Below the pieces are notes generated by a model, which saw only the letters and a list, made by a program, of their open reading frames with translations, did not search any database and was not told the origin of the DNA. A stretch of 64,000 nt of DNA from Thermoleophilia bacterium (GTDB taxonomy: Bacteria; Actinomycetota; Thermoleophilia; BMS3ABIN01), in contig JACWAD010000094.1 of the NCBI GenBank assembly GCA_014874175.1, forward strand, positions 3,158-67,157, given 5' to 3'. Both the position numbers and the translations under genes were made by a program. Positions 1 to 64,000 of the stretch are shown here, in pieces (position 1 is the stretch's first letter; each line of letters begins with the position of its first letter).

Positions 1-912
1 CATGCAGCGGTATCCTCCCTCTGGAATCAGATGGGCCGAATACTCGCGCGGGCTTGCCCCCTGGATCAGGCGCCGCAGCTGGGGCTGCTGCTTGAACTTG
101 TCCAGGATTGAATAAGCCTCTGTAACATTGTCAACGAGGCTGTCAAGGAGGACGCCGACGCCGATGGAGATAGTGTCCTGGTTGGTGTAGATAAAACCGG
201 TTCCCGGCAGGCCGCCGGTGATCTCGCCGATTATCTCGATGGCGGCGCCGGCGCCGGGCTCAAGGTCAAAGCGGTCCTCGATCTTTTCCTTGGGCAGCGC
301 CAGCACCTCCTTGACCGCCAGGGCAACATTGGGGGCCTGGGGCGGGCAGGAGGCCAGCCCGGCCTTCTCGGTCAGGAAGGGATTGACCCCTTCAGCGATG
401 ATAACCACGTCGGCTTCCAGGTCTCCCTGCGGCCGGCCGCTGCGAATGCCGACTACGCGGCCGTTCTCCTGGAGCAGATCCTCCACCAGCGTTTCCGTGA
501 CCATCCAGGCGCCGGCAGCCGCAGCCTGCGCCGCCAGCCACTTGTCAAAACGGGAGCGGTAGACGGTGAATGAGTTGAACGGCTCCTGGCCAAAGTCAGC
601 GGACTCGAAGGACGCCTTGATGGCCGAGTCGGTGGTGGCGAACCACATGTCACGGCGGGTGACCAGCCTTTCCAGGGGAGCCTCGCGCCAGAACCCGGGG
701 AAAACATTGGCTGTGGGATGTGAGTAAATGACTCCGCCCATCATGTTCTTGCTGCCGGACCAGGTGCCCCGCTCCAGGCAGGCAACGGTGGCGCCCGCGC
801 TGGCCAGGGTAAAGGTGGCCGCCAGGCCTGCCGGCCCGCCGCCGACAACGATGGCGTCGAAGCGTGAAGGGACCGTCCCGTTTGCGCCGGGTTTGTGTTG
901 ACCAGCGTTCAT
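1..912 (-). CDS. fixC: FAD-dependent oxidoreductase FixC/Etf-quinone oxidoreductase-like, 3' end truncated by window edge
   Basis: Manual minus-strand translation from the ATG at 912 gives [32 protein letters not shown]... (Rossmann FAD GxGxxG), FixC/geranylgeranyl-reductase-like. No stop before position 1. Start overlaps the etfA stop (ATGA). Confidence 0.7.
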   Translation of the reverse strand, partial: MNAGQHKPGANGTVPSRFDAIVVGGGPAGLAATFTLASAGATVACLERGTWSGSKNMMGGVIYSHPTANVFPGFWREAPLERLVTRRDMWFATTDSAIKASFESADFGQEPFNSFTVYRSRFDKWLAAQAAAAGAWMVTETLVEDLLQENGRVVGIRSGRPQGDLEADVVIIAEGVNPFLTEKAGLASCPPQAPNVALAVKEVLALPKEKIEDRFDLEPGAGAAIEIIGEITGGLPGTGFIYTNQDTISIGVGVLLDSLVDNVTEAYSILDKFKQQPQLRRLIQGASPREYSAHLIPEGGYRCM

Positions 913-2027
913 TTGCTCGTTCCTGTCTCTATCCTCAGGCCGCCGGCGGCCCCGGCCTGCGCCTTGCGGCGCCTGACTTCCTCCAGCAGGGCGGGCGCCA
1001 CTTCAAACAGGTCGCCGACAATGCCATAATCGGCGACCTCGAAGATAGGCGCCCCGGGGTCATTGTTAACGGCCACTACAATGTCAGAAGCCTGCATCCC
1101 GGCAAGGTGCTGGATGGCGCCGGAGATGCCCATGGCGAAGTAAAGCACCGGCCTCACCGTCTGGCCGGTCTGTCCCACCTGCCGCTGGGCCGAGATCCAG
1201 CCGGCGTCCACTGCCGCCCGCGAGGCGGCAACCGTGCCGCCCAGTTCCTGCGCCAGCTCTTCCAGGAGAGCAAAGTTGCGCGCAGCTTTCAGGCCCCGGC
1301 CGCCGGCGACAATCACCTTGGCTCCCTGCAGGGAAAGCTCGTCCTCCGGATCCGGAATGAATTCAAGCTGCTTGACTGAAGCGGCAGTTGCCTTCAGCCG
1401 CGCCCGGGAAGTGATGATTTCACCCGGCGCTTCCGGAAGGTGCCCGGGCTGCGGAAAAACTCCCGGCCTGACGGTCGCCATCTGCGGCTGGTGCCTCGGT
1501 GTAATAATGGTAGCCATCACGTTGCCGCCAAAGGCGGGACGGGTCTGGAGCAGCAGTTTTTTTTCCGGATCGATTTTAAGCTCGGTGCAATCGGCGGTCA
1601 GCCCGGTCTCCAGCTCGGTTGCGGCGGCGGAAGCGAGGTCGCGGCCGCGCGTTGTGGCGCCCAGCAGAATGATCCCGGGCTTGTGGCGGACGGCCAGCTC
1701 CACCAGCGCCTGGCAGTGCGGATCGGCCGAATATACCTCCAGTTTGGGTCCAGAAGCCAGGTAAGCGGCGGCGGCGCCTGAGGCGCACGCCCTGGCGGCC
1801 AGCTCACGCCCGCCGGCGCCGATGATGACGGCGGCGGCGCGCACGCCAAGCTCATCCGCCAGCAGCCGGGCCGCGCCGACAAGCTCCCAGGAGACGGACG
1901 CCGCCTCGGGGCCTTCGTGCTCGATGACAACCCAGACCTCGCCCCCATTAGCGGCGTTTACGGAGGCGTCTTCTGCCGCCAGGTTATTCCTGCCTCTTCG
2001 CGCCGCGTTTTTCTTTTCCTCAGCCAC
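909..2027 (-). CDS. etfA: electron transfer flavoprotein alpha subunit (EtfA/FixB)
   Basis: 372 aa ORF; EtfA FAD-binding C-terminal region; 8 nt overlap with etfB. Confidence 0.9.
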
Positions 2028-2877
2028 CGCGCCTGCCGATCTTCAGTCCGCGTTCCGACAACCTGTCAAACAGGTTTTCCACCACTTCAGTGACCGGTTT
2101 GCTGGGCGCTGAAAGGGTTTCCCCCCGTTTTCTGGCCGGCGGAGCAAAGATTCTGCTCACCCTGGTAGGGGAGCCCTTAAGCCCCAGGCGCCCTCTGTCC
2201 ACATCCAGGTCCGGCACGCTCCAGACCTCGACAGGTTTCTTTGCGGCAGCGATCAGGTCCGGCAGCGATGCGTAGCGGATGTGGCTGCACTGCTCGGTTA
2301 CCGTGACGGCAACCGGCAATTGAGCCCGGAGGAGCTCGCGCCCGTCTTCACGCCGGCGCCATGCTTCAACACACCCTGCCTTAACGTCAATTTCAATAAG
2401 AGAGCAGACATAGGTCAACTGGCTGAACCCCAGCCGCCGCGCCAGACCGGGGCCAACCTGGCCGGTGTCGCCGTCAATCGACTGCTTGCCGCAAAAGACG
2501 ATGTCAACGCCGCTGCCGCCCCCTGTTTGTGAAGGCCGCCCGGCTGCGATTTTTTTGACAGCCGCCGCCAGCGCGTATGTGGTGGCCAGCGTGTCGGCGC
2601 CGGCAAAAGCGCGGTCGGAGAGCAGAACGGCCCGGTCCACACCGTAGCCGAGAGCTTTTCTTAAGACTTCCTCAGCCTGCGGCGGACCCATTGAAAGCGC
2701 AGTGATAAATCCGCCGAACCGGTCCCTGATGCCGAGGGCCGTTTCCAGCGCGTACAGGTCGTAAGGATTGGCAACGGATGGAATCCCCTTGCGGACAAGG
2801 CTGCCCGTCTCCGGATCAATCCAGACCTGGCTTGTGTCGGGAACCTGCTTGATACAGACTACAGAATTAATTGACAA
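2020..2877 (-). CDS. etfB: electron transfer flavoprotein beta subunit (EtfB/FixA)
   Basis: 285 aa ORF MSINSVVCIKQVPDTSQVWIDPETGSL..., canonical EtfB N-terminus. Confidence 0.9.
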   Translation of the reverse strand: MSINSVVCIKQVPDTSQVWIDPETGSLVRKGIPSVANPYDLYALETALGIRDRFGGFITALSMGPPQAEEVLRKALGYGVDRAVLLSDRAFAGADTLATTYALAAAVKKIAAGRPSQTGGGSGVDIVFCGKQSIDGDTGQVGPGLARRLGFSQLTYVCSLIEIDVKAGCVEAWRRREDGRELLRAQLPVAVTVTEQCSHIRYASLPDLIAAAKKPVEVWSVPDLDVDRGRLGLKGSPTRVSRIFAPPARKRGETLSAPSKPVTEVVENLFDRLSERGLKIGRRGG

Positions 2878-3000
2878 CTACCGCTCCCTTATCATCGGTA
2901 AATTTGGCAAAATCGGCGGGACAGAAAAATTACGTTGAAGATGAAATTGCAGTGAGGCTTTCAGCATGCAACTCAATCGGCATGCCTGCAAAACCGGTTT

Positions 3001-3348
3001 TTATGCTGTGATGCCTTCAAGCGCTTCTTCCCTGGTCTGAAAGATATCGAAGACACTGTTTAGGCCTGTGATCTGGAAAATCCAGTTGACGTTTTCGTCC
3101 ACACTAACAAGAACGAGCCTGCCATCCTTGGGCTTGAGCCGCTTGACCCCTCCGATTAGCACCCCCAGGGCGGAGCTGTCAATGAAATGGACTCCCGACA
3201 TGTCAATAACGATCCTAAGCATTCCGTCTCCCAGGGCTTGCAGCAGAGCCTCTTTCAGCCGCGGAGCCGTGTAAAGGTCAAGCTCGCCGGCAACCTCGAT
3301 CACTGCAACCCCGCCGGCAGTTTGTTCAGTTGCGATATTGAATTCCAT
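3001..3348 (-). CDS. STAS-domain anti-sigma-factor antagonist (SpoIIAA/RsbV-like)
   Basis: 115 aa; ...GELDLYTAPRLKEAL...IDMSGVHFIDSSALGVL..., typical STAS fold motif. Confidence 0.8.
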   Translation of the reverse strand: MEFNIATEQTAGGVAVIEVAGELDLYTAPRLKEALLQALGDGMLRIVIDMSGVHFIDSSALGVLIGGVKRLKPKDGRLVLVSVDENVNWIFQITGLNSVFDIFQTREEALEGITA

Positions 3349-3568
3349 GCGCTCCTCCGGTCGGTAAAAGCCTGGCTTGCCTGCAACCCTGTTAACCCGA
3401 CATCATATCAGCTTCGCTGGTTGATGTTGTACATTGCAGATTGGATATTATATAAAGCACCGAACTGTTATTCTTTAGCCCGCGACGGTTTTAGAATTTT
3501 ACCTCGGTGGTAATTAAAGTAAACGTTCAGGCAAGCCGGCCGGGCCAAAGGCTAGAAAAGGAGAGAGC

Positions 3569-3769
3569 ATGCGTGTAAAGATCGAGCCCAGGGATGAATG
3601 TCTAGGCGACGCCATTTGTTCGGATGAATGCCCGGAGGTGTTTGTTATCAATGAAGAGGACGGCCTGGCGATGGTTATCAAGGAAAATCCTGATGAAAGC
3701 CTGCGCGAGGCGGTTCAGAATGCGGTTGATGAATGCCCGGCCGAGATCATCATCATCGAAGAGGATTAG
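3569..3769 (+). CDS. small ferredoxin (single-cluster type)
   Basis: 66 aa acidic protein with CLGDAICSDECP...ECP cysteine pattern. Strong SD GGAGAGAG upstream. Confidence 0.75.
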   Translation: MRVKIEPRDECLGDAICSDECPEVFVINEEDGLAMVIKENPDESLREAVQNAVDECPAEIIIIEED

Positions 3770-3834
3770 CAGCCGGCAAGCGGCTTTCTGACAACAATTA
3801 ACCGGCCCGCCGCTTTAAAAGAATGAGGAGCCCA

Positions 3835-4221
3835 ATGAAGGGAACGCGCAAGAGGCAAAGACTCTTGGCATTGATCGGACTGACGGCCGTCGCCGCACTT
3901 TTTCCCTTTGCCTGCGGCTACAGTAGCGGTGGGACCCCGGCGGGAGGAGCGGCAACAGTTAGCGGAAATACAGCCAGCGTGTCGATGAAGAATATCGCCT
4001 TCAACCCCGCCGATATCACGGTCAGCAAAGGCACAAAAGTAACATGGACCAACGATGACTCCGTCGCCCATACGGCCACAGCCGACAACGGCATGTTTGA
4101 TTCGGGCAACATGGATCCGGGGAAATCGTTCAGCTTCACGTTCAGCCAAACGGGTTCATTCCCTTACTATTGCAAATACCACGTTTCACAAAACATGAAA
4201 GGGACTGTGACGGTCAAGTAG
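3835..4221 (+). CDS. cupredoxin (plastocyanin/pseudoazurin-like blue copper protein), signal peptide/probable lipoprotein
   Basis: Signal peptide ending ...FPFACGY. Copper ligands H (VAHT), C-x2-H (YYCKYH), M (NMKG). GAGGAG SD 4 nt before the ATG at 3835; track ORF starts at 3823. Confidence 0.7.
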   Translation: MKGTRKRQRLLALIGLTAVAALFPFACGYSSGGTPAGGAATVSGNTASVSMKNIAFNPADITVSKGTKVTWTNDDSVAHTATADNGMFDSGNMDPGKSFSFTFSQTGSFPYYCKYHVSQNMKGTVTVK

Positions 4222-4339
4222 CGATGGCGTCAGCGGATGAGGTCCGGGTTGAGGTTGACTTTGAGCATTGAATTGGCCTAGTGCGGGGGCAGGGCAATCA
4301 GCGGGGCGGCGAAAGTCTTTTCATGCCGGAGAGTGATAA

Positions 4340-5557
4340 ATGGCGGAAACAGCAGCCCAGAAAAAAATAAAAATTTACACAACCCCTGGTTGACCTTTTT
4401 GCCGGCGCCTGAAGGCTCTATTCCGTGAGAGGGGAATGGATTTCAGCGAGAAGGACGTGGCCGCCGACCTGCTGGCGCTCGCCGAGATGCGCAGCCTCAC
4501 CGGCAAGAGCTTCGTTCCCCAGATATTTATCGGCGACGAGTACATCGGCGGCTATCAGGATTTTCTCATCCTTGACGCCAGGGGGGAGATCGACCGCAAG
4601 CTGGGGCGGCGCCCGCATCCTGTCCGCGAAGTCGCCGAAATCTTTGACATGATCATCATCGGCGGCGGCCCGGCAGGGCTGACGGCGGCAGTTTATGCGG
4701 CCAGAAAGGGCATGAAAACCTTGCTCCTTGCCGACCTGCTCGGAGGGCAGCCGATCCTGACCGCGGACGTTGAGAATTACATGGGGTTTCAGTTTGTCAC
4801 AGGCCCGGAGCTGATGGCTAAGTTTGAAGAACAGGTGAGGCAGTTTCCCAACGTTGTGCTTATCACCGGTCAGCCAGTGACCAGGCTCGAGCTGGAAGGG
4901 GGCCTGAAAAAGGCGACGACCGCATCGGAAAAGTCATTTCTGGGGCGGAGCGTCATAATTGCCTCCGGCAAGCAGCCGCGAATGCTTAATATCCCGGGCG
5001 AGCGCGAGTATGTGGGCAGGGGCGTAAGTTATTGCGCAACCTGCGATGCGCCGCTTTGCGCGGGCGAGAGCGTCATGGTTGCCGGTGGCGGGAATTCCGC
5101 CATGGAGGCTGCGCTAGAACTGTCTGCGATCTGTCCCCACGTGCATCTGGTTGTGCGCGACAGGCTCAGGGGGGATGAGGTGCTGATGGGCAAGGTGCTG
5201 GCCGAAGACCGCATCTGCAAGCACCTCTCCTGGCAGCCTGCCGAGATCAAGGGGGACGGCAAGGAAGTTAAATCAGTCGCGATCGCGTCTGCCGACGGGA
5301 AGGACAGAAAGGAAATTGACGTCCGGGCGTTTTTTGTTGAGGCTGGCCTGCATCCAAACGCTGATTTTGCCGTCGGGCTGGTGCAGCTTAATCCCTTGGG
5401 GGAGATCATTGTCGACTGCGATTGCCGCACGGGCGTCGACGGGGTTTTTGCGGCCGGCGACGTCACCCAGGTGCGCGACAAGCAGATTGTGGTGGCGGCA
5501 GGCGAAGGCGCCAAGGCGGCCCTTTCGGCGTACGAGTACTTGCTGGTGCAGAGGTAG
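4340..5557 (+). CDS. selenoprotein: glutaredoxin-like domain (active site U-P-F-C, Sec encoded by in-frame TGA at 4391-4393) fused to low-Mr thioredoxin-reductase-like flavoprotein (CATC active site)
   Basis: ATG at 4340 with GGAGAG SD 6 nt upstream. Translation MAETAAQKKIKIYTTPG-TGA-PFCRRLKALFRERGMDFSEKDV...VPQIFIGDEYIGGYQDF... is a complete Grx fold only if TGA=Sec. It continues in frame into the track ORF 4436..5557 with GGGPAG and SYCATCD motifs. Confidence 0.65.
4391..4393 (+). other. in-frame UGA at the glutaredoxin active-site Cys position (putative selenocysteine codon); candidate SECIS hairpin 4409-4446
   Basis: TGA replaces the first Cys of the CPxC motif (IYTTPG-U-PFC). Downstream CUGAAG(4409-4414)/UUUCAG(4441-4446) can close a stem-loop. 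Confidence 0.55.
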
Positions 5558-5774
5558 AGTTTATTGGTCAATGATAGTATTTGTGATACAAATAAAAAAT
5601 GAGCGCAACAACAACCCTGGCCCCAGGGGGAACCCCAATTTTAATTCTATCATGTGCTTTGCTGTTTTTAATCAAACTTTGGTATGATTTTCGTTTTTAA
5701 AAAGATGTAGTTTCTGTGATTACCGGGAGCTCATGCGGGAGTTCACACCAGCCCAGGGCAGATAGCCGCGCCAG

Positions 5775-7481
5775 ATGAAGTTGCGGCAATTTATCATGGC
5801 GGCCCGGGGGCAGGCGCCGGCGGATATGGTTCTTAAAGACGCCCGGCTGGTTGACGTTCTCTCCGGCGATGTCATCCGCACGAACGTCGCTGTTTTTGGC
5901 GGCCGTGTCGCCGGCCTGGGCGATTACAGCGGCAGGGAAGTCATTGATCTGGGCGGCCGCTATCTCTGCCCCGGCTTCATCGATTCCCACATTCATATTG
6001 AAAGCACGATGCTGACGCCGCCGGAGTTCGCCCGCGCCGTCATTCCCCTGGGCACGACTTCAGTGATTATTGACCCGCACGAGATTGCCAACGTCCTGGG
6101 CCAGGAGGGCATCAATTACATGCTCAAGTCCAGCCGGGATCTGCCGGTCTCCGTATACGTGATGCTGCCCTCATGCGTGCCGACCACCGGCATGGAGACG
6201 TCCGGCGCCAGGCTGGACAGTCGGGCCTTGGAGCCGCTACTTGGCAAAGAGCGCGTGCTCGGCATTGCCGAGATGATGAATTACCCCGGCGTGCTTGACT
6301 CCGACCCTGAAGTGCTGGCAAAGATCAAGCTGGCGGCGGGCCGCCCTGTCGACGGGCATGCCCCGGGCCTGAGTGGCAGGGACCTGGCAGCCTACATCGG
6401 CGCCGGCATTATCTCCGACCATGAGTGCGTCGCGGCCGCCGAGGCCATGGAAAAACTGCGTCTGGGCATGCACATCCTTGTCCGCGAGGGGTCCACCGCC
6501 AAGAATCTGGCAGATCTCATCACTATTGTCAAGAAAGAAAACGCCGCACATTTCAGTCTGGCCACGGACGACCGCCACCCGGTGGACCTGATCTGTGAAG
6601 GGCACATCAACTACCTGGTGCGCCTGGCGATCAGCGGGGGCGTGCCGCCCGTAACCGCCATCCGGATGGCGACAATCAACACGGCTTCCCATTATGGGCT
6701 GGCAGGCCTGGGCGCCATCGCTCCCGGCTACATGGCCGACATGCTGGTCCTTGACGATCTTGAGCAGGTGAGTGTCGCCAGCGTGTTCAAGCAGGGGCGC
6801 CTGGTGGCCAGAGATGGGGCGGCGCTTCCATTCAAGGCTGGAAATCCCGCAGGCGTCGTTCATGGCACGGTTAATATTGATGTGTCAAGCCTCGACCGTC
6901 TCGCTATCCCGGCGGCCGGCGGGCGGCTGAAAGTGATAGGCATCATTCCCGATCAGGTCATTACAGAAAAACTTGTTGTCAATGCCAGAATCGAAAACGG
7001 CCTGGCGGTCTCCGATCCGGACCGGGACATCCTCAAGCTGGCCGTGATCGAGCGCCACCACGCCAGCGGCAACATCGGCCTTGGCTTCGTGCGCGGCGTC
7101 GGCCTCAAGCGGGGGGCGCTGGCCAGCTCGGTGGCTCATGACTCCCACAACATTATTGCCGTCGGGGTTAGTGATGGCGACATGCGCCTGGCGGTGCTGG
7201 AGCTTGCCCGGATGAGAGGCGGCGCCGTCGCCGTCGCCGCCGGCGAGGTGCTGGCCTCGTTGCCTCTGCCGGTCGCCGGCCTCATGTCGGACCGGCCCCT
7301 GGCCGAAGTTGCAGGGGCATCCCGGCGGGTGACCCAGGCCGCAGCCGGCCTCGGCTGCCAGCTTCCGGATCCGTTCATAACGATGTCTTTCCTCGCTCTG
7401 CCGGTGGTGCCAAAGTTGAAGCTTACCGACAAAGGGCTTGTGGATGTAAACGCATTTAAACTGGTGGGCCTGTTTGAATGA
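5775..7481 (+). CDS. ade: adenine deaminase
   Basis: 568 aa; amidohydrolase motifs GFIDSHIHIES, VDGHAPG; length and motifs match Ade. Confidence 0.85.
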   Translation: MKLRQFIMAARGQAPADMVLKDARLVDVLSGDVIRTNVAVFGGRVAGLGDYSGREVIDLGGRYLCPGFIDSHIHIESTMLTPPEFARAVIPLGTTSVIIDPHEIANVLGQEGINYMLKSSRDLPVSVYVMLPSCVPTTGMETSGARLDSRALEPLLGKERVLGIAEMMNYPGVLDSDPEVLAKIKLAAGRPVDGHAPGLSGRDLAAYIGAGIISDHECVAAAEAMEKLRLGMHILVREGSTAKNLADLITIVKKENAAHFSLATDDRHPVDLICEGHINYLVRLAISGGVPPVTAIRMATINTASHYGLAGLGAIAPGYMADMLVLDDLEQVSVASVFKQGRLVARDGAALPFKAGNPAGVVHGTVNIDVSSLDRLAIPAAGGRLKVIGIIPDQVITEKLVVNARIENGLAVSDPDRDILKLAVIERHHASGNIGLGFVRGVGLKRGALASSVAHDSHNIIAVGVSDGDMRLAVLELARMRGGAVAVAAGEVLASLPLPVAGLMSDRPLAEVAGASRRVTQAAAGLGCQLPDPFITMSFLALPVVPKLKLTDKGLVDVNAFKLVGLFE

Positions 7482-7540
7482 AAGTCTGTTTTTTGCCAGC
7501 GTGATCCTGCGTGCTGGAACCTGGCAAAGATTAAAAAGAT

Positions 7541-7643
7541 TGCCAATGGGTAATTGTCATCCCGAGGCGATGCCGAAGGATCTCGGGCTTAGAACCCAGA
7601 CTCTTCGCCGCCTGCGGCGACTCAGAATGATATTTTACTGAGG
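7541..7643. repeat. palindromic intergenic repeat, family copy A (MITE-like or structured-RNA-like)
   Basis: ATTGTCATCCCGAGGCGATGCCGAAGGATCTCGGGC... is homologous to the elements at 18614-18700 and 58841-58965. Internal inverted repeats CCCGAG/CTCGGG and CGCCGC/GCGGCG. Confidence 0.6.
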
Positions 7644-7698
7644 AACTGACAAAAGCAACCTTTCTTTACCACGTGAAACTTTAAACGTGAAACTTTTT

Positions 7699-8940
7699 TT
7701 ACATGGCCGGCAGTTCTTCCTCCGCTTTGTAAGCGTATGATTGGGGCACCGGCTCGCCCAGCTGCCGGTCCAGCTCCGGCTCTTCCTTTCTGGCGGGGTA
7801 ATACCACAAGAAGCCGTCGATCATCATCAGCATCCCCGCACTGGCAAGCAGCATGCCCCACAATCCCGGCGCCCTAAGTTCGTATACCTTGGTCAGCCCA
7901 ACGCCGATGCTGGCAAAGACTATTCCCGTGCGGATGAATCCCAGCCCTGTCCTGGCGCGGGCGTAAACCGTGCGGTAACATGCGGCTATCGTCCTGTGCG
8001 CCGCCAGGATGTTGCGCTCCCGCGCCAGGTATGTCCGCATCCGGCTTTCCGGCGCCGGCTTCAGAATGGTGCTGTAGCTTGGCAGAAGGTCTTCCAGCCG
8101 GGCAAGCATTGTTTCCCTGGTTTTGGGACGGGGCGCATCTTCCAGGTGGTAACGCTCAAGGAAGGAGACTGTCGCCGCGGTCACCTCCGCCAGTGTTTGC
8201 GGACCTGCCATCCTAAGCATTGAATGGCGAAGCTTTCCATATTGCCAGGTGCCGAAGCCGGCAATCGCCAACCCCGCAGCAGCCAGCAGCCAGATCAACG
8301 CCTGCGAAAAGACAAACTTCCAGTCAAGAATGATAAACGCCGCCGCCAGCGTCACCGTACCCAGGCCCCACCGCGCCAGCGCCTGCCAGGTCCGCATGCG
8401 CGCCATTTCCGTGCGGTAACAGGCCAGCCGCGTCCGCCACGCCGCCATCGTGTTGCGCCAGAAGGCGAGCCCGGTGCGCTCAGTGCCGATAATGCGGCCG
8501 GGGCGGTCATTCAGGTAGTCCTGGACATACCAAAGAATTTCCATCACCAGGCTGACCCTGGGCGAATAGGGTCCCTGCACAAAGCGGTCGATCTCTTCGC
8601 GAACCACGGGCGAGCCCGGATCATTCAGGGCGGCAATGACCTTGCCGTTTTCAAGGATCAATGGGAACATGGGCTCACGCTTCAGCCTCTCCGGCTCCAG
8701 GCCTTCCAGCAGCTCGGGCGGCACGGGCAGACGCTCGTCAAACTCGATGGCGGGGAAGCCGAACTCCTCCGAGAGGGCGCCAAGCAGCTCTTTTTTTGGC
8801 ACTCCGTATTCTTCCATCAAAACCGCCTCGATTTCTGCGTTCCTTTCGGCGGCGGAAGCGTATGCGGCCTTAAGCTGCTTTTTGCTGATCACGCCGGTTT
8901 CCGCCAGCCGGCGGTATGTGACAAGTTGCCTAGAAATCAT
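7699..8940 (-). CDS. membrane protein: GspE/MshE N-terminal-like (T2SSE_N) domain + two reiterated DUF202(YidH)-type ERT/RT-x-LA repeat membrane modules
   Basis: Track ORF 7699..9030; likely start is the M at 8940 (MISRQLVTY...). N-terminus ...ISKKQLKAAYASAAERNAEIEAVLMEEYGVPKKELLGALSEEFGFPAIEFDE... Repeats ERTGLAFWRNTMAAWRTRLACYRTEMARMRT... and ERNILAAHRTIAACYRTVYARARTGLGFIRTG followed by TM helices. Confidence 0.6.
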   Translation of the reverse strand: MISRQLVTYRRLAETGVISKKQLKAAYASAAERNAEIEAVLMEEYGVPKKELLGALSEEFGFPAIEFDERLPVPPELLEGLEPERLKREPMFPLILENGKVIAALNDPGSPVVREEIDRFVQGPYSPRVSLVMEILWYVQDYLNDRPGRIIGTERTGLAFWRNTMAAWRTRLACYRTEMARMRTWQALARWGLGTVTLAAAFIILDWKFVFSQALIWLLAAAGLAIAGFGTWQYGKLRHSMLRMAGPQTLAEVTAATVSFLERYHLEDAPRPKTRETMLARLEDLLPSYSTILKPAPESRMRTYLARERNILAAHRTIAACYRTVYARARTGLGFIRTGIVFASIGVGLTKVYELRAPGLWGMLLASAGMLMMIDGFLWYYPARKEEPELDRQLGEPVPQSYAYKAEEELPAM

Positions 8941-10552
8941 CTTCAAACACCACCCTGCCCCAGAGGCGGGCCGGCTTGCCGTAATCCGGCAGGCTGATCT
9001 CCAGCCCGCCGCGGCAATAGGGATACTCACGCCTGAGCCTTTCCGATGTCAGGCACCAGCGCAGCCCGTCCCCGGCCAGGATCATCCCGGCGATTACCAG
9101 CAGCAGCGGCAGCAGTTTCCAGGAAACGCCGTTGGGCAGGGTCAGTACCACCAGGGTGGCGCCGACGCCGGCGATGCTCATGCCGGTGCGGATGAAGGAC
9201 AGCCCCGTGCGCGAGTGCGCCATCACGGTGCGCACCAGCGCCATCAGATTGCGGCGCTCGGCCAGAACTGTCCGCTCCAGCGCCAGCCCGGTTGTGCCCC
9301 AAATGCCCGGTGAGTGGCCGGCGCCAACCGGCGGCGCTTTATGCCGTGACCGGTGCAGGGCGGGAAAAGCCTCGTCCCAGATCGTATCTTCCTTAAGAGC
9401 GTCAAAAAAGCTTCTCAGACCGCTTCTGCCGGCCAGGTATCCGGAGCGGTACCAGTAGAAACCTTCAAACACCATCAGGACGCCTGCGGCCATGAGAAAA
9501 TAATCCAGATACCTTAAGTCTCCCCCGGGGAACCTGGTGAACAGGCCCAGCCCCAGGCCTCCGAAGGCGACACCGCTTCTGGCGAAGGCAAGGCCGGTGC
9601 GCGCCTGCGCCATCGTGGTGCGCATGGAGGCAAAGATGGTCCGCCCCTCCGCCAGGTCAGTGCGGTCATTTGCAAGGAAACGGCGCCGCATCACCGGGGA
9701 GAGCCGCCCCCAGGCCCGCCGCAGCCGGCCGGCTCCTGATACCCTTTTAGTGCGGCTGAACTCAATATCAGAATCCTCATTATGAGTCAACAAGACTGTC
9801 ATTTCTGGAGCCTTTGCTGTTTCCTGGTAGCCTGTTTTTTTTACCGCCTCGCTCCGGGCGGGGATGTACCATTTAAGACCATCAATAATTGAATAGGCTC
9901 CGGTTGCGATCAGGGCCAGATCAAGCGGCAGGAAGAGTCCAGCGCCAAACAGCTTGATGAATGCCACGCCGATTGTGATAAGCGAGATGCCGGTGCGCAG
10001 GAACGCCAGCGCCGTCCTCGCCTTGGCCATCGAGGTCCGCTGGACGGCCAGCGAAGAGCGCACGCCTGCCAGATAGGTTCTGGTCCTGGCCAGCGGCGTC
10101 CTGCCGGCCTCGGGGGGGAAGCCGGGGTTCAGGTCCTGGTTGTTCTCGATGATGCGGACGATGTCATTTGGCAGGGCAACGCGGAAGTCAACCTGACTGA
10201 CCCCTAGCGTGCTTTTGATATCCTTGACTACTTGTGGAGCGTGGGGCTGGCTGGCGATGACCTCGGCCCGGCCGCCCTGGATGGAGATCGGCATCCACAG
10301 CTTCTGCTTCAGCTCTTCAGCGTCGACGCGGCGCATAATTTTCCATGACACCATCAGGTCTTCATCGTACTCAATGTAAGGGCAGCCGTAGTGCTCGGAG
10401 AGGCTGACCAGGGCCTCGCACTTGGGCACGCCCCTTTCCAGCAGGATCTGCTCCAGCGGCCTGCCGGATTCTTCAGACAGCTTCAGCGCCGCCTCCAGGC
10501 CGTTCTTGTCAATGGAGCCGTTTTTTTGCAGCCTCTTATACACTGGCCTCAT
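8930..10552 (-). CDS. paralogous membrane protein: T2SSE_N/MshEN-like domain + three DUF202-type repeat modules
   Basis: Track ORF 8930..10612; probable start is the M at 10552 (MRPVYKRLQKNGSIDKNGLEAALKLSEESGRPLEQILLERGVPK...). Three repeats of RT-x-LA-x2-RT...RTG followed by TM helices. Confidence 0.6.
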   Translation of the reverse strand: MRPVYKRLQKNGSIDKNGLEAALKLSEESGRPLEQILLERGVPKCEALVSLSEHYGCPYIEYDEDLMVSWKIMRRVDAEELKQKLWMPISIQGGRAEVIASQPHAPQVVKDIKSTLGVSQVDFRVALPNDIVRIIENNQDLNPGFPPEAGRTPLARTRTYLAGVRSSLAVQRTSMAKARTALAFLRTGISLITIGVAFIKLFGAGLFLPLDLALIATGAYSIIDGLKWYIPARSEAVKKTGYQETAKAPEMTVLLTHNEDSDIEFSRTKRVSGAGRLRRAWGRLSPVMRRRFLANDRTDLAEGRTIFASMRTTMAQARTGLAFARSGVAFGGLGLGLFTRFPGGDLRYLDYFLMAAGVLMVFEGFYWYRSGYLAGRSGLRSFFDALKEDTIWDEAFPALHRSRHKAPPVGAGHSPGIWGTTGLALERTVLAERRNLMALVRTVMAHSRTGLSFIRTGMSIAGVGATLVVLTLPNGVSWKLLPLLLVIAGMILAGDGLRWCLTSERLRREYPYCRGGLEISLPDYGKPARLWGRVVFEDDF

Positions 10553-11054
10553 CCGCCGGCAGCGCGGGAGAAACAGGATATGCAGGGGCGCCGCCGCGCG
10601 CCATGGTGACAACGGGGTGGGGCGAGTGCTTCAGCATGCGTTTGCGGATAGTGCGGCTTTCCGTAACCATGGGGCTGAGCAGAACCATGTCTACTTTCAT
10701 TTTTCGCAGAAAACACATGATCGTGGACGCGGTCGCCTCCAGCTCGGCATGCACGGTAGCTGCGATGCCGTGGTGATTGCATTTTTCGATCAGCAGGCTT
10801 TCTACCGGCACAGAAGCCTGGCGGCTGTTTTTTTCATGCAGGGCCGCCGCGGCCTCGGCATAGGCATCCGGGAAAGGGGAGACCGAAGCAATGGAGGTCA
10901 ACGCCTTCTCAAACCGGCTGCCGGAGCCGTGGCTGCTGAGCAGCAAGATCCGGAGAGGCTTGCTGAGCAGTTTGGCGAGATATATGGCGTAAGAAATGCC
11001 ATGCTCGTAGTGCTCATCCTTATAGGCTACGTATAGAAGTTCCTGTCCTGACAT
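10536..11054 (-). CDS. hypothetical protein, USP-like alpha/beta fold
   Basis: ATG at 11054 has a perfect SD GGAGGAG 1 nt upstream. Product MSGQELLYVAYKDEHYEHGISYAIYLAKLLSKPLRILLLSS... The track ORF extends to 11210, probably spuriously. Confidence 0.5.
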   Translation of the reverse strand: MSGQELLYVAYKDEHYEHGISYAIYLAKLLSKPLRILLLSSHGSGSRFEKALTSIASVSPFPDAYAEAAAALHEKNSRQASVPVESLLIEKCNHHGIAATVHAELEATASTIMCFLRKMKVDMVLLSPMVTESRTIRKRMLKHSPHPVVTMARGGAPAYPVSPALPADEASV

Positions 11055-11090
11055 GACTCCTCCTTTTTTTCTCTTTATAAAAAGTGAAGG

Positions 11091-11106
11091 AGCAAGAACC
11101 ATGCCA
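11091..11106 (-). promoter_or_regulatory. sigma-54 (RpoN) -24/-12 promoter TGGCAT-N5-TTGCT driving the USP-like/MshEN-DUF202 operon
   Basis: Minus-strand sense CTGGCATGGTTCTTGCTCC: GG and GC exactly 10 nt apart. About 35 nt upstream of the ATG at 11054, directly downstream of the sigma-54 activator gene. Confidence 0.6.
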
Positions 11107-11202
11107 GCTTTATAATTAGCCTGCAAAAAAGGGATAAATTTAGCGGCAATCAGCGCTCGTTCAGGGCGGAAAAGAAGATTTGGGGCGGTTGCTTCAAAAA
11201 AA

Positions 11203-11219
11203 CGTTTCAATAAGAAACG
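11203..11219. promoter_or_regulatory. 17-bp palindrome CGTTTC-N5-GAAACG, candidate enhancer-binding-protein UAS ~100 bp upstream of the sigma-54 promoter
   Basis: Perfect inverted repeat CGTTTCAATAAGAAACG. More GAAAC repeats follow (GCGAAACAGTTAACAGAAATTCTGACGAAAC). Confidence 0.4.
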
Positions 11220-11266
11220 CTAGCGAAACAGTTAACAGAAATTCTGACGAAACATCCCTGGCCGGC

Positions 11267-12604
11267 CTATTTTTCTTCCTTTAGCATGCGCCAGAGGCTG
11301 GTGCGGGAAACGCCCAGCACACGGGAGGCTTCGGACTTGTTGCCGCCAAACATCTCCAGCACGGAATGCACGTATTCCCTGTTAATTTCAGCCAGGGATT
11401 TTACCTTGTCCGGTTCCAGCGAGGTTTCTATTTGAAACATAAGCAGCGATTGTGGCAGGGATTCGGCGGTTATAAATGTACCCTTTTCCAGAATGACGGC
11501 GCGCTCGATGATGTTTTCCAGCTCGCGCACATTGCCCGGATAGCTGTACCGCTTGAGCACATCGAGCGCCTCCCTGTCAAACCTGCTTATTTTCTTGCCG
11601 TATTCGCGCACGTGCTTGCGCAGAAAGAATTTGCTTAAGGGCGCAATATCTCCCCTGCGCTCGCGCAGCGGCGGCACGTATATTTCCATGACATTAAGGC
11701 GGTAGTAGAGATCCTTCCGGAACGAGCCCCTGGCTACCGCCTCACTGATGTTCTGATTTGTGGCCGCAATGAACCTGGCGTCCGCCCGGACCGGCTTTAT
11801 GCCGCCAACCGGATAGAACTCCCTCTCCTCGATGGCCTTCAGCAGCTTGGCCTGCAGGTTGGGCGACATTTCGGTTATCTCGTCAAAAAAGAGAGTGCCC
11901 TTGCCGGCGATTTTCATCAAGCCCTGTTTGCGCGAATCCGCCCCCGTAAAGGCCCCTTTTTCGTGGCCGAACAGCTCGCTGGCCAGCAGCTCTTCGGAGA
12001 AAGTGGCGCAGTTCAGGGACAGGAAGGGCTTGTCGCGGCGCGCGCTGGAGTAGTGGATAACCTTGGCGAGCAGGTTCTTGCCCACCCCGCTTTCGCCGGT
12101 AAGAAGAACGTTGCAGTCCGACCCCTGGATGCTGTTGACCATCTCCAGCACCTTTTTCATGCCCCTGCTCTCGGCAATGACATTGATATTTTTACCGAGG
12201 TCAAGGGATGTGCGCAAGGCAACGTTCTCCTGGGCGAGCTCTTTCTGCTTAAGGATGTTTTGCACCTTCAGAAGCAGCTCGTCGAGATCGAAAGGCTTAG
12301 GCAGGTAATCAAAAGCGCCTTTCTTCATTGCCTCCACGGCCGAGTTGATGCTGCCGAAACCGGTAATGACGAGCACTTCTGTCTCGGGTGAAATTTTCTT
12401 CACCCGCGTCAGCAGCTCGAGGCCATCCATTTTAGGCATCTTGATGTCGGCAATGAGCACATCGAAGTCTTTTGACTTTATTTCATTGAGGGCGTCAACG
12501 CCGTTTCCGGTGCTCTCCACCTCGTAACTTTCATCACGGAGAATGTCAGCCAGATGTTTCCTGGTGATGTCCTCATCCTCTGCTATCAGAATCCTGAAAG
12601 TCAT
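11267..12604 (-). CDS. sigma-54-dependent response regulator (NtrC/AtoC family: REC + AAA+ + Fis HTH)
   Basis: 445 aa; REC domain; GESGVGK Walker A; GAFTGA sigma-54 contact motif; C-terminal HTH. Confidence 0.9.
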   Translation of the reverse strand: MTFRILIAEDEDITRKHLADILRDESYEVESTGNGVDALNEIKSKDFDVLIADIKMPKMDGLELLTRVKKISPETEVLVITGFGSINSAVEAMKKGAFDYLPKPFDLDELLLKVQNILKQKELAQENVALRTSLDLGKNINVIAESRGMKKVLEMVNSIQGSDCNVLLTGESGVGKNLLAKVIHYSSARRDKPFLSLNCATFSEELLASELFGHEKGAFTGADSRKQGLMKIAGKGTLFFDEITEMSPNLQAKLLKAIEEREFYPVGGIKPVRADARFIAATNQNISEAVARGSFRKDLYYRLNVMEIYVPPLRERRGDIAPLSKFFLRKHVREYGKKISRFDREALDVLKRYSYPGNVRELENIIERAVILEKGTFITAESLPQSLLMFQIETSLEPDKVKSLAEINREYVHSVLEMFGGNKSEASRVLGVSRTSLWRMLKEEK

Positions 12605-14187
12605 GGGCGCTTCTCCAGGGGCAGAATAATTTCAAAGATGGTCCCGATGCCTTCTTCGCTAATCACCGATATTTGCCCTTCGTGCTTCCGAATTGTACTC
12701 AATACAATCGCCAGCCCCAAACCGGTCCCCTTGTCTTTTTTTGTGAAGAAGGGATCGAAGATCTTTTCCCTGTCTGAGGGCGGTATCCCTTTGCCGGTGT
12801 CGGAGACCAGGATTTCCAGATCGCCGTTCTTGGGGCTGATATGAACTGCGATTTTGCCTTCTCCTTCTATGGCGGCGATGGCGTTTGTAAACAGGTTGAC
12901 AAAGGCGCGCTCCAGCTGCGGCTGGTCCGCCTGCAGCCTGACCTCGCGGCCGCCGGAGTCCAGCTCAAATTCAATTCCGTCTGCGTGCGCCGACTTTTGC
13001 GCCAGATTATATGCGCCGGCAACCAGGCTGTTGATATTCACCTTCTTAAGCTGCAGCTCCCGCTCGCGGGCAAACTCCAGCAGGTTGCTGACGATGTCCC
13101 GCACCCTCTCGGTCTGCCCGACAATATCATTGACGATTCGCATCACGGCCGGCGGCTCGCCGGCGCCGATTTTTTTCTTCAGCACCTGGGCCGAGAGGCT
13201 GATGTTATTAAGAGGGTTGTTCAATTCGTGAGCCACGCCAGAGGCGAGGGTGCCGATCGCCGCCAGCTTTTTTGCCTGCAGCAGCGCCTCCTGGTTCTTT
13301 TCCCGGATCCGGCGCTCCCACTCGCTGCGCAGGTGGTTCATTCTGTTAAATTTGTCAACCAGGATATCAACTTCATCCTTGCGCACCCGCCCACCGCCTC
13401 CTCCAGGCCGCGGTGTCTTGGGGCCGAACAGCTTGCTGATCCGCTCGATTGCGCCCGTGAGGGCCTTGACCTTCTTGACGACATCCGAGCTGACGTAAAG
13501 CAGAGCCCCCAGGCCAATCATAAGAAACAGCGGGAAGACAACCAGTATCTCGAGCTGGGACTGGTTGATAACATTGCCGGCGCTGCTGCGGGTGTTCTTG
13601 TCCAGGTCATTGGCGGCAGTAACAATATTGTTGCTGGTGTCGCGCAGCTGATTAATCCGGGTGCTGAGCAATCCAAGCGCCGCCACCCGGGAGTCGCCGG
13701 CCGGAAGCGAGAGGCTGCTTTTAAGGTAGGCCGCCGCCAGTGAAGGATTGTCGCGTGATTCGGCTTTAAGCAGGGGGATAGCCCCGGCAGCCCCGGGACT
13801 GGTTGTTCCAAGCGCGTCAATTCCCTGCGATATCTGCGCCAGCAGAGCCTGGATACTAATAAATTCAGACTGGTAGGTTGTAATGAGGCCCCTTAAATTG
13901 ACGGCGGCCGAGGGATCTTCCGCCTCGATGTCTCCCGTGAGGCCGTCCAGCTCGGACAGGTAGCCCAGTGTCGCCGCCGATTCCTGCGCCGCCTTGTCCG
14001 GGAAGAGAAAGAAGTTTTTCTCGTGCCTTAAGATCTTCAGCGACCTGTCCCGGGCTGAATCGGCCACCTCCAGAAACCGCATCTGGTTTTTTTCCTGGAT
14101 GAAATTAATGTACTCAAATGTGGCGAGGGTGCCAACAATCAGGACGCTGATGAGGAAACTGAGTATGATCTTTTTGCGGAGGGACAT
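12601..14187 (-). CDS. sensor histidine kinase (TM + sensor + HAMP + HisKA + HATPase)
   Basis: 528 aa; H-box GVAHELNNPLN; N/G-box motifs; 4 nt overlap with the downstream RR gene. Confidence 0.85.
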   Translation of the reverse strand: MSLRKKIILSFLISVLIVGTLATFEYINFIQEKNQMRFLEVADSARDRSLKILRHEKNFFLFPDKAAQESAATLGYLSELDGLTGDIEAEDPSAAVNLRGLITTYQSEFISIQALLAQISQGIDALGTTSPGAAGAIPLLKAESRDNPSLAAAYLKSSLSLPAGDSRVAALGLLSTRINQLRDTSNNIVTAANDLDKNTRSSAGNVINQSQLEILVVFPLFLMIGLGALLYVSSDVVKKVKALTGAIERISKLFGPKTPRPGGGGGRVRKDEVDILVDKFNRMNHLRSEWERRIREKNQEALLQAKKLAAIGTLASGVAHELNNPLNNISLSAQVLKKKIGAGEPPAVMRIVNDIVGQTERVRDIVSNLLEFARERELQLKKVNINSLVAGAYNLAQKSAHADGIEFELDSGGREVRLQADQPQLERAFVNLFTNAIAAIEGEGKIAVHISPKNGDLEILVSDTGKGIPPSDREKIFDPFFTKKDKGTGLGLAIVLSTIRKHEGQISVISEEGIGTIFEIILPLEKRP

Positions 14188-14528
14188 TGATTAGATTATA
14201 CATCAGGGGAAAAGCCAACACCTTTAAATGGAGCTTTGTTATTAATAAGATAAGCAACGGCTGCTTTCAAATAAAATAATTATTCACGGGAACCCTGTAT
14301 CATAATGAAACGCAAGTCTGGAAAAAGATATAGAAAAGTGTTTAAATTTAAAACGATAACGCGTAAACTTATCAAAGAATATGACATTGATAAGATTTAC
14401 TTATATTTAATGTGCAGTCTGTTATACATGACCGGGCCGGAGGCGGGGCAGACAGCCGAACGGAGCAATCCCCCAAACGGCGCCATGATGCAGGTGTACG
14501 GGTATTAACGGTATGATGAGCGAGGAGC

Positions 14529-16034
14529 GTGAGTAATTTGGCGAGCTTTCCCCATCCGTTCTTTTCCAGCAAGCCGAACTGGAAATGGTTCATTTTAACA
14601 ACGGTGTTGATGGGCGCCACCATGTCGGCGCTGGACGTCAGCATCGTCAACGTCGGCATGCCGACGATGAAATCGGATTTTAACGTCTCCACCTCAATGA
14701 TCGCGTGGGTGGCGATGGCCTACATGATCACGCTGACGATTTTCCTGCCGTTCTTTGGCCGGCTGGCGGATATGCTGGGCCGGACCAGGCTGTATACGAT
14801 CGGCTTTGTTGTATTTACGGTCGGCTCGCTCTTCTGCGGCTTGGCGCCCAGCGCTTATATTCTGATTGGCTCGCGCGTGTTGCAGGCGGTGGGCGCCGGC
14901 CTTCTGCAGGCAAATTCAGTGGCGATTATCGTTTCTTCCTTTCCTTCGAGTGAGAGGGGCAAGGCGATCGGCATCCAGGGCGCCGTCCAGGCGATCTCGA
15001 TGTCCATCGGCCCTCTGGTTGGCGGCATACTGATCGCCGCCATCGGCTGGCGGGCCATCTTCTATGTGAACCTGCCCATCGGCCTGATTGGCGTCACGGC
15101 GGCGCTGCTGATCCTTCCCAAGAGCGAGAAGGCTGCCGAAAAGGAAAGGGTGGATTACTTTGGCACCCTGGCTTTTGTTATCGGCCTGGGGGGGCTGGTG
15201 CTGGGCATTAACGGGATGGGAACCCAGGGAATTAACCCCACGATTATTGCCTACTTGGCGATCGCAGTTGTGTTCCTGGTGATCTTTGCCATTACCGAGC
15301 TTAGAATCAGGTTCCCGCTGATAGATTTCAATATGTTCAAGAACGGGCTGTTCCTGCTGGGAAATGTGACCGGCATGCTTTCGTATTACGTGCTGTTTGG
15401 GATTCTGTTCCTGATGCCGTTCTACATGGAGAACGTGCTCAATTTCAGCGCTGGGGCAGCAGGCTTGCTTCTGACGCCTGTACCTCTCTCGATGGCGATT
15501 GTGGCCCCGTTTTCGGGCAACATTTCTGACAAGTATGGATCGAGAATCATGACTACCGCCGGCATGGTGACGGCCTCAGTCGGCTGCCTGGCAATGTTTT
15601 TCCTGGGCTCGGCGACCGCCGTGTGGCTGCTGATCATCGAGCTGGTTGTTATCGGGGTGGGCATGGGTATGTTCACGCCCCCCAACAATAGCGCCATCAT
15701 GGGAGCGGCCCCCAGGGACAAACTTAGCGTGGCGGGCGGGATTCTGAATATGACCAGGTCGCTGGGGTCGATTTTCGGCGTTGCTGTCTCCAGCCTGGTA
15801 TTGACTACCCTGGAGCACAATTACCTGTTCGGCAAAGGCTACCCTGTTGTCAAACATGTGTTTAGCGGCAATAATATTCCCGTAGCCGACAGGGACGGAG
15901 CTTTTCTGCATGGCCTCGCGCTGGCGATTGCGATCATGCTGGGGCTGACCATCATTTCTACCGTGCTCTCGATCGCCAAAAAGGAGGGCGAGGCGCTGGA
16001 CTCCGAGGCGGTCAAGGAATTTGAGGGAATCTGA
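14529..16034 (+). CDS. MFS transporter, DHA2 (EmrB/QacA) family, 14 TMS
   Basis: 501 aa, GTG start in track; multiple TM helices; motif LDxSIVNVGMP; GRLADMLGR. Confidence 0.85.
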   Translation: MSNLASFPHPFFSSKPNWKWFILTTVLMGATMSALDVSIVNVGMPTMKSDFNVSTSMIAWVAMAYMITLTIFLPFFGRLADMLGRTRLYTIGFVVFTVGSLFCGLAPSAYILIGSRVLQAVGAGLLQANSVAIIVSSFPSSERGKAIGIQGAVQAISMSIGPLVGGILIAAIGWRAIFYVNLPIGLIGVTAALLILPKSEKAAEKERVDYFGTLAFVIGLGGLVLGINGMGTQGINPTIIAYLAIAVVFLVIFAITELRIRFPLIDFNMFKNGLFLLGNVTGMLSYYVLFGILFLMPFYMENVLNFSAGAAGLLLTPVPLSMAIVAPFSGNISDKYGSRIMTTAGMVTASVGCLAMFFLGSATAVWLLIIELVVIGVGMGMFTPPNNSAIMGAAPRDKLSVAGGILNMTRSLGSIFGVAVSSLVLTTLEHNYLFGKGYPVVKHVFSGNNIPVADRDGAFLHGLALAIAIMLGLTIISTVLSIAKKEGEALDSEAVKEFEGI

Positions 16035-16084
16035 CAGCTGTCCTTTGGCGGGCAGAAGAAAATACCGGGAGGTATGCTAATAAC

Positions 16085-16942
16085 ATGGCCGAACAATGTC
16101 CTCTGGGCGAGCTGGAAAAAATACTGGTGGCGACGGATGGGTCCGAGTCAAGCGGGGGGGCGATCAGAGAAGCTCTGAGCCTGGCCGGCCTGTGCACCAG
16201 CAAGCTTACGGCCGTCCTGGTCGTCGAGTCTTTCCAAAGGTTTGCTTTTCTGGCTCCAAATGTTATCGGGACGATGGCGGACGTGGCCCAACAGCAGGAA
16301 GCCGAGGGACGCAGATACCTGGAGGAATCGGTCAGGGCAAAGGCTGCGGATTCCGGAATTGAATGCGACATCGTAGTCAAAACAGGTGACCCGTTTGGCG
16401 TCATTATCGAAGAAGCCAAGAGAAGCGGATCTGAGCTGATTATCATCGGGCGCCGCGGCCTGTCGCACCTGGCCCGGATGGCGATGGGCAGCGTGACAGC
16501 CAAAGTGATCGGCGACATGCCCAGCGATGTGCTGGTGGTTCCCAAGGATGCCAGCACCGATTGCAGAGTTATCCTGGCCGCAACGGATGGATCGAGCGAT
16601 GGCAGGATGGCGGTGGAGGAAGCTATAAAGATGAGCCGGAAGTGCGGCAGCAGGCTGCTGGCTATATCCGTGGCAAAGTCCGAGGCCCGGGAGGCGGAAG
16701 CCGCCGGGGCCCTGGCCGAAGCAAAGGAGCTTGCCAGGGGCGCCGGCGTCGAGATGGAGACGCTTGCCGCAACCGGAAAGCCCTACGTGGAGATTATCAA
16801 GGCAGCCGAGGCGAATGGCGTCGATCTGATCGTCGTGGGCCGTCATGGCCGGGGCAAGCTGGAAAAACTGCTGATGGGCAGCGTCACCGAACGGGTTGTC
16901 GGCCATGCCAGCTGCGCGGTGCTGGTTTCGCGGTCTTTTTAA
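16085..16942 (+). CDS. tandem universal stress protein (2x UspA domain)
   Basis: 285 aa; two repeats of ...ILVATDGSE...GSVT..V........VLVV. Confidence 0.85.
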   Translation: MAEQCPLGELEKILVATDGSESSGGAIREALSLAGLCTSKLTAVLVVESFQRFAFLAPNVIGTMADVAQQQEAEGRRYLEESVRAKAADSGIECDIVVKTGDPFGVIIEEAKRSGSELIIIGRRGLSHLARMAMGSVTAKVIGDMPSDVLVVPKDASTDCRVILAATDGSSDGRMAVEEAIKMSRKCGSRLLAISVAKSEAREAEAAGALAEAKELARGAGVEMETLAATGKPYVEIIKAAEANGVDLIVVGRHGRGKLEKLLMGSVTERVVGHASCAVLVSRSF

Positions 16943-17157
16943 CGGTGGTATAATTCTTCGGTATGGTTTTGAGGCCCAGAAGATACGATCACCTGGCGCA
17001 GGCTTTCGACTGAAAGCCCGCCGGCAGGCGCACAGCAAGACCGGCGGGCGCTGGAGCTGCTGATCAGTTTGGCCTTACGCGAGAAACCGTAACCGCACTT
17101 CTTATCTTAACTCCTTGTTTTTCCGCATCCGCCGCTTGCCGGGCGCCAGAGCCTAAA

Positions 17158-18573
17158 ATGCCCGGTTCTTTCGAAATCATCAAGAAACAGCTTGCGGTCC
17201 GCCTCAAGCATGCGGCCGCCGAAGAGTCCATCATGCTCATCAGCGTCCTCAAGTGGACAGTGCTGGCCACGATCACGGGCGTGATAGTTGGCTTTTCTTC
17301 CGGCGGTTTTCTCTTGTTGCTGAAATGGGCGACGAACTACAGCGGCCAGTACTATTACTATTTTCTGTTGCTGCCGGTGGGCTTTTTCATCAGCTCCGTG
17401 CTGGTCAAGTACCTGGCCCCGGAAGCCAAGGGCCACGGCACCGAGAAAGTGATCGAGGCGGTGCACAAGCGTTCCGGCAAGATCGCGCTGCCGGTGGTGC
17501 CTGTCAAACTGGTGGCGACGCTGGCTACCCTGGTTGTGGGCGGCTCGGTCGGCAAGGAAGGCCCCAGCGCCCAGATCGGCGCCGGCCTGGCCTCGGCATT
17601 TGCCGACCTTTTCCGCTTTGGCAACTCCGACCGTAAAAAGCTGGTCATCTGCGGCATCAGCGCCGGCTTCGCCTCCGTGTTCGGCACGCCCATTGCCGGC
17701 TCCATTTTCGGCATCGAGGTGCTGTTCATTGGCGGCATGATGTACGAGGTGCTGCTGCCATCGTTCATCGCCGGCATTATCAGCTTCGAAGTCTCATCGC
17801 ACCTGGGAGTGTCATATTTTTACCATGCGATCAAATTCGCGCCCACCTTTAGCAGCTTGTTCTTCTCCAAGGTCATCCTGGCCGGCATTTTCTTTGGCGT
17901 CTGCTCGCTGCTGCTGATCGAGGGGCTGAAAATGGGCGAAAGGATTGCTCACAGGATGCGCTTCTGGCTGCCCCTGCGCGGAATCGTAGGCGGCGCCTTC
18001 CTGATCGTGCTGACGCTGATTTTTTCCAGGCAGTTCCTGGGCCTGGGGCTTGACAGTATCCAGGGAGCCCTGACGGGAGCGCAGATTGTCTGGTACGCGT
18101 TCCTGCTCAAGATTGTTTTTACGAGCATCACCTTGGGCATGGAAGGAAGCGGCGGCATCATTACACCAATATTCTTCGTCGGCGCCACCGCCGGCAGCGC
18201 TTTCAGCTCTCTGCTTGGTCTCGACCCCGCTACTTTTGCCGCCATCGGCATGGTGGGGCTGGTGGCCGGAGCCGCCAATACGCCGATCGCCGCCAGCATT
18301 CTCACGGTGGAACTGTTTGGCCCGGCGATCGCCCCTTACGCCGCCATCGCCGCCGTGATCAGCTTTCTGATCTCTGGTCACAGAAGCGTTTACCCATCCC
18401 AGGTGCTGGCCATGGCCAAGTCTCCTTCGCTTGAGGTGGAAAAGGGATGCGAGATTGTGGAGGCGCACCCGACATTCGCGCTGCGGGAAAAGAGCCTGAT
18501 CTCTTTTCTGTACTACAGGGTCTGGCGGTTTCTCTGCAACCTGGGAGGGCGCAGGGACGAGGGGAAACGGTAG
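17158..18573 (+). CDS. ClC family voltage-gated chloride channel / H+-Cl- antiporter
   Basis: 471 aa; GSVGKEGP and GTPIAGSIFGIEVLF selectivity motifs. GKEGP identifies the canonical Cl- type, not the CLC-F type. Confidence 0.85.
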   Translation: MPGSFEIIKKQLAVRLKHAAAEESIMLISVLKWTVLATITGVIVGFSSGGFLLLLKWATNYSGQYYYYFLLLPVGFFISSVLVKYLAPEAKGHGTEKVIEAVHKRSGKIALPVVPVKLVATLATLVVGGSVGKEGPSAQIGAGLASAFADLFRFGNSDRKKLVICGISAGFASVFGTPIAGSIFGIEVLFIGGMMYEVLLPSFIAGIISFEVSSHLGVSYFYHAIKFAPTFSSLFFSKVILAGIFFGVCSLLLIEGLKMGERIAHRMRFWLPLRGIVGGAFLIVLTLIFSRQFLGLGLDSIQGALTGAQIVWYAFLLKIVFTSITLGMEGSGGIITPIFFVGATAGSAFSSLLGLDPATFAAIGMVGLVAGAANTPIAASILTVELFGPAIAPYAAIAAVISFLISGHRSVYPSQVLAMAKSPSLEVEKGCEIVEAHPTFALREKSLISFLYYRVWRFLCNLGGRRDEGKR

Positions 18574-18613
18574 CCGGTTTGCAAACTTGCCGGATTCAGT
18601 TAGATACTGTGCT

Positions 18614-18700
18614 GTGTCATCCTGAGCCGAGAGTGAATGATCTTGTTTGAGGCGGCTCAACGTCTTTCCTGGAGCGAAACAAGGGATGGCGTCTTTTCGT
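18614..18700. repeat. palindromic intergenic repeat, family copy B
   Basis: TGTCATCCTGAGCCGAGAGTGAATGATCTTG...GCGAAACAAGGGATGGCG aligns to both ends of copy C. Confidence 0.55.
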
Positions 18701-18726
18701 GAAAAACAGCATCAGGGAGAAGAAAG

Positions 18727-19755
18727 ATGAATTCCAATATTAACCTGGGAGAGCCGGCGCTTAGGTGCAAGTACGGCGAGAACGGCTACCAGACGCCGGC
18801 CGCCCTGTACAGCGGCGGCTCCGGTGACCCGCTCGCTCTGGACCGGTTTAGGGTAATTCAGGGGGCCGCCCCCAGCTACAACAACCTCTGCGACCTGGAC
18901 CGGCTGCTGCAGACGTCAACGCATATTGCCGCCGGTTTTGACGTAAACGGCGGCAGTGTGCCCTTGATCGCGGTCGCCTGCAAGCACGGCAACCCCTGCG
19001 GCGCCGCGGCCGGAAATGATCCTCTGCAGGCGACCCGGCTGGCGCTGGAAGGAGATCTGCGGGCCGTTTTTGGCGGCCTTGTCCTGCTCACCTTTCCTGT
19101 GGATGAGGAGGTTGCCGATATCATGATGACCCACAAGATGGACGGCGGCCGCCGCCTGCTGGACGGCATCATCGCGCCTGCATTCAGCGAGGGCGCCACG
19201 GAAATGCTCAGGCGCAAAGGCGACAAATGCCGGCTGCTTGTCAACGAAGCGCTGGGCCGGATGGACAGCGGCTCGCTGGACGGGGCGCAGCGAATCCGTT
19301 ACGTGCGGGGCGGCTTTCTAGCGCAGCCCAATTATACTTTTGTCCCCAATATTGACAAGGTGGAGCGTTTGGGAAGCGCCACTCCAGCCCAGCTTGATGA
19401 CATGATTCTGGCCTGGGCCATCGGATCCACCTCTAACAGCAACACCATGACCCTCGTGCGGGGCGGCATGCTGATCGGCAACGGGGTCGGCCAGCAGGAC
19501 CGCGTTGGCGGCTGCAAGCTGGCAGTAACAAGGGCATGGGACGCCGGCCACAGCACCGAGGGCGCGGTGGCCTACAGCGACAGCTTCTTCCCGTTTGCCG
19601 ACGGGCCCGCCGAGCTGGCCGCCGCCGGCGTGGTAGCGGTGCTAGCTACCAGCGGCTCTGTCAGAGACCAAGAAGTGAAAGATTATTGCCGCGAGCGCGG
19701 GTTGACCCTGTTCCTCTACCCTGATACGGAAGGGCGAGGGTTCTTCGGGCATTAA
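18727..19755 (+). CDS. purH: AICAR transformylase-domain protein (PurH AICARFT domain only, no IMP cyclohydrolase domain)
   Basis: 342 aa; LRCKYGENGYQ (LRYGENPHQ-like), KHGNPCGAA, C-terminal YSDSFFPFADG...SGSVRD motifs of the AICARFT domain. Confidence 0.7.
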   Translation: MNSNINLGEPALRCKYGENGYQTPAALYSGGSGDPLALDRFRVIQGAAPSYNNLCDLDRLLQTSTHIAAGFDVNGGSVPLIAVACKHGNPCGAAAGNDPLQATRLALEGDLRAVFGGLVLLTFPVDEEVADIMMTHKMDGGRRLLDGIIAPAFSEGATEMLRRKGDKCRLLVNEALGRMDSGSLDGAQRIRYVRGGFLAQPNYTFVPNIDKVERLGSATPAQLDDMILAWAIGSTSNSNTMTLVRGGMLIGNGVGQQDRVGGCKLAVTRAWDAGHSTEGAVAYSDSFFPFADGPAELAAAGVVAVLATSGSVRDQEVKDYCRERGLTLFLYPDTEGRGFFGH

Positions 19756-20105
19756 GTGCGGGGCGCAGCATGCCGCGCTCCTGCTGTGATTGCGTTCCCG
19801 CGTGGCGCGTCACCTCATTGTTGCGTCCTGCCCTTCTTATGGCCTCCTGTCCAAAAACAAACATGACACGTCCTGTTATATATAAGCAAATGAGATCAAG
19901 CTGCGTTGACATTTTATTGTAATTGCGTATAATAAATATCCTAAAGAATCCTAATAAACTTATATATGAAAATATGACATTGATGGTCATAATTTGGTCA
20001 CGGATGCCTTGTGGCATTGCCAATAAATCGGTTAAAGAGGAGGTTTATCGAAAAAGTAAAGCGCGGCAGGGGGGAGGAGACAGACTTCACAAGACAAGAA
20101 AGGGG

Positions 20106-21641
20106 ATGGGGAATTTGAATAAACAGTTAAGACTGACATGCCTTGTCATATTCGCAGTCAGCATTGTGGCCGGGCTGAGCGTGGTCGCCAGCAGCTCCGC
20201 GGCGCCGCCGCCGGGCGACCAGCAGTTCAGCGTAATTGCTGACGCCAGCAATTCCTATCTGAATACCACTCCGGGCGGCATTGTACCGGGCACCAACTAC
20301 ATGGACACGCCGACGCTGATGGCGCTGCTGGATGACAACGGCGACGGCGCGATCGGCCCCGGCGATGATCCTACCAACGACCCCCTCGTTATCGACGTGA
20401 GGGCTCAGAATGCCTATGAGGGGACTGCCGGCGGTATGGGCCTGGGGCACATCCCGGGTGCCATTCACATAACCACATACTCGTACAAGGACATTGTCAA
20501 GCCGGCCAACCTGTTATACATCAGACAGCAGCTGGCAAAGCACCAGAAAAAGGAGATCGTCCTCGCCTGCTACAGCGGTCACACTGACAAGCTGGCGGAG
20601 ATGGCCCTGGGCGCGGTGGCCCAGGCCGGGTACTTCGGCTTTCCCGCGCCCCAGATCACGGCGCTGAAGTGGGGCAACCTGGGATGGAACTCGGCAGGCG
20701 AGACCTCCGTGCTCGCGGAAGTAACGCCGGGTTCTTCAGACATCTATGTCCACACGTACGGCGTGGAAGCCACGCCGCATGCGCTGCTGCCCGTGCCGAA
20801 TCCGTATCCGGTAATCAACAACACCACCTCAACAGAGCCGGCGGAGATCACCAGGGTGGCCGGCGACCTGTCCGAGTATGCCACCAACCCGCCGTTCATC
20901 TGGCCTGGAACCGGCGCGGGCCAGGTCAATGACGCCAACATCGGCAATTACACCGTGCTGGATGTCAGGACTGCCGCCGAGTACGCCGCCGGGCACATCA
21001 CGGGCGCCGTCAACATCCCATACCAGCAGCTCTTTGCCAAGGATATGGGGGGCGACTACACCAACCTGCTGTCGATCGACACCAGCAAGCCTGTGATCGT
21101 TTACGCCAATGGCCAGCAGGAATCAAATGCTGCGGTTATTGGCCTCAACGCGCTGGGAATCCGCAACGCCGGCGCTCCCGACAAGGGACTAAGGTATGGA
21201 CTGGCGGCATGGAACTATAATTATGGAATGATGTTCCTGGCCCCCGAGGAGCATAGCTATCCAATAGTTACCGGCTCTGCTCCCGGCGGGCTGACGTACT
21301 CGGGGAGCTGCTCCGGCGGCAAGCCCAGCCTGAGCCTGGGCGCCCCCCATGCGTATTGGGCATCGCTTTCCGATTATAACGCCGGCCTGCTTTCGGTGGA
21401 CTGGACCAACAGCAACATCGGCGCCAGCATTGCCTACGACATCGACATCACCGGCAGCACCAACAACAACGGCGTGACGCTGTCAACAACGCTGCCGCTG
21501 ACGGTAGCGAACATTATGTCGCCGGGCGGCTCGGCTACCGCGACGCTGAAGTACAATATCCCGGTTGGCGTGACCTGGTTCCATACGACCATGACGGGCA
21601 GCACGACCGACGTTTGCGGCAACTCCTACACATTGCCTTAG
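20106..21641 (+). CDS. secreted tandem rhodanese-domain protein (one catalytic Cys domain, one inactive)
   Basis: ATG at 20106 followed by a signal peptide (MGNLNKQLRLTCLVIFAVSIVAGLSVVASSSA). Rhodanese domain 1 has the CYSGHT catalytic loop; domain 2 lacks Cys. Track ORF starts at 19923. Confidence 0.7.
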   Translation: MGNLNKQLRLTCLVIFAVSIVAGLSVVASSSAAPPPGDQQFSVIADASNSYLNTTPGGIVPGTNYMDTPTLMALLDDNGDGAIGPGDDPTNDPLVIDVRAQNAYEGTAGGMGLGHIPGAIHITTYSYKDIVKPANLLYIRQQLAKHQKKEIVLACYSGHTDKLAEMALGAVAQAGYFGFPAPQITALKWGNLGWNSAGETSVLAEVTPGSSDIYVHTYGVEATPHALLPVPNPYPVINNTTSTEPAEITRVAGDLSEYATNPPFIWPGTGAGQVNDANIGNYTVLDVRTAAEYAAGHITGAVNIPYQQLFAKDMGGDYTNLLSIDTSKPVIVYANGQQESNAAVIGLNALGIRNAGAPDKGLRYGLAAWNYNYGMMFLAPEEHSYPIVTGSAPGGLTYSGSCSGGKPSLSLGAPHAYWASLSDYNAGLLSVDWTNSNIGASIAYDIDITGSTNNNGVTLSTTLPLTVANIMSPGGSATATLKYNIPVGVTWFHTTMTGSTTDVCGNSYTLP

Positions 21642-21657
21642 CTGAGGAGAGATAAAA

Positions 21658-21828
21658 ATGGCAGAGGCAGTAAACATAATAAAGACAGGAGGAACCGCAA
21701 TGGACGTCAGGCTGAAAACGCGGGAGCCGTACACGAAGCCAAAGCTGGTCAAGCATGACAACCTGAAGGCGCTTACCTTCGAATGCTCTAACTGGTCGTG
21801 CAGCGTGACGGTTCCCCCGGCTCCGTAA
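21658..21828 (+). CDS. small Cys-containing peptide (56 aa), possible RiPP-like or sulfur-carrier peptide
   Basis: Strong SD GAGGAGAG 7 nt upstream of the ATG. Product MAEAVNIIKTGGTAMDVRLKTREPYTKPKLVKHDNLKALTFECSNWSCSVTVPPAP. Not in the supplied ORF track because it is under 60 aa. Confidence 0.4.
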   Translation: MAEAVNIIKTGGTAMDVRLKTREPYTKPKLVKHDNLKALTFECSNWSCSVTVPPAP

Positions 21829-21881
21829 AAGGGCAATAACCAGGCGAAGGGCGCAAAATGCGGCGCCCAACAACAAAGTAG

Positions 21882-21907
21882 GGGCGGCCCGGAAGGGCCG
21901 CCCCTAC
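21882..21907. terminator. GC-rich hairpin between convergent genes (terminator for the minus-strand DJ-1 gene; possibly bidirectional)
   Basis: GGGGCGGCCC-GGAA-GGGCCGCCCC is a perfect 10-bp stem. A U-rich tract follows on the minus-strand sense (TACTTTGTTGTT). Confidence 0.5.
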
Positions 21908-21972
21908 GCTTGAAGGGCGCCAAGCAGGCCGGGAATAAGAATCAAGTATTGTATACTCGCGTTTTTCCGGGC

Positions 21973-22551
21973 CTACGCCGCCCTTTGTGAGTTTTGAAGG
22001 CGCTTCCAATATGAGCTGAAAAGGTCCACCATCATGCTGTTAAAGACCGGCAGATCCAGGGGGTTGCGGCTGCTTACCCAGTTGCGGTCAACGACGCCGT
22101 CCCTGTCCAGCCAGCGGCCGCCGGCGTTGCGGATATCATCCTTGAGGGTGTAGTAGCTGGTCATCGTCCTGCCGCTGACGAGGCCGGCGGAGACCAGCAG
22201 CCAGGCGCCGTGGCAAATAACGGCAACAGGTTTTTCCTGCTCATCCATCCGGGTGACAAACACCCGCGCTTGCGGCTCCATCCTCAGCTTGTCGGCGTTG
22301 ATTACCCCGCCCGGCAGTATCATCGCATCGAAGTCGGCAGGGTCGGCTTCAGCCAGTGTCATGTCAACGTCGAAGGCGTTTGCCCTCCTGCCATGCTGAA
22401 ACCCTTGCACCTGCCCGGAATGAGGTGCAATCAGGAAAGTGACGGCGCCCTCGTTTCTGAGTGCTTCCCGGGGTTCGGTCATCTCGACCTGCTCGAAATC
22501 ATACGTCGCCAGAATGGCGATTTTCATTCCCTCCAGTTTATGCTCAGGCAT
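21973..22551 (-). CDS. DJ-1/PfpI family protein (class I glutamine amidotransferase-like)
   Basis: 192 aa; AICHGAW nucleophile-elbow motif; alternative start at 22527 (MKIAIL...). Confidence 0.85.
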   Translation of the reverse strand: MPEHKLEGMKIAILATYDFEQVEMTEPREALRNEGAVTFLIAPHSGQVQGFQHGRRANAFDVDMTLAEADPADFDAMILPGGVINADKLRMEPQARVFVTRMDEQEKPVAVICHGAWLLVSAGLVSGRTMTSYYTLKDDIRNAGGRWLDRDGVVDRNWVSSRNPLDLPVFNSMMVDLFSSYWKRLQNSQRAA

Positions 22552-22767
22552 CTTATCCTCCCTCTTTATATGCCATGCCCAACGGCGGCGATTTCAAACT
22601 CTTGTTGCTTATGGGACGGCTGCTGCCCCGTTCTTTTTATGCCAGGCAACCGGTTGACCTATGATCTGGGCGGCGAGGCTGGAAAAGGAAGTTCCCGGAT
22701 GAAGGCAAACGGGAAAAGAAACGAACAACCGGGCTTTTTTGTCTTAATAAGCCGGGCTGGGAAAAAC

Positions 22768-23940
22768 ATGCGCATACTGTCAATTAACAGCGGCTCATCA
22801 AGCCTGAAATACGCCCTTCACGATATGGAAAGAAGCGGCCGCGGGGCTGCCGTCGAGTCAGGCGGTTTGATGCGCATCGGCATGGCCGCCAGCCGTTTTT
22901 TGTGCCGCAACCATGGCGCCCAGTCATCATGGCAGCTGGCGCTGCCTGACCATGCCGCGGCTATGGAGGCACTGGTCCGGCACCTGCGCCGGGGTGACTT
23001 GATGTCAACAGTGGATTGCATTGGCCACCGCATCGTGCACGGCGGCTTGCTTTACCGGCAGCCGGAAATTGTCTCTCCTGGAATGATTGACAACCTGCGG
23101 GGGCTGGTCCGGCTGGCGCCCGAGCACTTGCCCGATGAGATTACGGCGGTTGAGTTTTTCGGCCGAGAGTTTCCTCACTTGACCCAGGTTGCCTGCTTTG
23201 ACACGTCTTTCCATTCGAACCTTCCCCGGCTGGCGCGCATTTTTCCTCTGCCGGCAGGGCTGGAGGACGGTGGTCTTGTCCGCTACGGATTTCACGGGCT
23301 TTCCTACGAATACATCATGTCTCGCCTGAAAGAGCTGGAGGAGGCACAGGGCCGCATTGTCATTGCCCATCTCGGCAACGGGGCCAGCATGGCGGCGGTA
23401 AGGGACGGCCGCAGCGTTGACACAACGATGGGGTTTACGCCCGCCGGCGGCCTGATGATGAGCACCCGCTCCGGCGACCTTGACCCCGGGGTTATTTTTT
23501 TCCTGCTCAGGGAAAAGAACCTCGACGCAGAAAGCGTGGCCAGGCTGATAAATGAACAATCCGGGCTTGCCGGAGTTTCCGGAAGATCGGGCGATATGGA
23601 AGAGCTGCTCAGCCAGGAGAAGGAAAGCGCCGCGGCTGTTGACGCGGTCAACCTGTTTTGCTACCTGGCGCGAAAATTCCTGGGCGCGCTGGCGTTTGCA
23701 CTGGGCGGGCTTGATACTGTCGTTTTTACCGGCGGCATAGGCGAAAAATCGCCAGCGGTGCGGGCCCGCATCTGCGCCGGGCTTGAGTTTGCCGGCCTGA
23801 AACTTGAAGAGGAGCGAAACCGTGATAACGCTGGCTTAATCTCGGCCGCCGGGTCAGCCGTCAGCGTCCGGGTGATGAAGGCTGGTGAGGAGCTGATGAT
23901 CGCTCGCCACGCCGCCCGGCTGATGCGTGAGAAGGAGTGA
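22768..23940 (+). CDS. ackA: acetate kinase
   Basis: MRILSINSGSSSLKY..., HRIVHGG, FDTSFH motifs. Track ORF starts upstream at 22210; the ATG at 22768 matches the AckA N-terminus. Confidence 0.9.
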   Translation: MRILSINSGSSSLKYALHDMERSGRGAAVESGGLMRIGMAASRFLCRNHGAQSSWQLALPDHAAAMEALVRHLRRGDLMSTVDCIGHRIVHGGLLYRQPEIVSPGMIDNLRGLVRLAPEHLPDEITAVEFFGREFPHLTQVACFDTSFHSNLPRLARIFPLPAGLEDGGLVRYGFHGLSYEYIMSRLKELEEAQGRIVIAHLGNGASMAAVRDGRSVDTTMGFTPAGGLMMSTRSGDLDPGVIFFLLREKNLDAESVARLINEQSGLAGVSGRSGDMEELLSQEKESAAAVDAVNLFCYLARKFLGALAFALGGLDTVVFTGGIGEKSPAVRARICAGLEFAGLKLEEERNRDNAGLISAAGSAVSVRVMKAGEELMIARHAARLMREKE

Positions 23941-23947
23941 ACGACCT

Positions 23948-26341
23948 ATGGCAAACGCCAAGAAAACTGCCGTCCGGGAAATGGCGCCGATGACGAAAGC
24001 GCGCATCGCCCAGATCCAGAAGTACTGGACTGCTGCCAACTTCCTGGGCGCCGCTCAGCTCTACCTGAAAGACAACCCCCTCCTTGACGAGCCGCTCAAG
24101 CCCGAGCACATCAAGCCGCGGCTGCTGGGCCACTGGGGCACACAGCCGGGGCTCAACTTTATTTACGCCCATCTTAACCGCCTGATCCAGGACACGGAAG
24201 CTTCCATCCTGCTGGTCGTCGGCCCCGGCCACGGAGCGCCGGCAATTCTCGCCAATTTTTATCTGGAGGGCACGCTGGGAATTCTGGAGCCGGAGTTGAC
24301 ATTTGATATCGATGGCCTGGGGAAGCTGATGCGCCGGTTTTCCTGGCCCTATGGCGCCCCCAGCCATCTGTATCCGGGAACGCCGGGCATGATCCAGGAA
24401 GGAGGCGAGCTTGGCTACTCGCTGGCGCACGCCTACGGCGCTGTCTTTGACAATCCCGGCCTGATCAGCGCCTGTATCGTGGGCGATGGCGAGGCGGAGA
24501 CGGGGCCGCTGGCAACAGCCTGGCATTCAAACAAGTACCTTGATCCCGCCGGCAGCGGCGCCGTTTTACCGATCCTGCACCTGAACGGCTACAAGCTGGG
24601 AGGGCCCAGCCTCATGGGCCGGATGACCGACGAAGAGCTTTTTGATCTTTTCCACGGTTATGGGTACGAGGTCAGCCTGGCCGGCGGCGATGATCCGGGA
24701 CAGATGCACAGGCTGATGTGGCAGGCGCTTGACTGGGCCTACGGCCGCATCCGGCACATCCAGGAAGTTTTCCGCTCCGGCGGCGGGTTGGAGCGGCCTT
24801 CCTGGCCGATGATCATCTTAAGGACGCCCAAGGGCTGGACGGGACCGAAAGAGATCGACGGCCTGAAGGTGGAAGGCAGCTTCCGCTCTCACCAGCTGCC
24901 CATCCCCGACCCGGCGGGCAATCCCGATCATCTGAGGGAGCTTGCCAGGTGGCTGAAAAGCTACCGGCCCGAGAGCCTTTTTGATGAGCAGGGCAGGCCG
25001 CTTGCCGCCACCACCGCCATCTGTCCCGGGGCGGATCTGAGGATGGGCATGAACAAGCACGCCAATGGCGGCGGCATGCTGGCGCCGCTGAAGCTGCCGC
25101 CCTGTGAGGATTACGCCGTCCAGGTCGGCGCCCCGGGCCATGTGCAGGCGGGAGCTACCCGGCAGCTGGCCAAGTGCCTGCGGGATGTCTTCCGCTTAAA
25201 CAGGGAGGCCGCCAATTTCCGCTTCTTCTGTCCTGACGAGATCACGTCCAACCGGATGCAGGCCATTTTCGAGGCCACCGAACGCGCTTTTGTCTGGCCG
25301 ATCGATGCCGCCGACGAGCACCTCGCTGCCGGCGGCCGCGTGATGGAGATATTAAGCGAGCATACCTGCCAGGGCTGGCTGGAGGGATACCTGCTTACAG
25401 GCAGGCACGGGCTCTTTGCCTGCTATGAGGCTTTCATACCGATTGTAGATTCGATGCTCAACCAGTACGCCAAGTGGCTGAAAGTGGCGCGAGAGATACC
25501 CTGGCGCCGGCCGCTGGCCTCTCTTAACTATCTGCTGACATCGCATGTATGGCGCCAGGACCATAACGGCTACACGCATCAGGTGCCCAGTTTTATCGAC
25601 AATGTTGTCAACAAGAAAAGTTCCGTCTCCAGGATCTACCTTCCTCCCGACGCTAACTGCGTGCTGGCCGTGACGGACCATTGCCTCCGCAGCCGCGACT
25701 ACGTAAACCTGATTATCGCCTCCAAGCACTCGGCGCCGCAGTGGCTGGGCATGGAAGCCGCCAGAGAGCATTGCAACCGTGGCGCATCCGAATGGCGCTG
25801 GGCCGGCCGGGGAGCCGGCGACCCGGACGTCATCCTCGCCTGCGCGGGCGACATTCCCACGGAAGAGACTCTGGCGGCCGCCTGGCTGCTGGCGCGCGAG
25901 ATTCCCGAGCTCCGCTACCGCGTTGTCAACATTGTTGACCTGTTTTCGATCATGTCCCACCGCGATCATCCACATGGGCTCGATGATGAGAGCTTCATAG
26001 GCCTATTTGGGGAAAACACGCCGGTGATCTTCGCCTTCCACGGCTATCCGCGCGCCGTCCATGAGCTCATCCACCACCGCCCCCAGCCGGGCCGGTTCCA
26101 TGTGCATGGCTATATCGAGGAAGGCTGCACGACCACGCCTTTTGACATGCTGGCGCTCAATAAAATGAGCCGCTACCACCTGGCTATTGATGCCGCCACC
26201 CGGGCTGAGCGGCTCAGCTCGCTGGCCGGGGATGTCGTCGACAATTTTCAGAGCCGCCTGCGGGCGCATGACTCGTACATCAGGGAGAACGACCAGGACC
26301 TGCCGGAAGTTCGCCGCTGGAAGTGGAGCCGGCTGGCTTGA
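23948..26341 (+). CDS. xfp: xylulose-5-phosphate/fructose-6-phosphate phosphoketolase
   Basis: ~800 aa; N-terminus ...YWTAANFLGAAQLYLKDNPLL...GHWGTQPGLNFIYAHLNR... is characteristic of XFP (a TPP enzyme). Confidence 0.9.
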   Translation: MANAKKTAVREMAPMTKARIAQIQKYWTAANFLGAAQLYLKDNPLLDEPLKPEHIKPRLLGHWGTQPGLNFIYAHLNRLIQDTEASILLVVGPGHGAPAILANFYLEGTLGILEPELTFDIDGLGKLMRRFSWPYGAPSHLYPGTPGMIQEGGELGYSLAHAYGAVFDNPGLISACIVGDGEAETGPLATAWHSNKYLDPAGSGAVLPILHLNGYKLGGPSLMGRMTDEELFDLFHGYGYEVSLAGGDDPGQMHRLMWQALDWAYGRIRHIQEVFRSGGGLERPSWPMIILRTPKGWTGPKEIDGLKVEGSFRSHQLPIPDPAGNPDHLRELARWLKSYRPESLFDEQGRPLAATTAICPGADLRMGMNKHANGGGMLAPLKLPPCEDYAVQVGAPGHVQAGATRQLAKCLRDVFRLNREAANFRFFCPDEITSNRMQAIFEATERAFVWPIDAADEHLAAGGRVMEILSEHTCQGWLEGYLLTGRHGLFACYEAFIPIVDSMLNQYAKWLKVAREIPWRRPLASLNYLLTSHVWRQDHNGYTHQVPSFIDNVVNKKSSVSRIYLPPDANCVLAVTDHCLRSRDYVNLIIASKHSAPQWLGMEAAREHCNRGASEWRWAGRGAGDPDVILACAGDIPTEETLAAAWLLAREIPELRYRVVNIVDLFSIMSHRDHPHGLDDESFIGLFGENTPVIFAFHGYPRAVHELIHHRPQPGRFHVHGYIEEGCTTTPFDMLALNKMSRYHLAIDAATRAERLSSLAGDVVDNFQSRLRAHDSYIRENDQDLPEVRRWKWSRLA

Positions 26342-26578
26342 TCGGCGCGCCCGCGCTTTGGCAGTGTTACGATTCCTGCAACAGCCGTCCTGCCGCCATG
26401 ACATCGCGCCGCCAGCCGGGCGCGGCAAGGCGCGATTTCCTGTATTATGGGGCAGGTTTTTCAGGAGCAGAAAATAATTTTACTAAAAATTTACCTTCCT
26501 GGGTCAGAATGGAGGACTATAGGTGGTTTAAAGGGATAGATTATCGGAAGAAATGAGCGTGAACTACCATAAAACAAA

Positions 26579-27628
26579 ATGATGTCAGCCCCGGACTTTA
26601 AAAAAGCACTGGCCCGCATCAACAGCTTCAAGAAAGAGAAGTTGAAGGGAAGGCTGTTGATGATTCTTGTTGCCACTTACTTTTTGTTAATCAGCAGTTT
26701 TATGATATTTAACGGAATGTGGTTCTCGCCGGACCAGTTCATCATTGCCGGCCTGGTCCTCGCCCTGTTTGTCGCCCAGCCGCTGGCGTTTCTGCGCGAC
26801 TGGATTCCTTTCGTTTTCCTCTTTCTAAGCTACGAATACCTGCGCGGCCTGGCGCCAAAACTGGGGATGAGCGTGCATATTTTTCCAATGATTCACGTGG
26901 ACCAGTTTCTGGCGCGCGGGGTGCTGACGGCCAATCTCCAGAAAATTCTTTACACACCAGGCAGTCTCCACATTTACGATTATTTCTTTTCCATCCTCTA
27001 TATGCTGCATTTTGTCTCGCTGCTCGTTTTTGCCTTTTTCCTCTGGATTAAAAAAAGGCACGTTTACAAGCGATTTGTCGTGACCACAATCGCCCTTGCC
27101 TACGCGGGTTTTCTCACTTACGTGCTTTACCCGGCGATGCCGCCCTGGATGGCTTCTAGTAAAGGTTTTATTCCCCCTGTCGCCAACGTCGTCAGCGACA
27201 CTTTTAATTCTTTTGTAAAGACGGTGCATTTTCCCAGCCTTTACCAATTCATGGATCCAAATCCGGTTGCCGCCATGCCTTCACTCCATGCTGCTTTTCC
27301 GATGCTGGTCTACCTGTTTATGGTTGACATCTTTGGGAAAAGAGCTAGGCCTTTCATCATTTACCCGGTCCTGGTCTGGATTGCCATCATTTATACCGGC
27401 AATCATTATATCATAGATACTATTGTTGGTATATTATATGCTTATGTGGCCTTCTACGCGGTGAAGTTTTTCTATAACAGAAAAGAAGGAAAAGAACTGG
27501 CCGGGCAGGAGGGACCCGGATTGCCACGGGGCGCTCTTCCGGCCTGGGAGGCGGAAGGGTTCAGCCTGGCTGCCGGCGAACTGCCGTCAAGCGATGCCGG
27601 CGCCTCTGGTGGCGAGGCCCGGAATTGA
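26579..27628 (+). CDS. PAP2-superfamily membrane protein (phosphatidic acid phosphatase type 2/AUR1-like)
   Basis: 349 aa polytopic membrane protein; PSLH and NHYxxD motifs. Codon usage and GC are visibly lower than in neighbours; low-complexity GC-rich C-terminal tail. Confidence 0.7.
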   Translation: MMSAPDFKKALARINSFKKEKLKGRLLMILVATYFLLISSFMIFNGMWFSPDQFIIAGLVLALFVAQPLAFLRDWIPFVFLFLSYEYLRGLAPKLGMSVHIFPMIHVDQFLARGVLTANLQKILYTPGSLHIYDYFFSILYMLHFVSLLVFAFFLWIKKRHVYKRFVVTTIALAYAGFLTYVLYPAMPPWMASSKGFIPPVANVVSDTFNSFVKTVHFPSLYQFMDPNPVAAMPSLHAAFPMLVYLFMVDIFGKRARPFIIYPVLVWIAIIYTGNHYIIDTIVGILYAYVAFYAVKFFYNRKEGKELAGQEGPGLPRGALPAWEAEGFSLAAGELPSSDAGASGGEARN

Positions 27629-27682
27629 ACCGGGGACGCCAGGATTTTCAGTCCTGCGCTCTACCAACTGAGCTACCTCGCC
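27607..27682 (-). tRNA. tRNA-Phe (anticodon GAA), CCA encoded
   Basis: Minus-strand sequence GGCGAGGTAGCTCAGTTGGTAGAGCGCAGGACTGAAAATCCTGGCGTCCCCGGTTCAATTCCGGGCCTCGCCACCA folds as a cloverleaf (7-bp acceptor, GCTC/GAGC D-stem, anticodon loop CTGAAAA, TΨC loop TTCAATT). Confidence 0.9.
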
Positions 27683-28000
27683 GGCTAAGGCCCAAGGAAT
27701 AACCTTTGGGGCGGGCTTGTTTTCGGCGCTGCTTGCTGAGAAAAAGGCCCTGCAATCCCGCGCAGGCGCATTTTAGCGGGTTGCCACCGCAAGTGCAATT
27801 AAGCCTCCCTGACAGGACTACCGAGCCTATGCCTGGCAAGGGGGCGGCTGACAGCGCGACAAATGCTTCCCGGCTCTTGCTGGGGCGTCGGCGTGTTGAT
27901 ATTATCGGGTTCCGGCTGTTTTTTTCGCACCTTTTCTCCTGACAATATCTGAAGATGGCTGATAATCCCCAGCAACCCCAGCACGGAAGCGGGGCTGACA

Positions 28001-29179
28001 TTGTTGAGCTTTGACGAGTTAAGAGAGCAGCTCAAAATAACGGCTGCCCAACTGCAGGCGGCGCGGGATCAGATTTCGGAGCTGAAGCAGCAGCTGCGCG
28101 ACTACCCTGAACAACTTGAGCAGAAAGTCAAGGAAAGAACGCGGGAACTGGAGGCAATCAACCGCATCGCCGCCACGGTCAGCCGCTCACTTAATCTGGA
28201 TGAGATTTTAAAAGATTCCCTGGAGAAAGCGCTGGAATTCCTGGAACTCGGCGTTGGCGCCATTTTCCTTGTTGACGAAAGGAAGGGCGAGCTCGATTTG
28301 ATGGTGCACCGCGGCTTTTCCAATGACCTCGTTTCGCGCCTGCAGGTAAGCCCGATAGACAGCGGCTGGCCCGGGAGCGTTGCCCGGGACGGCAAGCCCC
28401 TGCTGATTGAAGACGGAGGTGGGGCTGGCCTGGAGGGCATTGCGGAGGCGCGGGCCAATAATTCGGAGTTTAAATCGTTGGTGGGAATTCCCTTGAAGTC
28501 GAAGGGCCGCGTGCGCGGGGTGCTTTGCGTCTGCAGCCCGGAAAAAAACCGCTTCACTCGTGAAGAGTTGAATGTGCTGGTGACTGTGGGGGGAGAAATC
28601 GGCGTGGCCATTGAGAATGCCTGGCTCTATGAGAAATCTTACGCTTACTCAAAAAAAATGGAAGAGCTGTCCATAACCGACAGCCTTACCGGTCTTTTTA
28701 ACCGCCGTCATTTCTACCGCCGTCTCAAAGAAGAAATCGCCCGCGCCAGGCGGCAGCACCACCCGGTGTCGCTGCTGGTGGTCGACCTCGACAACCTCAA
28801 GGATTATAACGACAGGCGCGGCCATCTGAAAGGAGACGAGGCTTTGCGCGGAGTGGCGCAGGCGATTACGGCCAGCATCAGGCAGGATGTAGACACCGGC
28901 TATCGTTACGGCGGCGATGAGTTTGCCGTCATCCTCCCGTATAGCGATGAGCGGGAGGGGGAAGTCGTGGCCGGCCGGATCCGGGAAACGTTTGCAGGGT
29001 TTGCTTTCCCGGACACCGGCCTCAGCCTGGGGCTGGCGCAGCTTGAGCCGGATGAAGAAGTGGACAGCCTGGTTTCGCGTGCCGACACGGCAATGTACGT
29101 GGCTAAGAATTCCGGCGGCAACCGCGTTTGCAGGGCCGGCAAAAAGAAGCATGGCCCTGGGCTTGATGCCGATGAGTGA
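28001..29179 (+). CDS. diguanylate cyclase with N-terminal coiled-coil and GAF domain (GAF-GGDEF)
   Basis: 392 aa (TTG start in track); RYGGDEF active site; GAF-like region upstream. Confidence 0.85.
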   Translation: MLSFDELREQLKITAAQLQAARDQISELKQQLRDYPEQLEQKVKERTRELEAINRIAATVSRSLNLDEILKDSLEKALEFLELGVGAIFLVDERKGELDLMVHRGFSNDLVSRLQVSPIDSGWPGSVARDGKPLLIEDGGGAGLEGIAEARANNSEFKSLVGIPLKSKGRVRGVLCVCSPEKNRFTREELNVLVTVGGEIGVAIENAWLYEKSYAYSKKMEELSITDSLTGLFNRRHFYRRLKEEIARARRQHHPVSLLVVDLDNLKDYNDRRGHLKGDEALRGVAQAITASIRQDVDTGYRYGGDEFAVILPYSDEREGEVVAGRIRETFAGFAFPDTGLSLGLAQLEPDEEVDSLVSRADTAMYVAKNSGGNRVCRAGKKKHGPGLDADE

Positions 29180-30626
29180 AGAAGTTTACCGGAACTTCAT
29201 CGCCGGCGAATGGGTTGATTCAGCAGCAGGAGAAACATTTTTCAACCTCAACCCTGCCGACACCGGCGACGTCATCGGGCGTTTCCAGGACTCAAACCGG
29301 GCTGACGCCGGGCATGCAATTGCCGCCGCCCGTGAAGCCGCCGCCGGCTGGCGCGCCTTAAGCGCACCGGGACGCGGGCGGCTGCTTGCCGGGGCCGCCC
29401 GCATCATCGAGCGGGACCTGGGCCTGATCGCGCAGGGGTTGACCAGGGAAGAAGGCAAGACCCTTGCGGAAGCCAAGGCGGAGACGGCAAGGGCGGTGCA
29501 GATCTTCGATTATTTTGCCGGAGAGGGCCGGCGCCTCTCCGGAGAGACGACGCCCTCGGAGTTTGGCCGCACCCTGCTTTACACCGTGCGCGAGCCTCTG
29601 GGGGTGGTTGCTCTGATAACCCCCTGGAATTTTCCCGTCGCCATCCCGGCCTGGAAGCTTGCCCCGGCGCTGGTGAGCGGCAATACCGTCGTACTGAAGC
29701 CGGCCAGCGCCGCCCCCCTGACGGCGTTAAACATTGTCAGGGCTCTCGAAGAGGCTGGCCTTCCCGCGGGAGTGTTGAATTTTATTACCGGTTCGGGGGC
29801 CGTGGTTGGCGCGGAGCTGGCCGCAAACGCTGCAGTGGCCGGGGTTTCCTTCACCGGCTCCGATACGGTGGGATCCGGCATTTACGCCTGTGTCTCGGGC
29901 CGGGGGGGCAAGGCGCAGTGCGAGATGGGTGGCAAGAACCCTGTCATTGTTCTTGAGGACGCCGATCTGGACAAGGCCGTTGACCTTTCCATCAACGGTG
30001 CCATGTGGTCAACAGGCCAGAAGTGCACGGCCACCAGCCGGGCGATTGTCCAGCAGGACGTCGCCGGCGAGTTTACAGACCGGCTTCTCAAGCGTGTTGC
30101 AACTATCAAGGTGGGCAACGGCATGGATCCGGGGACACAGGTGGGCCCGCTGATCGACAAGTCGCAGCTTGACACGGTCATCGGCTATATTGACGCCGGC
30201 AGGCAGGAAGGGGCGAAGCTGGCCGCCGGCGGCGGCAGGATAACCGCAGCGCCGCTGGACCGGGGCTTCTTTGTTGAGCCGACTGTATTTGTTGACGTCA
30301 AAGCTGACATGAGCATTGCGCAGGAGGAGATTTTTGGTCCCGTGCTTTCTGTTATTGCGGTGTCTGGTTTTGAGGAAGCCATCCAGGTTGCAAACAGCGT
30401 CAGGTTTGGCTTAAGCGCGTCCATCTGCACGCGCGACATCTCCCGGGCGATGGAGTTCGCCGACCGGATCGAGGCCGGCCTGGTGCACATCAACTCTCCC
30501 ACCGTCGGCGCCGAAGTCCAGGTTCCGTTTGGGGGCATGAAAGCCTCCAGCACCGGCACCCGCGAGCAGGGCCGGGTGGCGGTTGACTTCTACACGCAGA
30601 TCAAAACCGTCTATCTTGAGTACTGA
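29166..30626 (+). CDS. NAD(P)-dependent aldehyde dehydrogenase
   Basis: MSEEVYRNFIAGEWVDS...; catalytic Cys motif in ...TGQKCTATSR...; ...EIFGPV... motif. Start overlaps the GGDEF gene stop; the track ORF extends upstream to 28917. Confidence 0.85.
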   Translation: MPMSEEVYRNFIAGEWVDSAAGETFFNLNPADTGDVIGRFQDSNRADAGHAIAAAREAAAGWRALSAPGRGRLLAGAARIIERDLGLIAQGLTREEGKTLAEAKAETARAVQIFDYFAGEGRRLSGETTPSEFGRTLLYTVREPLGVVALITPWNFPVAIPAWKLAPALVSGNTVVLKPASAAPLTALNIVRALEEAGLPAGVLNFITGSGAVVGAELAANAAVAGVSFTGSDTVGSGIYACVSGRGGKAQCEMGGKNPVIVLEDADLDKAVDLSINGAMWSTGQKCTATSRAIVQQDVAGEFTDRLLKRVATIKVGNGMDPGTQVGPLIDKSQLDTVIGYIDAGRQEGAKLAAGGGRITAAPLDRGFFVEPTVFVDVKADMSIAQEEIFGPVLSVIAVSGFEEAIQVANSVRFGLSASICTRDISRAMEFADRIEAGLVHINSPTVGAEVQVPFGGMKASSTGTREQGRVAVDFYTQIKTVYLEY

Positions 30627-30753
30627 TATTTTCAGGTCCTCAGAACAAGCGGGGATAGCAGTCGGGAAATAACCAGAAAAAGGCGTTTCACGTTTAACGT
30701 GCTATTTGTTATTTATCATGAAACGTTAAACATGAAACGTTAAGCGGGGTTTT

Positions 30754-31689
30754 ATGAAGCTGCTACAGTTCTACCTCCCCGGGCAGGGCACGAGGCTGGG
30801 CCTGCTCTACGACGGCCTTGTCCATGATCTGACCGAAGCCGAGCCCGCTTACGATTCTTTCATGGCCCTCCTGGAGCAGGCCGGAGGCCAGGCAGCCACC
30901 CTGGAGCGTTTTGCCAGGGAGCAGGGAGCGCGCGTGCCCGGCGGCGCCACGTATGCGTGGCAGGATCTTGACCGGCTTCCTGATCCGTCACTGCCGCACC
31001 TGCTCATGCCCGTTTTTTCACCTGAGGTATGGGGATTTGGCGTGACTTACAGGCGCAGCGCCGAGGCGCGCGATGCTGATCTTGGCAATGCCGCTGCCAG
31101 CGAAGGCAGCGCCAAAATGCCAAACATATATGACCGTGTCTACAGGAGCGAGCGCCCCGAATGTTTTTTCAAGGCCACTGCTTCCCGCTGCGTGGGGCCG
31201 CACGGGCAGATTTGCATCCGCAGCGACTCCGGGCTGACTGCCTGCGAGCCGGAGCTGGCTTACGTCCTGGGCGCCAACCGGGAGATTGTCGGCTACACTG
31301 TCTGCAATGACGTATCGGCCTGGGACCTGGAGCGCGAAAACCCGCTCTACCTGCCGCAGTCCAAGATATATGCGGGTTGCTGCGCCCTGGGCCCGGTGAT
31401 CGTCACCCCCTCTGAGATCAGCGACCCGTACATGCTTGAAATTCGGTGCCGTATCAGCCGGGGCGGCGAGGTTGTTTTCGGGGATTCCACCAGCAGCAGC
31501 CACATGGGGCGCACTTTTGACAAGTTGAACGAATATCTCTACCGTGACAACCCGATACCGCTGGGCACAGTTGTCTCCACAGGCACGGGCATCATGGCGC
31601 CAAACGAATTTTGCCTTCGCGACGGAGACACAGTCGAGATCGAGATTGAGGGCATCGGCGTCCTTTCCAACCCGGTGCGGAAACTGTAA
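30754..31689 (+). CDS. fumarylacetoacetate hydrolase (FAH) family protein
   Basis: 311 aa; FAH-fold C-terminal motifs (…GTGIMAPN…GDTVEIEIEGIGVLSN). Confidence 0.8.
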   Translation: MKLLQFYLPGQGTRLGLLYDGLVHDLTEAEPAYDSFMALLEQAGGQAATLERFAREQGARVPGGATYAWQDLDRLPDPSLPHLLMPVFSPEVWGFGVTYRRSAEARDADLGNAAASEGSAKMPNIYDRVYRSERPECFFKATASRCVGPHGQICIRSDSGLTACEPELAYVLGANREIVGYTVCNDVSAWDLERENPLYLPQSKIYAGCCALGPVIVTPSEISDPYMLEIRCRISRGGEVVFGDSTSSSHMGRTFDKLNEYLYRDNPIPLGTVVSTGTGIMAPNEFCLRDGDTVEIEIEGIGVLSNPVRKL

Positions 31690-31702
31690 GAGGCTGTGAG
31701 GG

Positions 31703-31736
31703 CGCTGCCTGACCCTTCAGGCAGCGAAAAATGTTT
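31703..31736 (+). terminator. rho-independent terminator after the FAH gene
   Basis: GCGCTGCCTGA-CCCT-TCAGGCAGCG stem followed by AAAAATGTTT. Confidence 0.55.
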
Positions 31737-31818
31737 AGAAGCCGTCCATCCGGAAAATAATCTGTTATCGGCGGCGGACGCGCCGTCAGTGTTTTGCTTA
31801 ACTGAAAGGAATAACCGG

Positions 31819-32523
31819 GTGGCATCGTCAAGAATTTTGAGTTGCCTCTTTTTTCTGCCGTCATGTTTGTTGCTGGCCGCCGCGGCTGCTGGCTGCGGCC
31901 AGACGCAGCCGGCGGTGTCGACCACTGCCATCAGCTCTGTGGCCGCCGGCGGCATCTGCGGAGAGGACATTGACCACAGCGGGACGGAGTTCATAAGAAA
32001 CGGCAATTTTCACGGGGGGCTGGCCGGCTGGCAGGTAGTAACTGTAGGCCCGGGCACCAACCTCGCCCGGGCTCGAAGCGACTCAAGCTGCGGCACCGCA
32101 CTGGTGCTCACCCGGGAGGGAGCCGGCAACGTCACCGGCCTGGTCGGAGTCGAGCAGCCCGTGCGCGTGGATAAAGACGGGCTCTCAAGTCTTGAGGTGC
32201 AGCTGGTGGCGATTATCGAGCAACAGGACCTGAGGTCGGACGGCCAGCTGGGCGGGGAAACCCCTGTTTTCATCACGCTTGATTACACAACTTCAAACGG
32301 ACAGTCCAGGAGCTGGACGCACGGACTGCTTCTTTCTGGCAGCAGCATCAAGTATCCGGACCGGGACGAGGCGATTGCGCCAACCTACTGGCACACTTAC
32401 AAAAGCGGAAATTTGTTGACAATGATTCCGGATCTGGGCCAGATCCAAATGGTTACCGTTGGCGGCAACGGTCTTGATTTAAACAGCAAGATCGCACTGG
32501 TGTCATTGCTGGGAAAGCGCTGA
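31819..32523 (+). CDS. hypothetical lipoprotein
   Basis: GTG start at 31819; signal peptide + lipobox (...LLLAAAAAGCGQ). Track ORF 31696..32523. Confidence 0.45.
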   Translation: MASSRILSCLFFLPSCLLLAAAAAGCGQTQPAVSTTAISSVAAGGICGEDIDHSGTEFIRNGNFHGGLAGWQVVTVGPGTNLARARSDSSCGTALVLTREGAGNVTGLVGVEQPVRVDKDGLSSLEVQLVAIIEQQDLRSDGQLGGETPVFITLDYTTSNGQSRSWTHGLLLSGSSIKYPDRDEAIAPTYWHTYKSGNLLTMIPDLGQIQMVTVGGNGLDLNSKIALVSLLGKR

Positions 32524-32685
32524 CATCAGCAGATCCTTCTTTGTAAGCCTGTCATTCGGGGGAGCGTAGCGACGAAGAATCTCAAAACTCGAGATCCTTC
32601 GCCTTTGGCTCGTGATGACAACCACTGCTCAGGATAACAACCATTGCTCGTGATGACAGGACATGCAAGCCGGCCGGCAGGTCAA

Positions 32686-33120
32686 TCAAGCGTAAGGATA
32701 CAGCCTCCGCTTGAAATCATTTAGCTGGCTGACAAGCTTGTAGTGCTTGCGCTCATCTTCCAGCAGGTAGGAAAGCAGCTCGCGCACGACAAAGTGGCGG
32801 CTGTTTTCGAATTCCTCCGTAGCCAGTGAAATCGAGTCGCGCTCAATCCTGAGGTGATTTTCAAGCAGTGACGAGAGGCCGCCCAGCTCATCGGGCGCCA
32901 GGGTAATGGTGCCGTTTAGGGCGTCTTCTATCACCGCCAGGATCTCCTTGTGTTTGATCGAATCGGCTTTGATAACGCCGGCAATGGTCTTTACGAGCTT
33001 ATTATCCGTGGCGTCAATAAGAGCGTCGCACGACTCAATGGTCGTATCCTCTACCTGCTGCCATCTGCGGATTCCCTGCTCGAATGTGGTTTTTTCCTCG
33101 ACTATGCCTTCGATAGCCAT
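32686..33120 (-). CDS. ferritin-like four-helix-bundle protein (putative diiron, ExxH motifs)
   Basis: 144 aa; motifs ...SIKHKEIL... and ...EDERKHYKL... Confidence 0.45.
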   Translation of the reverse strand: MAIEGIVEEKTTFEQGIRRWQQVEDTTIESCDALIDATDNKLVKTIAGVIKADSIKHKEILAVIEDALNGTITLAPDELGGLSSLLENHLRIERDSISLATEEFENSRHFVVRELLSYLLEDERKHYKLVSQLNDFKRRLYPYA

Positions 33121-33158
33121 CTTGACCTCCCTCGGCTGTTTGCGCCTCTTCTCTGTTT

Positions 33159-33545
33159 TTAGAAATACCGTTTCAGCAAGTTGCGCAGCATCGCCGCGTG
33201 CCTGGCTTCATCATGAGCGGCCGTGTGCAGGTTGGAAGCAACCTGTTTCTGGCCGGCTGCCTCCGCTGTTTTCACGCCTTCATGCTTGCCCTCGTAAGCC
33301 TGCTCCTCGCCCGACAGCATCTTTTCAATTTCTTCCTTCAGGTCGCCGATGTTCCCTGCCAGGTACTTAAAACGGGAACCGTGCATGGCCTCATCCATGG
33401 CGATACTACGCAAAGTCTGCGCCACTTCAGTCATGCCTTCGTTGTCTGCTTTCAGGGCCATTGCCAGGTAATGGACCACCTCCCAGGTCTCGCCCTTGAT
33501 CTCGTTGCTGACGCATTCCTCAACCGTGGCTGTTTGCTCTGCCAT
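33159..33545 (-). CDS. rubrerythrin-like ferritin-domain protein (no rubredoxin domain)
   Basis: 128 aa; two ExxH motifs (DEAMHGSRF, DEARHAAML). Confidence 0.6.
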   Translation of the reverse strand: MAEQTATVEECVSNEIKGETWEVVHYLAMALKADNEGMTEVAQTLRSIAMDEAMHGSRFKYLAGNIGDLKEEIEKMLSGEEQAYEGKHEGVKTAEAAGQKQVASNLHTAAHDEARHAAMLRNLLKRYF

Positions 33546-33642
33546 TATTTGCTCCTTTCGATTTTAAAAGGGGATGTTGATGAATTACCCGGCTAAAAGG
33601 GGATTAAAACGTCGCCAGTATTATGGCCACGTGGCTTTTTCG

Positions 33643-34932
33643 TTACCCGGGTTCATCTTCCGTGAGGGATTCAGCTTCCGGCAGGCCAATAACCTCAGCG
33701 GCAGACTGTTCCGGCAACTGCTCTACGTCTTTCAGTTTTCGCTGCATCACACGAGTGCGTGTTTCTGTTTGATCTATTGTGTTTTCTGCGGATTTGAGCT
33801 GCTTTTTGACTTTTGACAGGATAGTGGCGAATTTATCAAACTCGGTTTTTACAGCAGCCAAAATTTGCCATACTTCGCTTGACCGCTTCTCAATTGCCAG
33901 GGTTCTGAACCCGGTTCTCAGACTTGTTAATATCGCCGAGAGGGTTGTTGGCCCGGCGATTACGATCCGGTAATTGTGCTGAACCCTTTCCGTGCACCCG
34001 GGATTTCGGAGCACCTCGGCATACAGGCCCTCGGTGGGAAGAAACATTATGGCGAAATCGGTTGTCGCGGGCGGATTGACATACTTGTCGCGGATATCCC
34101 TGGCGGAGTTTTCAACTGCCCTGATCAATGCTTCGTGAGCTTTCTTGACTGCCTCGGCGTCTGCGGCATCCGAGGCTTCTACAAGGCGGAGATAATCTTC
34201 CTGGGGAAACTTTGCATCTATGGGCAGCCAGATGTGCGAGCCGTCACCATCATTGGACCCGGGCAGCTTGATGGCGAACTCGACCATTTCCGATGAGCTT
34301 TCATTCGTCTTGACATTGCGGGCGTACTGGTCCGGCGTCATAAGCTGTTCAAGAATGGCACCGAGCTGTACCTCGCCCCATGTGCCGCGTGTCTTAACAT
34401 TAGTCAAAACGCGTTTGAGGTCGCCGACTCCCGTTGCCAGGCTCTGCATCTCGCCCAGGCCGCGCTGGACTGCTTCCAGATGCTCGCTAACCTGTTTGAA
34501 TGATTCGCCAAGCCTTTTTTCGAGTGTGCTATGGAGTTTTTCGTCAACTGTTGCCCGCATCTGCTCGAGTTTTTTTTCATTGTTTTCATGCAGTTGCCGC
34601 AACTGGTTGTCAATGGTGGACCGCAAGGCTTCGAGCTTTGACTCATTCGATTTTGTCAGCTCCATGATCTGGACCGCCGCCCCGGAAAGGCTTTCCTTTT
34701 GCGCGGCCGCCATCGCCTCCATGGTTTTGATTGTGATTTCAGACGAAGTTTTCTGACCGGCTGAAACTTCCTCTCTCAAATCACGAGCATTTTTGGCGGC
34801 TTCTTCTCTTCCCAGCCTCATTTCCTCGCTGAGAAGATGATCGATCTGCCGGCCGGCTGACTCCTTCCGAATCATCACAAATAGAGCAGCGAGCAACAAA
34901 AGCAGGCAGGCGGCAAGTAAAGTTATGGCCAT
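33643..34932 (-). CDS. rmuC: DNA recombination protein RmuC
   Basis: 429 aa; N-terminal TM + long coiled coil; C-terminal RmuC nuclease-like domain (GTWGEVQLG...). Confidence 0.85.
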   Translation of the reverse strand: MAITLLAACLLLLLAALFVMIRKESAGRQIDHLLSEEMRLGREEAAKNARDLREEVSAGQKTSSEITIKTMEAMAAAQKESLSGAAVQIMELTKSNESKLEALRSTIDNQLRQLHENNEKKLEQMRATVDEKLHSTLEKRLGESFKQVSEHLEAVQRGLGEMQSLATGVGDLKRVLTNVKTRGTWGEVQLGAILEQLMTPDQYARNVKTNESSSEMVEFAIKLPGSNDGDGSHIWLPIDAKFPQEDYLRLVEASDAADAEAVKKAHEALIRAVENSARDIRDKYVNPPATTDFAIMFLPTEGLYAEVLRNPGCTERVQHNYRIVIAGPTTLSAILTSLRTGFRTLAIEKRSSEVWQILAAVKTEFDKFATILSKVKKQLKSAENTIDQTETRTRVMQRKLKDVEQLPEQSAAEVIGLPEAESLTEDEPG

Positions 34933-35467
34933 CGGTTATTCCTTGTGGGCTCTGCGTCAGGATGAGCCTATCACACCGGGCGGATGGAACAAGGGGGAAT
35001 TGATCATGCGGAAAGCAAGGCAACGCTTGTTCACGCGTGGCGGCGCTTAAGAACGGCTTCCAGGCCAAAAAAAAGGAAAACTTCGGGCCTTATGAGCGGG
35101 TGAGGGTAGGACCTGAGGCGGCGGCGCTGACCGCGTGCGATCTAAGCTGCCAGAGGCGCCGCATGTAATCTTCCGCCGGAGCGCCGGACAGCCAGAGGTG
35201 TTTTCCGGTGACGGATGCCAGGCAGCGGCCCGTCGCTTCGAAATTGGCAATAGTGCCGCAACTCTTGCATACGTGGAGGTCCATAATTCCCTTTCGGGGA
35301 GATTGGATGCCCCTATACTGCCACGATTTGAGTAATCTCAAACTTGCCGAGACGGCTAAAGCTTATCATTGTCACAGATAGGATTGCAAGTTAAAGAGGA
35401 GATATCTGATAATGTTAATAGAATTATGACGGAGCAAGGGACCCGGCGGGATATTCCTTCAGGCTGC

Positions 35468-36937
35468 TTAGCTGCCGATGATCTTTGCCACCGCGTCCTG
35501 GGCGGCGTTCAGGATTGGCGCCGGCAGCACGCCCAGGATGATCACCGCCGCCGTGGCCAGGCCCAGCCCCAGGCTGAGGTCCCAGGAGCGCCCGTCTGCC
35601 GGCTCCATGGCGGTCGCAACTTCATCGGAAGGCTCGCGCATGTACATATAGACGATCACCCGCAGGTAATAGAAGGCCGAGACGACGCTGAAGAGGACGC
35701 CGATCACGGCCAGCCAGGCGTATCCGGCGTCGACGACGCTGGCAAACAGGTAGAATTTTGCCAGGAAGCCGGCGGTGGGAGGGATGCCGGCCAGGGAAAA
35801 CATCAGCACGGCCATGACGCCGGCGGCGCCGGGGAAGCGGCGCGCCAGGCCTGCCATCTCGCCCAGGCTGTCGTTAAATCTGGCTGAGTTGGCGAGGAAA
35901 ACAAGCACGCCGAAGGCGCCCATGTTCATGGCGGCGTAGGCAGCCAGGTAGAAGAGGATGGCGGAGGAGCCAAAGCTGCTATGGCTCTGGCCGGCGGCGA
36001 TCATGGCCAGGAGAAGGTAGCCGACATGGGCAATGCTGGAGAAGGCCAGCATCCGCTTCAGATCGCGCTGCAAAAGCGCCATGGTGGCGCCAATCAGCAT
36101 GGTGGCGATGGCGATCGCGATCATCAGCGGCACCCAGCGGGCCTGCTCGCTGCCCAGCATTATTGTGAAAAACTTGATAATGGCGGCAAAAGCGGCGATT
36201 TTGGGGCCAACCGACAGGAACGCCGCCGCCGGGGTAGGGGCGCCCTGGTAGACGTCCGGCGCCCAGCCGTGGAAAGGGGCTGCCGCCACCTTGAAAGCGA
36301 AGCCGCCCAAAAGCAGTACGATGGCGATCACGAGCACGTGGCCGTCCAGTGATCCGGAACTGACAGCGGCGCTGATCTGTTGATAATTTGTGCTGCCGCT
36401 GAGGCCGTAAAGCAGCGCCATGCCAAAGAGCAGGATCGCCGAGGCAAACGAGCCGGTGAGGAAGTATTTCAGCGACGCCTCGATGCTGCGCTCGCGCCCG
36501 CGGAAGAAGCCGGCCAGCAGGTAGCTGCAGATGGCCATCAGCTCCAGGCCGACAAAGAAGGTGGCAAGATCAATGGCCGAGGCCATCACCATCATGCCGA
36601 CTGTCGCCAGCAGGATGAGGGCGTAGTAGTCGCCCAGCAGGCGCCCGCTCAAGGCCAGGTGTTTTTCCGAGAGCAGCATTGCCAGCACAGCCACCGCCAG
36701 CAGGAGAATCTTGAAGAAAACGGTAAACCTGTCCAGGGCGATGCCGTTCGAGAACGTGGAGAACTGCTCAGAGCGCGCCAGCCATACCGACGCAGCCGCC
36801 GGCAGGCAGGCCATGATTCCCAGCCAGCTTAATCCCCGCCGCCCTTCCGGCGGCAGAAACGGGTCGATTAAAAGCAGCACCAGCGCCGCCGCAACCAGCA
36901 TCAACTCCGGTACTATGGCGACGACGGCATGCTGCAT
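35468..36937 (-). CDS. nuoN: NADH-quinone oxidoreductase subunit N
   Basis: 489 aa polytopic antiporter-like subunit; last gene of the nuo operon. Confidence 0.9.
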   Translation of the reverse strand: MQHAVVAIVPELMLVAAALVLLLIDPFLPPEGRRGLSWLGIMACLPAAASVWLARSEQFSTFSNGIALDRFTVFFKILLLAVAVLAMLLSEKHLALSGRLLGDYYALILLATVGMMVMASAIDLATFFVGLELMAICSYLLAGFFRGRERSIEASLKYFLTGSFASAILLFGMALLYGLSGSTNYQQISAAVSSGSLDGHVLVIAIVLLLGGFAFKVAAAPFHGWAPDVYQGAPTPAAAFLSVGPKIAAFAAIIKFFTIMLGSEQARWVPLMIAIAIATMLIGATMALLQRDLKRMLAFSSIAHVGYLLLAMIAAGQSHSSFGSSAILFYLAAYAAMNMGAFGVLVFLANSARFNDSLGEMAGLARRFPGAAGVMAVLMFSLAGIPPTAGFLAKFYLFASVVDAGYAWLAVIGVLFSVVSAFYYLRVIVYMYMREPSDEVATAMEPADGRSWDLSLGLGLATAAVIILGVLPAPILNAAQDAVAKIIGS

Positions 36938-38503
36938 CTAGTGGCCACCTCCAAGGGAGGCGAAAAACCGCGTCAGGAAGTCGCCGTGCTGGGCCAGGTA
37001 AGGACTCATGTGGTCGATCAGATGGCTTGCCGACGGGTGGATGATGTTAATGAAGGTGTCAGGGTAGGCTCCCACCCATACCGCCAGGCCTGCCAGAGGC
37101 GCCAGCGAGGCGATCTCGCGCAGACTCAGGTCTGACAGCCGGAACCATTTCTGATCACGGACTTCGGCAAACATTACCCGCAGGTACATCCAGAGCAGGT
37201 ACGCGGCCGCCAGAATGACGCCGGCGGCGGCCACAACCGCCATCGCCTTGTTGTAGGTGAACAGTCCCAGAAGGCTGAGAAACTCGCCCACAAAACCGGA
37301 AAGCCCCGGCAGGCCCAGCGAGCCCAGGGTGAAGAAAAGCAAGAAGGCGGCCATCACCGGGAATGGCGTGGCCAGGCCGCCCATGGCGGAGATCTCGCGT
37401 GTATGCAGGCGCTCGTACATGAAGCCGACCATCAGGAACAGCGCCCCGGTCAGCAGGCCGTGGCTGAACATCACCAGCAGCGCTCCCTCCAGGCCGATCA
37501 CGGTGAAGGCAAAGATCCCGCCTGTGACAAAGCCCATGTGGCTGACGCTGGAGTAGGCGACCAGCTTCTTTAAATCTTTTTGCACCAGGGAGACCAGGGC
37601 TCCATAGATGATGGCAATTATTGACAGAATGAGGATATAAGGTATAGCAGTCACGACTGCGTCCGGGAAAAGCGGTATACAGAAGCGAATGATGCCGTAG
37701 CCGCCCATCTTCAGCAGCACGCCGGCGAGGATGACGCTGCCCGCGGTGGGAGCCTCGACGTGCGCATCCGGAAGCCAGGTGTGCAGCGGCCACATAGGCA
37801 CCTTGATGGCAAAGGCGATAAAGAAAGCCAGAAAGGCCGCCATCTGCACCGGGAAGGAAAAGACGGCGTGCTGGAGCTGGTCCAGGTCGAAGACCGGGGC
37901 CGCGTACTGGTCCGGCCGCGCCAGGTAGGCGATGCCGACGATGGCGACCAGCATCAGAACGCTGCCGGCCATCGTAAAGAGGAAAAACTTGAGAGCCGCA
38001 TAGACGCGGCGGGGACCGCCCCAAACGCCGATGATGAAATACATCGGGATCAGCATGATCTCCCAGAAAACGTAGAAAAGAAGGAGGTCGCGGGCGCAGA
38101 AGGTGCCGATCATGCCGGTCTCCAGGAACAGGAACGAGGCAAAAAAGCCAAGCTCGCGGTCCTTGATGTAGTTCCAGGATGCCGGGATGATGATAAGGGA
38201 AAGCAGGGTTGTCAAAAGGATAAGCAGGACGCTGATGCCGTCCACGCCCATGTGGTAACTGGCGCCAATCCGCTGGATCCAGTTTACTTTTTCGATGAAC
38301 TGAAAGTCAGCGGTGTACTGGTCGAATTTCCAGAGCATCATGAGGGAGAGGACGAAGGTGGCGGCCGTCGCCGCCAGGGCCGCGCTCTTGTAAAGGCGGG
38401 GCCGGCCGCGCATGAACAGGAGCATCACGACCCCCCCCAGGGTAGGCAGGAAGGTCATGACGCTCAAAATCGGAAAGCCGATCTGGGATTGGAAAGAATA
38501 CAT
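36938..38503 (-). CDS. nuoM: NADH-quinone oxidoreductase subunit M
   Basis: 521 aa antiporter-like subunit. Confidence 0.9.
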   Translation of the reverse strand: MYSFQSQIGFPILSVMTFLPTLGGVVMLLFMRGRPRLYKSAALAATAATFVLSLMMLWKFDQYTADFQFIEKVNWIQRIGASYHMGVDGISVLLILLTTLLSLIIIPASWNYIKDRELGFFASFLFLETGMIGTFCARDLLLFYVFWEIMLIPMYFIIGVWGGPRRVYAALKFFLFTMAGSVLMLVAIVGIAYLARPDQYAAPVFDLDQLQHAVFSFPVQMAAFLAFFIAFAIKVPMWPLHTWLPDAHVEAPTAGSVILAGVLLKMGGYGIIRFCIPLFPDAVVTAIPYILILSIIAIIYGALVSLVQKDLKKLVAYSSVSHMGFVTGGIFAFTVIGLEGALLVMFSHGLLTGALFLMVGFMYERLHTREISAMGGLATPFPVMAAFLLFFTLGSLGLPGLSGFVGEFLSLLGLFTYNKAMAVVAAAGVILAAAYLLWMYLRVMFAEVRDQKWFRLSDLSLREIASLAPLAGLAVWVGAYPDTFINIIHPSASHLIDHMSPYLAQHGDFLTRFFASLGGGH

Positions 38504-38506
38504 TGT

Positions 38507-38880
38507 TTAACGTTTCACTGAATAGGTTTCATGATATCTATGGCCGCGTATTTTTGTTTCTTTCAGGTAATTCATAAAACCGTAAATTAACTCGCTGGTC
38601 GATTTCGCAACTAACTTCATTGATTTAAATTCATCTGCTGACAAATAGCCTTGATCATGTGCCACATATAATTGGGCCCTGACTTCACCTGCAGAGCCTT
38701 TAGCCAAAGATAGGAAATACAGAAGCTCCTTTGTTTCTCCTCTTTCAAAGCCCTCGGCAATATTGGCCATCACGGATAAGGAGGCTCTGCGTGTCTGATC
38801 TTTCAGGTTGAAATCTTTTGCAAACGCTCCTTTTACTTGATTGCGAATATACAGCCTTTGTCAACTCTCTCTTCAAATCG
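38507..38880 (-). pseudogene. degenerate 'four helix bundle protein' (TIGR02436 / 23S rRNA-intervening-sequence protein family) inserted between nuoL and nuoM; N-terminal half frameshifted
   Basis: Low-GC island. Intact C-terminal part ...SVMANIAEGFERGETKELLYFLSLAKGSAGEVRAQLYVAHDQGYLSADEF... The upstream helix (FEERVDKGCIFAIK*) is in another frame with stops. Confidence 0.55.
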
Positions 38881-38969
38881 CCGCACAGTTGTCACATTCT
38901 CTCCTTATCAACTTTCAGCTTCCGCAAGAGAAGCTAAATTCGATACGTTAAACGTTAAACGTTAAACGG

Positions 38970-40859
38970 TCAAAGCATTAAAAGTATGTAGACGATCATC
39001 AGCGCCAGCAGTCCCAGGAACATGGCGAACAGGTAGCCCTGTACTTTTCCCGCCTGGATCGGCCTCAGCAGCCGGCCGGCGCCCACCGACAGCCAGCCGG
39101 CGCCGTTGACAGCGCCGTCGATGACGCCGTCGTCGACGATGCGCCAGAGCCAGCCGGAGAAGCGGCGCAGGGGGTTGATAATAACGGCGAAATATATCTC
39201 GTCAACATAGTACTTGTTCAGGAGCAGGGGATAAAGGCGGCCGGCGCGCTTGCAGGCGGCCGCCGGCAGAAACGGGCAGCGCAGGTAAAAATGCCAGGCC
39301 AGCAGGATGCCGCCAATGCCCACCGCCGCGGAGATGGCCATAAGGCTCCCTGACAGAAAACTGAACTCGTGCGCCGGCGCCACAATGGCGGCGGCAAAGA
39401 CGCGGTGCAGGAAATGGTCGATGTGGCCGCCTTCGGGCGGAATGCCAAGCAGGAGCCCGGCCAGCACCGTTGGCACGGACAGCACGATCAGCGGCGCCGT
39501 CATCACCGGCGGCGACTCGTGAGCGTGCGCAAAAACCTTGGCGTCGCCGCGCGGCTCATTGTGGAAAGTCATGAATATCAGCCGGAAGGAATAAAAAGCG
39601 GTCAGGAAGACCGTAATCAGGGCCACGATCCAGAAGTACCAGTAGCCCTCGCTGAAAGCCCCGGAAAGGATGGCGTCCTTGCTGAAGAAGCCGGAGAGGC
39701 CGGGGAAACCGGAAAGGGCAAGGGCGCCGATGAAGAAAGTCCAGTAAGTTATCTTGATCTTCTTTTTCAGGCCGCCCATCTTGCGCATGTCCTGCTCGCC
39801 GCCGAGGGCATGGATCACCGATCCCGAGCAGAGGAAGAGCAGGCCCTTGAAGAAGCCGTGCGCCAGCAGGTGGAACATGGCCGCCGCCCAGGCGCCGACG
39901 CCTAGGGCCATAAACATGTAGCCGAGCTGGCTGACGGTGGAGTAGGCCAGCACCTTCTTGATGTCATTCTGGACCATGGCGATGCTGGCGGCGAAGATGG
40001 CGGTAAATGTTCCCACGGCGGCCACCACCAGCATGGCCGTGTGCGAGTGGGCGAACAGGGGGCTGGAGCGGGCCACCATATAGACGCCGGCGTTAACCAT
40101 GGTGGCGGCGTGAATCAGCGAGCTGACCGGCGTCGGGCCTTCCATCGCGTCCGGCAGCCAGACGTGAAGCGGGAACTGGGCGCTCTTGCCCACAGCGCCG
40201 GTAAAGAGGAGCAGGCAGATGGCGGTGACCATGCCGCCGCCGAGAGTGCCGGCGGCGGCGAAGACGCCGCTGTAGCTCAGCGTTCCCAGCGTCACGAAGA
40301 TGAGCATGATCCCCAGGCTGAAGCCAAAGTCGCCGACGCGGTTGACCAGGAAGGCTTTCATGCCCGCGTTGGAGGCGCTCAGGCGCGGGTACCAGAAGGC
40401 AATCAGCAGGTAGGAGCACAGGCCCACTGCCTCCCAGAAGACATAGAGGAGCAGGTAGTTGTTTGCCAGGACCAGCATGAACATCGAGAACATGAACAGG
40501 TTGATGTAGGCGAAGAAGCGGTAGTAGCCCTTGTCGCCGTGCATGTAGCCGATCGAGTAGATGTGCACCATCAGGCCGACCGTGGACACGACCAGCAGCA
40601 TGATGGCGGTCAGCTCATCGACCAGAAAGCCTATGTCAACATGGAACTTGCCGGCGGCAATCCAGGTATACAACTGCCAGGAGAGAGTCTGGCCGCGCTC
40701 GACCTGGATAAAGACATACATGGACAGGGCCCAGCTTAAGGCGACCGAGCCCACGGACAGGTAGTGGCTTTTCTCCCTGAAGTAGCGGCGCCCGAAGAAC
40801 CCCGTGATTATAAACGACGCCAGCGGTAGCAACGGTATGAGCAGAACGGCCGCTTTCAT
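38970..40859 (-). CDS. nuoL: NADH-quinone oxidoreductase subunit L
   Basis: 629 aa antiporter-like subunit with a long C-terminal extension. Confidence 0.9.
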   Translation of the reverse strand: MKAAVLLIPLLPLASFIITGFFGRRYFREKSHYLSVGSVALSWALSMYVFIQVERGQTLSWQLYTWIAAGKFHVDIGFLVDELTAIMLLVVSTVGLMVHIYSIGYMHGDKGYYRFFAYINLFMFSMFMLVLANNYLLLYVFWEAVGLCSYLLIAFWYPRLSASNAGMKAFLVNRVGDFGFSLGIMLIFVTLGTLSYSGVFAAAGTLGGGMVTAICLLLFTGAVGKSAQFPLHVWLPDAMEGPTPVSSLIHAATMVNAGVYMVARSSPLFAHSHTAMLVVAAVGTFTAIFAASIAMVQNDIKKVLAYSTVSQLGYMFMALGVGAWAAAMFHLLAHGFFKGLLFLCSGSVIHALGGEQDMRKMGGLKKKIKITYWTFFIGALALSGFPGLSGFFSKDAILSGAFSEGYWYFWIVALITVFLTAFYSFRLIFMTFHNEPRGDAKVFAHAHESPPVMTAPLIVLSVPTVLAGLLLGIPPEGGHIDHFLHRVFAAAIVAPAHEFSFLSGSLMAISAAVGIGGILLAWHFYLRCPFLPAAACKRAGRLYPLLLNKYYVDEIYFAVIINPLRRFSGWLWRIVDDGVIDGAVNGAGWLSVGAGRLLRPIQAGKVQGYLFAMFLGLLALMIVYILLML

Positions 40860-40926
40860 GTCAGCCTCTTGCCCTGTGGCGGGCGGCCCCTCCGGCCGCT
40901 GCCGCTGTTTTGTTTTCTGGCAAGGA

Positions 40927-41235
40927 TCATCCCTTCATCTCATCCAGCTCATCTACATCAAGCCTCTCGCGCAGGCGGAACATGGCGATGCCGATCGCCA
41001 GCCCGACGGCGACCTCGGCGGCGGCAATGGCCAGCACAAAGAAGACGAAAGCCTCTCCCCGGCCTGCTCCCAGGTTGGCGTAATTTGAGAACGCCGCCAG
41101 GGCGATATTGACGGCGTTAAACATCAGCTCCAGGCACATCACCACCATGATGATGTTGCGCCGCGCCAGCACGCCCCAGGCGCCCACCGCGAAGAGGACG
41201 CCCGCCAGGACCAGGTAATGTTGCAGCGGCGTCAA
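40927..41235 (-). CDS. nuoK: NADH-quinone oxidoreductase subunit K
   Basis: 102 aa, 3 TM helices. Confidence 0.85.
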   Translation of the reverse strand: MTPLQHYLVLAGVLFAVGAWGVLARRNIIMVVMCLELMFNAVNIALAAFSNYANLGAGRGEAFVFFVLAIAAAEVAVGLAIGIAMFRLRERLDVDELDEMKG

Positions 41236-41729
41236 GGGCGCCGCTCCCGCCGGGCCAGCAAAACGGCGCCGACAATTGCCGCCAGCAGCACCAGCGACGC
41301 CAGCTCGAATGGAAATGCGTACTGGTTAAAAAGCAGGCGGGACAGATTGGCGGTGGCCGGATTCTTGGGACTGCTGCCGGCGTTGAACCTGGCGCTGCCA
41401 AGCACCAGGCCCAGCACAACGGCAAGAGCCGCCGCTGCGGGAAGCGCTGCCCAGGACTGGCGGTGGAAAAAGATGCCGACGGCGCCGCTGCGCCGGCGGG
41501 TGAGCATGATGGCAAACAGGATCAGGATTGATATGGCGCCCACATATATAAGAAGCTGCGACGCGGCCAGCAGCTCCGCATTCAGGGTAACAAACACGGC
41601 CGCCACCCCAGAGAAGCAGGCAATCATGGCCATAGCGCTGTAAATCAGGTTCTTAAGCGACACCATCAGCACGGCCGGAATGATGACCAGCGCCGCCACG
41701 ATGTAGAAAACTGGCGTGGAGAATTGCAT
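41232..41729 (-). CDS. nuoJ: NADH-quinone oxidoreductase subunit J
   Basis: 165 aa; 4 nt overlap with nuoK. Confidence 0.85.
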   Translation of the reverse strand: MQFSTPVFYIVAALVIIPAVLMVSLKNLIYSAMAMIACFSGVAAVFVTLNAELLAASQLLIYVGAISILILFAIMLTRRRSGAVGIFFHRQSWAALPAAAALAVVLGLVLGSARFNAGSSPKNPATANLSRLLFNQYAFPFELASLVLLAAIVGAVLLARRERRP

Positions 41730-44257
41730 TACTCGGGCTCCCCCTTTTTGTCCGCCGGCCCGGCCTGGGCGGAGCCGGCCCCGGGCTCCCGCGCCGCGGG
41801 ACGGCCGCTTCCGCTGTCGGGGACTGCCTTCTCTTCGGCGTGCACCTCTTTTTGATACTGCTTGGCGGCGTGGTCCTGGCCCGGGCTGGCGGCATGATCC
41901 TGCTGGAAAGTGCCTTCGGGACTAAGGTCCGGTCCGCGGGCCATCTCCAGCAGATTATAGCCAAGCTGCCCGTGCCCGGTCGTGGCCAGCTCGAAGGCGG
42001 GCGTGATCGCCAGCGACTCCACCGGGCAGACCTCGACGCAATCGGCGCAGAAAATGCAGCGGGACGTGTCCAGGCGCCAGTCCGCCAGCTGCCGTTCTTT
42101 CATAAAGAGCGCCCCGGTGGGGCAGATGGTGGCGCAGCGCCCGCAGGAGACGCAGTCGGTGTCATTGAGGGAGCGGTCAAAAGGCGGGGTGACGATGGCG
42201 TGCCGGGCGCGGTAGGCAAAATCGTAAACGCCGGCGCCGGTCTGGTGCTTGCAGACGCGGATGCAGCGGCCACAATCGATGCAGCGGTTGGGGTCGCGCT
42301 GGATGAAAGCATGAGTGGTGTCGCGCCCGTAAAGGTTTTGCTCGCCGGCAAAGCGGTTGCCCTCTTCCTTCACCAGCCCCGCCGCCAGGCTGTAACGCCT
42401 CAACTTGCAGGTCTCGACGCCCTCGCAGATGCACTGCAGGCAGCGGCGGCTTTCGGTGCCGGCGGCGTGCTCGGAAAATCCGCGGTCGATCTCAAGGAAA
42501 TTGCCCTCGCGTTCCTTCTCAGTCAGCTGGGGCGTCAGCTGCCGCTCTATCTTCTCTTCGCGGTAGGCAGGAATGGCAATCATCGGCGGTTTGTCAAAGG
42601 CGGGCAGGGCGGCTTCGTAAGCAGCCATGTCCTCCCCTTTCAGGAAAGCGTCCATGGCCCAAGCGGCCTTCTTGGCCCCGCCGATGGCTTCCACCACCGT
42701 CTTGGCGCCGGTGGCGCCGTCGCCGGCGGCAAACACCTGCGGCCGCCCCGTCTGGCAGGTCTTGGGATTGATCTCGATTGTCTGCCAGCGGGTGCAGATG
42801 ACCCCGCCTTCTTCAGGAAAGATATCGCATTCTTCCCTGGTCTTGACGTCCACATATTTCAGCTTGGGCAGCTGGCCGATTGCCGGGATGATCGTGTCAA
42901 CCCCGGTGAGATATTCCGAGCCGGCCACCGGCTGCGGGCGGCGGCGGCCGCTTTCATCGGGCTCGCCCAGCTCCATTTTCTGACAGACTATGCCGGTGAC
43001 GCGTCCGTCAGCGGCCTCGACTTTGACCGGCGCCGCCAGGAAAGTGAACTTGATGCCCTCCTCCATGGCGTCATGCACCTCGATCTGGTCGGCCGGCATC
43101 TCTTTCTGGGTGCGGCGGTAGATGACTGTCACCTCTTTGGCTCCCAGGCGCCTGGAGACGCGGGCGGCATCCATGGCCGAAAAACCGCCGCCGATGACCG
43201 CGACTCGGTCGCGAATATCGGGCGGATTTCCCATCGCCACATCGCGGAGGAACTCGACCACCGGCATTACGCCTTCCATGTCTTCGCCCTCAACCCGCAT
43301 CGAGCGGCTCTCATGGGCGCCTATTCCCAGGAAAACGGCGTCAAATCCCATCTCGCCGAGGAGATCGTCGAGGGAAAAATCAGGCCCGAGGGCCATGCCG
43401 GTTTTCATCTCGACGCCCATCGCCCAGAGCGGCTCCAGCTCGGCGTTTAAAACTTTTTTGGGAAGGCGGTACTCAGGAATGCCGTAGCGGAGCATGCCGC
43501 CGGTATCCGGGAGCGCCTCGAAGATGGTGACGGCATGGCCCCTGAGCGCCAGGTAGTAGGCGTTGGCCAGCCCGGCCGGCCCGGCGCCGATAACCGCCAC
43601 CCGCTTGCCGGTGGCAGGGGCGGGCCGCTCCGGTTTAAACCCCTTTTCGATGGCGACGTCTCCCACGAACCGGTGGCAGAGGCGGATGGAGATCGGCTCT
43701 TCTACCTCGCTGCGGCGGCAGGCGCTTTCGCAAGGATGCGGGCATACCCGGCCCACGACAGCCGGGAAGGGCAGGTTTTCTTTCAGCACCCGCTGCGACT
43801 CGTCATAATCGCGGTCGGCGATCAGGCCCAGGTAGGCAGGGATGTCAACATTGGTGGGGCAGCCGTACTTGCAAGGCGGCAGGCAGTAGGCGTTATGGTC
43901 GGACAGGAGCAGCTCCAGATAAGTCTTGCGCAGCCTCAGCACCCGCTCGCTGCCGGTGGTGATGGCCATGCCCCCCTTGACCCTGGTGGCGCAGGCGGGA
44001 AGCGGCTGCTCCTCTCCCTCGACCTCAACCACGCAGACGCGGCAGCCGCCAAACGGCTCCAGGCCCTTGACATGGCAGAGGTAAGGGATCTTGATCCTGG
44101 CGGATTTGGCCGCCTCCAGGATGGTGTCGCCCTCATGCGCTATTACAGCCTGTCCGTTAATTGTCAGGGTCACCGGGGCGCCGGCTCCGGAAATTCGCAC
44201 CGGCGGCAGGGTCTGCGGCTTGTCGCCTAACCCATCAGTCATGAATTTTAATTCCAA
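41729..44257 (-). CDS. fusion protein: N-terminal [2Fe-2S] NuoG-N-like domain + GltD/NfnB-like NAD(P)H:FAD oxidoreductase + two 4Fe-4S ferredoxin motifs + NuoI C-terminal half
   Basis: 842 aa. Residues ~55-80 LCHVKGLEPFGGCRVCVVEVEG ([2Fe-2S]). Residues ~165-200 VCPHPCESAC...LCHRF (GltD N-terminal cluster). GKRVAVIGAGPAGLANAYYLA...GGMLRYGIPEYRLPK (GltD FAD/NADPH). Residues ~725-775 DWRLDTSRCIFCADCVEVCPVESLAITPAFELA...GYNLLEMA (NuoI C-terminal half). TTG start in track; alternative ATG at 44242. Confidence 0.7.
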   Translation of the reverse strand: MELKFMTDGLGDKPQTLPPVRISGAGAPVTLTINGQAVIAHEGDTILEAAKSARIKIPYLCHVKGLEPFGGCRVCVVEVEGEEQPLPACATRVKGGMAITTGSERVLRLRKTYLELLLSDHNAYCLPPCKYGCPTNVDIPAYLGLIADRDYDESQRVLKENLPFPAVVGRVCPHPCESACRRSEVEEPISIRLCHRFVGDVAIEKGFKPERPAPATGKRVAVIGAGPAGLANAYYLALRGHAVTIFEALPDTGGMLRYGIPEYRLPKKVLNAELEPLWAMGVEMKTGMALGPDFSLDDLLGEMGFDAVFLGIGAHESRSMRVEGEDMEGVMPVVEFLRDVAMGNPPDIRDRVAVIGGGFSAMDAARVSRRLGAKEVTVIYRRTQKEMPADQIEVHDAMEEGIKFTFLAAPVKVEAADGRVTGIVCQKMELGEPDESGRRRPQPVAGSEYLTGVDTIIPAIGQLPKLKYVDVKTREECDIFPEEGGVICTRWQTIEINPKTCQTGRPQVFAAGDGATGAKTVVEAIGGAKKAAWAMDAFLKGEDMAAYEAALPAFDKPPMIAIPAYREEKIERQLTPQLTEKEREGNFLEIDRGFSEHAAGTESRRCLQCICEGVETCKLRRYSLAAGLVKEEGNRFAGEQNLYGRDTTHAFIQRDPNRCIDCGRCIRVCKHQTGAGVYDFAYRARHAIVTPPFDRSLNDTDCVSCGRCATICPTGALFMKERQLADWRLDTSRCIFCADCVEVCPVESLAITPAFELATTGHGQLGYNLLEMARGPDLSPEGTFQQDHAASPGQDHAAKQYQKEVHAEEKAVPDSGSGRPAAREPGAGSAQAGPADKKGEPE

Positions 44258-44306
44258 GTTTCAAGTTTCAAGTTCCCGGTTGGGCCGCAAGGTTGTGCGC
44301 CCCAAC

Positions 44307-46121
44307 TCATTCTCCGCACTTCCCGACGCGGCAGCGCCCCTCGGCGGCATGCTCGAGGAACTCGTCCCGGAAAAACTTCAGGCCGGTGAGAAGCGGCCTG
44401 ACAGCGCCGCGGCCGAGGCCGCAGAGAGCTCCCGCCTTAATGTCCGCCGCCAGCGCCTCGGCAAGCTCCAGGTCCGCCTCGCTTCCCTCTCCCGAGCAAA
44501 TTCTTTCAACTATGTCAAGGAGGCGCCAGGTGCCAAGGCGGCAGGGCACGCACTTGCCGCATGACTCGCCGGAAGCAAAGGCAAGGCACTGCCTGACCAT
44601 GTCCACGATGCATTCATCCTGGCCCAGAATCCTGATAGTGCCTGAGCTCAAATCTCCGCCTGTCTCCCGGATTGAATCAAAGTCAAGCGGAATGTCAAAA
44701 AGGCCGGGCGAGAGGAAGCCGCCCCAGACGCTGCCAACGAGGGCCGCCCTGGGCTCGCTGATGAAGCCGCCTGCTTCCGTGGCGACGAGTTTTTTCAGGC
44801 TGGTGTCCAGCGTGGCCTCGTAGAGACCGGGACTCTCCACTGCTCCCAGCAGGGTGAAAAGCTTGGTGCCGGGGGCGTGCTCCGCCCCCAGTTGCCGGAA
44901 GGCGCCGGCGCCGCTTGAGATAATCCAGGGCACGGTTGCCAGCGTCTCCACGTTTTCCACTACTGTCGGCATCCCCCTGAGGCCTTTTTCAGCCGGGTAG
45001 GGAGGCCGCACGCCCGGCATGGGCCGCCTGCCTTCCAGGGTGGCGATAAGAGCTGTTTCCTCGCCCCCGACAGGCGCGCGCGGCACTTCGATTACTCGAA
45101 TGGAAAAAGAAAAGTCCGTTCCCGGCAGTTCCTCTTCCAGCAAGCCGTTGCCGGCAGCCTGCCCCACCGCCCGTCTGATCCTCTCGGCGGCAAGCTGGTT
45201 CTCGGCGGTGAGATAAATGATGCCCTCCCTGGCTCCCGCCGCGTAACCGGCCACGATCATGCCCTCGATGACCGCGTGCGGATTTTCCTCGAGGATGACG
45301 CGGTCCTTGATAGACCCGGGATCGCCCTCCTCGCCGTTGCAGATGATGAATTTCTTGGCCGCCTTTTGCCGGGCGGCCACCTGCCACTTGCGCCCGGTGG
45401 GGAAGCCGGAGCCGCTCCGTCCCCTGAGGCCGCTTACCGCGATCTCGTCAACGACCTCTGCCGGCGCCATCTCCGTAAGCGCCTTGGTGACGGCTTTGTA
45501 GCCGCCGGCGCCGGTGTAGTCTTTGATGCTCTCGGGGTCGACCTTGCCGACGTTTCCCAGCAGGATGGGGGGGCAGCCGGCGGCCGTCACCCGCGCGGGT
45601 GGCTCCTGGCGCTCCGGCCCCAGCTGAGGCGCGCCCGGCCCCAGTTGGTCATAGAAAGTGGCGACGCCAAAGACCTGGCTCAGCCAGACGCCGCTCTTTA
45701 AAGCGGTGGCGGCAAGCTCGTCTTCGCTCAGCTCCCCGGCAGCGAGCAGGGAGCTGGCCAGGCAGCCGTAGCGGCCGGGCGCGGCCTGCCCTGGTTCACC
45801 GGTTGGCCAGGGCGGCATCGCCACCGCCTTTTCGCCACGGTTCAAGAATGAGAGCATCGGGCCGGCGCCGGCGTCAAAGCGCCATACCTTCTCCGGCCGC
45901 TTTTCATCATAAATAATCTTGATAGCAACGGCGGGGCAGACCTGCTCGCAGAAAGTGCAGGCGATGCAGCGCGGCGTGGCGGCGTCGTCCTTCAGGCGCA
46001 GACGGATCAGCCCCCGGCTGCGCAGCGGCAGCTGGCGGCGCACCTCGGGATACTGCACCGTCACTTTCTTGCGGAAGAGGTGCGCCCCCGTTATCTTCAG
46101 GCCTTTGAGTAATCCGATCAT
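44307..46121 (-). CDS. fusion protein: NuoI N-terminal half (first 4Fe-4S motif) + degenerate NuoE-like linker + NuoF-like NADH/FMN/[4Fe-4S] domain
   Basis: 604 aa. N-terminus MIGLLKGLKITGAHLFRKKVTVQYPEVRRQLPLRSRGLIRLRL...CIACTFCEQVCPAVAI (NuoI). ...GVATFYDQ (NuoE-like). GLRGRSGSGFPTGRKW and SGESCGKCVPCR (NuoF). Confidence 0.7.
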   Translation of the reverse strand: MIGLLKGLKITGAHLFRKKVTVQYPEVRRQLPLRSRGLIRLRLKDDAATPRCIACTFCEQVCPAVAIKIIYDEKRPEKVWRFDAGAGPMLSFLNRGEKAVAMPPWPTGEPGQAAPGRYGCLASSLLAAGELSEDELAATALKSGVWLSQVFGVATFYDQLGPGAPQLGPERQEPPARVTAAGCPPILLGNVGKVDPESIKDYTGAGGYKAVTKALTEMAPAEVVDEIAVSGLRGRSGSGFPTGRKWQVAARQKAAKKFIICNGEEGDPGSIKDRVILEENPHAVIEGMIVAGYAAGAREGIIYLTAENQLAAERIRRAVGQAAGNGLLEEELPGTDFSFSIRVIEVPRAPVGGEETALIATLEGRRPMPGVRPPYPAEKGLRGMPTVVENVETLATVPWIISSGAGAFRQLGAEHAPGTKLFTLLGAVESPGLYEATLDTSLKKLVATEAGGFISEPRAALVGSVWGGFLSPGLFDIPLDFDSIRETGGDLSSGTIRILGQDECIVDMVRQCLAFASGESCGKCVPCRLGTWRLLDIVERICSGEGSEADLELAEALAADIKAGALCGLGRGAVRPLLTGLKFFRDEFLEHAAEGRCRVGKCGE

Positions 46122-46153
46122 AAAGTCACCGTTTCACGTTTAACGTCAACATG

Positions 46154-47266
46154 TCACCCCTCTGCTTGGCTCAGGGCAAGAGTTGTTTTTCTCCCGACCC
46201 GTTTGCGCAGCAGCGCTCTTCGCAGCACCGGCCGGAACAGCAGGATGATCGCGATCACCGACGCCCAACTGAACGCCGCCACCGGCGGCAGAAAATTGTC
46301 CGGCAGCAGGATGATGAGCAGGCCGGTCACGCCCAGGTTCACCAAGCTGAGCGGGATCAGCACCTTCCAAGCAAAATTCATCAGCTGATCAACCTGGAGC
46401 CGCGGAAACGTGGCAAGGAACCAGATGACGACAAAGGCCAGCGCCAGCACCTTGAGAATCAGCCAGCCGGGACTGCCCGCAAAGGGTCCGCGCCAGCCGC
46501 CCAGGAACAGGGTGGCGCCTGTCAGCGACCAGATTGACGCGTTGCCCCATTCTACCAGGCCGTAAAAGAAGCCAAAGCGCATGCCGCTGTACTCGGTCAG
46601 GTAGCCGGCCACTAGCTCCGATTCCGCCTCGGGCAGGTCAAAAGGGGTGCGGTTAAGCTCAGCCATGCCGGCGATGATGAAGACGAGGAAAGCCAGCGGC
46701 TGTACGGCGATGTACCAGATTTTCCCCTGGGCGCCAACGACGTCGTTGAGGCTGAGGGAGCCCACTAGCATGGCGATGATAATGATGTTGAGGATCATCG
46801 GAACCTCGTAGGAGACCATCTGCGCCACTGACCGGAGGCCGCCCAGGAGCGAATATTTGTTATGCGACGCCCAGCCGGCCAGCAGGATGCCGAGCACCGT
46901 GAAAGAGCTGAAGGCAACAATAAAAACGAGCCCCACGTTCAGGTTGGCAATGGTGAAGCCTTTGCTGAAAGGAATTACGGTCACCGCCAGCACCGGCGTG
47001 ATAAATGCGACAGCCGGCGCCAGCCTGAACAGCAGCCGGTCTGCCTTCAGCGGCGCCACGTCTTCCTTCAACAGCAGCTTCAGAAAGTCCGCAATCGGCT
47101 GGAAGAAGCCCTGGGGGCCGACGCGGTTGGGGCCGAGGCGGTCACTGATGAAGCCCGATAGGCGGCGCACGGCGAACGGAAGCACCAGGGCGCTGAGAGC
47201 CGGCACCGCCAGCCCGATCACCAGCGCCGCAATCAAGTGGATGATGAAAGACGCGCCCCAGCTCAC
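46154..47266 (-). CDS. nuoH: NADH-quinone oxidoreductase subunit H
   Basis: 370 aa, 8 TM helices; NuoH motifs. Confidence 0.9.
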   Translation of the reverse strand: MSWGASFIIHLIAALVIGLAVPALSALVLPFAVRRLSGFISDRLGPNRVGPQGFFQPIADFLKLLLKEDVAPLKADRLLFRLAPAVAFITPVLAVTVIPFSKGFTIANLNVGLVFIVAFSSFTVLGILLAGWASHNKYSLLGGLRSVAQMVSYEVPMILNIIIIAMLVGSLSLNDVVGAQGKIWYIAVQPLAFLVFIIAGMAELNRTPFDLPEAESELVAGYLTEYSGMRFGFFYGLVEWGNASIWSLTGATLFLGGWRGPFAGSPGWLILKVLALAFVVIWFLATFPRLQVDQLMNFAWKVLIPLSLVNLGVTGLLIILLPDNFLPPVAAFSWASVIAIILLFRPVLRRALLRKRVGRKTTLALSQAEG

Positions 47267-48342
47267 CGGTCAACCGCCCCCATGATCAGGTCGAGGCTGC
47301 CGGCGATGCCGACAACGTCGGCGACTTTGTTGCCCGGCAGGATTTTTGGCATCGTTGACAGGGCGACGAAACAGGAATCGCGCATCTTCAGCCGGTAAGG
47401 CCGCAGCGATCCATCGGAGACAAGGTAGTTGCCCCACTCGCCGCGGCCGGTCTCCACGGCGCGGTAGATCTCTCCCGCCGGCGGCCTCAGCATGGGCGGC
47501 ACCCGCATGTTGACCGGGCCGCCCGGCAGGGCGTCCAGAGCCTGCTCGATTATGCGCACCGACTGGCGCAGTTCCTCGATGCGGCACTTGTACCTGTCAA
47601 AGCTGTCGCCGTTGACGCCGACAGGGATGTCAAAATCAAGCTGGGGGTAAACCGAATAGGAGTCGTGCCGCCTGAGGTCCATCGCCACGCCCGAGGCGCG
47701 CAGGTTGGGCCCCGAGAGGCCGAAGTCGAGCGCCTGCCCGGCGCTGATGACCCCCATCCCCAGCGACCGCGCCAGGAAGATCTCGTTGCCGGAGATCAGC
47801 TCTTCGTACTCGTCGATCCTGGCCGGGAACCGTTTCAGAAACTGGCGGCACTGCTCCTCGAAGCCGTCCGGGAGGTCGTAACGCACTCCGCCGGCGCGGG
47901 CGTAGTTGTACATCATCCGCTGTCCCGTCAGCAATTCCAGCAGATCAATGACATCTTCGCGGTCGCGGAAAGTCCATAGCACCGGCGTCAGTGCGCCCAG
48001 GTTGAGCAGGTAGTCGCCGATGGCCATGTGATGGCTGATGATGCGGTTCAGCTCGCCAGCGATCACGCGCAGGTATTCGGCCCGCGGGGGCGGCTCGATT
48101 TCCATCAGCCCTTCAATGCAGCGCACGTAGGCCCATTCCATGAAAAAGCCGGCCAGGTAGTCCAGCCGGCTGAGCATGGAGAAGAACTGCAGGTAAGTGC
48201 GGTTCTCTGCCAGCTTCTCGAAGCCGCGGTGCAGGTAGCCGATGCTGGGATCAACGCTGACGACCATTTCGCCGTCGAGGCGCAGCACCAGCCTGAGGAC
48301 GCCGTGTGCAGACGGGTGCTGGGGGCCCATGTTTAAAACCAT
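47263..48342 (-). CDS. nuoD: NADH-quinone oxidoreductase subunit D (49 kDa)
   Basis: ...MVLNMGPQHPSAHGVLRLVLRLDGE...; the track ORF runs to 48555 but the upstream 70 codons are low-complexity spacer. Start assigned to the ATG at 48342 (uncertain; a TTG ~38 codons upstream is possible). Confidence 0.8.
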   Translation of the reverse strand: MVLNMGPQHPSAHGVLRLVLRLDGEMVVSVDPSIGYLHRGFEKLAENRTYLQFFSMLSRLDYLAGFFMEWAYVRCIEGLMEIEPPPRAEYLRVIAGELNRIISHHMAIGDYLLNLGALTPVLWTFRDREDVIDLLELLTGQRMMYNYARAGGVRYDLPDGFEEQCRQFLKRFPARIDEYEELISGNEIFLARSLGMGVISAGQALDFGLSGPNLRASGVAMDLRRHDSYSVYPQLDFDIPVGVNGDSFDRYKCRIEELRQSVRIIEQALDALPGGPVNMRVPPMLRPPAGEIYRAVETGRGEWGNYLVSDGSLRPYRLKMRDSCFVALSTMPKILPGNKVADVVGIAGSLDLIMGAVDR

Positions 48343-48493
48343 CTCTTCTAAATGGAGGTCCGGTTGATCGCGGCCTATGTCTGTTTCTTGAACGATTGTC
48401 TGACTCCCAAAATCAGTTTCTTGTTTCTGGTTTCCGGTTTCGCGTTCAAACTTCAAAACTCGAAGCCTGCAACTCGCAACTGGAAACCTGAAT

Positions 48494-49042
48494 TCATGAT
48501 CTCTCGCCCCGGTCGCCTTCCCCGGGGAGCCGGCGCGGCGCGGCGATGCCCTCAAACTGCCATTCCCGGCGCTGCTGCCGGTGCGGCCGGGCGTCCTTGC
48601 GCAGGGGATAGACGCCGTCTGCGCTTGTCGTCAGGATGCGGCGCAGATCCGGATGGCCTTCAAACTCTATACCGAGGAGGTCGTAGGTTTCCCGCTCGTG
48701 CCAGCCGGCGGTGCTCCAGACATCGGACACAGTCGGCGCCACGGGCTGTTCCCGGTCCAACTGCGCCCGCATTTCAGCCACAACGGGGTGGTTGACCGAG
48801 CGCAGAATATAGACGGCGTCCATCCTGTCCTTATAGTCAATGCCGCCGGCAAAACTCAGGTATCTGAAGGAAAGCTGCTTGTGGTCCCGCAGCTTTAAAG
48901 CCGCCTCATGCAGCTTGCCTGGCTCAAGCGCAATTACGATCCTGTCCGCTTCCAGGTAAACGTCCGTGGCCAGGCCGCCCAGCAGATGCTGGGCCAGTTC
49001 TGCTGCTTCTGCCTCGCCCAAGGCTGGGGACTCCGCGCTCAC
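48494..49042 (-). CDS. nuoC: NADH-quinone oxidoreductase subunit C (30 kDa)
   Basis: 182 aa; NuoC fold; different frame from nuoD (not a CD fusion). Confidence 0.85.
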
Positions 49043-49578
49043 TCTTCACCGCCGTCTGCATCGTACTGGACCATCGTGCCGGCCGCCAGCCGGCGCGCCA
49101 GGCCCACCTGTGACTGTTTGCGGATTTTTTCCTGCAACTGGCGCATGCCGTAGATGAGCGCCTCCGGGCGGGGCGGGCAGCCGGGAATGTAGATGTCAAC
49201 CGGCACCAGCAGGTCGGCCCCCTGGACCACGTTGTAGGAATCCCAAAACATGCCGCCGCCGCAGGCGCAGGCCCCCATCGCCACCACCCAGCGCGGCTCC
49301 GCCATCTGGTGGTAGAGGTGTACCAGCACGGGCGCCATCTTGTCGGTGATCGTGCCCGATACGATCATCACATCCGACTGCCTGGGGGTGGCCCGGAACA
49401 CCTCCATGCCGAAGCGGGCGATATCATGGCGCGGCATGGCGGTGGAGATCATCTCGATGGCGCAGCAGGCGAGCCCGTAAGTAAAGGGCCAGAGCGAGTT
49501 CAGCCGCGCCCAGTTAAACAGCGAGTCCGTGGCGGCTGTCACTATATTGGGATGCTCGAACCGCTCCAGGACTGACAT
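49039..49578 (-). CDS. nuoB: NADH-quinone oxidoreductase subunit B (20 kDa, N2 cluster)
   Basis: 179 aa; CCAIEM...GACACGGG...GCPPRP cysteine motifs. Confidence 0.9.
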
Positions 49579-49579
49579 G

Positions 49580-50011
49580 TCAGCTCCACTCCAGGGCGCC
49601 CTTGGCCCAGGCGTAGAGGAGCCCGAACAGGAGCACGGCGATAAAGATCATCATCTCGGCAAATCCTGTCTTTCCCAGGCTGCGGAAGACCAGCGCCCAT
49701 GGGTAGACAAAAACGGCTTCCACGTCAAAGATGACAAACAGGAGGGCGTAGATGTAATAGCGGACTGCGAACGGGGACCAGCTGTCGCCAACCAGCAGCT
49801 CGATGCCGCATTCGTAGGAGCTTAACTTCTCGGAATAGGGGTGGTAGCGTTGCAGCAGCCGCGATATGGCGAGGGTGGCAAAGACAAAGCCGGCGCCCAC
49901 AATCCCCAGGGCGACGACGTAAACGTAGCTTTGCGCATAATCAGGAGTCACTGCGGCTCCCGCGAAAAGCTGCACGGATTTGTGGCCCTCATTCCTGTAA
50001 GCATGTCGCAC
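49580..50011 (-). CDS. nuoA: NADH-quinone oxidoreductase subunit A
   Basis: 143 aa, 3 TM; YECG motif; first gene of the nuo operon. Confidence 0.85.
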
Positions 50012-50218
50012 AAGCGGTAAAGCAGGATCGATGAGCTGGGTGGGCAGCAGGCCAGGCTGGTTGAGTCCGCCCGCGCGGAGGACGCCGCCCTTAGATTTCC
50101 GGCGTTACTATATTAAACGCTTGTTGGAATTACAAATCAGATTGCTGGAGAGGCTGCCCTGCAGGTCAGACGTGCGTCGCGCCTTTTTAGTGCGGCAGGA
50201 TGCAGGACGGATTCTTTT

Positions 50219-50995
50219 CTAGTGCAGCGCCGTGTAGGTTGCGATCACGCCCACCAGGTTAAAAAGCATGTGCCCGCCGATGGAAGGCAAGAGCGAATGG
50301 GTGCGGTGGACGAGAAATGCAAAACCGAAGCCGAGCAGGAAGATGGGCACGAAGATATCCAGCTGAAAATGCGCCAGGGCAAAGATGGACGCCGACAGCA
50401 CTGCGGCGGGAAAAAATCCAAGGCCGCGCTCCAGCCCCTGGTGGATGATGCCGCGGAAGAAGGTCTCCTCCGCCAGCGGTGCGATGATGACAATCTGAAG
50501 CACGGCCAGCGCCAGGTTAAACAGGCCTGGCTGGATCTCCTGAAGCGCCTGCTGCGGGCTTGGCGTGACGAACTGCTCATAAACTGCTGAGCCCAGGTAG
50601 GAAAGGAACAGCACCGCCAGCACCATCAGCGCCCCTTTAACCGGAGTAGTCGGCCGGTATCCGAGCGTTGCCGACCTGAACTGGTAACGGCGCAGCTTCA
50701 GATAGCCAAAGGCTGCGCCCAGGGTGACTACCCACTGTAGAACAAGAAATGCCAGGCTCAGCAGCGGCTGCTGCAGCACATCCATGGATGTGGGCGAGAG
50801 CAGCCTCAAAAACAGGCTCAGAATAATCAGGTCGGCCGCGGCAACCAGGGCGATGATCGCGAACACGTCGCGCACCGACCAGGGCACCGCGCCCGGCCTT
50901 TGCTGCCCCTGCCTGACTTCCTCCGGCTCTGCTTCCGGATTTAGAAGGTCATACTGAACCATAAAACAGGTCCCCCGCTCCTCTCGGGATGACAC
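50219..50995 (-). CDS. CPBP family intramembrane glutamic endopeptidase (CAAX protease/Abi-like)
   Basis: 258 aa; EExxxR (LAEETFFRG) and FxxxH (ALAHFQ) motifs. Confidence 0.8.
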   Translation of the reverse strand: MSSREERGTCFMVQYDLLNPEAEPEEVRQGQQRPGAVPWSVRDVFAIIALVAAADLIILSLFLRLLSPTSMDVLQQPLLSLAFLVLQWVVTLGAAFGYLKLRRYQFRSATLGYRPTTPVKGALMVLAVLFLSYLGSAVYEQFVTPSPQQALQEIQPGLFNLALAVLQIVIIAPLAEETFFRGIIHQGLERGLGFFPAAVLSASIFALAHFQLDIFVPIFLLGFGFAFLVHRTHSLLPSIGGHMLFNLVGVIATYTALH

Positions 50996-51045
50996 ATTAA
51001 CGGTATGACAGCCATTAATACGACATTCTGAATATCGGCCAACAA

Positions 51046-51810
51046 CTAGTCTTTCTTATCCAGTTTCTCCAGAAACGGCCTGATTAAATCTATCGGCACC
51101 GGAAAGATCGTGGTTGAGTTGCGCTCCGACGAGACCTCGACCAGGGTCTGCAGGAAGCGCAGCTGCAGCGCCATTGGTTCCGCCGATATAACGTTGGCGG
51201 CGCTGGCCAGCTTCTCGGAGGCCTGGAACTCGCCTTCGGCGGCGATGATCTTCGCCCGCCGCTCCCGCTCCGCTTCCGCCTGCCTGGCCATCGCCCGCTG
51301 CATTGTTTGCGGAATTTCCACATCCTTGACCTCAACGGTGGTCACCTTGATGCCCCAGGGCGCCGTCTGCTCGTCGATGATCTTTTGCAGTTGCTGGTTG
51401 ATCTTGTCCCGCTCCGCCAGCAGGTGGTCCAGGTCGGACTGGCCCAGGGTGCTGCGCAGGGTCGTCTGGGCGATCTGGGAGGTGGCCATGATGAAATTCT
51501 CCACCGCCATCACTGCCTTTTGCGGATCAAGGACGCGGAAGAAAAGAACGGCGTTGACCTTGACCGGCACATTGTCGCGGGTGATCACCTCCTGCGGCGG
51601 CACGCTCATGGTGACAATGCGCAGGTCAATTTTTACCATCCGGTCCAGAACCGGTATCAGCAGGAACAGGCCCGGTCCTTTCTGGCCAATCAGCCGCCCC
51701 AGCCGGAAGATGACGCCCCGCTCGTATTCCTTGGCGACGCGGATGGCGGCCAGCAGCATAAAAATAACGATAAGGCCGACGATGACGATCAATATTGCCG
51801 CAACAGCCAT
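51046..51810 (-). CDS. SPFH/band-7 (stomatin-like) membrane protein
   Basis: 254 aa; N-terminal TM + SPFH domain + coiled coil; GGGAGG SD upstream. Confidence 0.85.
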
Positions 51811-51839
51811 GACCTACCTCCCATCTTAAAGTTCCAAGT

Positions 51840-53225
51840 TCAGGTTTTCCTGACCTTCAGCATCATCCCGCTGACCCTGGTCACCACCACTCTTTCCCCT
51901 TTTTCAATGTATTCTCCCTTCGGCGCCTCGGCGCTCCAGATTTCGCCGTTGATAAAAACCTGGCCCAGGGGCGCCAGGCCGGTGCGGGCCACGCCGGTTT
52001 CGCCGATCAGGGCGCTGCGCGGACTTGCCGCCGGCATGCGCCGCGCCCGGAAGGCGGCCCGGGCGACAAACACGAAGAAGGCCGTCGCCAAGGCTGACAG
52101 GACAATGTCAAGCGGCAGCGACACCTTCAGAAACGGGGTTGAGGAGCTGTAAAGGAAAAGCGAGCCCACGATCAGGCTGATGGCGCCGCCAAACGTGAGC
52201 GCTCCATGCGCCGGGACATAGAGCTCTGTGACGAACAGCGCGACCCCAAGCAGGATCAGCGCTGCGCCAACGTAGTTGACCGGGAGAATATGCAGCGCGT
52301 AGAAAGAGACGATCAGGGCGATGATGCCGGCGAGGGCGCCGATGCCGATGCCCGGATGCAGAAATTCGTAAGCGATGGCCAGCAGGCCAAATATAAAGAG
52401 CAAGTAGGCGACGTTGGGATTCAGGATCAACTGCAGGAACCGCTCGCGCAGGGACATGCCCGCCTCGCTGATGGCGGCCCCGGCGGTTTTCAGGGTGACC
52501 CCTTTGGCCCTGGTCCTGAAGCCGTTAAGTTGATTTAATAGCGTATTTAAGCTATCTGCCTTGAAGTCAATTACTTTTTGTGACAGGGCATCGTCGGCGG
52601 TCAGGGAGACGGACTGGCGCACCGCAAGCTCGGCCCAGTCGGCATTGTAACCATTGGCTTCGGCCAGGGAGCGGATGTAAGCGGCGGCGTCATTGATGAT
52701 CTTGCGGCTTTCCACCGTTCCCGGATCTGCGCCGGTGGCCACCGGCGTGGCGGCCCCCAGGTTGGTTCCAGGGGCCATGGCGTTGGCGTCGGCGGCCATC
52801 ATGATGTACGTGCCGGCCGAGGCGGCCCGGGAGCCGGACGGCGCCACATAGGCGATCACGGGCAGAGGGGTGCTCTCCATCTTCTTGATAATGTCGCGCA
52901 TGGCGTCATCGAAGCCGCCGGGGGTGTCAATCCTGAGGATAATGGCTTGCACGCGGTCCTGCTGGGCCTGGTCAATGTTGCCGGCGACAAAATCTGCCAT
53001 CACCGGGTCGATGATGCCGTCAATGGGGATGACCCGCACCTGCGACGGGCCGGCGGCGGGCGAGGCCCTGCCCGACATGGCGCTGGCCGCGACAAGGATC
53101 ACAATGAAAACGCCCAGCACGGCGCCGGGCGCCAGTAGGCGCGAAACCAGGCGCCGCCTGCGTTTGCGGAAACCACCGGCGCGCCTGCGCCGGCGCGGCC
53201 CCCTCGCGGCCCGGCGCAAAGCCAT
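51840..53225 (-). CDS. NfeD-like membrane-bound ClpP-class serine protease (stomatin operon partner)
   Basis: 461 aa; ...IDTPGG... serine protease core, C-terminal TM region and OB-fold; start overlaps the upstream stop (TGATG). Confidence 0.8.
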   Translation of the reverse strand: MALRRAARGPRRRRRAGGFRKRRRRLVSRLLAPGAVLGVFIVILVAASAMSGRASPAAGPSQVRVIPIDGIIDPVMADFVAGNIDQAQQDRVQAIILRIDTPGGFDDAMRDIIKKMESTPLPVIAYVAPSGSRAASAGTYIMMAADANAMAPGTNLGAATPVATGADPGTVESRKIINDAAAYIRSLAEANGYNADWAELAVRQSVSLTADDALSQKVIDFKADSLNTLLNQLNGFRTRAKGVTLKTAGAAISEAGMSLRERFLQLILNPNVAYLLFIFGLLAIAYEFLHPGIGIGALAGIIALIVSFYALHILPVNYVGAALILLGVALFVTELYVPAHGALTFGGAISLIVGSLFLYSSSTPFLKVSLPLDIVLSALATAFFVFVARAAFRARRMPAASPRSALIGETGVARTGLAPLGQVFINGEIWSAEAPKGEYIEKGERVVVTRVSGMMLKVRKT

Positions 53226-54433
53226 CAGGCGGCCCTGACTTTAAACATTTTCAGGCCGATCAGGAAACAAACTGAGCCGTAAGCAAACAATACTGCCGCC
53301 TGGGGAAGGATGTCAGCGAGCCCCTGGCCTTGAATGATGATGCCCTTGATGCCGTCGAGCGCCCATGCATTCATACTCAGGTGACCCAATTTTCGCATAA
53401 AGGAAGGCACTATATCGAGCGGCCACCAACTGCCGCCCAGCGCCGACATCAGCAGGATGGCCAGGATGCCGATAGAAGAAGCCTGGCGCCTCGTTTTGGT
53501 CAGGGCGGCCAGGAGGAGGCCAAAGGAAGTGGCCGTGAAGGCGGTAGCCACCAGCATCAGCGCCAGCCCCGCCAGCGAGCTGCCGGTGTCCATACTGAAG
53601 GCAAAGTGCCCCACCGCAAACAGCAGCGTGATCTGGATTACGCTGACTATGAACTGGGCAAACAGTTTCCCTCCCAGGATGGAGGCCCTTGAAACCGGAG
53701 CCACCATCAGCCGCCCCATCGTGCCCTTGTCCCTTTCTTCCAGCAGCCCTTCGGCACCAATCATGACGCCGAAAAGGAGAAACATCACCGCGAAGCCGGG
53801 AGTTTCAATATCAAAAGTGTTAAGCGTCTTGACGCCGCCGGCGGGCTGCTCTCTGGTCTGGATCGGCTGATTCTGCATTTGCGCGGATGCGGCGGCGGAC
53901 GCCTGGCTGGCCACCGCGGAGGCGTCCGCCTGCCGGTTCTGTTCCACCGCTTCCGCAACGGCCACCTTCGCCGCCACTTCCACCGCCGAAAACCTGTTGA
54001 CGGCGCCGTCGATCATTCCTTTCAGGAACGGGGCCGAGGTGGTGGAATTTGGGTCTTCGTAAACCTGGAGCTGCACTCTTTCTCCGGCCTGGACGCGGGC
54101 GGAGAAATTCTTGGGGATCACCAGTGACAGGCCAGAGCTGCTGCCGCTCTGCTTGAGGGTCTGGCTCTCCCGGTCGCTGGCCGGCTGGATGGTGATATTG
54201 GGGCTGGCGGCGAGGGCATCAGTCAGTTGCTTGCCAAGGCTGCCGGCGTCGTGGTTTGTCACCAGCATCGTCGCATGCAGGCTGCCGCCCTTGTATATAG
54301 GGGAGAGCGCAAAAGAGACAACCACGATCACCACAAGCGGCGTCACCAGCAGGGTCATCCATGCGCCCCGGTCCTTGGCGACTATGAGCAGGTCCTTAGC
54401 GGTTACATACCAGAGTTTTTTTATAGCCGGCAC
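53225..54433 (-). CDS. ABC-2 type transporter permease
   Basis: 402 aa; large extracytoplasmic loop after TM1, 6 TMs. Confidence 0.8.
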   Translation of the reverse strand: MPAIKKLWYVTAKDLLIVAKDRGAWMTLLVTPLVVIVVVSFALSPIYKGGSLHATMLVTNHDAGSLGKQLTDALAASPNITIQPASDRESQTLKQSGSSSGLSLVIPKNFSARVQAGERVQLQVYEDPNSTTSAPFLKGMIDGAVNRFSAVEVAAKVAVAEAVEQNRQADASAVASQASAAASAQMQNQPIQTREQPAGGVKTLNTFDIETPGFAVMFLLFGVMIGAEGLLEERDKGTMGRLMVAPVSRASILGGKLFAQFIVSVIQITLLFAVGHFAFSMDTGSSLAGLALMLVATAFTATSFGLLLAALTKTRRQASSIGILAILLMSALGGSWWPLDIVPSFMRKLGHLSMNAWALDGIKGIIIQGQGLADILPQAAVLFAYGSVCFLIGLKMFKVRAA

Positions 54434-54440
54434 CTCAATG

Positions 54441-55382
54441 TCATTCTCTCAGCTCCTTCCCCGTCAGCTGGATAAACAGCTTCTCCAGGCTAGGGGCATA
54501 AAGCTCCAGGCTGCTGATCTGGCAGCCGGACTGCTCCAGCACTTTCAGCACCGGCGGCAGCGAACGGGCGCTGTTTGAGGAGGAGACAAACAGTTTATTG
54601 TCTTCGCTCCTTGTTGCAGTTACCTCCTGCTGGCCCTGTATTTTTTCCTTAAGCCCAGCCGGGCAGCCGGGCGGCGCCACTTCCAGCTCGATCACTCCGC
54701 CTTCCCCCAGCATTTTCAGCAGCTCCTTGAGAGTGCCGCTGGCAATCACCTTTCCCCGGTCCATGATGGCGATGTGGTCGCAGAGAAGCTCAACCTCTTC
54801 CATATAATGGGACGTATAAAGAATGGTGGCGCCGTTGTCACGAATTTTGAAGATGGTATCAAAAATGTGCTCGCGCGACTGGGGATCGACGCCAACGGTG
54901 GGCTCATCCAGCAGCAGGAAACGGGGGCCGTGCAGCAGCCCGGCGCCCAGGTTGATGCGCCGCTTCATGCCGCCGGAGAATTTCTCGATGTTGTCGTGGC
55001 GCCGCTCCCACAGTTCCACCAGCTCCAGCACGTCGCGGCAGCGCTCGTCCAGCAGGGCGCCGCCGAGCCCGTACATCTTGCCGTAAAACTTCAGGTTTTG
55101 CAGCGCCGTCAGGGTTGGATAGAGGGCGATCTCCTGGGGCACGAAACCGATTATTTCCCGCACCTTGCCCGCCTGGCGCCTGACGCTCAGGCCGTCCACC
55201 GCCGCCTCGCCGCCGGTCGGCTCCAGGAAGGTGGAGAGGATGGAGATAGTGGTGGTCTTGCCGGCGCCGTTAGGGCCCAGCAGCCCGAATATCTGGCCTT
55301 TCTCTATGGAAAAGCTGACGCCGTCAACGGCGGCGATGCCGCCGTATTTCTTGACGAGGCTGTCAGCCTGAACTATGGACAT
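54441..55382 (-). CDS. ABC transporter ATP-binding protein
   Basis: 313 aa; Walker A GPNGAGKTT, signature LSGGMKRR, Walker B LLLDEP. Confidence 0.9.
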   Translation of the reverse strand: MSIVQADSLVKKYGGIAAVDGVSFSIEKGQIFGLLGPNGAGKTTTISILSTFLEPTGGEAAVDGLSVRRQAGKVREIIGFVPQEIALYPTLTALQNLKFYGKMYGLGGALLDERCRDVLELVELWERRHDNIEKFSGGMKRRINLGAGLLHGPRFLLLDEPTVGVDPQSREHIFDTIFKIRDNGATILYTSHYMEEVELLCDHIAIMDRGKVIASGTLKELLKMLGEGGVIELEVAPPGCPAGLKEKIQGQQEVTATRSEDNKLFVSSSNSARSLPPVLKVLEQSGCQISSLELYAPSLEKLFIQLTGKELRE

Positions 55383-55411
55383 CTAGTTCCCAGTATCCAG
55401 CATCCGCTTCA

Positions 55412-55786
55412 TCACGTCAGGTCGATCCGCCAGTCGCGCACTTTCTGGCCGGGAACGAGCGGCATGAAGAACTGCCCCGATTTGCTCTGGCCGGAATCCA
55501 TGCCGATGGTGATGTAATCATTCTGAGAATCGCCGCCGCGCTCATTGAGGTATGCGTGAAAATTGACATTGACGTCGCCGCTGGCGCCGCCGGTGTCTTT
55601 TACCGTGTAATGGAAGTCGGCGCCGTACCTTGTCCCGCTCTGGATATTCATGCCCGATGAGGTTAGCTCGAAGCGCGGGCCCGGCTTCAGCAGCGGAAAC
55701 GCCAGAATCAGGACCAGAACAAAAAGAAACATGGCGGCAATGCGCCAGAAATTGATGCTACGCCAGAGCATTGCTAAACGCTGCAC
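55412..55786 (-). CDS. hypothetical membrane-anchored protein (operonic with the ABC exporter)
   Basis: 124 aa, GTG start in track, single N-terminal TM. Confidence 0.45.
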   Translation of the reverse strand: MQRLAMLWRSINFWRIAAMFLFVLVLILAFPLLKPGPRFELTSSGMNIQSGTRYGADFHYTVKDTGGASGDVNVNFHAYLNERGGDSQNDYITIGMDSGQSKSGQFFMPLVPGQKVRDWRIDLT

Positions 55787-55831
55787 GGTTCATGTTTAAC
55801 GCTTGACGTAATTGTTCGATTTCAGGCTTTT

Positions 55832-56764
55832 TCAAGCCTCCACTTCCTCAAAATGCGACAGCAGCTTGAACTCGGCGAACCGGTCCAGAATATCCTGCAT
55901 CTTAAGGGTTTTCATGCGGCCGAGGCTGAAATCCTCCACGTTGAAGCTGGCCAGGGTGGAGCCGAAGACGATCGCCTGGCGGATGGAGGCGTCATTTATC
56001 TCCTCAACCGTAGACAGGTAGCCCATGAAGCCGCCGGCGAAGGTATCGCCGGCGCCGGTGGGGTCGTAGACATCCTCGAGCGGATAGGCGGGCGCCGAGA
56101 AGACCGAGTGCTGGTTGAACATGAGCACGCCGTATTCCCCCCGCTTGACCACCAGCGTTTCCGGGCCCCAATTCAGGATCTGCCGCGCCGCCTTCACCAG
56201 GCTGGGCTCACGGGCCAGCTCCCGCGCCTCGGCGTCATTGATAATAAGAATATCAACCTTCTGCAGAGTCCGGCGCAGCTGGTCGTAGGCTCCTTCGATC
56301 CAGAAGTTCATCGTGTCGCAGGCAATGATGCGCGGCGCGCTCACCTGCTCCGCCACCTGCAGCTGCAGTCCCGGCTGGATGTTGGCCAGGAAGACGAACT
56401 CGCTGTCCTTGAAGCTCGTCGGGATTTTTGGGGCAAAGGTCTCGAACACGTTCAGCTGCGTGTCCAGCGTGTGCGCTTCATTCAGGTCGTAGTCGTAGCG
56501 GCCCTTCCAGCGGAAAGTGGCGCCCCGGGCCCGCTCCAGTCCGGAGAGGTCAATATCGCGGCGCTTGAGCAGATCGAGGTGCTCTTCGGGGAAGTCCTCG
56601 CCGATTACGCCCACCAGCCGCACGTGATTGAAGAAGCTGGCAGCATAGGAAAAATAAACCGCCGCTCCGCCCAGCGCCTCCTCGGCCTGGCCGAAGGGCG
56701 TCTCGACGGTGTCGAGGGCGACGGAACCGACTGCCAGAATGGTCAAATTTTTCCTCCAAACCAT
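55832..56764 (-). CDS. PfkB family carbohydrate/nucleoside kinase
   Basis: 310 aa; DPTGAGDTFAGGF motif. Confidence 0.85.
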   Translation of the reverse strand: MVWRKNLTILAVGSVALDTVETPFGQAEEALGGAAVYFSYAASFFNHVRLVGVIGEDFPEEHLDLLKRRDIDLSGLERARGATFRWKGRYDYDLNEAHTLDTQLNVFETFAPKIPTSFKDSEFVFLANIQPGLQLQVAEQVSAPRIIACDTMNFWIEGAYDQLRRTLQKVDILIINDAEARELAREPSLVKAARQILNWGPETLVVKRGEYGVLMFNQHSVFSAPAYPLEDVYDPTGAGDTFAGGFMGYLSTVEEINDASIRQAIVFGSTLASFNVEDFSLGRMKTLKMQDILDRFAEFKLLSHFEEVEA

Positions 56765-56821
56765 TGTTGCTGGAACCAGGATATTCTAGTCAGCCACGCG
56801 AGGTTTGTCATCTCTGTGATT

Positions 56822-57211
56822 TTAATAAGCTCCCGGTGCAAGGATCAGAATGCCTTCAATGGTTTTGCCAAACACTAGCCCGAAATGAGTGACATCGCCC
56901 GTGAGCAAATGAGTTGCGCTGGCGCTGATTGCTGCCTGTAGAATCGGGACGTCTCCAGCCGGCAGGCCGTATGATTTCGAGCGGGTTCCCGCTGGCGGCG
57001 CCGCGACAATCTCCATGCGCCGGAGGAGTTTTTCCAGTCTCTCCGGCTGCCGCGGCTGCGTCAGGTTCCGCCGGGCCTCTTCGGCGGCATACGCGGAAGT
57101 GATCAACCGGGTCTTGCGTTCGCGGGAAAGTATCCAAAGCCGCTTCAGTCCACATTCGGGCTTGTACGCTGCAGAGAACAGGACGTTGGCGTCGAGGAAG
57201 AGGCGGTCCAA
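56822..57211 (-). CDS. vapC: PIN-domain protein (VapC-like toxin)
   Basis: 129 aa; MDRLFLDANVLFSAA (N-terminal Asp), PIN fold. Confidence 0.7.
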   Translation of the reverse strand: MDRLFLDANVLFSAAYKPECGLKRLWILSRERKTRLITSAYAAEEARRNLTQPRQPERLEKLLRRMEIVAAPPAGTRSKSYGLPAGDVPILQAAISASATHLLTGDVTHFGLVFGKTIEGILILAPGAY

Positions 57212-57234
57212 GCCGTTTCCAATCCAGGGCGAAC

Positions 57235-57603
57235 CTAGGCGCGGCCCGGAGGAAGGTGCTGGATGCGGTCGGGGTCGAGCCCCATTTTTTCGACCTCCTT
57301 GCGGGCGAGCTGGTAATCCTCTTCGTCGACGGCGTTACTCAGCAGGAATTCCGCCTGACGCTCGTCACCGTATATTTCAACGGGCATGGCGACAGCCGGC
57401 CGGATAAGAACGCCATCCTCACGCTCTTCCTCGATAATCAGGGAGCCTTCATCGAGGCCGAAGCGGCGCCGGAGCGAGGCGGCGATGACTACTGTGCCCC
57501 GCTTGCCTATTTTGCCGGTTTCCCGGATAAGCGAAGCCCCGGATGGCCTGCTATCGCTGTTCGGATATCTGTTCTTCACCTGAAAATTTCCGATGATCGG
57601 CAA
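57235..57603 (-). CDS. vapB: AbrB/SpoVT-domain antitoxin-like protein (VapB-like)
   Basis: 122 aa; GKRGTVVIAASLRRRFGLDEGSLIIEEE swapped-hairpin motif; upstream of the PIN gene. Confidence 0.6.
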   Translation of the reverse strand: MPIIGNFQVKNRYPNSDSRPSGASLIRETGKIGKRGTVVIAASLRRRFGLDEGSLIIEEEREDGVLIRPAVAMPVEIYGDERQAEFLLSNAVDEEDYQLARKEVEKMGLDPDRIQHLPPGRA

Positions 57604-57648
57604 TTGCTTTTTACTGCTTGAAATTACAGAATATCTGATTTTCAGATT

Positions 57649-58506
57649 TTATTCAATATATTTCCCGATAATGTCTTTCAGCTTCTCTTTCGTCTCCGCC
57701 GGGATCGCTTCCGGCGCCGTCATCACTCCGTACTGCATGGCGCTGGGGCAGCCGCATTCGCCCCGCCTCTCGGAGATGCGCGGCACCGCTGTCTCGACTA
57801 TTTTCTTGGCCATGGCCACGTTTTTGTTCATTGTCTCGATCACCTGGGTGATGGTCACGTCCTCCTCGCCTTCGTACCAGCAGTCATAATCGGTGGCAAG
57901 CGCCATTGTGGCAAAGCAGATCTCGGCCTCGCGGGCCAGCTTGGCTTCCTGCAGGTTTGTCATGCCGATCACGTCCACGCCCCAGCTGCGGTAAAGACGG
58001 GATTCGGCCCGGGTGGAGAATTGCGGCCCTTCCATGCACAGGTAAGTGCCGCCCTCGTGGATGGTGGCGCCGGCGGCCCGGCCTGCCTGGGCCAGCAGCG
58101 GGGACAGATCAGGGCAGACGGGGTCGGCGAAAGCGACATGGGCGACGCAGCCCTCGCCGAAAAAGGTGGAGCGGCGCTGACGGGTGCGGTCAATGAACTG
58201 GTCCGGGATGACGATGTCACCCGGTTTAATATTCTCTTTCATGCTGCCCACAGCGCTAACCGAGATGATCCATTCCACTCCCAGCTGCTTCATCGTCAGG
58301 ATATTGGCCTGGAAGGGCAAGTCTGTTGGCATGACCCGGTGCCCCTTGCCATGCCTTGGCAGGAAGCAGACCTCGCGTCCGCCGATCTTGCCAATGGCGA
58401 TGGCGTCACTCGGGTCGCCAAAAGGGGTGCTAACGCGCTCTTCCTGCGGATTTTCCAGCAGCTCGTAGAAGCCCGAGCCGCCAATAACTCCAATTCTTCC
58501 AGCCAT
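57649..58506 (-). CDS. mtnP: S-methyl-5'-thioadenosine phosphorylase
   Basis: MAGRIGVIGGSGFYEL... with GAGGAG SD at the ATG at 58506. The track ORF extends to 58824 through a non-homologous region. Confidence 0.85.
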   Translation of the reverse strand: MAGRIGVIGGSGFYELLENPQEERVSTPFGDPSDAIAIGKIGGREVCFLPRHGKGHRVMPTDLPFQANILTMKQLGVEWIISVSAVGSMKENIKPGDIVIPDQFIDRTRQRRSTFFGEGCVAHVAFADPVCPDLSPLLAQAGRAAGATIHEGGTYLCMEGPQFSTRAESRLYRSWGVDVIGMTNLQEAKLAREAEICFATMALATDYDCWYEGEEDVTITQVIETMNKNVAMAKKIVETAVPRISERRGECGCPSAMQYGVMTAPEAIPAETKEKLKDIIGKYIE

Positions 58507-58840
58507 GAAAGCTCCTCGATCCGGGTAGGTCAGGCAAGGAAAAAGTATTATATCACCAGGGAAAGGAAACGAGGAGTAATCTGACTTGGCCGCGAGATAT
58601 AGGTGACGCGCCTCGGCGCCGGAGAAAGCGTCCACGATTTCATCGCCGGCTGGCCGGATGAATCGGCCGGGCGGGCCTGGGGCCATCCTGTTGATATAAT
58701 ATTTAACGCGGGTAAAATGTATATCTCCGATGACTCGGGCGGTTCGATATACAAGGTGAGAAGGATGGCGCCCGAATTTGGAGCATATAATAACTATCTC
58801 AAAAAGGTTTTTTAAATTGATCATACAACTGGCTCAGGTC

Positions 58841-58965
58841 CACTCATGATTGTCATTCCGAGCGGAGCGAGGAATCTGCTTTTATCGGAAAAGCAGATCC
58901 TTACGTCGCGCTTCGCGCTCCTCAGAGCCTGCCCTGAGCATTGCGAAGGGATGACAATACCTGAA
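58841..58965. repeat. palindromic intergenic repeat, family copy C (most complete copy, with terminal inverted repeats)
   Basis: ATTGTCATTCCGAGCGGAGCGAGGAATCTGCTTTTATCGGAAAAGCAGAT...GCGCTTCGCGC...CTCAG..CTGAG..CATTGCGAAGGGATGACAAT. Ends are mutual reverse complements (TGTCATTCC/GGGATGACA) and there are several internal hairpins. Confidence 0.6.
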
Positions 58966-59032
58966 TGAATTGTATGATCAGTTTTATTAAATAGTAACTT
59001 TGACAAATATCTTAAGGGACGCAGGGAGCAAA

Positions 59033-59515
59033 ATGAGCGATGATAACAAACCAGGGCAAAGAGAGCCGGAGGGCTCAGAGCCGGAGGATATTCCCGGCAT
59101 GTCCGAGGAGGAGCTGCGCCAAAAAATCGAGGAGCAGATCCGCAAGCAATCGGTAGCGGATGTCCTGGTGCAGTTTATGGCAAGCCTCAGCAACCTTGCC
59201 TACATGAAAATGGGCTTGACGGAAGACACGAAAGATATCAAGGATATCGAGCAGGCCCGTTTGGCGGTTGACGGCTTCAAGGCGCTGCTCGATGCTGCCG
59301 CCGGCCGGCTGGCCGAGCAGGACAAAAACGCGCTAGCCGGCGCTCTGGCCAGCATGCAGCTGACGTTTGTCAAACAGTTTCCGGCAGGAGAAAATAAGCC
59401 CGAGGAAGAGCCGGCGCGGGACGGAAAGGCTCCTTCCGGGGAGAAAAAGCAAAAGAAAAAGGAACCTTCCCAGGCAGATCGCACGCCCGCGAAGGAAGAA
59501 GAGAAGCAGCACTGA
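59033..59515 (+). CDS. hypothetical acidic protein
   Basis: ATG at 59033 with GGGAG SD (track TTG start at 59000); MSDDNKPGQREPEGSEPEDIPGMSEEELRQKIEEQIRKQ... Confidence 0.45.
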   Translation: MSDDNKPGQREPEGSEPEDIPGMSEEELRQKIEEQIRKQSVADVLVQFMASLSNLAYMKMGLTEDTKDIKDIEQARLAVDGFKALLDAAAGRLAEQDKNALAGALASMQLTFVKQFPAGENKPEEEPARDGKAPSGEKKQKKKEPSQADRTPAKEEEKQH

Positions 59516-59700
59516 TGGCGGAGCCGCTTGACCGGGAGCTTCCCGTTCTTCCGGCGGAAGCGTGCAGATATCTTTTTAAGGACAAGGCCAAGTACCGGAC
59601 CGCCCGCGAGATCTGGCTTTGCGTCAAAGACGAGCGTTTCTCCGAGGTATCGCGCCAGAAAGGAAAAAAGTGCATGCGGGGGAAGTGGTGCAGCCGCTAG
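59512..59700 (+). CDS. small Cys-containing hypothetical protein (61 aa)
   Basis: ATGA overlap with the upstream stop; 4 Cys (C16, C36, C53, C59). Confidence 0.3.
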   Translation: MMAEPLDRELPVLPAEACRYLFKDKAKYRTAREIWLCVKDERFSEVSRQKGKKCMRGKWCSR

Positions 59701-59732
59701 CCAGGCGGACAAAATTCTGACAGGGGGCCGAC

Positions 59733-60206
59733 ATGGGCAACAAGATCCTGATTCCCGTTGATGGGTCGCAGGCGGCGCTGGACGCGGCCCGGTTCGCAGT
59801 CCGGCTGGCAGCCGTCCTGGATCTGGAGCCAGTGGCGCTTAGGGTTGTTGACGTTGACCGTTACGCTTCCGAATTTGAGGCAGTGCGCGACACTGTCGCC
59901 GCTGAGCTGGAGCGGGGCGCGAAAAAAATCCTGGCGGAAGTGGAGACGATGGCGGCGGCGACTGGCGTTTCAATCGAGACGCTGGTCCGGCACGGCGATT
60001 CCTCGCGGGAGATCATCCGTTTTGCCCGGGATACGCCCGCGGTGGTGCTTATTGTTATCGGCGCTAGCGGCAGGCGCCGCCTGGGGCGGCAGATGATCGG
60101 CAGCACTGCCGACCGCGTTGTCCGCCAGGCAGCCAGGGATCTTCCCTGTCCGGTGGTTGTTGTGCCCAGCCGGGCCGACCAGCCGGAGGCCAGGCTGGAC
60201 CTGTAA
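59733..60206 (+). CDS. universal stress protein UspA
   Basis: 157 aa; KILIPVDGS...GSTADRVVRQA..CPVVVV. Confidence 0.85.
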   Translation: MGNKILIPVDGSQAALDAARFAVRLAAVLDLEPVALRVVDVDRYASEFEAVRDTVAAELERGAKKILAEVETMAAATGVSIETLVRHGDSSREIIRFARDTPAVVLIVIGASGRRRLGRQMIGSTADRVVRQAARDLPCPVVVVPSRADQPEARLDL

Positions 60207-60226
60207 CGCGCCAGACGCCCGGTCAA

Positions 60227-60252
60227 AAGCGATTAAGCGGCTCCGGCCGCTT
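60227..60252 (+). terminator. rho-independent terminator after the usp gene
   Basis: AAGCGGC-TCCG-GCCGCTT followed by TTCTT. Confidence 0.5.
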
Positions 60253-60295
60253 TTCTTGAAAGGTTGTCCTGGCAGGCTCTTCGTTGCCAGACCGA

Positions 60296-60325
60296 GCGAA
60301 AAAAGCGGCCCTCTCCTGAGAGGGT
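60296..60325 (-). terminator. rho-independent terminator after the RR-HD-GYP gene
   Basis: Minus-strand sense CCCTCTC-AGG-AGAGGG followed by CCGCTTTTTTC. Confidence 0.5.
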
Positions 60326-60351
60326 TTGCTAAGTGCCTATCCCGGCAGGCG

Positions 60352-61365
60352 CTAAGCTTCGCCGGCATGGAAATCAGTCTGTTTGCGCGCCTTTTCCTCG
60401 TCGTCGATCATCGCTGCAAATTCGCTGACAATGCCGGGATCCCATTGCCTGCCGGCCTCGCGCTCAAGGGTGTTTAAGGCCTGGCTTTGCGACATCGGCG
60501 GCCGGTATGGCCGCGGCGAGGTCATGGCGTCATAGGCGTCCACGACCGAGATTATCCTCGCTTCGACCGGAATCTCGTTGCCAACCAGGTGATCGGGATA
60601 GCCTTTGCCGTCGTAGCGCTCCTGATGATAGCGGATCACCGTCAGGAGCAGATTGGCGGACCTTAGCGGCCTGACAATTTTCTCGCCGATAGCGGGGTGA
60701 TCCTGGACCGCGATCAACTCCTTTGTTGACAGGGGGCCCCGCTTTTGCAGGATCGATTCGCTGATGCCGATCTTGCCGATGTCGTGAAGAATGCCGGCAT
60801 CGCGGATGACATCCTGCTGCTCCCGGGACAGGCCCAGCCTTTTTGCCAACCTGACCCCGTAACCGGAGACGCGCTCGGAATGACCGCGCGTGTAGGGATC
60901 GCTGGCTTCGATTGCCAGGGCGAGGGTGTAAATTACGTCCCGGGCGCTTTCCAGATCTTCATTTAAATGCTTTGTCCTTAGCAGGGATTTTACCCTTATC
61001 AAAAGCTCCATCTTGTCAATGGGCTTGGAAAGGAACTCGTCTGCCCCTGCCTCGAACCCTTTCACCTTGTCATCAATTTCCCGAAGCGCCGTAAGCAGCA
61101 TGACGGGGATGCGGCGCGTTTCCTCCCCGGCCTTTATCTTGCGGCAGGCCTGGTAGCCGTTGACGCCGGGCATCATCACATCTAGGATGATCAGGTCGGG
61201 AAGGCCGGTGCCGGAGTCCCTGCCGTCCAGAATCTCCAGTGCTTCGGCGCCGCTGTAGGCGCAAATGACCTTGTAGCCGGCGCCTGCGAGGTATGCCTCC
61301 AGCAGCTGCACATTGGGCACGTTATCGTCAACTGTTAATATCTTGTCCTGATGGTTGGTCGTCAT
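60352..61365 (-). CDS. response regulator with HD-GYP c-di-GMP phosphodiesterase domain (RpfG-like)
   Basis: 337 aa; REC domain (phospho-acceptor D in ...LIILDVMMP...); HD-GYP motifs HDIGK, GKGYP. Confidence 0.85.
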   Translation of the reverse strand: MTTNHQDKILTVDDNVPNVQLLEAYLAGAGYKVICAYSGAEALEILDGRDSGTGLPDLIILDVMMPGVNGYQACRKIKAGEETRRIPVMLLTALREIDDKVKGFEAGADEFLSKPIDKMELLIRVKSLLRTKHLNEDLESARDVIYTLALAIEASDPYTRGHSERVSGYGVRLAKRLGLSREQQDVIRDAGILHDIGKIGISESILQKRGPLSTKELIAVQDHPAIGEKIVRPLRSANLLLTVIRYHQERYDGKGYPDHLVGNEIPVEARIISVVDAYDAMTSPRPYRPPMSQSQALNTLEREAGRQWDPGIVSEFAAMIDDEEKARKQTDFHAGEA

Positions 61366-61368
61366 ATC

Positions 61369-63339
61369 CTAGTCCACGGCCCCGGCTTCGCGAGGGCGTT
61401 TCTGCCGCGCCTCATAGAGCAGGCGGCTTTCCAGGCGGCAGAGCAACTGCTCTTTTGACACCGGCTTGACAAAGTAGTCAAAGGCCCCCAGCTCCAGGCC
61501 GCGGCTGCTTCTCTCCAGTATTGAAACAATGATTACCGGAATGACGCTGGTGTCAGGATCGGCCTTAAGCTGCCTAAGCGCCTGCCAGCCGTCCACGCGG
61601 GGAAGCAGAATGTCGAGCGTGATTGCATAAGGCTTCAACTCACGGGCCAGCTTGAGCGCCTGCTCGCCGTCAAAAGCGCGCGCAACCCGGAAGCCTGCTT
61701 CACCAAGCCAGAGGCCGATAAGCTCACTTGTCTGAAGGTCATCTTCGGCGACCAGCACCAGTGGCTGGCCGGGAGTATCCTCCGCCCCCACCTCCGGCTT
61801 GAGGACACCGGCAGCCGGGGGCTGGTCGGATGCCCGCCGCCTGCCCGGGGTTAGCGGCAGCGTGAAAGCAAACCGGCTTCCCTGGCCCGGTTTGCTTTCA
61901 ACACGGATGGTGCCGCCGTGCAGCTCTACCAGCTTTTTTGTCAGCGCCAGCCCTACTCCTGTTCCCTCAAAGTGGCGGGCATGGTCACTTTCCAACTGCT
62001 TGAACTCGATGAATATTTTTTTCTGGTCTTCAGGACTGATGCCGATGCCGGAATCCGAGACCCAGAACTCAACCATGCCGCCCAGGGCTTGGGCGCCAAT
62101 AGTTACCCGGCCCCCTTCCGGCGTAAATTTAATGGCGTTGCTGACAAGATTATACAGGATGCGCTTGACCTTGGCGGCATCGGCCTGCACCAGCGGCAGC
62201 CTCTCGGACGCTTTTACCGCGAGCCAGATGCTCCGCTGGGCCGCAAACGGGTGCCCCAGCTTGCGCACATCCTCCATCAGCTGGGGGACGGAGAGATCTT
62301 CCTTGACCAGCTCGGGGTTGTCGGAGCCAACTGCCGCCAGGTCAAGAATATCGTTGACCAATTGCAATAAATGAAGGCCGCTGGTCTCGATATTGGTCAG
62401 AAATTTCTGCTGGTCTTCCTGGCCGGCTCCTGCCTTCTCCTTCAGCAGCTCGGAAAAGCCGATGATGGCGTTAAGCGGCGTGCGCAGCTCATGGCTCATT
62501 ACCGACAGGAATTCGGATTTCAACCGGTTGGCCTCCAGCAGGTTCAGGTTGACCTGCCGCAAGTCCTGTTGCGATTCTTCCAGGCTGTCCGCCATTTTGT
62601 TAAAGCTGGCCGCCAGGCCGCCGATCTCGTCGCGGGACCTTACGTTAACGCGCCGGCTAAGGTCGCCGCTGGACATTTTGCCGATGGTCCCGACCACCTT
62701 CTTCAGCGGCTTGATGACGGTCATATGAAGCGAGATCCCCAAAACCAGCAGCAGCGCCGCCAGTCCAGGCACGAAAAATCCGACCATTCTGAAAACGTTG
62801 CTTCTGATCGCCTCCTGCACGTCCGCCATTGATGTCGAAACCAGGACGGCACCGCGCAGTGGATTGCCGGAGCCGTGGCACTTCTGGCAGGCGGCCTGGT
62901 TGGGCAGCGGCGTCACGTTTACCAGGTACTGCTGGCCGCCGCGCTCCTCATAAAACTGGGAGCGGGAGCCGGAGCCAAGCACATCAAGGACCTGCCGGGG
63001 CGGCAGGCCGGCAGCGGCGTCGGAGCCGGCAAAAACTTCCTTGCCCTGGGTTGAGAAAATCTGGATGCGGTCCACTGCCAGGGCGCGCCTCAGGTTCTCA
63101 AGGTCGCTGGTCATGCCGGGGCCTTTGCCTCCCAGCATGGTGTTCTGGATGGCGCTGACCACCTGCGAGCTGAGGCTGGCGGTATGCTCTTCCTTTTGGA
63201 TTGTCAGATCGTTGGCGTGGGCGGTGATATCAAGGATGGCAAAGATTACGGAGCCAATTACGATTAAGGTCATCGTCAGGCCCAGAATTTTGACCTCCAG
63301 GCTTTCCCGGAACCTGCTGATGAAACCAAAAAGTTTCAT
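61369..63339 (-). CDS. hybrid sensor histidine kinase (periplasmic sensor + HAMP + HisKA + HATPase + C-terminal REC)
   Basis: 656 aa; H-box SHELRTPLN; G-boxes; C-terminal receiver with conserved Asp. Confidence 0.85.
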   Translation of the reverse strand: MKLFGFISRFRESLEVKILGLTMTLIVIGSVIFAILDITAHANDLTIQKEEHTASLSSQVVSAIQNTMLGGKGPGMTSDLENLRRALAVDRIQIFSTQGKEVFAGSDAAAGLPPRQVLDVLGSGSRSQFYEERGGQQYLVNVTPLPNQAACQKCHGSGNPLRGAVLVSTSMADVQEAIRSNVFRMVGFFVPGLAALLLVLGISLHMTVIKPLKKVVGTIGKMSSGDLSRRVNVRSRDEIGGLAASFNKMADSLEESQQDLRQVNLNLLEANRLKSEFLSVMSHELRTPLNAIIGFSELLKEKAGAGQEDQQKFLTNIETSGLHLLQLVNDILDLAAVGSDNPELVKEDLSVPQLMEDVRKLGHPFAAQRSIWLAVKASERLPLVQADAAKVKRILYNLVSNAIKFTPEGGRVTIGAQALGGMVEFWVSDSGIGISPEDQKKIFIEFKQLESDHARHFEGTGVGLALTKKLVELHGGTIRVESKPGQGSRFAFTLPLTPGRRRASDQPPAAGVLKPEVGAEDTPGQPLVLVAEDDLQTSELIGLWLGEAGFRVARAFDGEQALKLARELKPYAITLDILLPRVDGWQALRQLKADPDTSVIPVIIVSILERSSRGLELGAFDYFVKPVSKEQLLCRLESRLLYEARQKRPREAGAVD

Positions 63340-63692
63340 TTATAGTTATAGCTCATCGGCAACCGGGACCGCGGGAAGAGAGTCGGGACAGGCCCGCCGC
63401 GGCTGGTGGGGGCCCGGTAATCATCTTGGGAAAGTTTAACTGCGGTTGCCATAGCTTCACGCCAATTGGAGGATAAAAACTTCACAATCAGCAGAATTGC
63501 AGGCTTGATTTTGCCACTCCAGAGTGACATGTTAAGCTTTGTCACTTGAAGGACAAGCAAAGTATAGCATACGGCAGGCGATCCCTCAGGGCGGAAGCCC
63601 CGGGATTTTAATAAAAAAATTTCCGAGCGCCTGTTTCTAAGGCCTGCAGACATCAACCCGGCGCCCGTTTCATGTCCCAGATCGGCGGGTAA

Positions 63693-64000
<308 letters not shown>

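Follow-up and report, generated by a model that had tools for sequence, protein, structure and literature searches.

Introduction

The cyanobacterial STRR heptamers CCCCAGT, TTGGTCA and CAACAGT were reportedly described by Mazel et al. in 1990. Tandem heptamers are the most abundant class of intergenic repeat in the SPADE survey, with no known function (PMC6344855), and Mrazek et al. (2007; summarised in PMC4679880) proposed that heptanucleotide repeats originate by slippage. In Nostoc, the heptamer repeats (TTTTGAA)3 and (GACYAAT)8 lie near start codons, where an effect on translation has been suggested (bioRxiv 10.1101/2022.06.06.494920). In a marine Beggiatoaceae genome, most TAACTGA repeats fall within a few nucleotides of starts, and S1, Csp and CsrA are candidate binders (PMC4679880). 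Repeats of this kind are thus already known in bacteria, and they are functionally unexplained.

Two other kinds of element, the intervening sequences of 23S rRNA and the REP family, share features with the locus described here. In Leptospira, 23S rRNA intervening sequences carry an S23p (PF05635) ORF. In the intervening sequence of Coxiella burnetii, two to three tandem heptamers (GACAGAT) precede the S23p ORF and lie at the RNase III site; the heptamer copy number varies between strains and the ORF is decaying (PMC4990558). REP, BIME and REPIN elements are imperfect palindromes of 20–40 nt with a GTAG or CGTC tag, and are found as near-identical copies with a RAYT transposase (PMC3116915, PMC3733652).

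Here, we analyse a 64,000-nt stretch of DNA from a Thermoleophilia bacterium (contig JACWAD010000094.1), hereafter the window. A sequence-only reading of the window had described a recurrent AACGTT-centred motif between cistrons and close to start codons, and had offered three explanations: operators, translational enhancers, or scars of a small repeat element. We report that the recurring feature is a 7-nt tandem period, present in excess over chance and in non-coding DNA, and that some of the arrays pair as the arms of hairpins.

Tandem heptamers in the window

All strings quoted by the sequence-only reading were found where it had placed them, and their recurrence is far above chance. The feature common to them, however, is a head-to-tail 7-nt period and not the AACGTT dyad. 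In the 64-kb window, GTTTMACGTTTMAC at two or fewer mismatches gave 15 two-unit matches, against 0.40 expected and a maximum of 3 in 100 shuffles, and three in-phase RAAC cores at 7-nt spacing were found at five loci, against 0.0 expected. TRF reported period 7 at 7671, 30721, 38945, 44255 and 48416. The unit is GTTTMAC on one strand and GTKAAAC on the opposite strand; read on the mRNA strand, it is RAAAC followed by two variable bases (GAAACGT, TAAACGT, GAAACTT, GAAACCN). The supposed AACGTT centre is merely the junction of two such units (..TAAAC/GTT..).

Nine arrays of two to five units were counted, mostly between co-directional genes, and the RAAC core is present in every unit. The earlier reading had staked its motif on intergenic enrichment, and within the window this is what we found: none of the nine arrays lies in coding DNA, in a window of which ~86% is covered by ORFs. 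Two arrays had been overlooked (44243–44278, and 48416–48450 with an inverted partner up to 48499), while 11201–11219, proposed as a related copy, is one 6-bp inverted pair with no array.

The arrays, which we label as sites A to H, occur in three layouts. A lone array adjoins the next start codon at sites B, C and G; two opposite arrays give a hairpin with heptamer-built arms at site A, upstream of the FAH gene, and at site H; and at sites E and D, between nuoL and nuoM, such a hairpin holds a PF05635 gene in its loop. No partner arm is present at sites B, C, F and G. Proximity to a start codon in mRNA sense, claimed to be within about 30 nt, is borne out at 30717–30745, 46131–46150, 44243–44278, 38504–38518 and 55772–55807, where the gap is 0–9 nt. 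It fails at 7673–7693, in a convergent gap, and at 38945–38969, just behind the stop codon of nuoL. The last unit is separated from the ATG by 8 nt at site A, 9 nt at site B, no nucleotide at site C and a single nucleotide at sites D and G, and the latter two have no space for a Shine–Dalgarno sequence.

Across the whole window, the sole Rfam match at gathering thresholds was a tRNA (27610–27682), with no rRNA. Among contigs of three samples of the strain, which are 99.96–100% identical to the window, all arrays were unchanged and no copy-number polymorphism was found.

Individual sites

Site A lies on the forward strand. Its 5′ arm (30685–30698) comprises two perfect units, GTTTCAC GTTTAAC, and its 3′ arm (30717–30745), C ATGAAAC GTTAAAC ATGAAAC GTTAAGC, has both a 14-nt and a 7-nt period and is separated from the FAH ATG (30754) by GGGGTTTT. 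The region 30685–30745 had been described as a near-perfect palindrome followed by direct repeats. The CACGTT-T-AACGTG dyad does exist, at 30689–30701, but at no other site, and the region is better described as two oppositely oriented arrays. Base pairing between them produces an 18-bp stem (30682–30690 with 30733–30741, and 30692–30700 with 30723–30731), giving a hairpin at 30682–30741 with one C/A mismatch and an AU-rich loop of 22 nt. The folding z-score is −2.57, and equally good folds were obtained in 0 of 200 shuffles.

The second hairpin of this kind, site H, occupies the nuoC/nuoD gap (48419–48499, reverse strand) with a fold z-score of −3.93. Its arms read GGTTTCC AGTTGCG AGTTGCA GGCTTCG AGTTTTG on the 5′ side and TTTGAAC GCGAAAC CGGAAAC CAGAAAC AAGAAAC on the 3′ side (48416–48450).

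The lone arrays before start codons are all on the reverse strand. Site B (46131–46150; mRNA GTTGAC GTTAAAC GTGAAAC) makes up most of the 32-nt gap between nuoH and a nuoF-like gene, ends before the ATG at 46121, and is identical in a second sample. Site C (44243–44278; mRNA CGGGAAC TTGAAAC TTGAAAC TTGGAAT TAAAATT C) lies at the junction between the nuoF-like gene and an 842-aa Fer2/GltD-like/Fer4 fusion gene, whose ATG at 44242 it reaches. Site G (55772–55807; mRNA GTCAAGC GTTAAAC ATGAACC GTGCAGC GTTTAGC A) lies between the pfkB stop codon and the ATG of a small ORF. The sequence-only reading had placed this copy at 55788–55808, upstream of a start at 55786; the copy is real, though degenerate, with five in-phase GTNNARC units, and we place the start at 55771 because that ATG is conserved in relatives. 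Gene starts are corrected at three places: 44242, 55771 and about 48342 (nuoD).

Site F (7673–7693, forward strand), GTGAAAC TTTAAAC GTGAAAC followed by T7, sits in the convergent gap between an adenine deaminase gene (5775–7481, forward strand) and the gene at 7699–9030 (reverse strand).

A PF05635 gene enclosed by heptamer arms

Sites E and D, both on the reverse strand, flank an insert between nuoL and nuoM. Site E (38945–38969; mRNA CC GTTTAAC GTTTAAC GTTTAAC GT) is the 5′ arm and begins directly after the nuoL stop codon (38970–38972). Site D (38504–38518; mRNA GTGAAAC GTTAAAC A) is the 3′ arm and is followed by the nuoM ATG at 38503; an extra in-phase ATGAAAC is present nearby, at 38526–38532. 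The loop between them contains a frameshifted gene (38507–38895, reverse strand) of the ‘23S rRNA intervening sequence protein’ or four-helix-bundle type, with a product of 88 aa. The assignment is supported by 7509 homologues, all PF05635, and by an HMM match with E = 3e-47 over 38510–38860. In both the minimum-free-energy and the centroid folds, the E and D arms pair and enclose the insert, with a stem of ~11–14 bp, which is short for RNase III. The host of this cassette is the nuoL/nuoM junction and not helix 25 or helix 45 of 23S rRNA.

PF05635 genes are generally associated with complementary heptamer arms. Among 80 metagenomic PF05635 loci, 56% had a period-7 array in the 150 nt upstream and 53% had one in the 150 nt downstream, compared with 1.5% of control windows and 0–13% for periods 5, 6, 8, 9 and 10. 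The consensuses of the two arms were complementary at 26 of 30 loci; in 5000 permutations the figure was 7.05, with a maximum of 16. The tandem heptamers of these arms have the form MARGTYY in the 5′ arm and RRACYTK in the 3′ arm, the latter being the logo of the flanking arms. Elsewhere, too, PF05635 genes with the same architecture lie between co-directional genes, for example PSD1/DUF1501 pairs or the genes of a BREX operon. Many of the genes are on very short contigs, as repeats are, and the heptamer copy number varies among the near-identical PF05635 contigs L148, L152 and L155.

The converse association is rare. When loci were selected solely by a (GTTTMAC)x3 array, a PF05635 gene was found near 1 of 141 within the few kilobases examined, so the arrays are far commoner than the gene. 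The proposition that every heptamer array marks a PF05635 cassette is ruled out by this count. A search of the searchable literature found no description of a heptamer-armed PF05635 cassette.

Orthologous junctions in relatives

In relatives, the arrays persist in position while their sequence turns over. At the nuoH/F junction, relative L145 has (AGTTCAA/AGGTCAA)x4 and then (CTTGGAA)x4, and relative L144 has a 6-nt gap. At nuoL/M, L145 also carries a PF05635 gene, with arms of the GTTCAGA type and (AACTCGG)x4; in L144, which is a closer relative than L145, the cassette is absent and nuoL and nuoM overlap. The aldH/FAH gap has heptamer arms of other sequence in L245 and L246, and is 51 nt long with no arrays in L247 and L248. 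The pfkB gap of L145 reads AAACTGG AAACTAG AAACTCG AAACTGG.

The same junctions thus carry arrays in lineages whose proteins are 72–86% identical, and at the orthologous junctions of L145, L245 and L246 the arrays also end 0–9 nt before starts. Unlike the arrays, a promoter-like element on the 3′ side of the FAH gene has kept its sequence in the aldH/FAH relatives. For some orthologous arm pairs, we found no fold better than shuffles (L246, z = +1.4; L145 nuoH/F, z = −1.5), so pairing is not always kept. The protein relatives are labelled as Thermoleophilia or Actinomycetota MAGs, and the nuoL DNA is 70% identical to that of a ‘Nitrospirae’ MAG.

Occurrence in other genomes

(GTTTMAC)x3 occurs in at least 120 genome stretches from many phyla and in 21 contigs of a viral collection. 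Counting tandem triplets in the viral collection, two composition-matched scrambles of the heptamer gave 9 and 9, compared with 15 for GTTTCAC. Scrambled heptamers are thus almost as frequent, which points to a generic heptanucleotide-repeat phenomenon and not to a shared element, and weakens the case for GTTTCAC as a special cross-phylum motif. For 137 arrays of other genomes, an ORF start lay within 20 nt in 18% and 15%, against 17% at random, in a crude ORF-based test of little power. Literature searches with exact strings (GTTTCACGTTTCAC and similar) returned only unrelated miRNA primer matches, and a whole-word search for the heptamers returned nothing relevant.

Inverted GTTTMAC pairs in other genomes are mostly ordered GTKAAAC...GTTTMAC, by 16 to 1. 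This order is opposite to that in the window, and the bias is left unaccounted for by the explanation favoured below.

Comparison with described systems

The loci in the window have the features of prokaryotic heptanucleotide long simple sequence repeats: a head-to-tail 7-nt unit, dispersed non-coding, intergenic loci, labile copy number and sequence, and occurrence in many phyla. They differ from the survey descriptions (PMC4679880, PMC6344855) in that the arrays are short (two to five units), are often inverted pairs and keep a RAAC core; the hairpin arrangement and the gene cargo are absent from those surveys. As with the cyanobacterial STRR and Nostoc heptamers, the tandem heptamers here are scattered through non-coding DNA, close to promoters or start codons, and the unit shapes in L145 and L148 (GGTC or GTTC with an A-rich tail) resemble the STRR and Nostoc units. 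In contrast to STRR1–3 proper, the window units are GTTTMAC/GTKAAAC and the relatives are not cyanobacterial.

[quoted passage not shown] Sites A, B, C, D and G have this placement, and the units are close (ATAACTG in Beggiatoaceae, GAAACTG in L145 and GAAACGT in the window), although no TAACTGA arrays were found in the window. The Beggiatoaceae genome has essentially one heptamer and a single inverted set, whereas in the window the variable bases differ by site, and inverted pairs are common, one of them with a gene.

The nuoL/nuoM insert resembles a 23S rRNA intervening sequence in that complementary flanks form a stem around a PF05635 ORF, which is frameshifted here and decaying in Coxiella. 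It differs in that the host is a nuoL/nuoM operon mRNA and both arms are heptamer arrays. Like REP, BIME and REPIN elements, the arrays are short, abundant and extragenic, often lie between co-transcribed genes and could form mRNA hairpins. They lack the tag, however, and their arms are periodic and differ between sites; no transposase-like gene was found among the part of the window's ORFs that was scanned.

Discussion

The arrays are probably a family of short tandem heptanucleotide repeats, born by slippage and acting, if at all, on polycistronic mRNA and not as operators. Slipped-strand mispairing, the origin already proposed for heptanucleotide repeats generally, would create them and drive their turnover, and they may persist where a 7-nt unit cannot break a reading frame. 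Any effect would fall on the structure, the processing or the translation start of polycistronic mRNA. Paired arms could form a stable stem that RNase III cuts, as it does in rRNA intervening sequences, or that protects a 3′ end, and an unpaired A-rich RAAAC array may cover the ribosome-loading region of the next cistron. Among the earlier suggestions, scars of a small repeat element came near the truth: the repeats are tandem heptanucleotides, and one pair of them forms the arms of a PF05635 cassette.

Joint control of the FAH gene, nuo and the other loci by a single palindrome-binding transcription factor (Rex, Rrf2 or CRP/FNR type), with the arrays as its operators and a sequence such as GTTTCACGTTTAACGTGAAAC as its target, is very improbable. 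CACGTT-T-AACGTG at 30689–30701 is a perfect 6-1-6 dyad, several sites lie within a respiratory operon, and the GTGAA/TTCAC half-sites resemble the Rex consensus, TTGTGAA-N4-TTCACAA. The dyad, however, occurs at one of the nine sites, the rest being 7-bp direct repeats of variable copy number, in both orientations and with no dyad of fixed spacing. Several arrays fill 30–50-nt gaps in the nuo operon or directly follow stop codons, and no promoter is expected at sites B, C, D and E, which lie in 32–50-nt intercistronic gaps or adjoin stop or start codons. The aldH/FAH, nuoH/F, nuoL/M and pfkB gaps of relatives hold unrelated heptamers or none, in contrast to the conserved promoter-like element 3′ of the FAH gene. 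A tempting false lead is removed, since no shared regulator joins these loci. An action on RNA is what a second proposal requires, namely that RAAAC arrays, such as (GUGAAACGUUAAAC)2 in RNA, are single-stranded platforms on which each unit takes up one OB-fold domain of a cold-shock protein or ribosomal protein S1, acting as translational enhancers or regulators, with the inverted arm as an anti-enhancer that sequesters them. The 0–9-nt distances to starts at sites A, B, C, D and G and in L145, L245 and L246 are consistent with this, as are the missing Shine–Dalgarno room at sites D and G, the equivalent proposal for the TAACTGA repeats (PMC4679880) and the translational effect suggested for Nostoc (bioRxiv 10.1101/2022.06.06.494920). 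We nevertheless consider it unlikely: because heptamers differ between orthologous sites, a binding protein could have only loose specificity; site F has no start codon nearby, and site E comes after a stop codon; and the 137 arrays of other genomes showed no excess of ORF starts, by the same crude and weak test.

The arrays might also be terminal arms or solo remnants of a mobile PF05635 cassette, with ORF-less hairpins such as 30682–30741 as MITE-like derivatives or excision footprints. The nuoL/nuoM insert is such a cassette and is present in L145 and not in the closer L144; PF05635 genes elsewhere share its architecture between co-directional genes, with flanking arrays at 56% and 53% and complementary arms at 26 of 30 loci, and many are on very short contigs, as repeats are. 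Against this stand the single PF05635 gene at 141 array-selected loci, the nine arrays to one such gene in the window, arm sequences that vary by site, unlike MITE copies, and the finding of no transposase among the ORFs scanned, no target-site duplication and no identical dispersed copies; we consider this origin rather improbable. Somewhat doubtful, too, is the reading in which the arrays are functionless products of slippage, accumulating wherever tolerated and affecting neither RNA nor protein binding. The scramble counts (9 and 9 against 15 in tandem), the variation of array presence and unit sequence among relatives, the variable copy number among L148, L152 and L155, and a literature that offers no function (PMC6344855) all fit it. 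However, complementarity of the PF05635 arms is retained even as the heptamer changes (26 of 30 loci, compared with 7 expected), lineages with only 72–86% protein identity have arrays at shared junctions, and the units keep an RRAC core, which together argue for constraint or a templated mechanism.

We tentatively suggest, as a possibility, that a widespread hairpin cassette inserted precisely between operon cistrons carries as its cargo the PF05635 genes, which encode four-helix-bundle homologues of the diversity-generating retroelement (DGR) protein Avd. The cassette would be an intervening sequence when it lies in 23S rRNA, and the ORF-less heptamer hairpins (30682–30741) would be its minimal form. 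On this hypothesis, function resides in the stem, which would explain why the arms co-vary. The stem could be cut by RNase III, could act as a clamp that brings the stop codon upstream close to the start codon downstream, or could be a binding array for the four-helix-bundle protein itself. If true, the cassette would offer a first functional clue to at least part of the excess of heptamer repeats in bacteria, which has long lacked an explanation. Persistence at junctions despite sequence turnover, together with the complementary PF05635 arms, makes mRNA stems, RNase III processing and binding of the four-helix-bundle protein the candidate functions.

Several observations speak against the favoured reading: some orthologous arm pairs fold no better than shuffles, the stem at sites D and E is short, sites B, C, F and G lack a partner arm, inverted pairs in other genomes mostly have the opposite order, and copy number is constant in the three samples of the strain. 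The RAAC core of the window units and the RRACYTK logo, too, hint at a sequence preference beyond neutral slippage.

Heptanucleotide units of the arrays

The strings quoted in the sequence-only reading were all found in the sequence, and the AACGTT-centred motif that it described is real, but the description was wrong: the elements are heptanucleotide tandem repeats, and AACGTT, in register, is the joint between two head-to-tail 7-nt units. The arrays comprise GTTTCAC GTTTAAC at 30685, GCTTAAC GTTTCAT GTTTAAC GTTTCAT on the other strand at 30718–30745, GTTTAAC GTTTCAC at 38505, (GTTTAAC)x3 at 38947–38967, GTTTCAC GTTTAAC GTCAAC at 46131, and GTTTCAC GTTTAAA GTTTCAC at 7673–7693. Two arrays absent from that reading's list are CGGGAAC TTGAAAC TTGAAAC TTGGAAT... 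at 44243–44278 and ..GCGAAAC CGGAAAC CAGAAAC AAGAAAC at 48416–48450 (both as mRNA), the latter with an inverted partner upstream. The supposed related copy at 11201–11219 holds one 6-bp inverted pair and no array.

The excess of tandem units over chance is clear. With up to two mismatches, GTTTMACGTTTMAC matched the window 15 times, against 0.40 expected and a maximum of 3 in 100 dinucleotide shuffles, while three RAAC cores in phase occurred at 5 loci (0.0 expected). Tandem Repeats Finder independently reported period-7 arrays at 7671, 30721, 38945, 44255 and 48416.

Gene context and position of the arrays

Pfam scans identified an FAH-family gene (30754, plus strand), preceded by an aldehyde dehydrogenase gene, and a minus-strand nuo operon with nuoB, C, D, H, a NuoF-like gene (44307–46121, minus strand), a fusion gene, and nuoJ, K, L, M and N. 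Open reading frames (ORFs) cover ∼86% of the window, yet each of the nine arrays falls in a non-coding gap. On the mRNA strand, RAAAC-type arrays end 8 nt before the start codon at the FAH gene, 9 nt in the nuoH/NuoF-like gap (46131–46150), 0 nt at 44243–44278, and 1 nt both at the 3′ arm of the nuoL/nuoM insert and at 55772–55807. The array at the 5′ arm of that insert is immediately 3′ of the nuoL stop codon, and that at 7673–7693 is situated between convergent genes.

Three gene starts, all at junctions with arrays, were revised. The fusion gene begins at ATG 44242, the mechanical call of TTG 44257 being wrong, and the small ORF after pfkB at ATG 55771 rather than 55786, an ATG kept in the related contigs L144 and L145. 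Translation of nuoD probably begins near 48342 or 48330 instead of 48555, so that the hairpin at 48416–48499 is non-coding.

The complex-I-like operon (35468–50011, minus strand) is unusual in its order, nuoA-B-C-D-H, NuoF-like, fusion, nuoJ-K-L-M-N. The 604-aa NuoF-like protein (Complex1_51K + NADH_4Fe-4S) and the 842-aa fusion (Fer2 / GltD-like pyridine-nucleotide oxidoreductase / 2x[4Fe-4S] (Fer4)) are encoded in the usual place of nuoI, and the order is kept in relatives (L144–L147) with proteins 70–83% identical. At the DNA level, nuoL shares 70% identity with a ‘Nitrospirae’ MAG, and the protein relatives are in MAGs labelled Thermoleophilia or Actinomycetota. A tRNA gene (27610–27682, minus strand) is the sole Rfam match in the window at the gathering threshold.

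Predicted hairpins and the nuoL/nuoM insert

Opposed arrays face each other at three places in the window, and at each the arms are predicted to pair. Upstream of the FAH gene, an 18-bp stem is predicted between 30682–30700 and 30723–30741 (z = -2.6), and the nuoC/nuoD gap has a long interrupted predicted stem at 48419–48499 (z = -3.9). The third is the 466-nt nuoL/nuoM insert, in which (GTTTAAC)x3 at one end is predicted to pair with GTGAAAC GTTAAAC at the other. Four sites consist of an unpartnered array. The insert holds a frameshifted gene; its thousands of protein homologues all belong to PF05635 and carry the annotation ‘four helix bundle protein’ or ‘S23 ribosomal protein’. This family was first discovered within 23S rRNA intervening sequences, and the DGR protein Avd is a homologue (PMC10053308).

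In the NuoF-like/fusion gap (44279–44306, minus strand), a GC-rich hairpin, GTTGGG-GCGCACAACCTTGCG-GCCCAAC, lies just upstream of the 44243–44278 array; it is separate from that array and its arms carry no heptamer units.

Orthologous junctions

Syntenic contigs were obtained by way of proteins homologous to the NuoF-like protein and to the FAH protein. In L144 (NuoF-like protein 83% identical), the nuoH/NuoF-like gap is 6 nt and nuoL and nuoM overlap without a cassette. In L145 (72% identical), the same gap consists of a 100-nt hairpin of heptamers, (AGTTCAA, AGGTCAA)x4 ... (CTTGGAA)x4, the pfkB gap reads AAACTGG AAACTAG AAACTCG AAACTGG, and nuoL and nuoM are again separated by a PF05635 gene, with GTTCAGA-type and (AACTCGG)x4 arms. 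In the aldH/FAH gap of L246 (86% identical), AGTCCCG/AGGTTTG-type units form the left side and TAAACCA GAAACTA TAAACGC TAAACCT the right; the gap of L245 (85%) reads CGTTTCG CGTTCAG ... CAGACGC AAAACGC GAGACG, its arms closing an 11-bp outer stem in the predicted fold (z = -2.65). In L247 and L248 (77%) this gap is 51 nt, without an array. Some orthologous arm pairs fold no better than shuffles.

At these junctions, position and 7-nt architecture persist while the unit sequence changes. The motif had been proposed as possible operators of one palindrome-binding regulator, and sequence turnover with retained position is the opposite of operator behaviour, which argues against a regulon motif. 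Operator conservation would have been visible, since a promoter-like element between the FAH gene and its downstream neighbour, TTTAGA-N17-ATAATC (TTTAGAAGCCGTCCATCCGGAAAATAAT, 31734–31761), is kept in sequence in the same alignments, in all fetched relatives (L245–L248). Because of this element, the GTG start listed for the following ORF (31696) is probably too far upstream.

Heptamer arrays in other genomes

The window arrays belong to a known class, heptanucleotide tandem repeats, of unexplained function, the cyanobacterial STRRs being the classic case. Among the long simple-sequence repeats of prokaryotes, those with heptanucleotide units are the most abundant, and polymerase slippage has been proposed as their origin (Mrazek et al. 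2007, as summarised in PMC4679880). Repeats lie a few nt from start codons in Beggiatoaceae (TAACTGA; PMC4679880) and close to them in Nostoc ((TTTTGAA)3 and (GACYAAT)8; bioRxiv 10.1101/2022.06.06.494920).

In the viral collection 21 stretches contain (GTTTMAC)x3, as do at least 120 from species-representative genomes, hosts among the matches listed including Chloroflexota, Nitrospirota, Verrucomicrobiota, Desulfococcaceae, Gemmatimonadota, Acidobacteriota and Bacteroidota. Arrays there reach 16 or more units, often adjoin other heptamer arrays (GCATCAC, GTATCAC, GCCTCAC, GTTTTAC, others) and sometimes form inverted pairs. Tandem triplets of GTTTCAC gave 15 matches against 9 and 9 for two same-composition scrambles, so tandem heptamers as such are widespread, not one particular heptamer, in agreement with the published picture. 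Among the 141 array-selected loci, (GTTTMAC)n with an inverted partner within 150 nt had the order GTKAAAC...GTTTMAC in 16 of 17 (including L009, L030, L049, L065, L100, L101, L108 and L136), the reverse of that in the window and around PF05635 genes.

Some genomes carry very long or composite arrays (L053 7889–7993; L057 4510–4572; L069 5425–5683; L129 848; L098 1490–1531), among them at least 15 GTTTCAC units in a Chloroflexota MAG, and GTTTCAC blocks alternating with GTATCAC blocks in Desulfococcaceae HSG8. Such arrays probably break assemblies, since several reach contig ends or N-runs.

Possible origin and effect

Slipped-strand mispairing probably creates and resizes the arrays, which would survive only where a change of 7 nt leaves reading frames intact. 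If the arrays have any effect, it would be on the polycistronic transcript. There, paired arms would form a processing or stabilising stem, possibly an RNase III site by comparison with intervening sequences, and unpaired RAAAC arrays may cover the ribosome-loading site with an unstructured, A-rich leader. Evidence against this simple account comes from the shuffle-like folding of some orthologous arms, the unpartnered sites and the opposite order elsewhere.

PF05635 genes and complementary heptamer arms

The PF05635 loci L148–L164, retrieved by exact protein identity, lie between co-directional genes, such as PSD1 and DUF1501, or within a BREX operon. Heptamer arrays flank them in inverted orientation, for example (AGGTCCA)n upstream with (TGGACCT)n downstream, or (GGTTTCT)n with (AGAAACC)n, and copy number varies among near-identical contigs. 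We surveyed 80 metagenomic loci (L165–L244) for arrays of period 7 (at least 12/14 matches, within 150 nt), which occurred on the upstream side of 56% and on the downstream side of 53% of the loci, compared with 1.5% of control windows from the same loci; periods 5, 6, 8, 9 and 10 gave 0–13%. Unit consensuses were complementary (≤1 mismatch) in 26 of the 30 both-armed loci, against a mean of 7.05 and a maximum of 16 in 5000 trials with permuted partners. The 3′-arm logo is RRACYTK. The converse fails, a PF05635 gene being nearby in just 1 of the 141 loci picked for an array.

The association is strong, and apparently not previously described; it is a by-product of this analysis that deserves follow-up. 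Our literature search found a single published hint, the Coxiella intervening sequence, in which 2–3 tandem GACAGAT units, varying in copy number by strain, are found at the RNase III site, ahead of the S23p ORF (PMC4990558).

The PF05635 cassette of L145 (17085–17180, GCA_021789835.1) has an N-run assembly gap just past its 5′ heptamer arm, and many homologues are known solely from contigs under 2 kb, which together suggest that the cassettes are multi-copy.

Follow-up and report, generated by a model that had tools for sequence, protein, structure and literature searches.

Introduction

Canonical complex I consists of 14 subunits (NuoA-N or Nqo1-14; T. thermophilus, 4HEA), its genes include a nuoE-F-G block between nuoD and nuoH, and its connecting subunit NuoI is a single polypeptide with two CxxCxxCxxxCP motifs. 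The 11-subunit enzymes (Nuo11, cyanobacterial NDH-1, Fpo) lack the EFG block, are encoded in the order A-B-C-D-H-I-J-K-L-M-N, and have an intact NuoI/NdhI, while their electron donors are ferredoxin, F420H2 or unknown. In Mbx-like operons (Degli Esposti 2015, PMC4758237), a GltD-type NAD(P)H flavoprotein is associated with a complex-I-like membrane module at the NuoI position, and GltD was described as a NuoI substitute in a sulfur/NADP-linked Mrp-type complex.

Another group of related flavoproteins is represented by StnABC/NfnABC, soluble electron-bifurcating transhydrogenases of the Nfn-Bfu type (8oh5, 9bov, 9n5u). In the Bfu family, cluster C1 is a part of the B1-FMN-C1 bifurcation site, and the B2 site of the B subunits binds Zn through three Cys and one His (PMC11829005). 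Structural and mutational work indicates that the NuoE [2Fe-2S] cluster and the ferredoxin domain are needed for Bfu-type bifurcation (PMC11829005, PMC10482914); the deletion of the StnA cluster abolishes bifurcation by Stn (PMC10482914). Confurcating Nuo-Bfu complexes, in which a Bfu-type module would feed a proton-pumping complex I, were predicted in Geobacter, Deferribacteres, Planctomycetes and Nitrospirae by Schut et al. 2022 (PMC9304861). These retain the full bifurcating BC core, their BfuA lacks a GltD domain, and a split NuoI is not mentioned in that paper.

Here, we describe a nuo operon of an uncultured Thermoleophilia bacterium in which nuoI is divided between two genes. An earlier note on this DNA had regarded the arrangement as unlike any described complex I, and indeed no description of a split NuoI was found in the searchable literature.

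Results

The nuo operon

The operon lies on the minus strand of the 64 kb stretch of DNA that was analysed (the window), in the order nuoA-B-C-D-H-X-Y-J-K-L-(small ORF)-M-N. NuoA, B, C, D, H, J, K, L, M and N are encoded together, and all ten match Pfam models above the gathering score, which confirms the 11-subunit-type order that had been proposed for this locus. Upstream of X are nuoA (49580..50011; PF00507, E 2.1e-35; these are ORF limits and the true start is probably later), nuoB (49039..49578; PF01058, E 5.9e-29), nuoC (48494..49042; PF00329, E 4.6e-34), nuoD (47263..48555; PF00346, E 7.9e-92; again ORF limits, as homology begins near 48400) and nuoH (46154..47266; PF00146, E 2.7e-109). 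Downstream of Y are nuoJ (41232..41729; PF00499), nuoK (40927..41235; PF00420), nuoL (38970..40859; PF00361 and PF00662), nuoM (36938..38503; PF00361) and nuoN (35468..36937; PF00361). Thus, the locus shares the membrane and quinone modules with canonical complex I, but has no nuoE-F-G block between nuoD and nuoH. As the earlier note had stated, there is no separate nuoE, nuoF or nuoG in the operon or elsewhere in the window; beyond X and Y, the window holds no further NuoI-, NuoE-, NuoF-, NuoG- or GltD-like sequence, and hence no intact nuoI. The window also encodes phosphoketolase, acetate kinase and aldehyde dehydrogenase, which are fermentative/heterotrophic functions.

The quinone module looks canonical and of the quinone type. 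The translation of nuoB contains the tandem-Cys pattern of N2 ligands (GLACCAIEM ... GACA ... GCPP), and NuoD has the quinone-site motifs QHPSAHGV and IGYLHRGFEK with the His and Tyr quinone ligands and no NiFe Cys residues; we take these residues to have the roles of their counterparts in Nqo6 and Nqo4. NuoD matches NdhH, the 49 kDa subunit and Nqo4 at about 360-370 bits, and its motif stretches are kept in the alignment with NdhH and the 49 kDa subunit. The top scores of NuoD and of the C-terminal half of NuoI (see below) were against cyanobacterial NdhH and NdhI.

Between nuoH and nuoJ, the X and Y ORFs were confirmed at the limits reported earlier. Gene X (44307..46121) starts from ATG and encodes 604 aa. 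Gene Y (41729..44257) would encode 842 aa from TTG at 44257 or 837 aa from ATG at 44242, the latter being the start in database relatives. The X stop codon (TGA, 44307-44309) is followed by a spacer (44243..44306) with about three copies of ACTTGAA. The inserted sequence had been described as an in-frame cassette; this is true inside each ORF, but X and Y are separate ORFs in different reading frames; a stop codon and some 50-65 nt of spacer lie between them.

Two complementary halves of NuoI on two proteins

The N-terminus of X (residues 1-85, 45867..46121) matches NCBIfam NuoI models and the PDB chains of TYKY/Nqo9 (E down to 4e-14). Residues 3-75 align to positions 15-85 of the 162 positions of the NuoI model NF004538 (E 1.8e-18), and the alignment with solved NuoI/TYKY/Nqo9 chains covers Nqo9 residues 6-79. 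The only CxxCxxCxxxCP motif of X is located here (C52-P63, 45933-45968). This is the best-conserved segment of X, with 35 of the 85 columns invariant, including all four Cys.

The second motif (C734-P745, 42023-42058) is located near the end of Y (residues 717-775, 41933..42109), where it is accompanied by a FELA...L..LLE segment. This part of Y aligns to positions 101-186 of NF004537 and matches NdhI (E 1.2e-13), TYKY (E 8e-10) and Nqo9 (E 7e-6) among PDB chains; residues ~719-776 correspond to NdhI 88-145, and residues ~721-772 to Nqo9 85-136. Its motif, CIFC[AG]DC[VI]E[VI]CP, is conserved in every related locus with an intact Y C-terminus. The remainder of Y (residues 776-842 and the stop codon, 41729..41932) is a low-complexity, charged and Pro-rich tail, which is variable and not conserved among orthologues.

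In terms of Nqo9, X covers residues 6-79 and Y residues 85-136, i.e., NuoI is covered once and without overlap. When tested against TIGR01971 (NuoI) separately, X scored 57.8 bits (positions 1-67) and Y 65 bits, whereas the rejoined halves (X1-79 + Y727-800) aligned as a single stretch to positions 1-117 of 121 with 110 bits, which is 3 bits under the curated cutoff of 113.05 bits. In an alignment with 50 canonical NuoI sequences (A3), the rejoined NuoI needed no gaps near any of its eight Cys. An AlphaFold2 model of rejoined X1-79 + Y727-776 (129 aa) had a pLDDT of 90.9, but as it was built on an alignment of 72 NuoI sequences (A4), and this canonical alignment drives the model, it shows compatibility only. 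The top 40 PDB matches of the model were all NuoI/TYKY/NdhI chains (TM about 0.75), and the rest of the top 50 were more NuoI chains and two chains of the homologous formate hydrogenlyase iron-sulfur subunit. Judging from these alignments, nuoI is split in two between its cluster motifs, as the earlier note had proposed, and each half is fused to a part of an NADH/NADPH-oxidising two-flavin module. In canonical complex I, in contrast, both segments belong to one protein.

The flavoprotein modules are of Bfu type

The predicted fusion of the N-half to an NADH/FMN module and of the C-half to a [2Fe-2S]/GltD NADPH/FAD module was borne out by Pfam domains. By alignment score, X and Y are closer to the B and A/C subunits of StnABC/NfnABC (Bfu family; closest solved relatives 9bov, 8oh5 and 9n5u) than to NuoF/Nqo1 and NuoG/Nqo3 of complex I.

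The NuoF-type FMN/NADH-binding core of X (residues 186-604, 44307..45566) matches PF01512 (2.5e-39) and PF10589 (3.8e-27) over residues 186-602, and it scores 427 bits against 9bov_B and 420 bits against 8oh5_B, compared with 315 bits against Nqo1. In its [4Fe-4S] (N3/B1) motif, C521, C524 and C567 are invariant and C527 is variable, the third Cys of the motif being replaced by Asp or Gly in 7 of 17 family members. The alignment to StnB/NfnB includes the His and Cys residues of the Zn hinge (H591, C597 and C602). With C504 as the candidate fourth ligand, these residues would form a 3Cys-1His Zn site, and all four are invariant in the X family. X stops right past the hinge, where the Bfu B subunits begin their ferredoxin domain.

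X had also been expected to contain a NuoE-like domain, but what precedes the NuoF core is a linker (residues 86-185, 45567..45866) that holds a NuoE/HydC helical remnant of about 30 residues (X 129-160, 45642-45737) with no [2Fe-2S] site. The profile of the linker family matches solely HydC/NfnC/NuoE chains (best E 0.0025), only positions ~27-66 of PF01257 are represented in it, with a score under the cutoff, and C120 is its sole invariant Cys. The genuine NuoE of one relative, L089, matches the linker at E 1.8e-4.

According to Pfam, Y contains Fer2_4, Fer4_20, Pyr_redox_2 and Fer4_Nqo3 domains. It starts with a NuoG/HydA-type [2Fe-2S] domain (residues 27-125, 43883..44179; PF13510, E 1.6e-19), which aligns to the N-termini of StnC and NfnA. 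A GltD/NfnB-type domain follows (residues 126-560, 42578..43882; PF14691 and PF07992; NF009454, 623 bits), in which the alignment predicts two [4Fe-4S] clusters, an FAD site (GAGPAGL) and an NADPH site (GGGFSAMD ... YRRT). Further on are three [4Fe-4S] motifs (residues 561-716, 42110..42577; C606..C617, C659..C669 and C702..C712; PF22117, Fer4_Nqo3), homologous to the Fe-S chain of StnC/NfnA (9bov_A, 8oh5_C). As in StnC/NfnA, to which Y aligns over residues 29-725, the GltD domain is inserted after the [2Fe-2S] domain and the Fe-S motifs are alike. Against 9bov_A, the alignment joins Y 30-738 to residues 5-696 (E 3e-184), with the FAD, NADPH (YRRT) and Cys motifs conserved. The alignment with NfnA/StnC ends exactly at the start of their Fdh-like domain, and the NuoI C-half stands there instead. 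In the position of K170, a non-Cys ligand that is strictly conserved in StnC, Y has a His (His195), as do 66 of the 68 matched family members. Because of this His and of the variable third N3/B1 Cys, cluster properties may differ from those of the solved enzymes.

Compared with the soluble Stn/Nfn enzymes, the module encoded here in a nuo operon is reduced. X has no [2Fe-2S] site in its linker, no B5 domain and no B3/B4 ferredoxin domain, and a tblastn search with the L089 domains did not find B5, B3/B4 or the NuoE [2Fe-2S] domain elsewhere in the window. The C subunit (StnA/NfnC/HydC), which carries cluster C1, is shrunk to the cluster-free remnant in X, and the window has no further NuoE-like gene; a partner of the NuoE or ferredoxin type may be encoded outside these 64 kb. 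Relative to canonical complex I, the module shares the NuoF-type FMN/NADH site, the NuoG-type [2Fe-2S] domain and the NuoI-type pair of Cys motifs, but it lacks the N1a cluster of NuoE and the C-terminal molybdopterin-like domain of NuoG, which is represented solely by its N-terminal Fe-S domains within Y; the GltD FAD/NADPH domain with its two clusters is additional.

The arrangement occurs in a larger family

The split NuoI is not unique to this genome. A search of public genomes revealed a large family in Thermoleophilia and Chloroflexota; at least 53 protein clusters share the architecture, as do 18 genomes at the species level. These 18 Thermoleophilia/Gaiellales MAGs also agree in their gene order: it is nuoABCDH-X-Y-JKLMN in 13/13 species representatives with contigs spanning the whole operon, and agrees as far as covered (H-X-Y at minimum) in those with shorter contigs. 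Therefore, the junction, for which a mis-assembly check had been advised, is not an assembly artefact. X identity among species representatives falls as low as 57%. The relatives include MAGs from the deep subsurface and groundwater, e.g., DeMMO and SURF. A wider family, with the organisation NuoI(N)-NuoE, NuoF and Y as separate proteins, occurs in Chloroflexota and other Actinomycetota, and some of its members retain the full Bfu core. The complete set was observed in one relative, L089, which encodes a StnA-like NuoE, a full BfuB and Y, all inside nuoI, with the [2Fe-2S] cluster of NuoE, B5 and the B3/B4 ferredoxin domain all retained. Since L089 keeps these features, ferredoxin and bifurcation may have been part of the ancestral function.

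Discussion

From the computed domain identities, the complementarity of the NuoI halves, their conservation and synteny, and the absence of bifurcation-specific domains, we infer the following assembly and electron flow. X and Y would be two subunits of a peripheral electron-input module that descended from a soluble NADH/NADPH/ferredoxin transhydrogenase of the StnABC/NfnABC type and came to lie within nuoI of a complex I of the 11-subunit type. The NuoI halves would co-fold into one NuoI-like 2x[4Fe-4S] domain that pins the module to NuoB/D/H. In the NuoI fold, each cluster would be held by three Cys of one motif and by a fourth Cys of the other, so that N6a as well as N6b would have ligands from both X and Y. 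NADH would be oxidised at the FMN of X and NADPH at the FAD of the Y GltD domain, and electrons from both would enter the Fe-S chain of Y. What is a dead-end branch in Stn/Nfn would here continue through N6a/N6b to N2 in NuoB and to menaquinone at NuoD/NuoH, with NuoL/M/N pumping protons. Such a path would resemble that of canonical complex I, from flavin through the Fe-S chain to N6a/N6b, N2 and quinone.

Because the window's version lacks two components of Bfu enzymes, the [2Fe-2S] cluster of NuoE and the domain that binds ferredoxin, it is most likely a non-bifurcating, proton-pumping NADH/NADPH:menaquinone oxidoreductase with N6a/N6b common to two chains, i.e., most likely a plain dual-specificity NAD(P)H:quinone oxidoreductase that is in principle reversible. 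An ungated Fe-S wire joining NADH and NADPH sites would tend to equilibrate both pools, which cells normally avoid; therefore, gating or a different physiological direction may exist. We consider this explanation, with the origin, docking and non-bifurcating electron input taken together, to be reasonably probable.

The Nfn-like confurcating module that the earlier note had envisaged holds as far as Nfn-like ancestry is concerned (9bov, 8oh5 and 9n5u are the top matches), whereas bifurcation or confurcation itself does not, as the required clusters and domains are absent. A true membrane-bound Stn/Nfn machine would either couple NADH together with reduced ferredoxin, or NADPH, to quinone reduction, or use exergonic quinone reduction to drive the reduction of NADP+ or ferredoxin from NADH. 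Such a machine would fit the descent of X and Y from a bifurcating family, the retention of all Bfu features in L089 and the Nuo-Bfu complexes predicted by Schut et al. 2022 (PMC9304861). However, C1, B5 and B3/B4 are absent from X and from the rest of the window, Stn without the StnA cluster no longer bifurcates (PMC10482914), and the FAD in StnC-type subunits was described as non-bifurcating, which makes the two versions, taken together, quite unlikely. Reverse electron transport would leave the proposed architecture as it is, with quinol and the proton-motive force reducing NAD+ and especially NADP+, so that a lithotrophic or oligotrophic organism would use the complex to generate NADPH at the expense of membrane energy. 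Complex I is reversible, reverse flow to a direct NADPH site would serve biosynthesis, and the subsurface and groundwater provenance of relatives would suit such a role, but the fermentative/heterotrophic genes of the window point the other way. Nothing in the sequence sets the direction, and this possibility, which we regard as unlikely, is compatible with the preferred explanation.

The inter-chain NuoI itself could be questioned if the last two Cys motifs of Y (C702.. and C734..) formed a self-contained 2x[4Fe-4S] ferredoxin, leaving the start of X as a single-cluster membrane/NuoH anchor. Pfam can indeed read Y 702-747 as a self-contained dicluster domain (Fer4_7 and Fer4_21 match residues 698-747), and TIGR01971 aligns Y 694-768 to its positions 36-117, with the two motifs 20 residues apart. 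In the solved StnC/NfnA, however, the C659 and C702 motifs share one domain, Y aligns with these proteins through ~725, and PF22117 spans residues 651-717. With these two motifs paired, Y and X are each left with a single unpaired motif, the flanks of each half are NuoI-specific, and the NuoI model is covered once without overlap; accordingly, a separate Y ferredoxin appears very unlikely. Mis-assembly, or the decay of nuoI by an inserted operon into a non-functional complex, is suggested by nothing more than the unusual appearance of the locus. At least 53 protein clusters and 18 independent species-level assemblies share the arrangement, with both halves and the full set of eight Cys retained at overall identities of 57-84%. 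Related versions are found in a second phylum as well, and the probability of an artefact or decay is practically negligible.

The locus differs from the other described systems. The 11-subunit enzymes have the same gene order, but here a pyridine-nucleotide module is built into NuoI. The idea of a Bfu-type module feeding a proton-pumping complex I is shared with the predicted Nuo-Bfu complexes, but those belong to other phyla, and here nuoH and nuoJ flank the module, which is joined to the two parts of NuoI and lacks the clusters of the BC core. Unlike in Mbx-like operons, both NuoI halves are retained, and the locus combines a quinone-type Q module with a NuoF module.

We tentatively suggest, with less confidence than in the explanation of the locus itself, that it belongs to a hitherto unrecognised class of complex I with a wide phylogenetic distribution (Thermoleophilia, other Actinomycetota and Chloroflexota), which may have arisen by the insertion of a whole StnABC/NfnABC-type operon into nuoI of an 11-subunit ancestor. 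In such a class, N6a/N6b would be assembled between two chains, a proton-pumping quinone reductase would receive electrons directly from NADPH, and in L089-like relatives bifurcation would be physically coupled to the pump. If this is true, a pyridine-nucleotide N-module was acquired independently of canonical NuoEFG.

Two Adjacent Genes Carry the Halves of NuoI

In the nuo operon of the window, two genes on the minus strand, X and Y, are directly preceded by nuoA, nuoB, nuoC, nuoD and nuoH, and directly followed by nuoJ, nuoK, nuoL, nuoM and nuoN, as assigned with Pfam. Gene X (44307–46121, minus strand) encodes a protein of 604 aa from an ATG start, and gene Y (41729–44257, minus strand) a protein of 842 aa from TTG, or of 837 aa from the ATG at 44242, which is the start used by its database relatives. 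The two are separate open reading frames in different frames, the TGA stop codon of X (44307–44309) being followed by a spacer of about 50–65 nt. In this spacer (44243–44306) the sequence ACTTGAA occurs about three times just 5' of the Y start, and no obvious Shine–Dalgarno sequence is visible. The sole foreign gene of the operon is an 88-aa ORF between nuoL and nuoM (38507–38773, minus strand), which matches the '23S rRNA-intervening sequence protein' four-helix-bundle family over the C-terminal two thirds of the model (PF05635, E 9e-16). It lies in the 2-kb bin of the lowest GC content in the operon (0.554); a homologue is present at the same place in one related locus, L003, and absent there in most other relatives.

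The N-terminal half of NuoI occupies residues 3–75 of X (NF004538, positions 15–85 of 162, E 1.8e-18; TIGR01971, positions 1–67) and also matches solved NuoI/TYKY/Nqo9 chains (Nqo9 residues 6–79). It contains a single CxxCxxCxxxCP motif (C52–P63) and is the most conserved segment of X, with 35 of 85 columns invariant, as compared with 100 of 405 in the NuoF core. The latter, a NuoF-type FMN/NADH core with its [4Fe-4S] region, extends over X 186–602 (PF01512, PF10589), and throughout the X family C504, H591, C597 and C602 do not vary. C527 of X (44541–44543), the third Cys of the NuoF N3/B1 CxxCxxC motif, is replaced by Asp in six and by Gly in one of the 17 family members in our alignment A1, in which the other three ligands of this [4Fe-4S] cluster are invariant. 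In part of the X family, the N3/B1 cluster may thus have an Asp ligand or only three Cys.

In the linker between the NuoI half and the NuoF core of X, only a stretch of about 30 residues (129–160, '...LSQVFGVATFYDQL') resembles the helical N-terminal part of NuoE/HydC/NfnC. A family profile matched only NuoE/HydC/NfnC chains in the PDB (best E 0.0025), the match to Pfam PF01257 was restricted to positions 27–66 and was below the cutoff, and the real NuoE of a related locus, L089, matched the linker exactly at the 129–160 stretch (E 1.8e-4). As the linker has only one invariant Cys (C120), no [2Fe-2S] site is possible in it.

Gene Y encodes a NuoG/HydA-type [2Fe-2S] domain (residues 27–125), and a GltD/NfnB-type domain (126–560) with two [4Fe-4S] clusters, an FAD site and an NADPH site with the phosphate-binding motif YRRT. 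Three more four-Cys motifs start at C606, C659 and C702. About ten residues after the third of them, the C-terminal half of NuoI follows (~719–776 matching NdhI 88–145, E 1.2e-13; ~721–772 matching Nqo9 85–136). The protein ends with a variable low-complexity tail (776–842; 41729–41932), which is charged and rich in Pro and Ala, and differs in length and sequence among the orthologues with a complete Y. The position of StnC Lys170, reported to be a strictly conserved non-Cys ligand of the FAD-proximal cluster, is occupied in Y by H195 (43673–43675); of 68 matched Y-family proteins, 66 have His there, in many cases with Cys or Ser as the residue before it.

These assignments, based on Pfam and NuoI models, bear out the architecture proposed in an earlier note on this DNA, namely the N-half with the FMN/NADH core in X, and the [2Fe-2S]/GltD modules with the C-half in Y. 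The same note described the insertion as an in-frame cassette. Each NuoI half is in frame inside its own reading frame, but X and Y themselves are in different frames and are set apart by the spacer. The NuoE-like domain that it placed in X is recognizable by the resemblance at 129–160, but amounts to a remnant without a [2Fe-2S] site. It had stated that separate nuoE, nuoF and nuoG genes are absent, and this holds for the whole window: tblastn searches of the whole window with pieces of X and Y revealed no second NuoI-, NuoE-, NuoF-, NuoG- or GltD-like sequence, and those with the genuine NuoE and the genuine BfuB terminal domains of a relative as queries revealed no further copy.

Complementarity of the NuoI Halves

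The split of nuoI is real: X contributes NuoI to just past motif 1, Y the part that sets in shortly ahead of motif 2, and the two halves are complementary on NuoI models. The rejoined halves (X 1–79 and Y 727–800) matched TIGR01971 positions 1–117 of 121 as one uninterrupted stretch with 110 bits (curated cutoff, 113.05), whereas the single halves scored 57.8 and 65 bits. In an alignment with 50 canonical NuoI sequences (A3), all eight Cys of the rejoined halves were in register, and the inter-motif loop was merely short.

An AlphaFold2 model of the rejoined X 1–79 and Y 727–776 (129 aa), calculated from an alignment with 72 canonical NuoI sequences (A4), had a pLDDT of 90.9. In a Foldseek search of the PDB, the top 40 matches of this model were all NuoI/TYKY/NdhI subunits of complex I or NDH-1 (TM ~0.75, all 129 residues), and the remainder of the top 50 were more NuoI chains and two chains of the homologous formate hydrogenlyase iron-sulfur subunit. 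Since the model is driven by the canonical NuoI alignment, it shows compatibility of the halves and is no proof of their co-folding; the prediction made without an alignment was unusable (pLDDT 35).

The segment VWRFDAG, which follows motif 1 in X (79–85; 45867–45887), resembles DWRLDTS, which precedes motif 2 in Y (726–732; 42062–42082), as well as the canonical NuoI strand preceding motif 2. The segment VWxLDAGAGPML of X is highly conserved across the Thermoleophilia clade. We considered a duplicated beta-strand marking the break. The likeness is weak by inspection (3 of 7 residues identical), and the NuoI(N)–NuoE proteins inspected from other clades (P0142 and that of L089) have no comparable strand behind motif 1. 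In the Thermoleophilia clade, the X segment may be a vestige of the break point.

Conservation of the Arrangement and Its Wider Family

In a search of ~5.8 billion proteins, at least 53 clusters (90% identity level) covered X over its full length with 57–100% identity; below them, a steep drop in score from 740 to 440 bits led to the ordinary HydB/NuoF proteins. Among genomes taken one per GTDB species, 18 such loci were found, all from Thermoleophilia, Gaiellales or 'Actinomycetes' MAGs of sediment, groundwater and deep mines. The order nuoA-B-C-D-H-X-Y-J-K-L-M-N was found in all 13 loci whose contigs span the whole operon, and on the shorter contigs the order agreed over the genes that are covered, at least H-X-Y. 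X and Y were separate ORFs in every locus, often overlapping or in different frames, and the motif CIFC[AG]DC[VI]E[VI]CP with the FELA segment after it was kept in every locus with an intact Y C-terminus. No canonical nuoI was found for comparison in loci L019–L079. A mis-assembly, which the earlier note had named as a possible refutation, is contradicted by the occurrence of the same arrangement in 18 species-level loci, and conservation across related loci rules out a pseudogene as well. On these comparisons, the X–Y arrangement is not an artefact and is under selection.

With regard to distribution, that note was incomplete, as a wider family, including Chloroflexota, was found in addition to the 18 loci. 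An exhaustive HMMER search of 1.84 billion representatives with X residues 1–130 detected further proteins opening with a single-Cys-motif NuoI N-half fused to NuoE. Among those inspected, the [2Fe-2S] Cys pattern was present in P0142 (251 aa), P0158 (253 aa) and P0266 (271 aa), and only the helical remnant of NuoE in P0189 (215 aa), from a named Chloroflexi MAG. In locus L089, on a 1.84 Mb contig, nuoABCDH are followed by the NuoI(N)–NuoE gene with the [2Fe-2S] pattern, a complete BfuB (thioredoxin-like domain, NuoF core and C-terminal dicluster ferredoxin), Y and nuoJKLMN. The same parts are spread differently over the chains in L080, since there nuoH and NuoI(N)–NuoE are followed by a NuoF–GltD fusion (2076–5222; one protein of 1048 aa with thioredoxin-like [2Fe-2S], NuoF and GltD domains), and then by a small HoxU-like protein (265 aa) carrying the NuoI C-half, and by nuoJKLMN. 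In L084, L085 and L086, nuoABCDH precede NuoI(N)–NuoE, NuoF and a Y-like protein of 793–799 aa ending in NuoI(C), with no adjacent nuoJ–N; in the Ktedonobacterales-like L090, only nuoB precedes NuoI(N)–NuoE', NuoF and Y, and protocatechuate dioxygenase genes adjoin. Either the genes for the membrane subunits of these four loci must lie at some other place, or the module may have a role in a different setting as well.

A search with full-length Y listed 120 clusters with at least 694 bits, most of them of ~770–880 aa and a few being shorter partial entries; among their source names were Thermoleophilia, 'Actinobacteria bacterium', Chloroflexota, Candidatus Limnocylindria and Ktedonobacterales. 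The NuoI(C) tail was detected by a motif test in at least 96 of these 120 clusters, and 3 of the 24 that failed the regular expression show the motif on inspection. The search with Y 640–800 alone gave 10 short fragments only and was uninformative. The version in the window is thus reduced and more fused within a large family, whose fullest representatives look like a whole Stn/NfnABC operon placed inside nuoI.

Ancestry and Proposed Function

The best solved relatives of X and Y, ahead of complex I subunits, are StnABC of Sporomusa ovata (8oh5) and NfnABC/Nfn-Bfu (9bov, 9n5u), soluble bifurcating transhydrogenases of the Bfu family, which upholds the Nfn-like ancestry suggested earlier. X 186–602 scored 427 and 420 bits against the Stn/Nfn B subunits and 315 bits against Thermus Nqo1, and Y 30–738 matched the Stn/Nfn A/C subunit with E 3e-184. 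As in StnC/NfnA, GltD is inserted behind the [2Fe-2S] domain in Y; however, the alignment stops exactly at the start of their formate-dehydrogenase-like domain, and NuoI(C) is found there instead. Similarly, the alignment of X with the Bfu B subunits runs through the His/Cys hinge, which binds Zn in the latter through 3 Cys and 1 His (PMC11829005), but X has its end exactly at the point where these subunits continue into a C-terminal 2x[4Fe-4S] ferredoxin domain. The higher similarity to Bfu proteins and the GltD insertion point common to Y and Bfu rule out an origin from NuoF/NuoG of complex I.

Nuo-Bfu complexes were predicted by Schut et al. 2022 (PMC9304861), but a split NuoI is not mentioned there, and their BfuA lacks a GltD domain. 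Degli Esposti 2015 (PMC4758237) described Mbx-like operons with a GltD-like protein substituting for NuoI. By term search, neither a split nor a fused NuoI is mentioned in the complex I survey across genomes by Moparthi and Hägerhäll 2011, and NuoI does not occur at all in the gene-content survey by Spero et al. 2015. In the literature searched, mostly without subscription journals, we found no description of a split, truncated or fused NuoI of this kind, and an earlier description may exist. We regard the X–Y locus as encoding a variant of complex I in which an alternative NAD(P)H module is embedded in NuoI.

In the 2x[4Fe-4S] ferredoxin fold, either cluster has three Cys ligands in one motif, with the final Cys of the partner motif as the fourth ligand. 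If the halves co-fold, N6a and N6b would both be common to X and Y, and for that reason the two proteins would dock in the place of NuoI as an obligate pair. NADH would deliver electrons to the FMN of X and NADPH to the FAD of Y. In Stn/Nfn, the two flavins are joined by the chain FAD-A7-A6-A3-A2-A1-B1-FMN, with A2-A4-A5 as a side branch that is described as a remnant without function (PMC11829005, PMC10482914). The domain with the last cluster of this branch is replaced in Y by NuoI(C), and the 'dead end' would plausibly be the wire to N6a/N6b, N2 and menaquinone. The quinone module looks canonical in sequence: tandem-Cys ligands are present in NuoB of the window, and the His and Tyr motifs in NuoD, which scored ~360–370 bits against NdhH, the 49 kDa subunit and Nqo4, versus only 284 bits against its counterpart in Mycobacterium smegmatis, whose complex I is the sole actinobacterial one among the solved structures matched.

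The earlier note went further and proposed a bifurcating or confurcating module. In Bfu enzymes, structures and mutants place the bifurcation site at B1-FMN-C1, with the exit via B3/B4 to ferredoxin (PMC11829005, PMC10482914), and removal of the StnA/NfnC cluster abolishes bifurcation (PMC10482914). The FAD of StnC is described as non-bifurcating. X has B1 and FMN and is without C1, the thioredoxin-like domain B5, B3 and B4, and nothing like these four is encoded nearby in the window. Bifurcation is accordingly unsupported for this locus, and a non-bifurcating dual NAD(P)H:quinone oxidoreductase is favoured, because the four elements are missing both from X and from its surroundings. Some caution is in order: an ungated wire between NADH and NADPH would tend to equilibrate the two pools, partners may be encoded outside the window, and the X/Y family has signatures of its own, in that StnC K170 is matched by His in 66 of 68 proteins and the third B1 Cys is Asp or Gly in 7 of 17.

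Genomic Surroundings and Significance

A pair of a sigma-54-dependent response regulator (receiver, Sigma54_activat and HTH_8 domains) and a histidine kinase is encoded at 11267–14187 (minus strand); sigma-54 systems are unusual in Actinomycetota. An acetate kinase gene directly followed by that of phosphoketolase (XFP; 22210–26341, plus strand), an aldehyde dehydrogenase gene (28917–30626) and rubrerythrin-like ORFs just downstream of nuoN (32686–33545) hint at a fermentative or microaerotolerant heterotroph.

In current annotations, X is named 'NuoF' or 'SLBB domain protein', and Y 'FAD-dependent oxidoreductase' or 'formate dehydrogenase major subunit'. According to Spero et al. [quoted passage not shown] These may be cases of the X–Y architecture overlooked, which, if the reading is true, may explain why such Chloroflexi were scored in this way and hence as lacking complex I. 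The finding would be of high interest for bioenergetics, complex I evolution and genome annotation. It would provide a natural split 2x[4Fe-4S] ferredoxin domain with inter-chain clusters, a precedent for the assembly and engineering of Fe-S proteins, and the relatives with a full Bfu core would be suited to testing whether bifurcation can be coupled with a proton pump. On at least two occasions, and by different routes, complex I would have acquired a head that oxidises NAD(P)H, the second route being the insertion of a complete soluble transhydrogenase operon in the middle of nuoI, and NADPH would be a direct respiratory donor, or a product of reverse flow, in abundant lineages of soil, freshwater and the subsurface.
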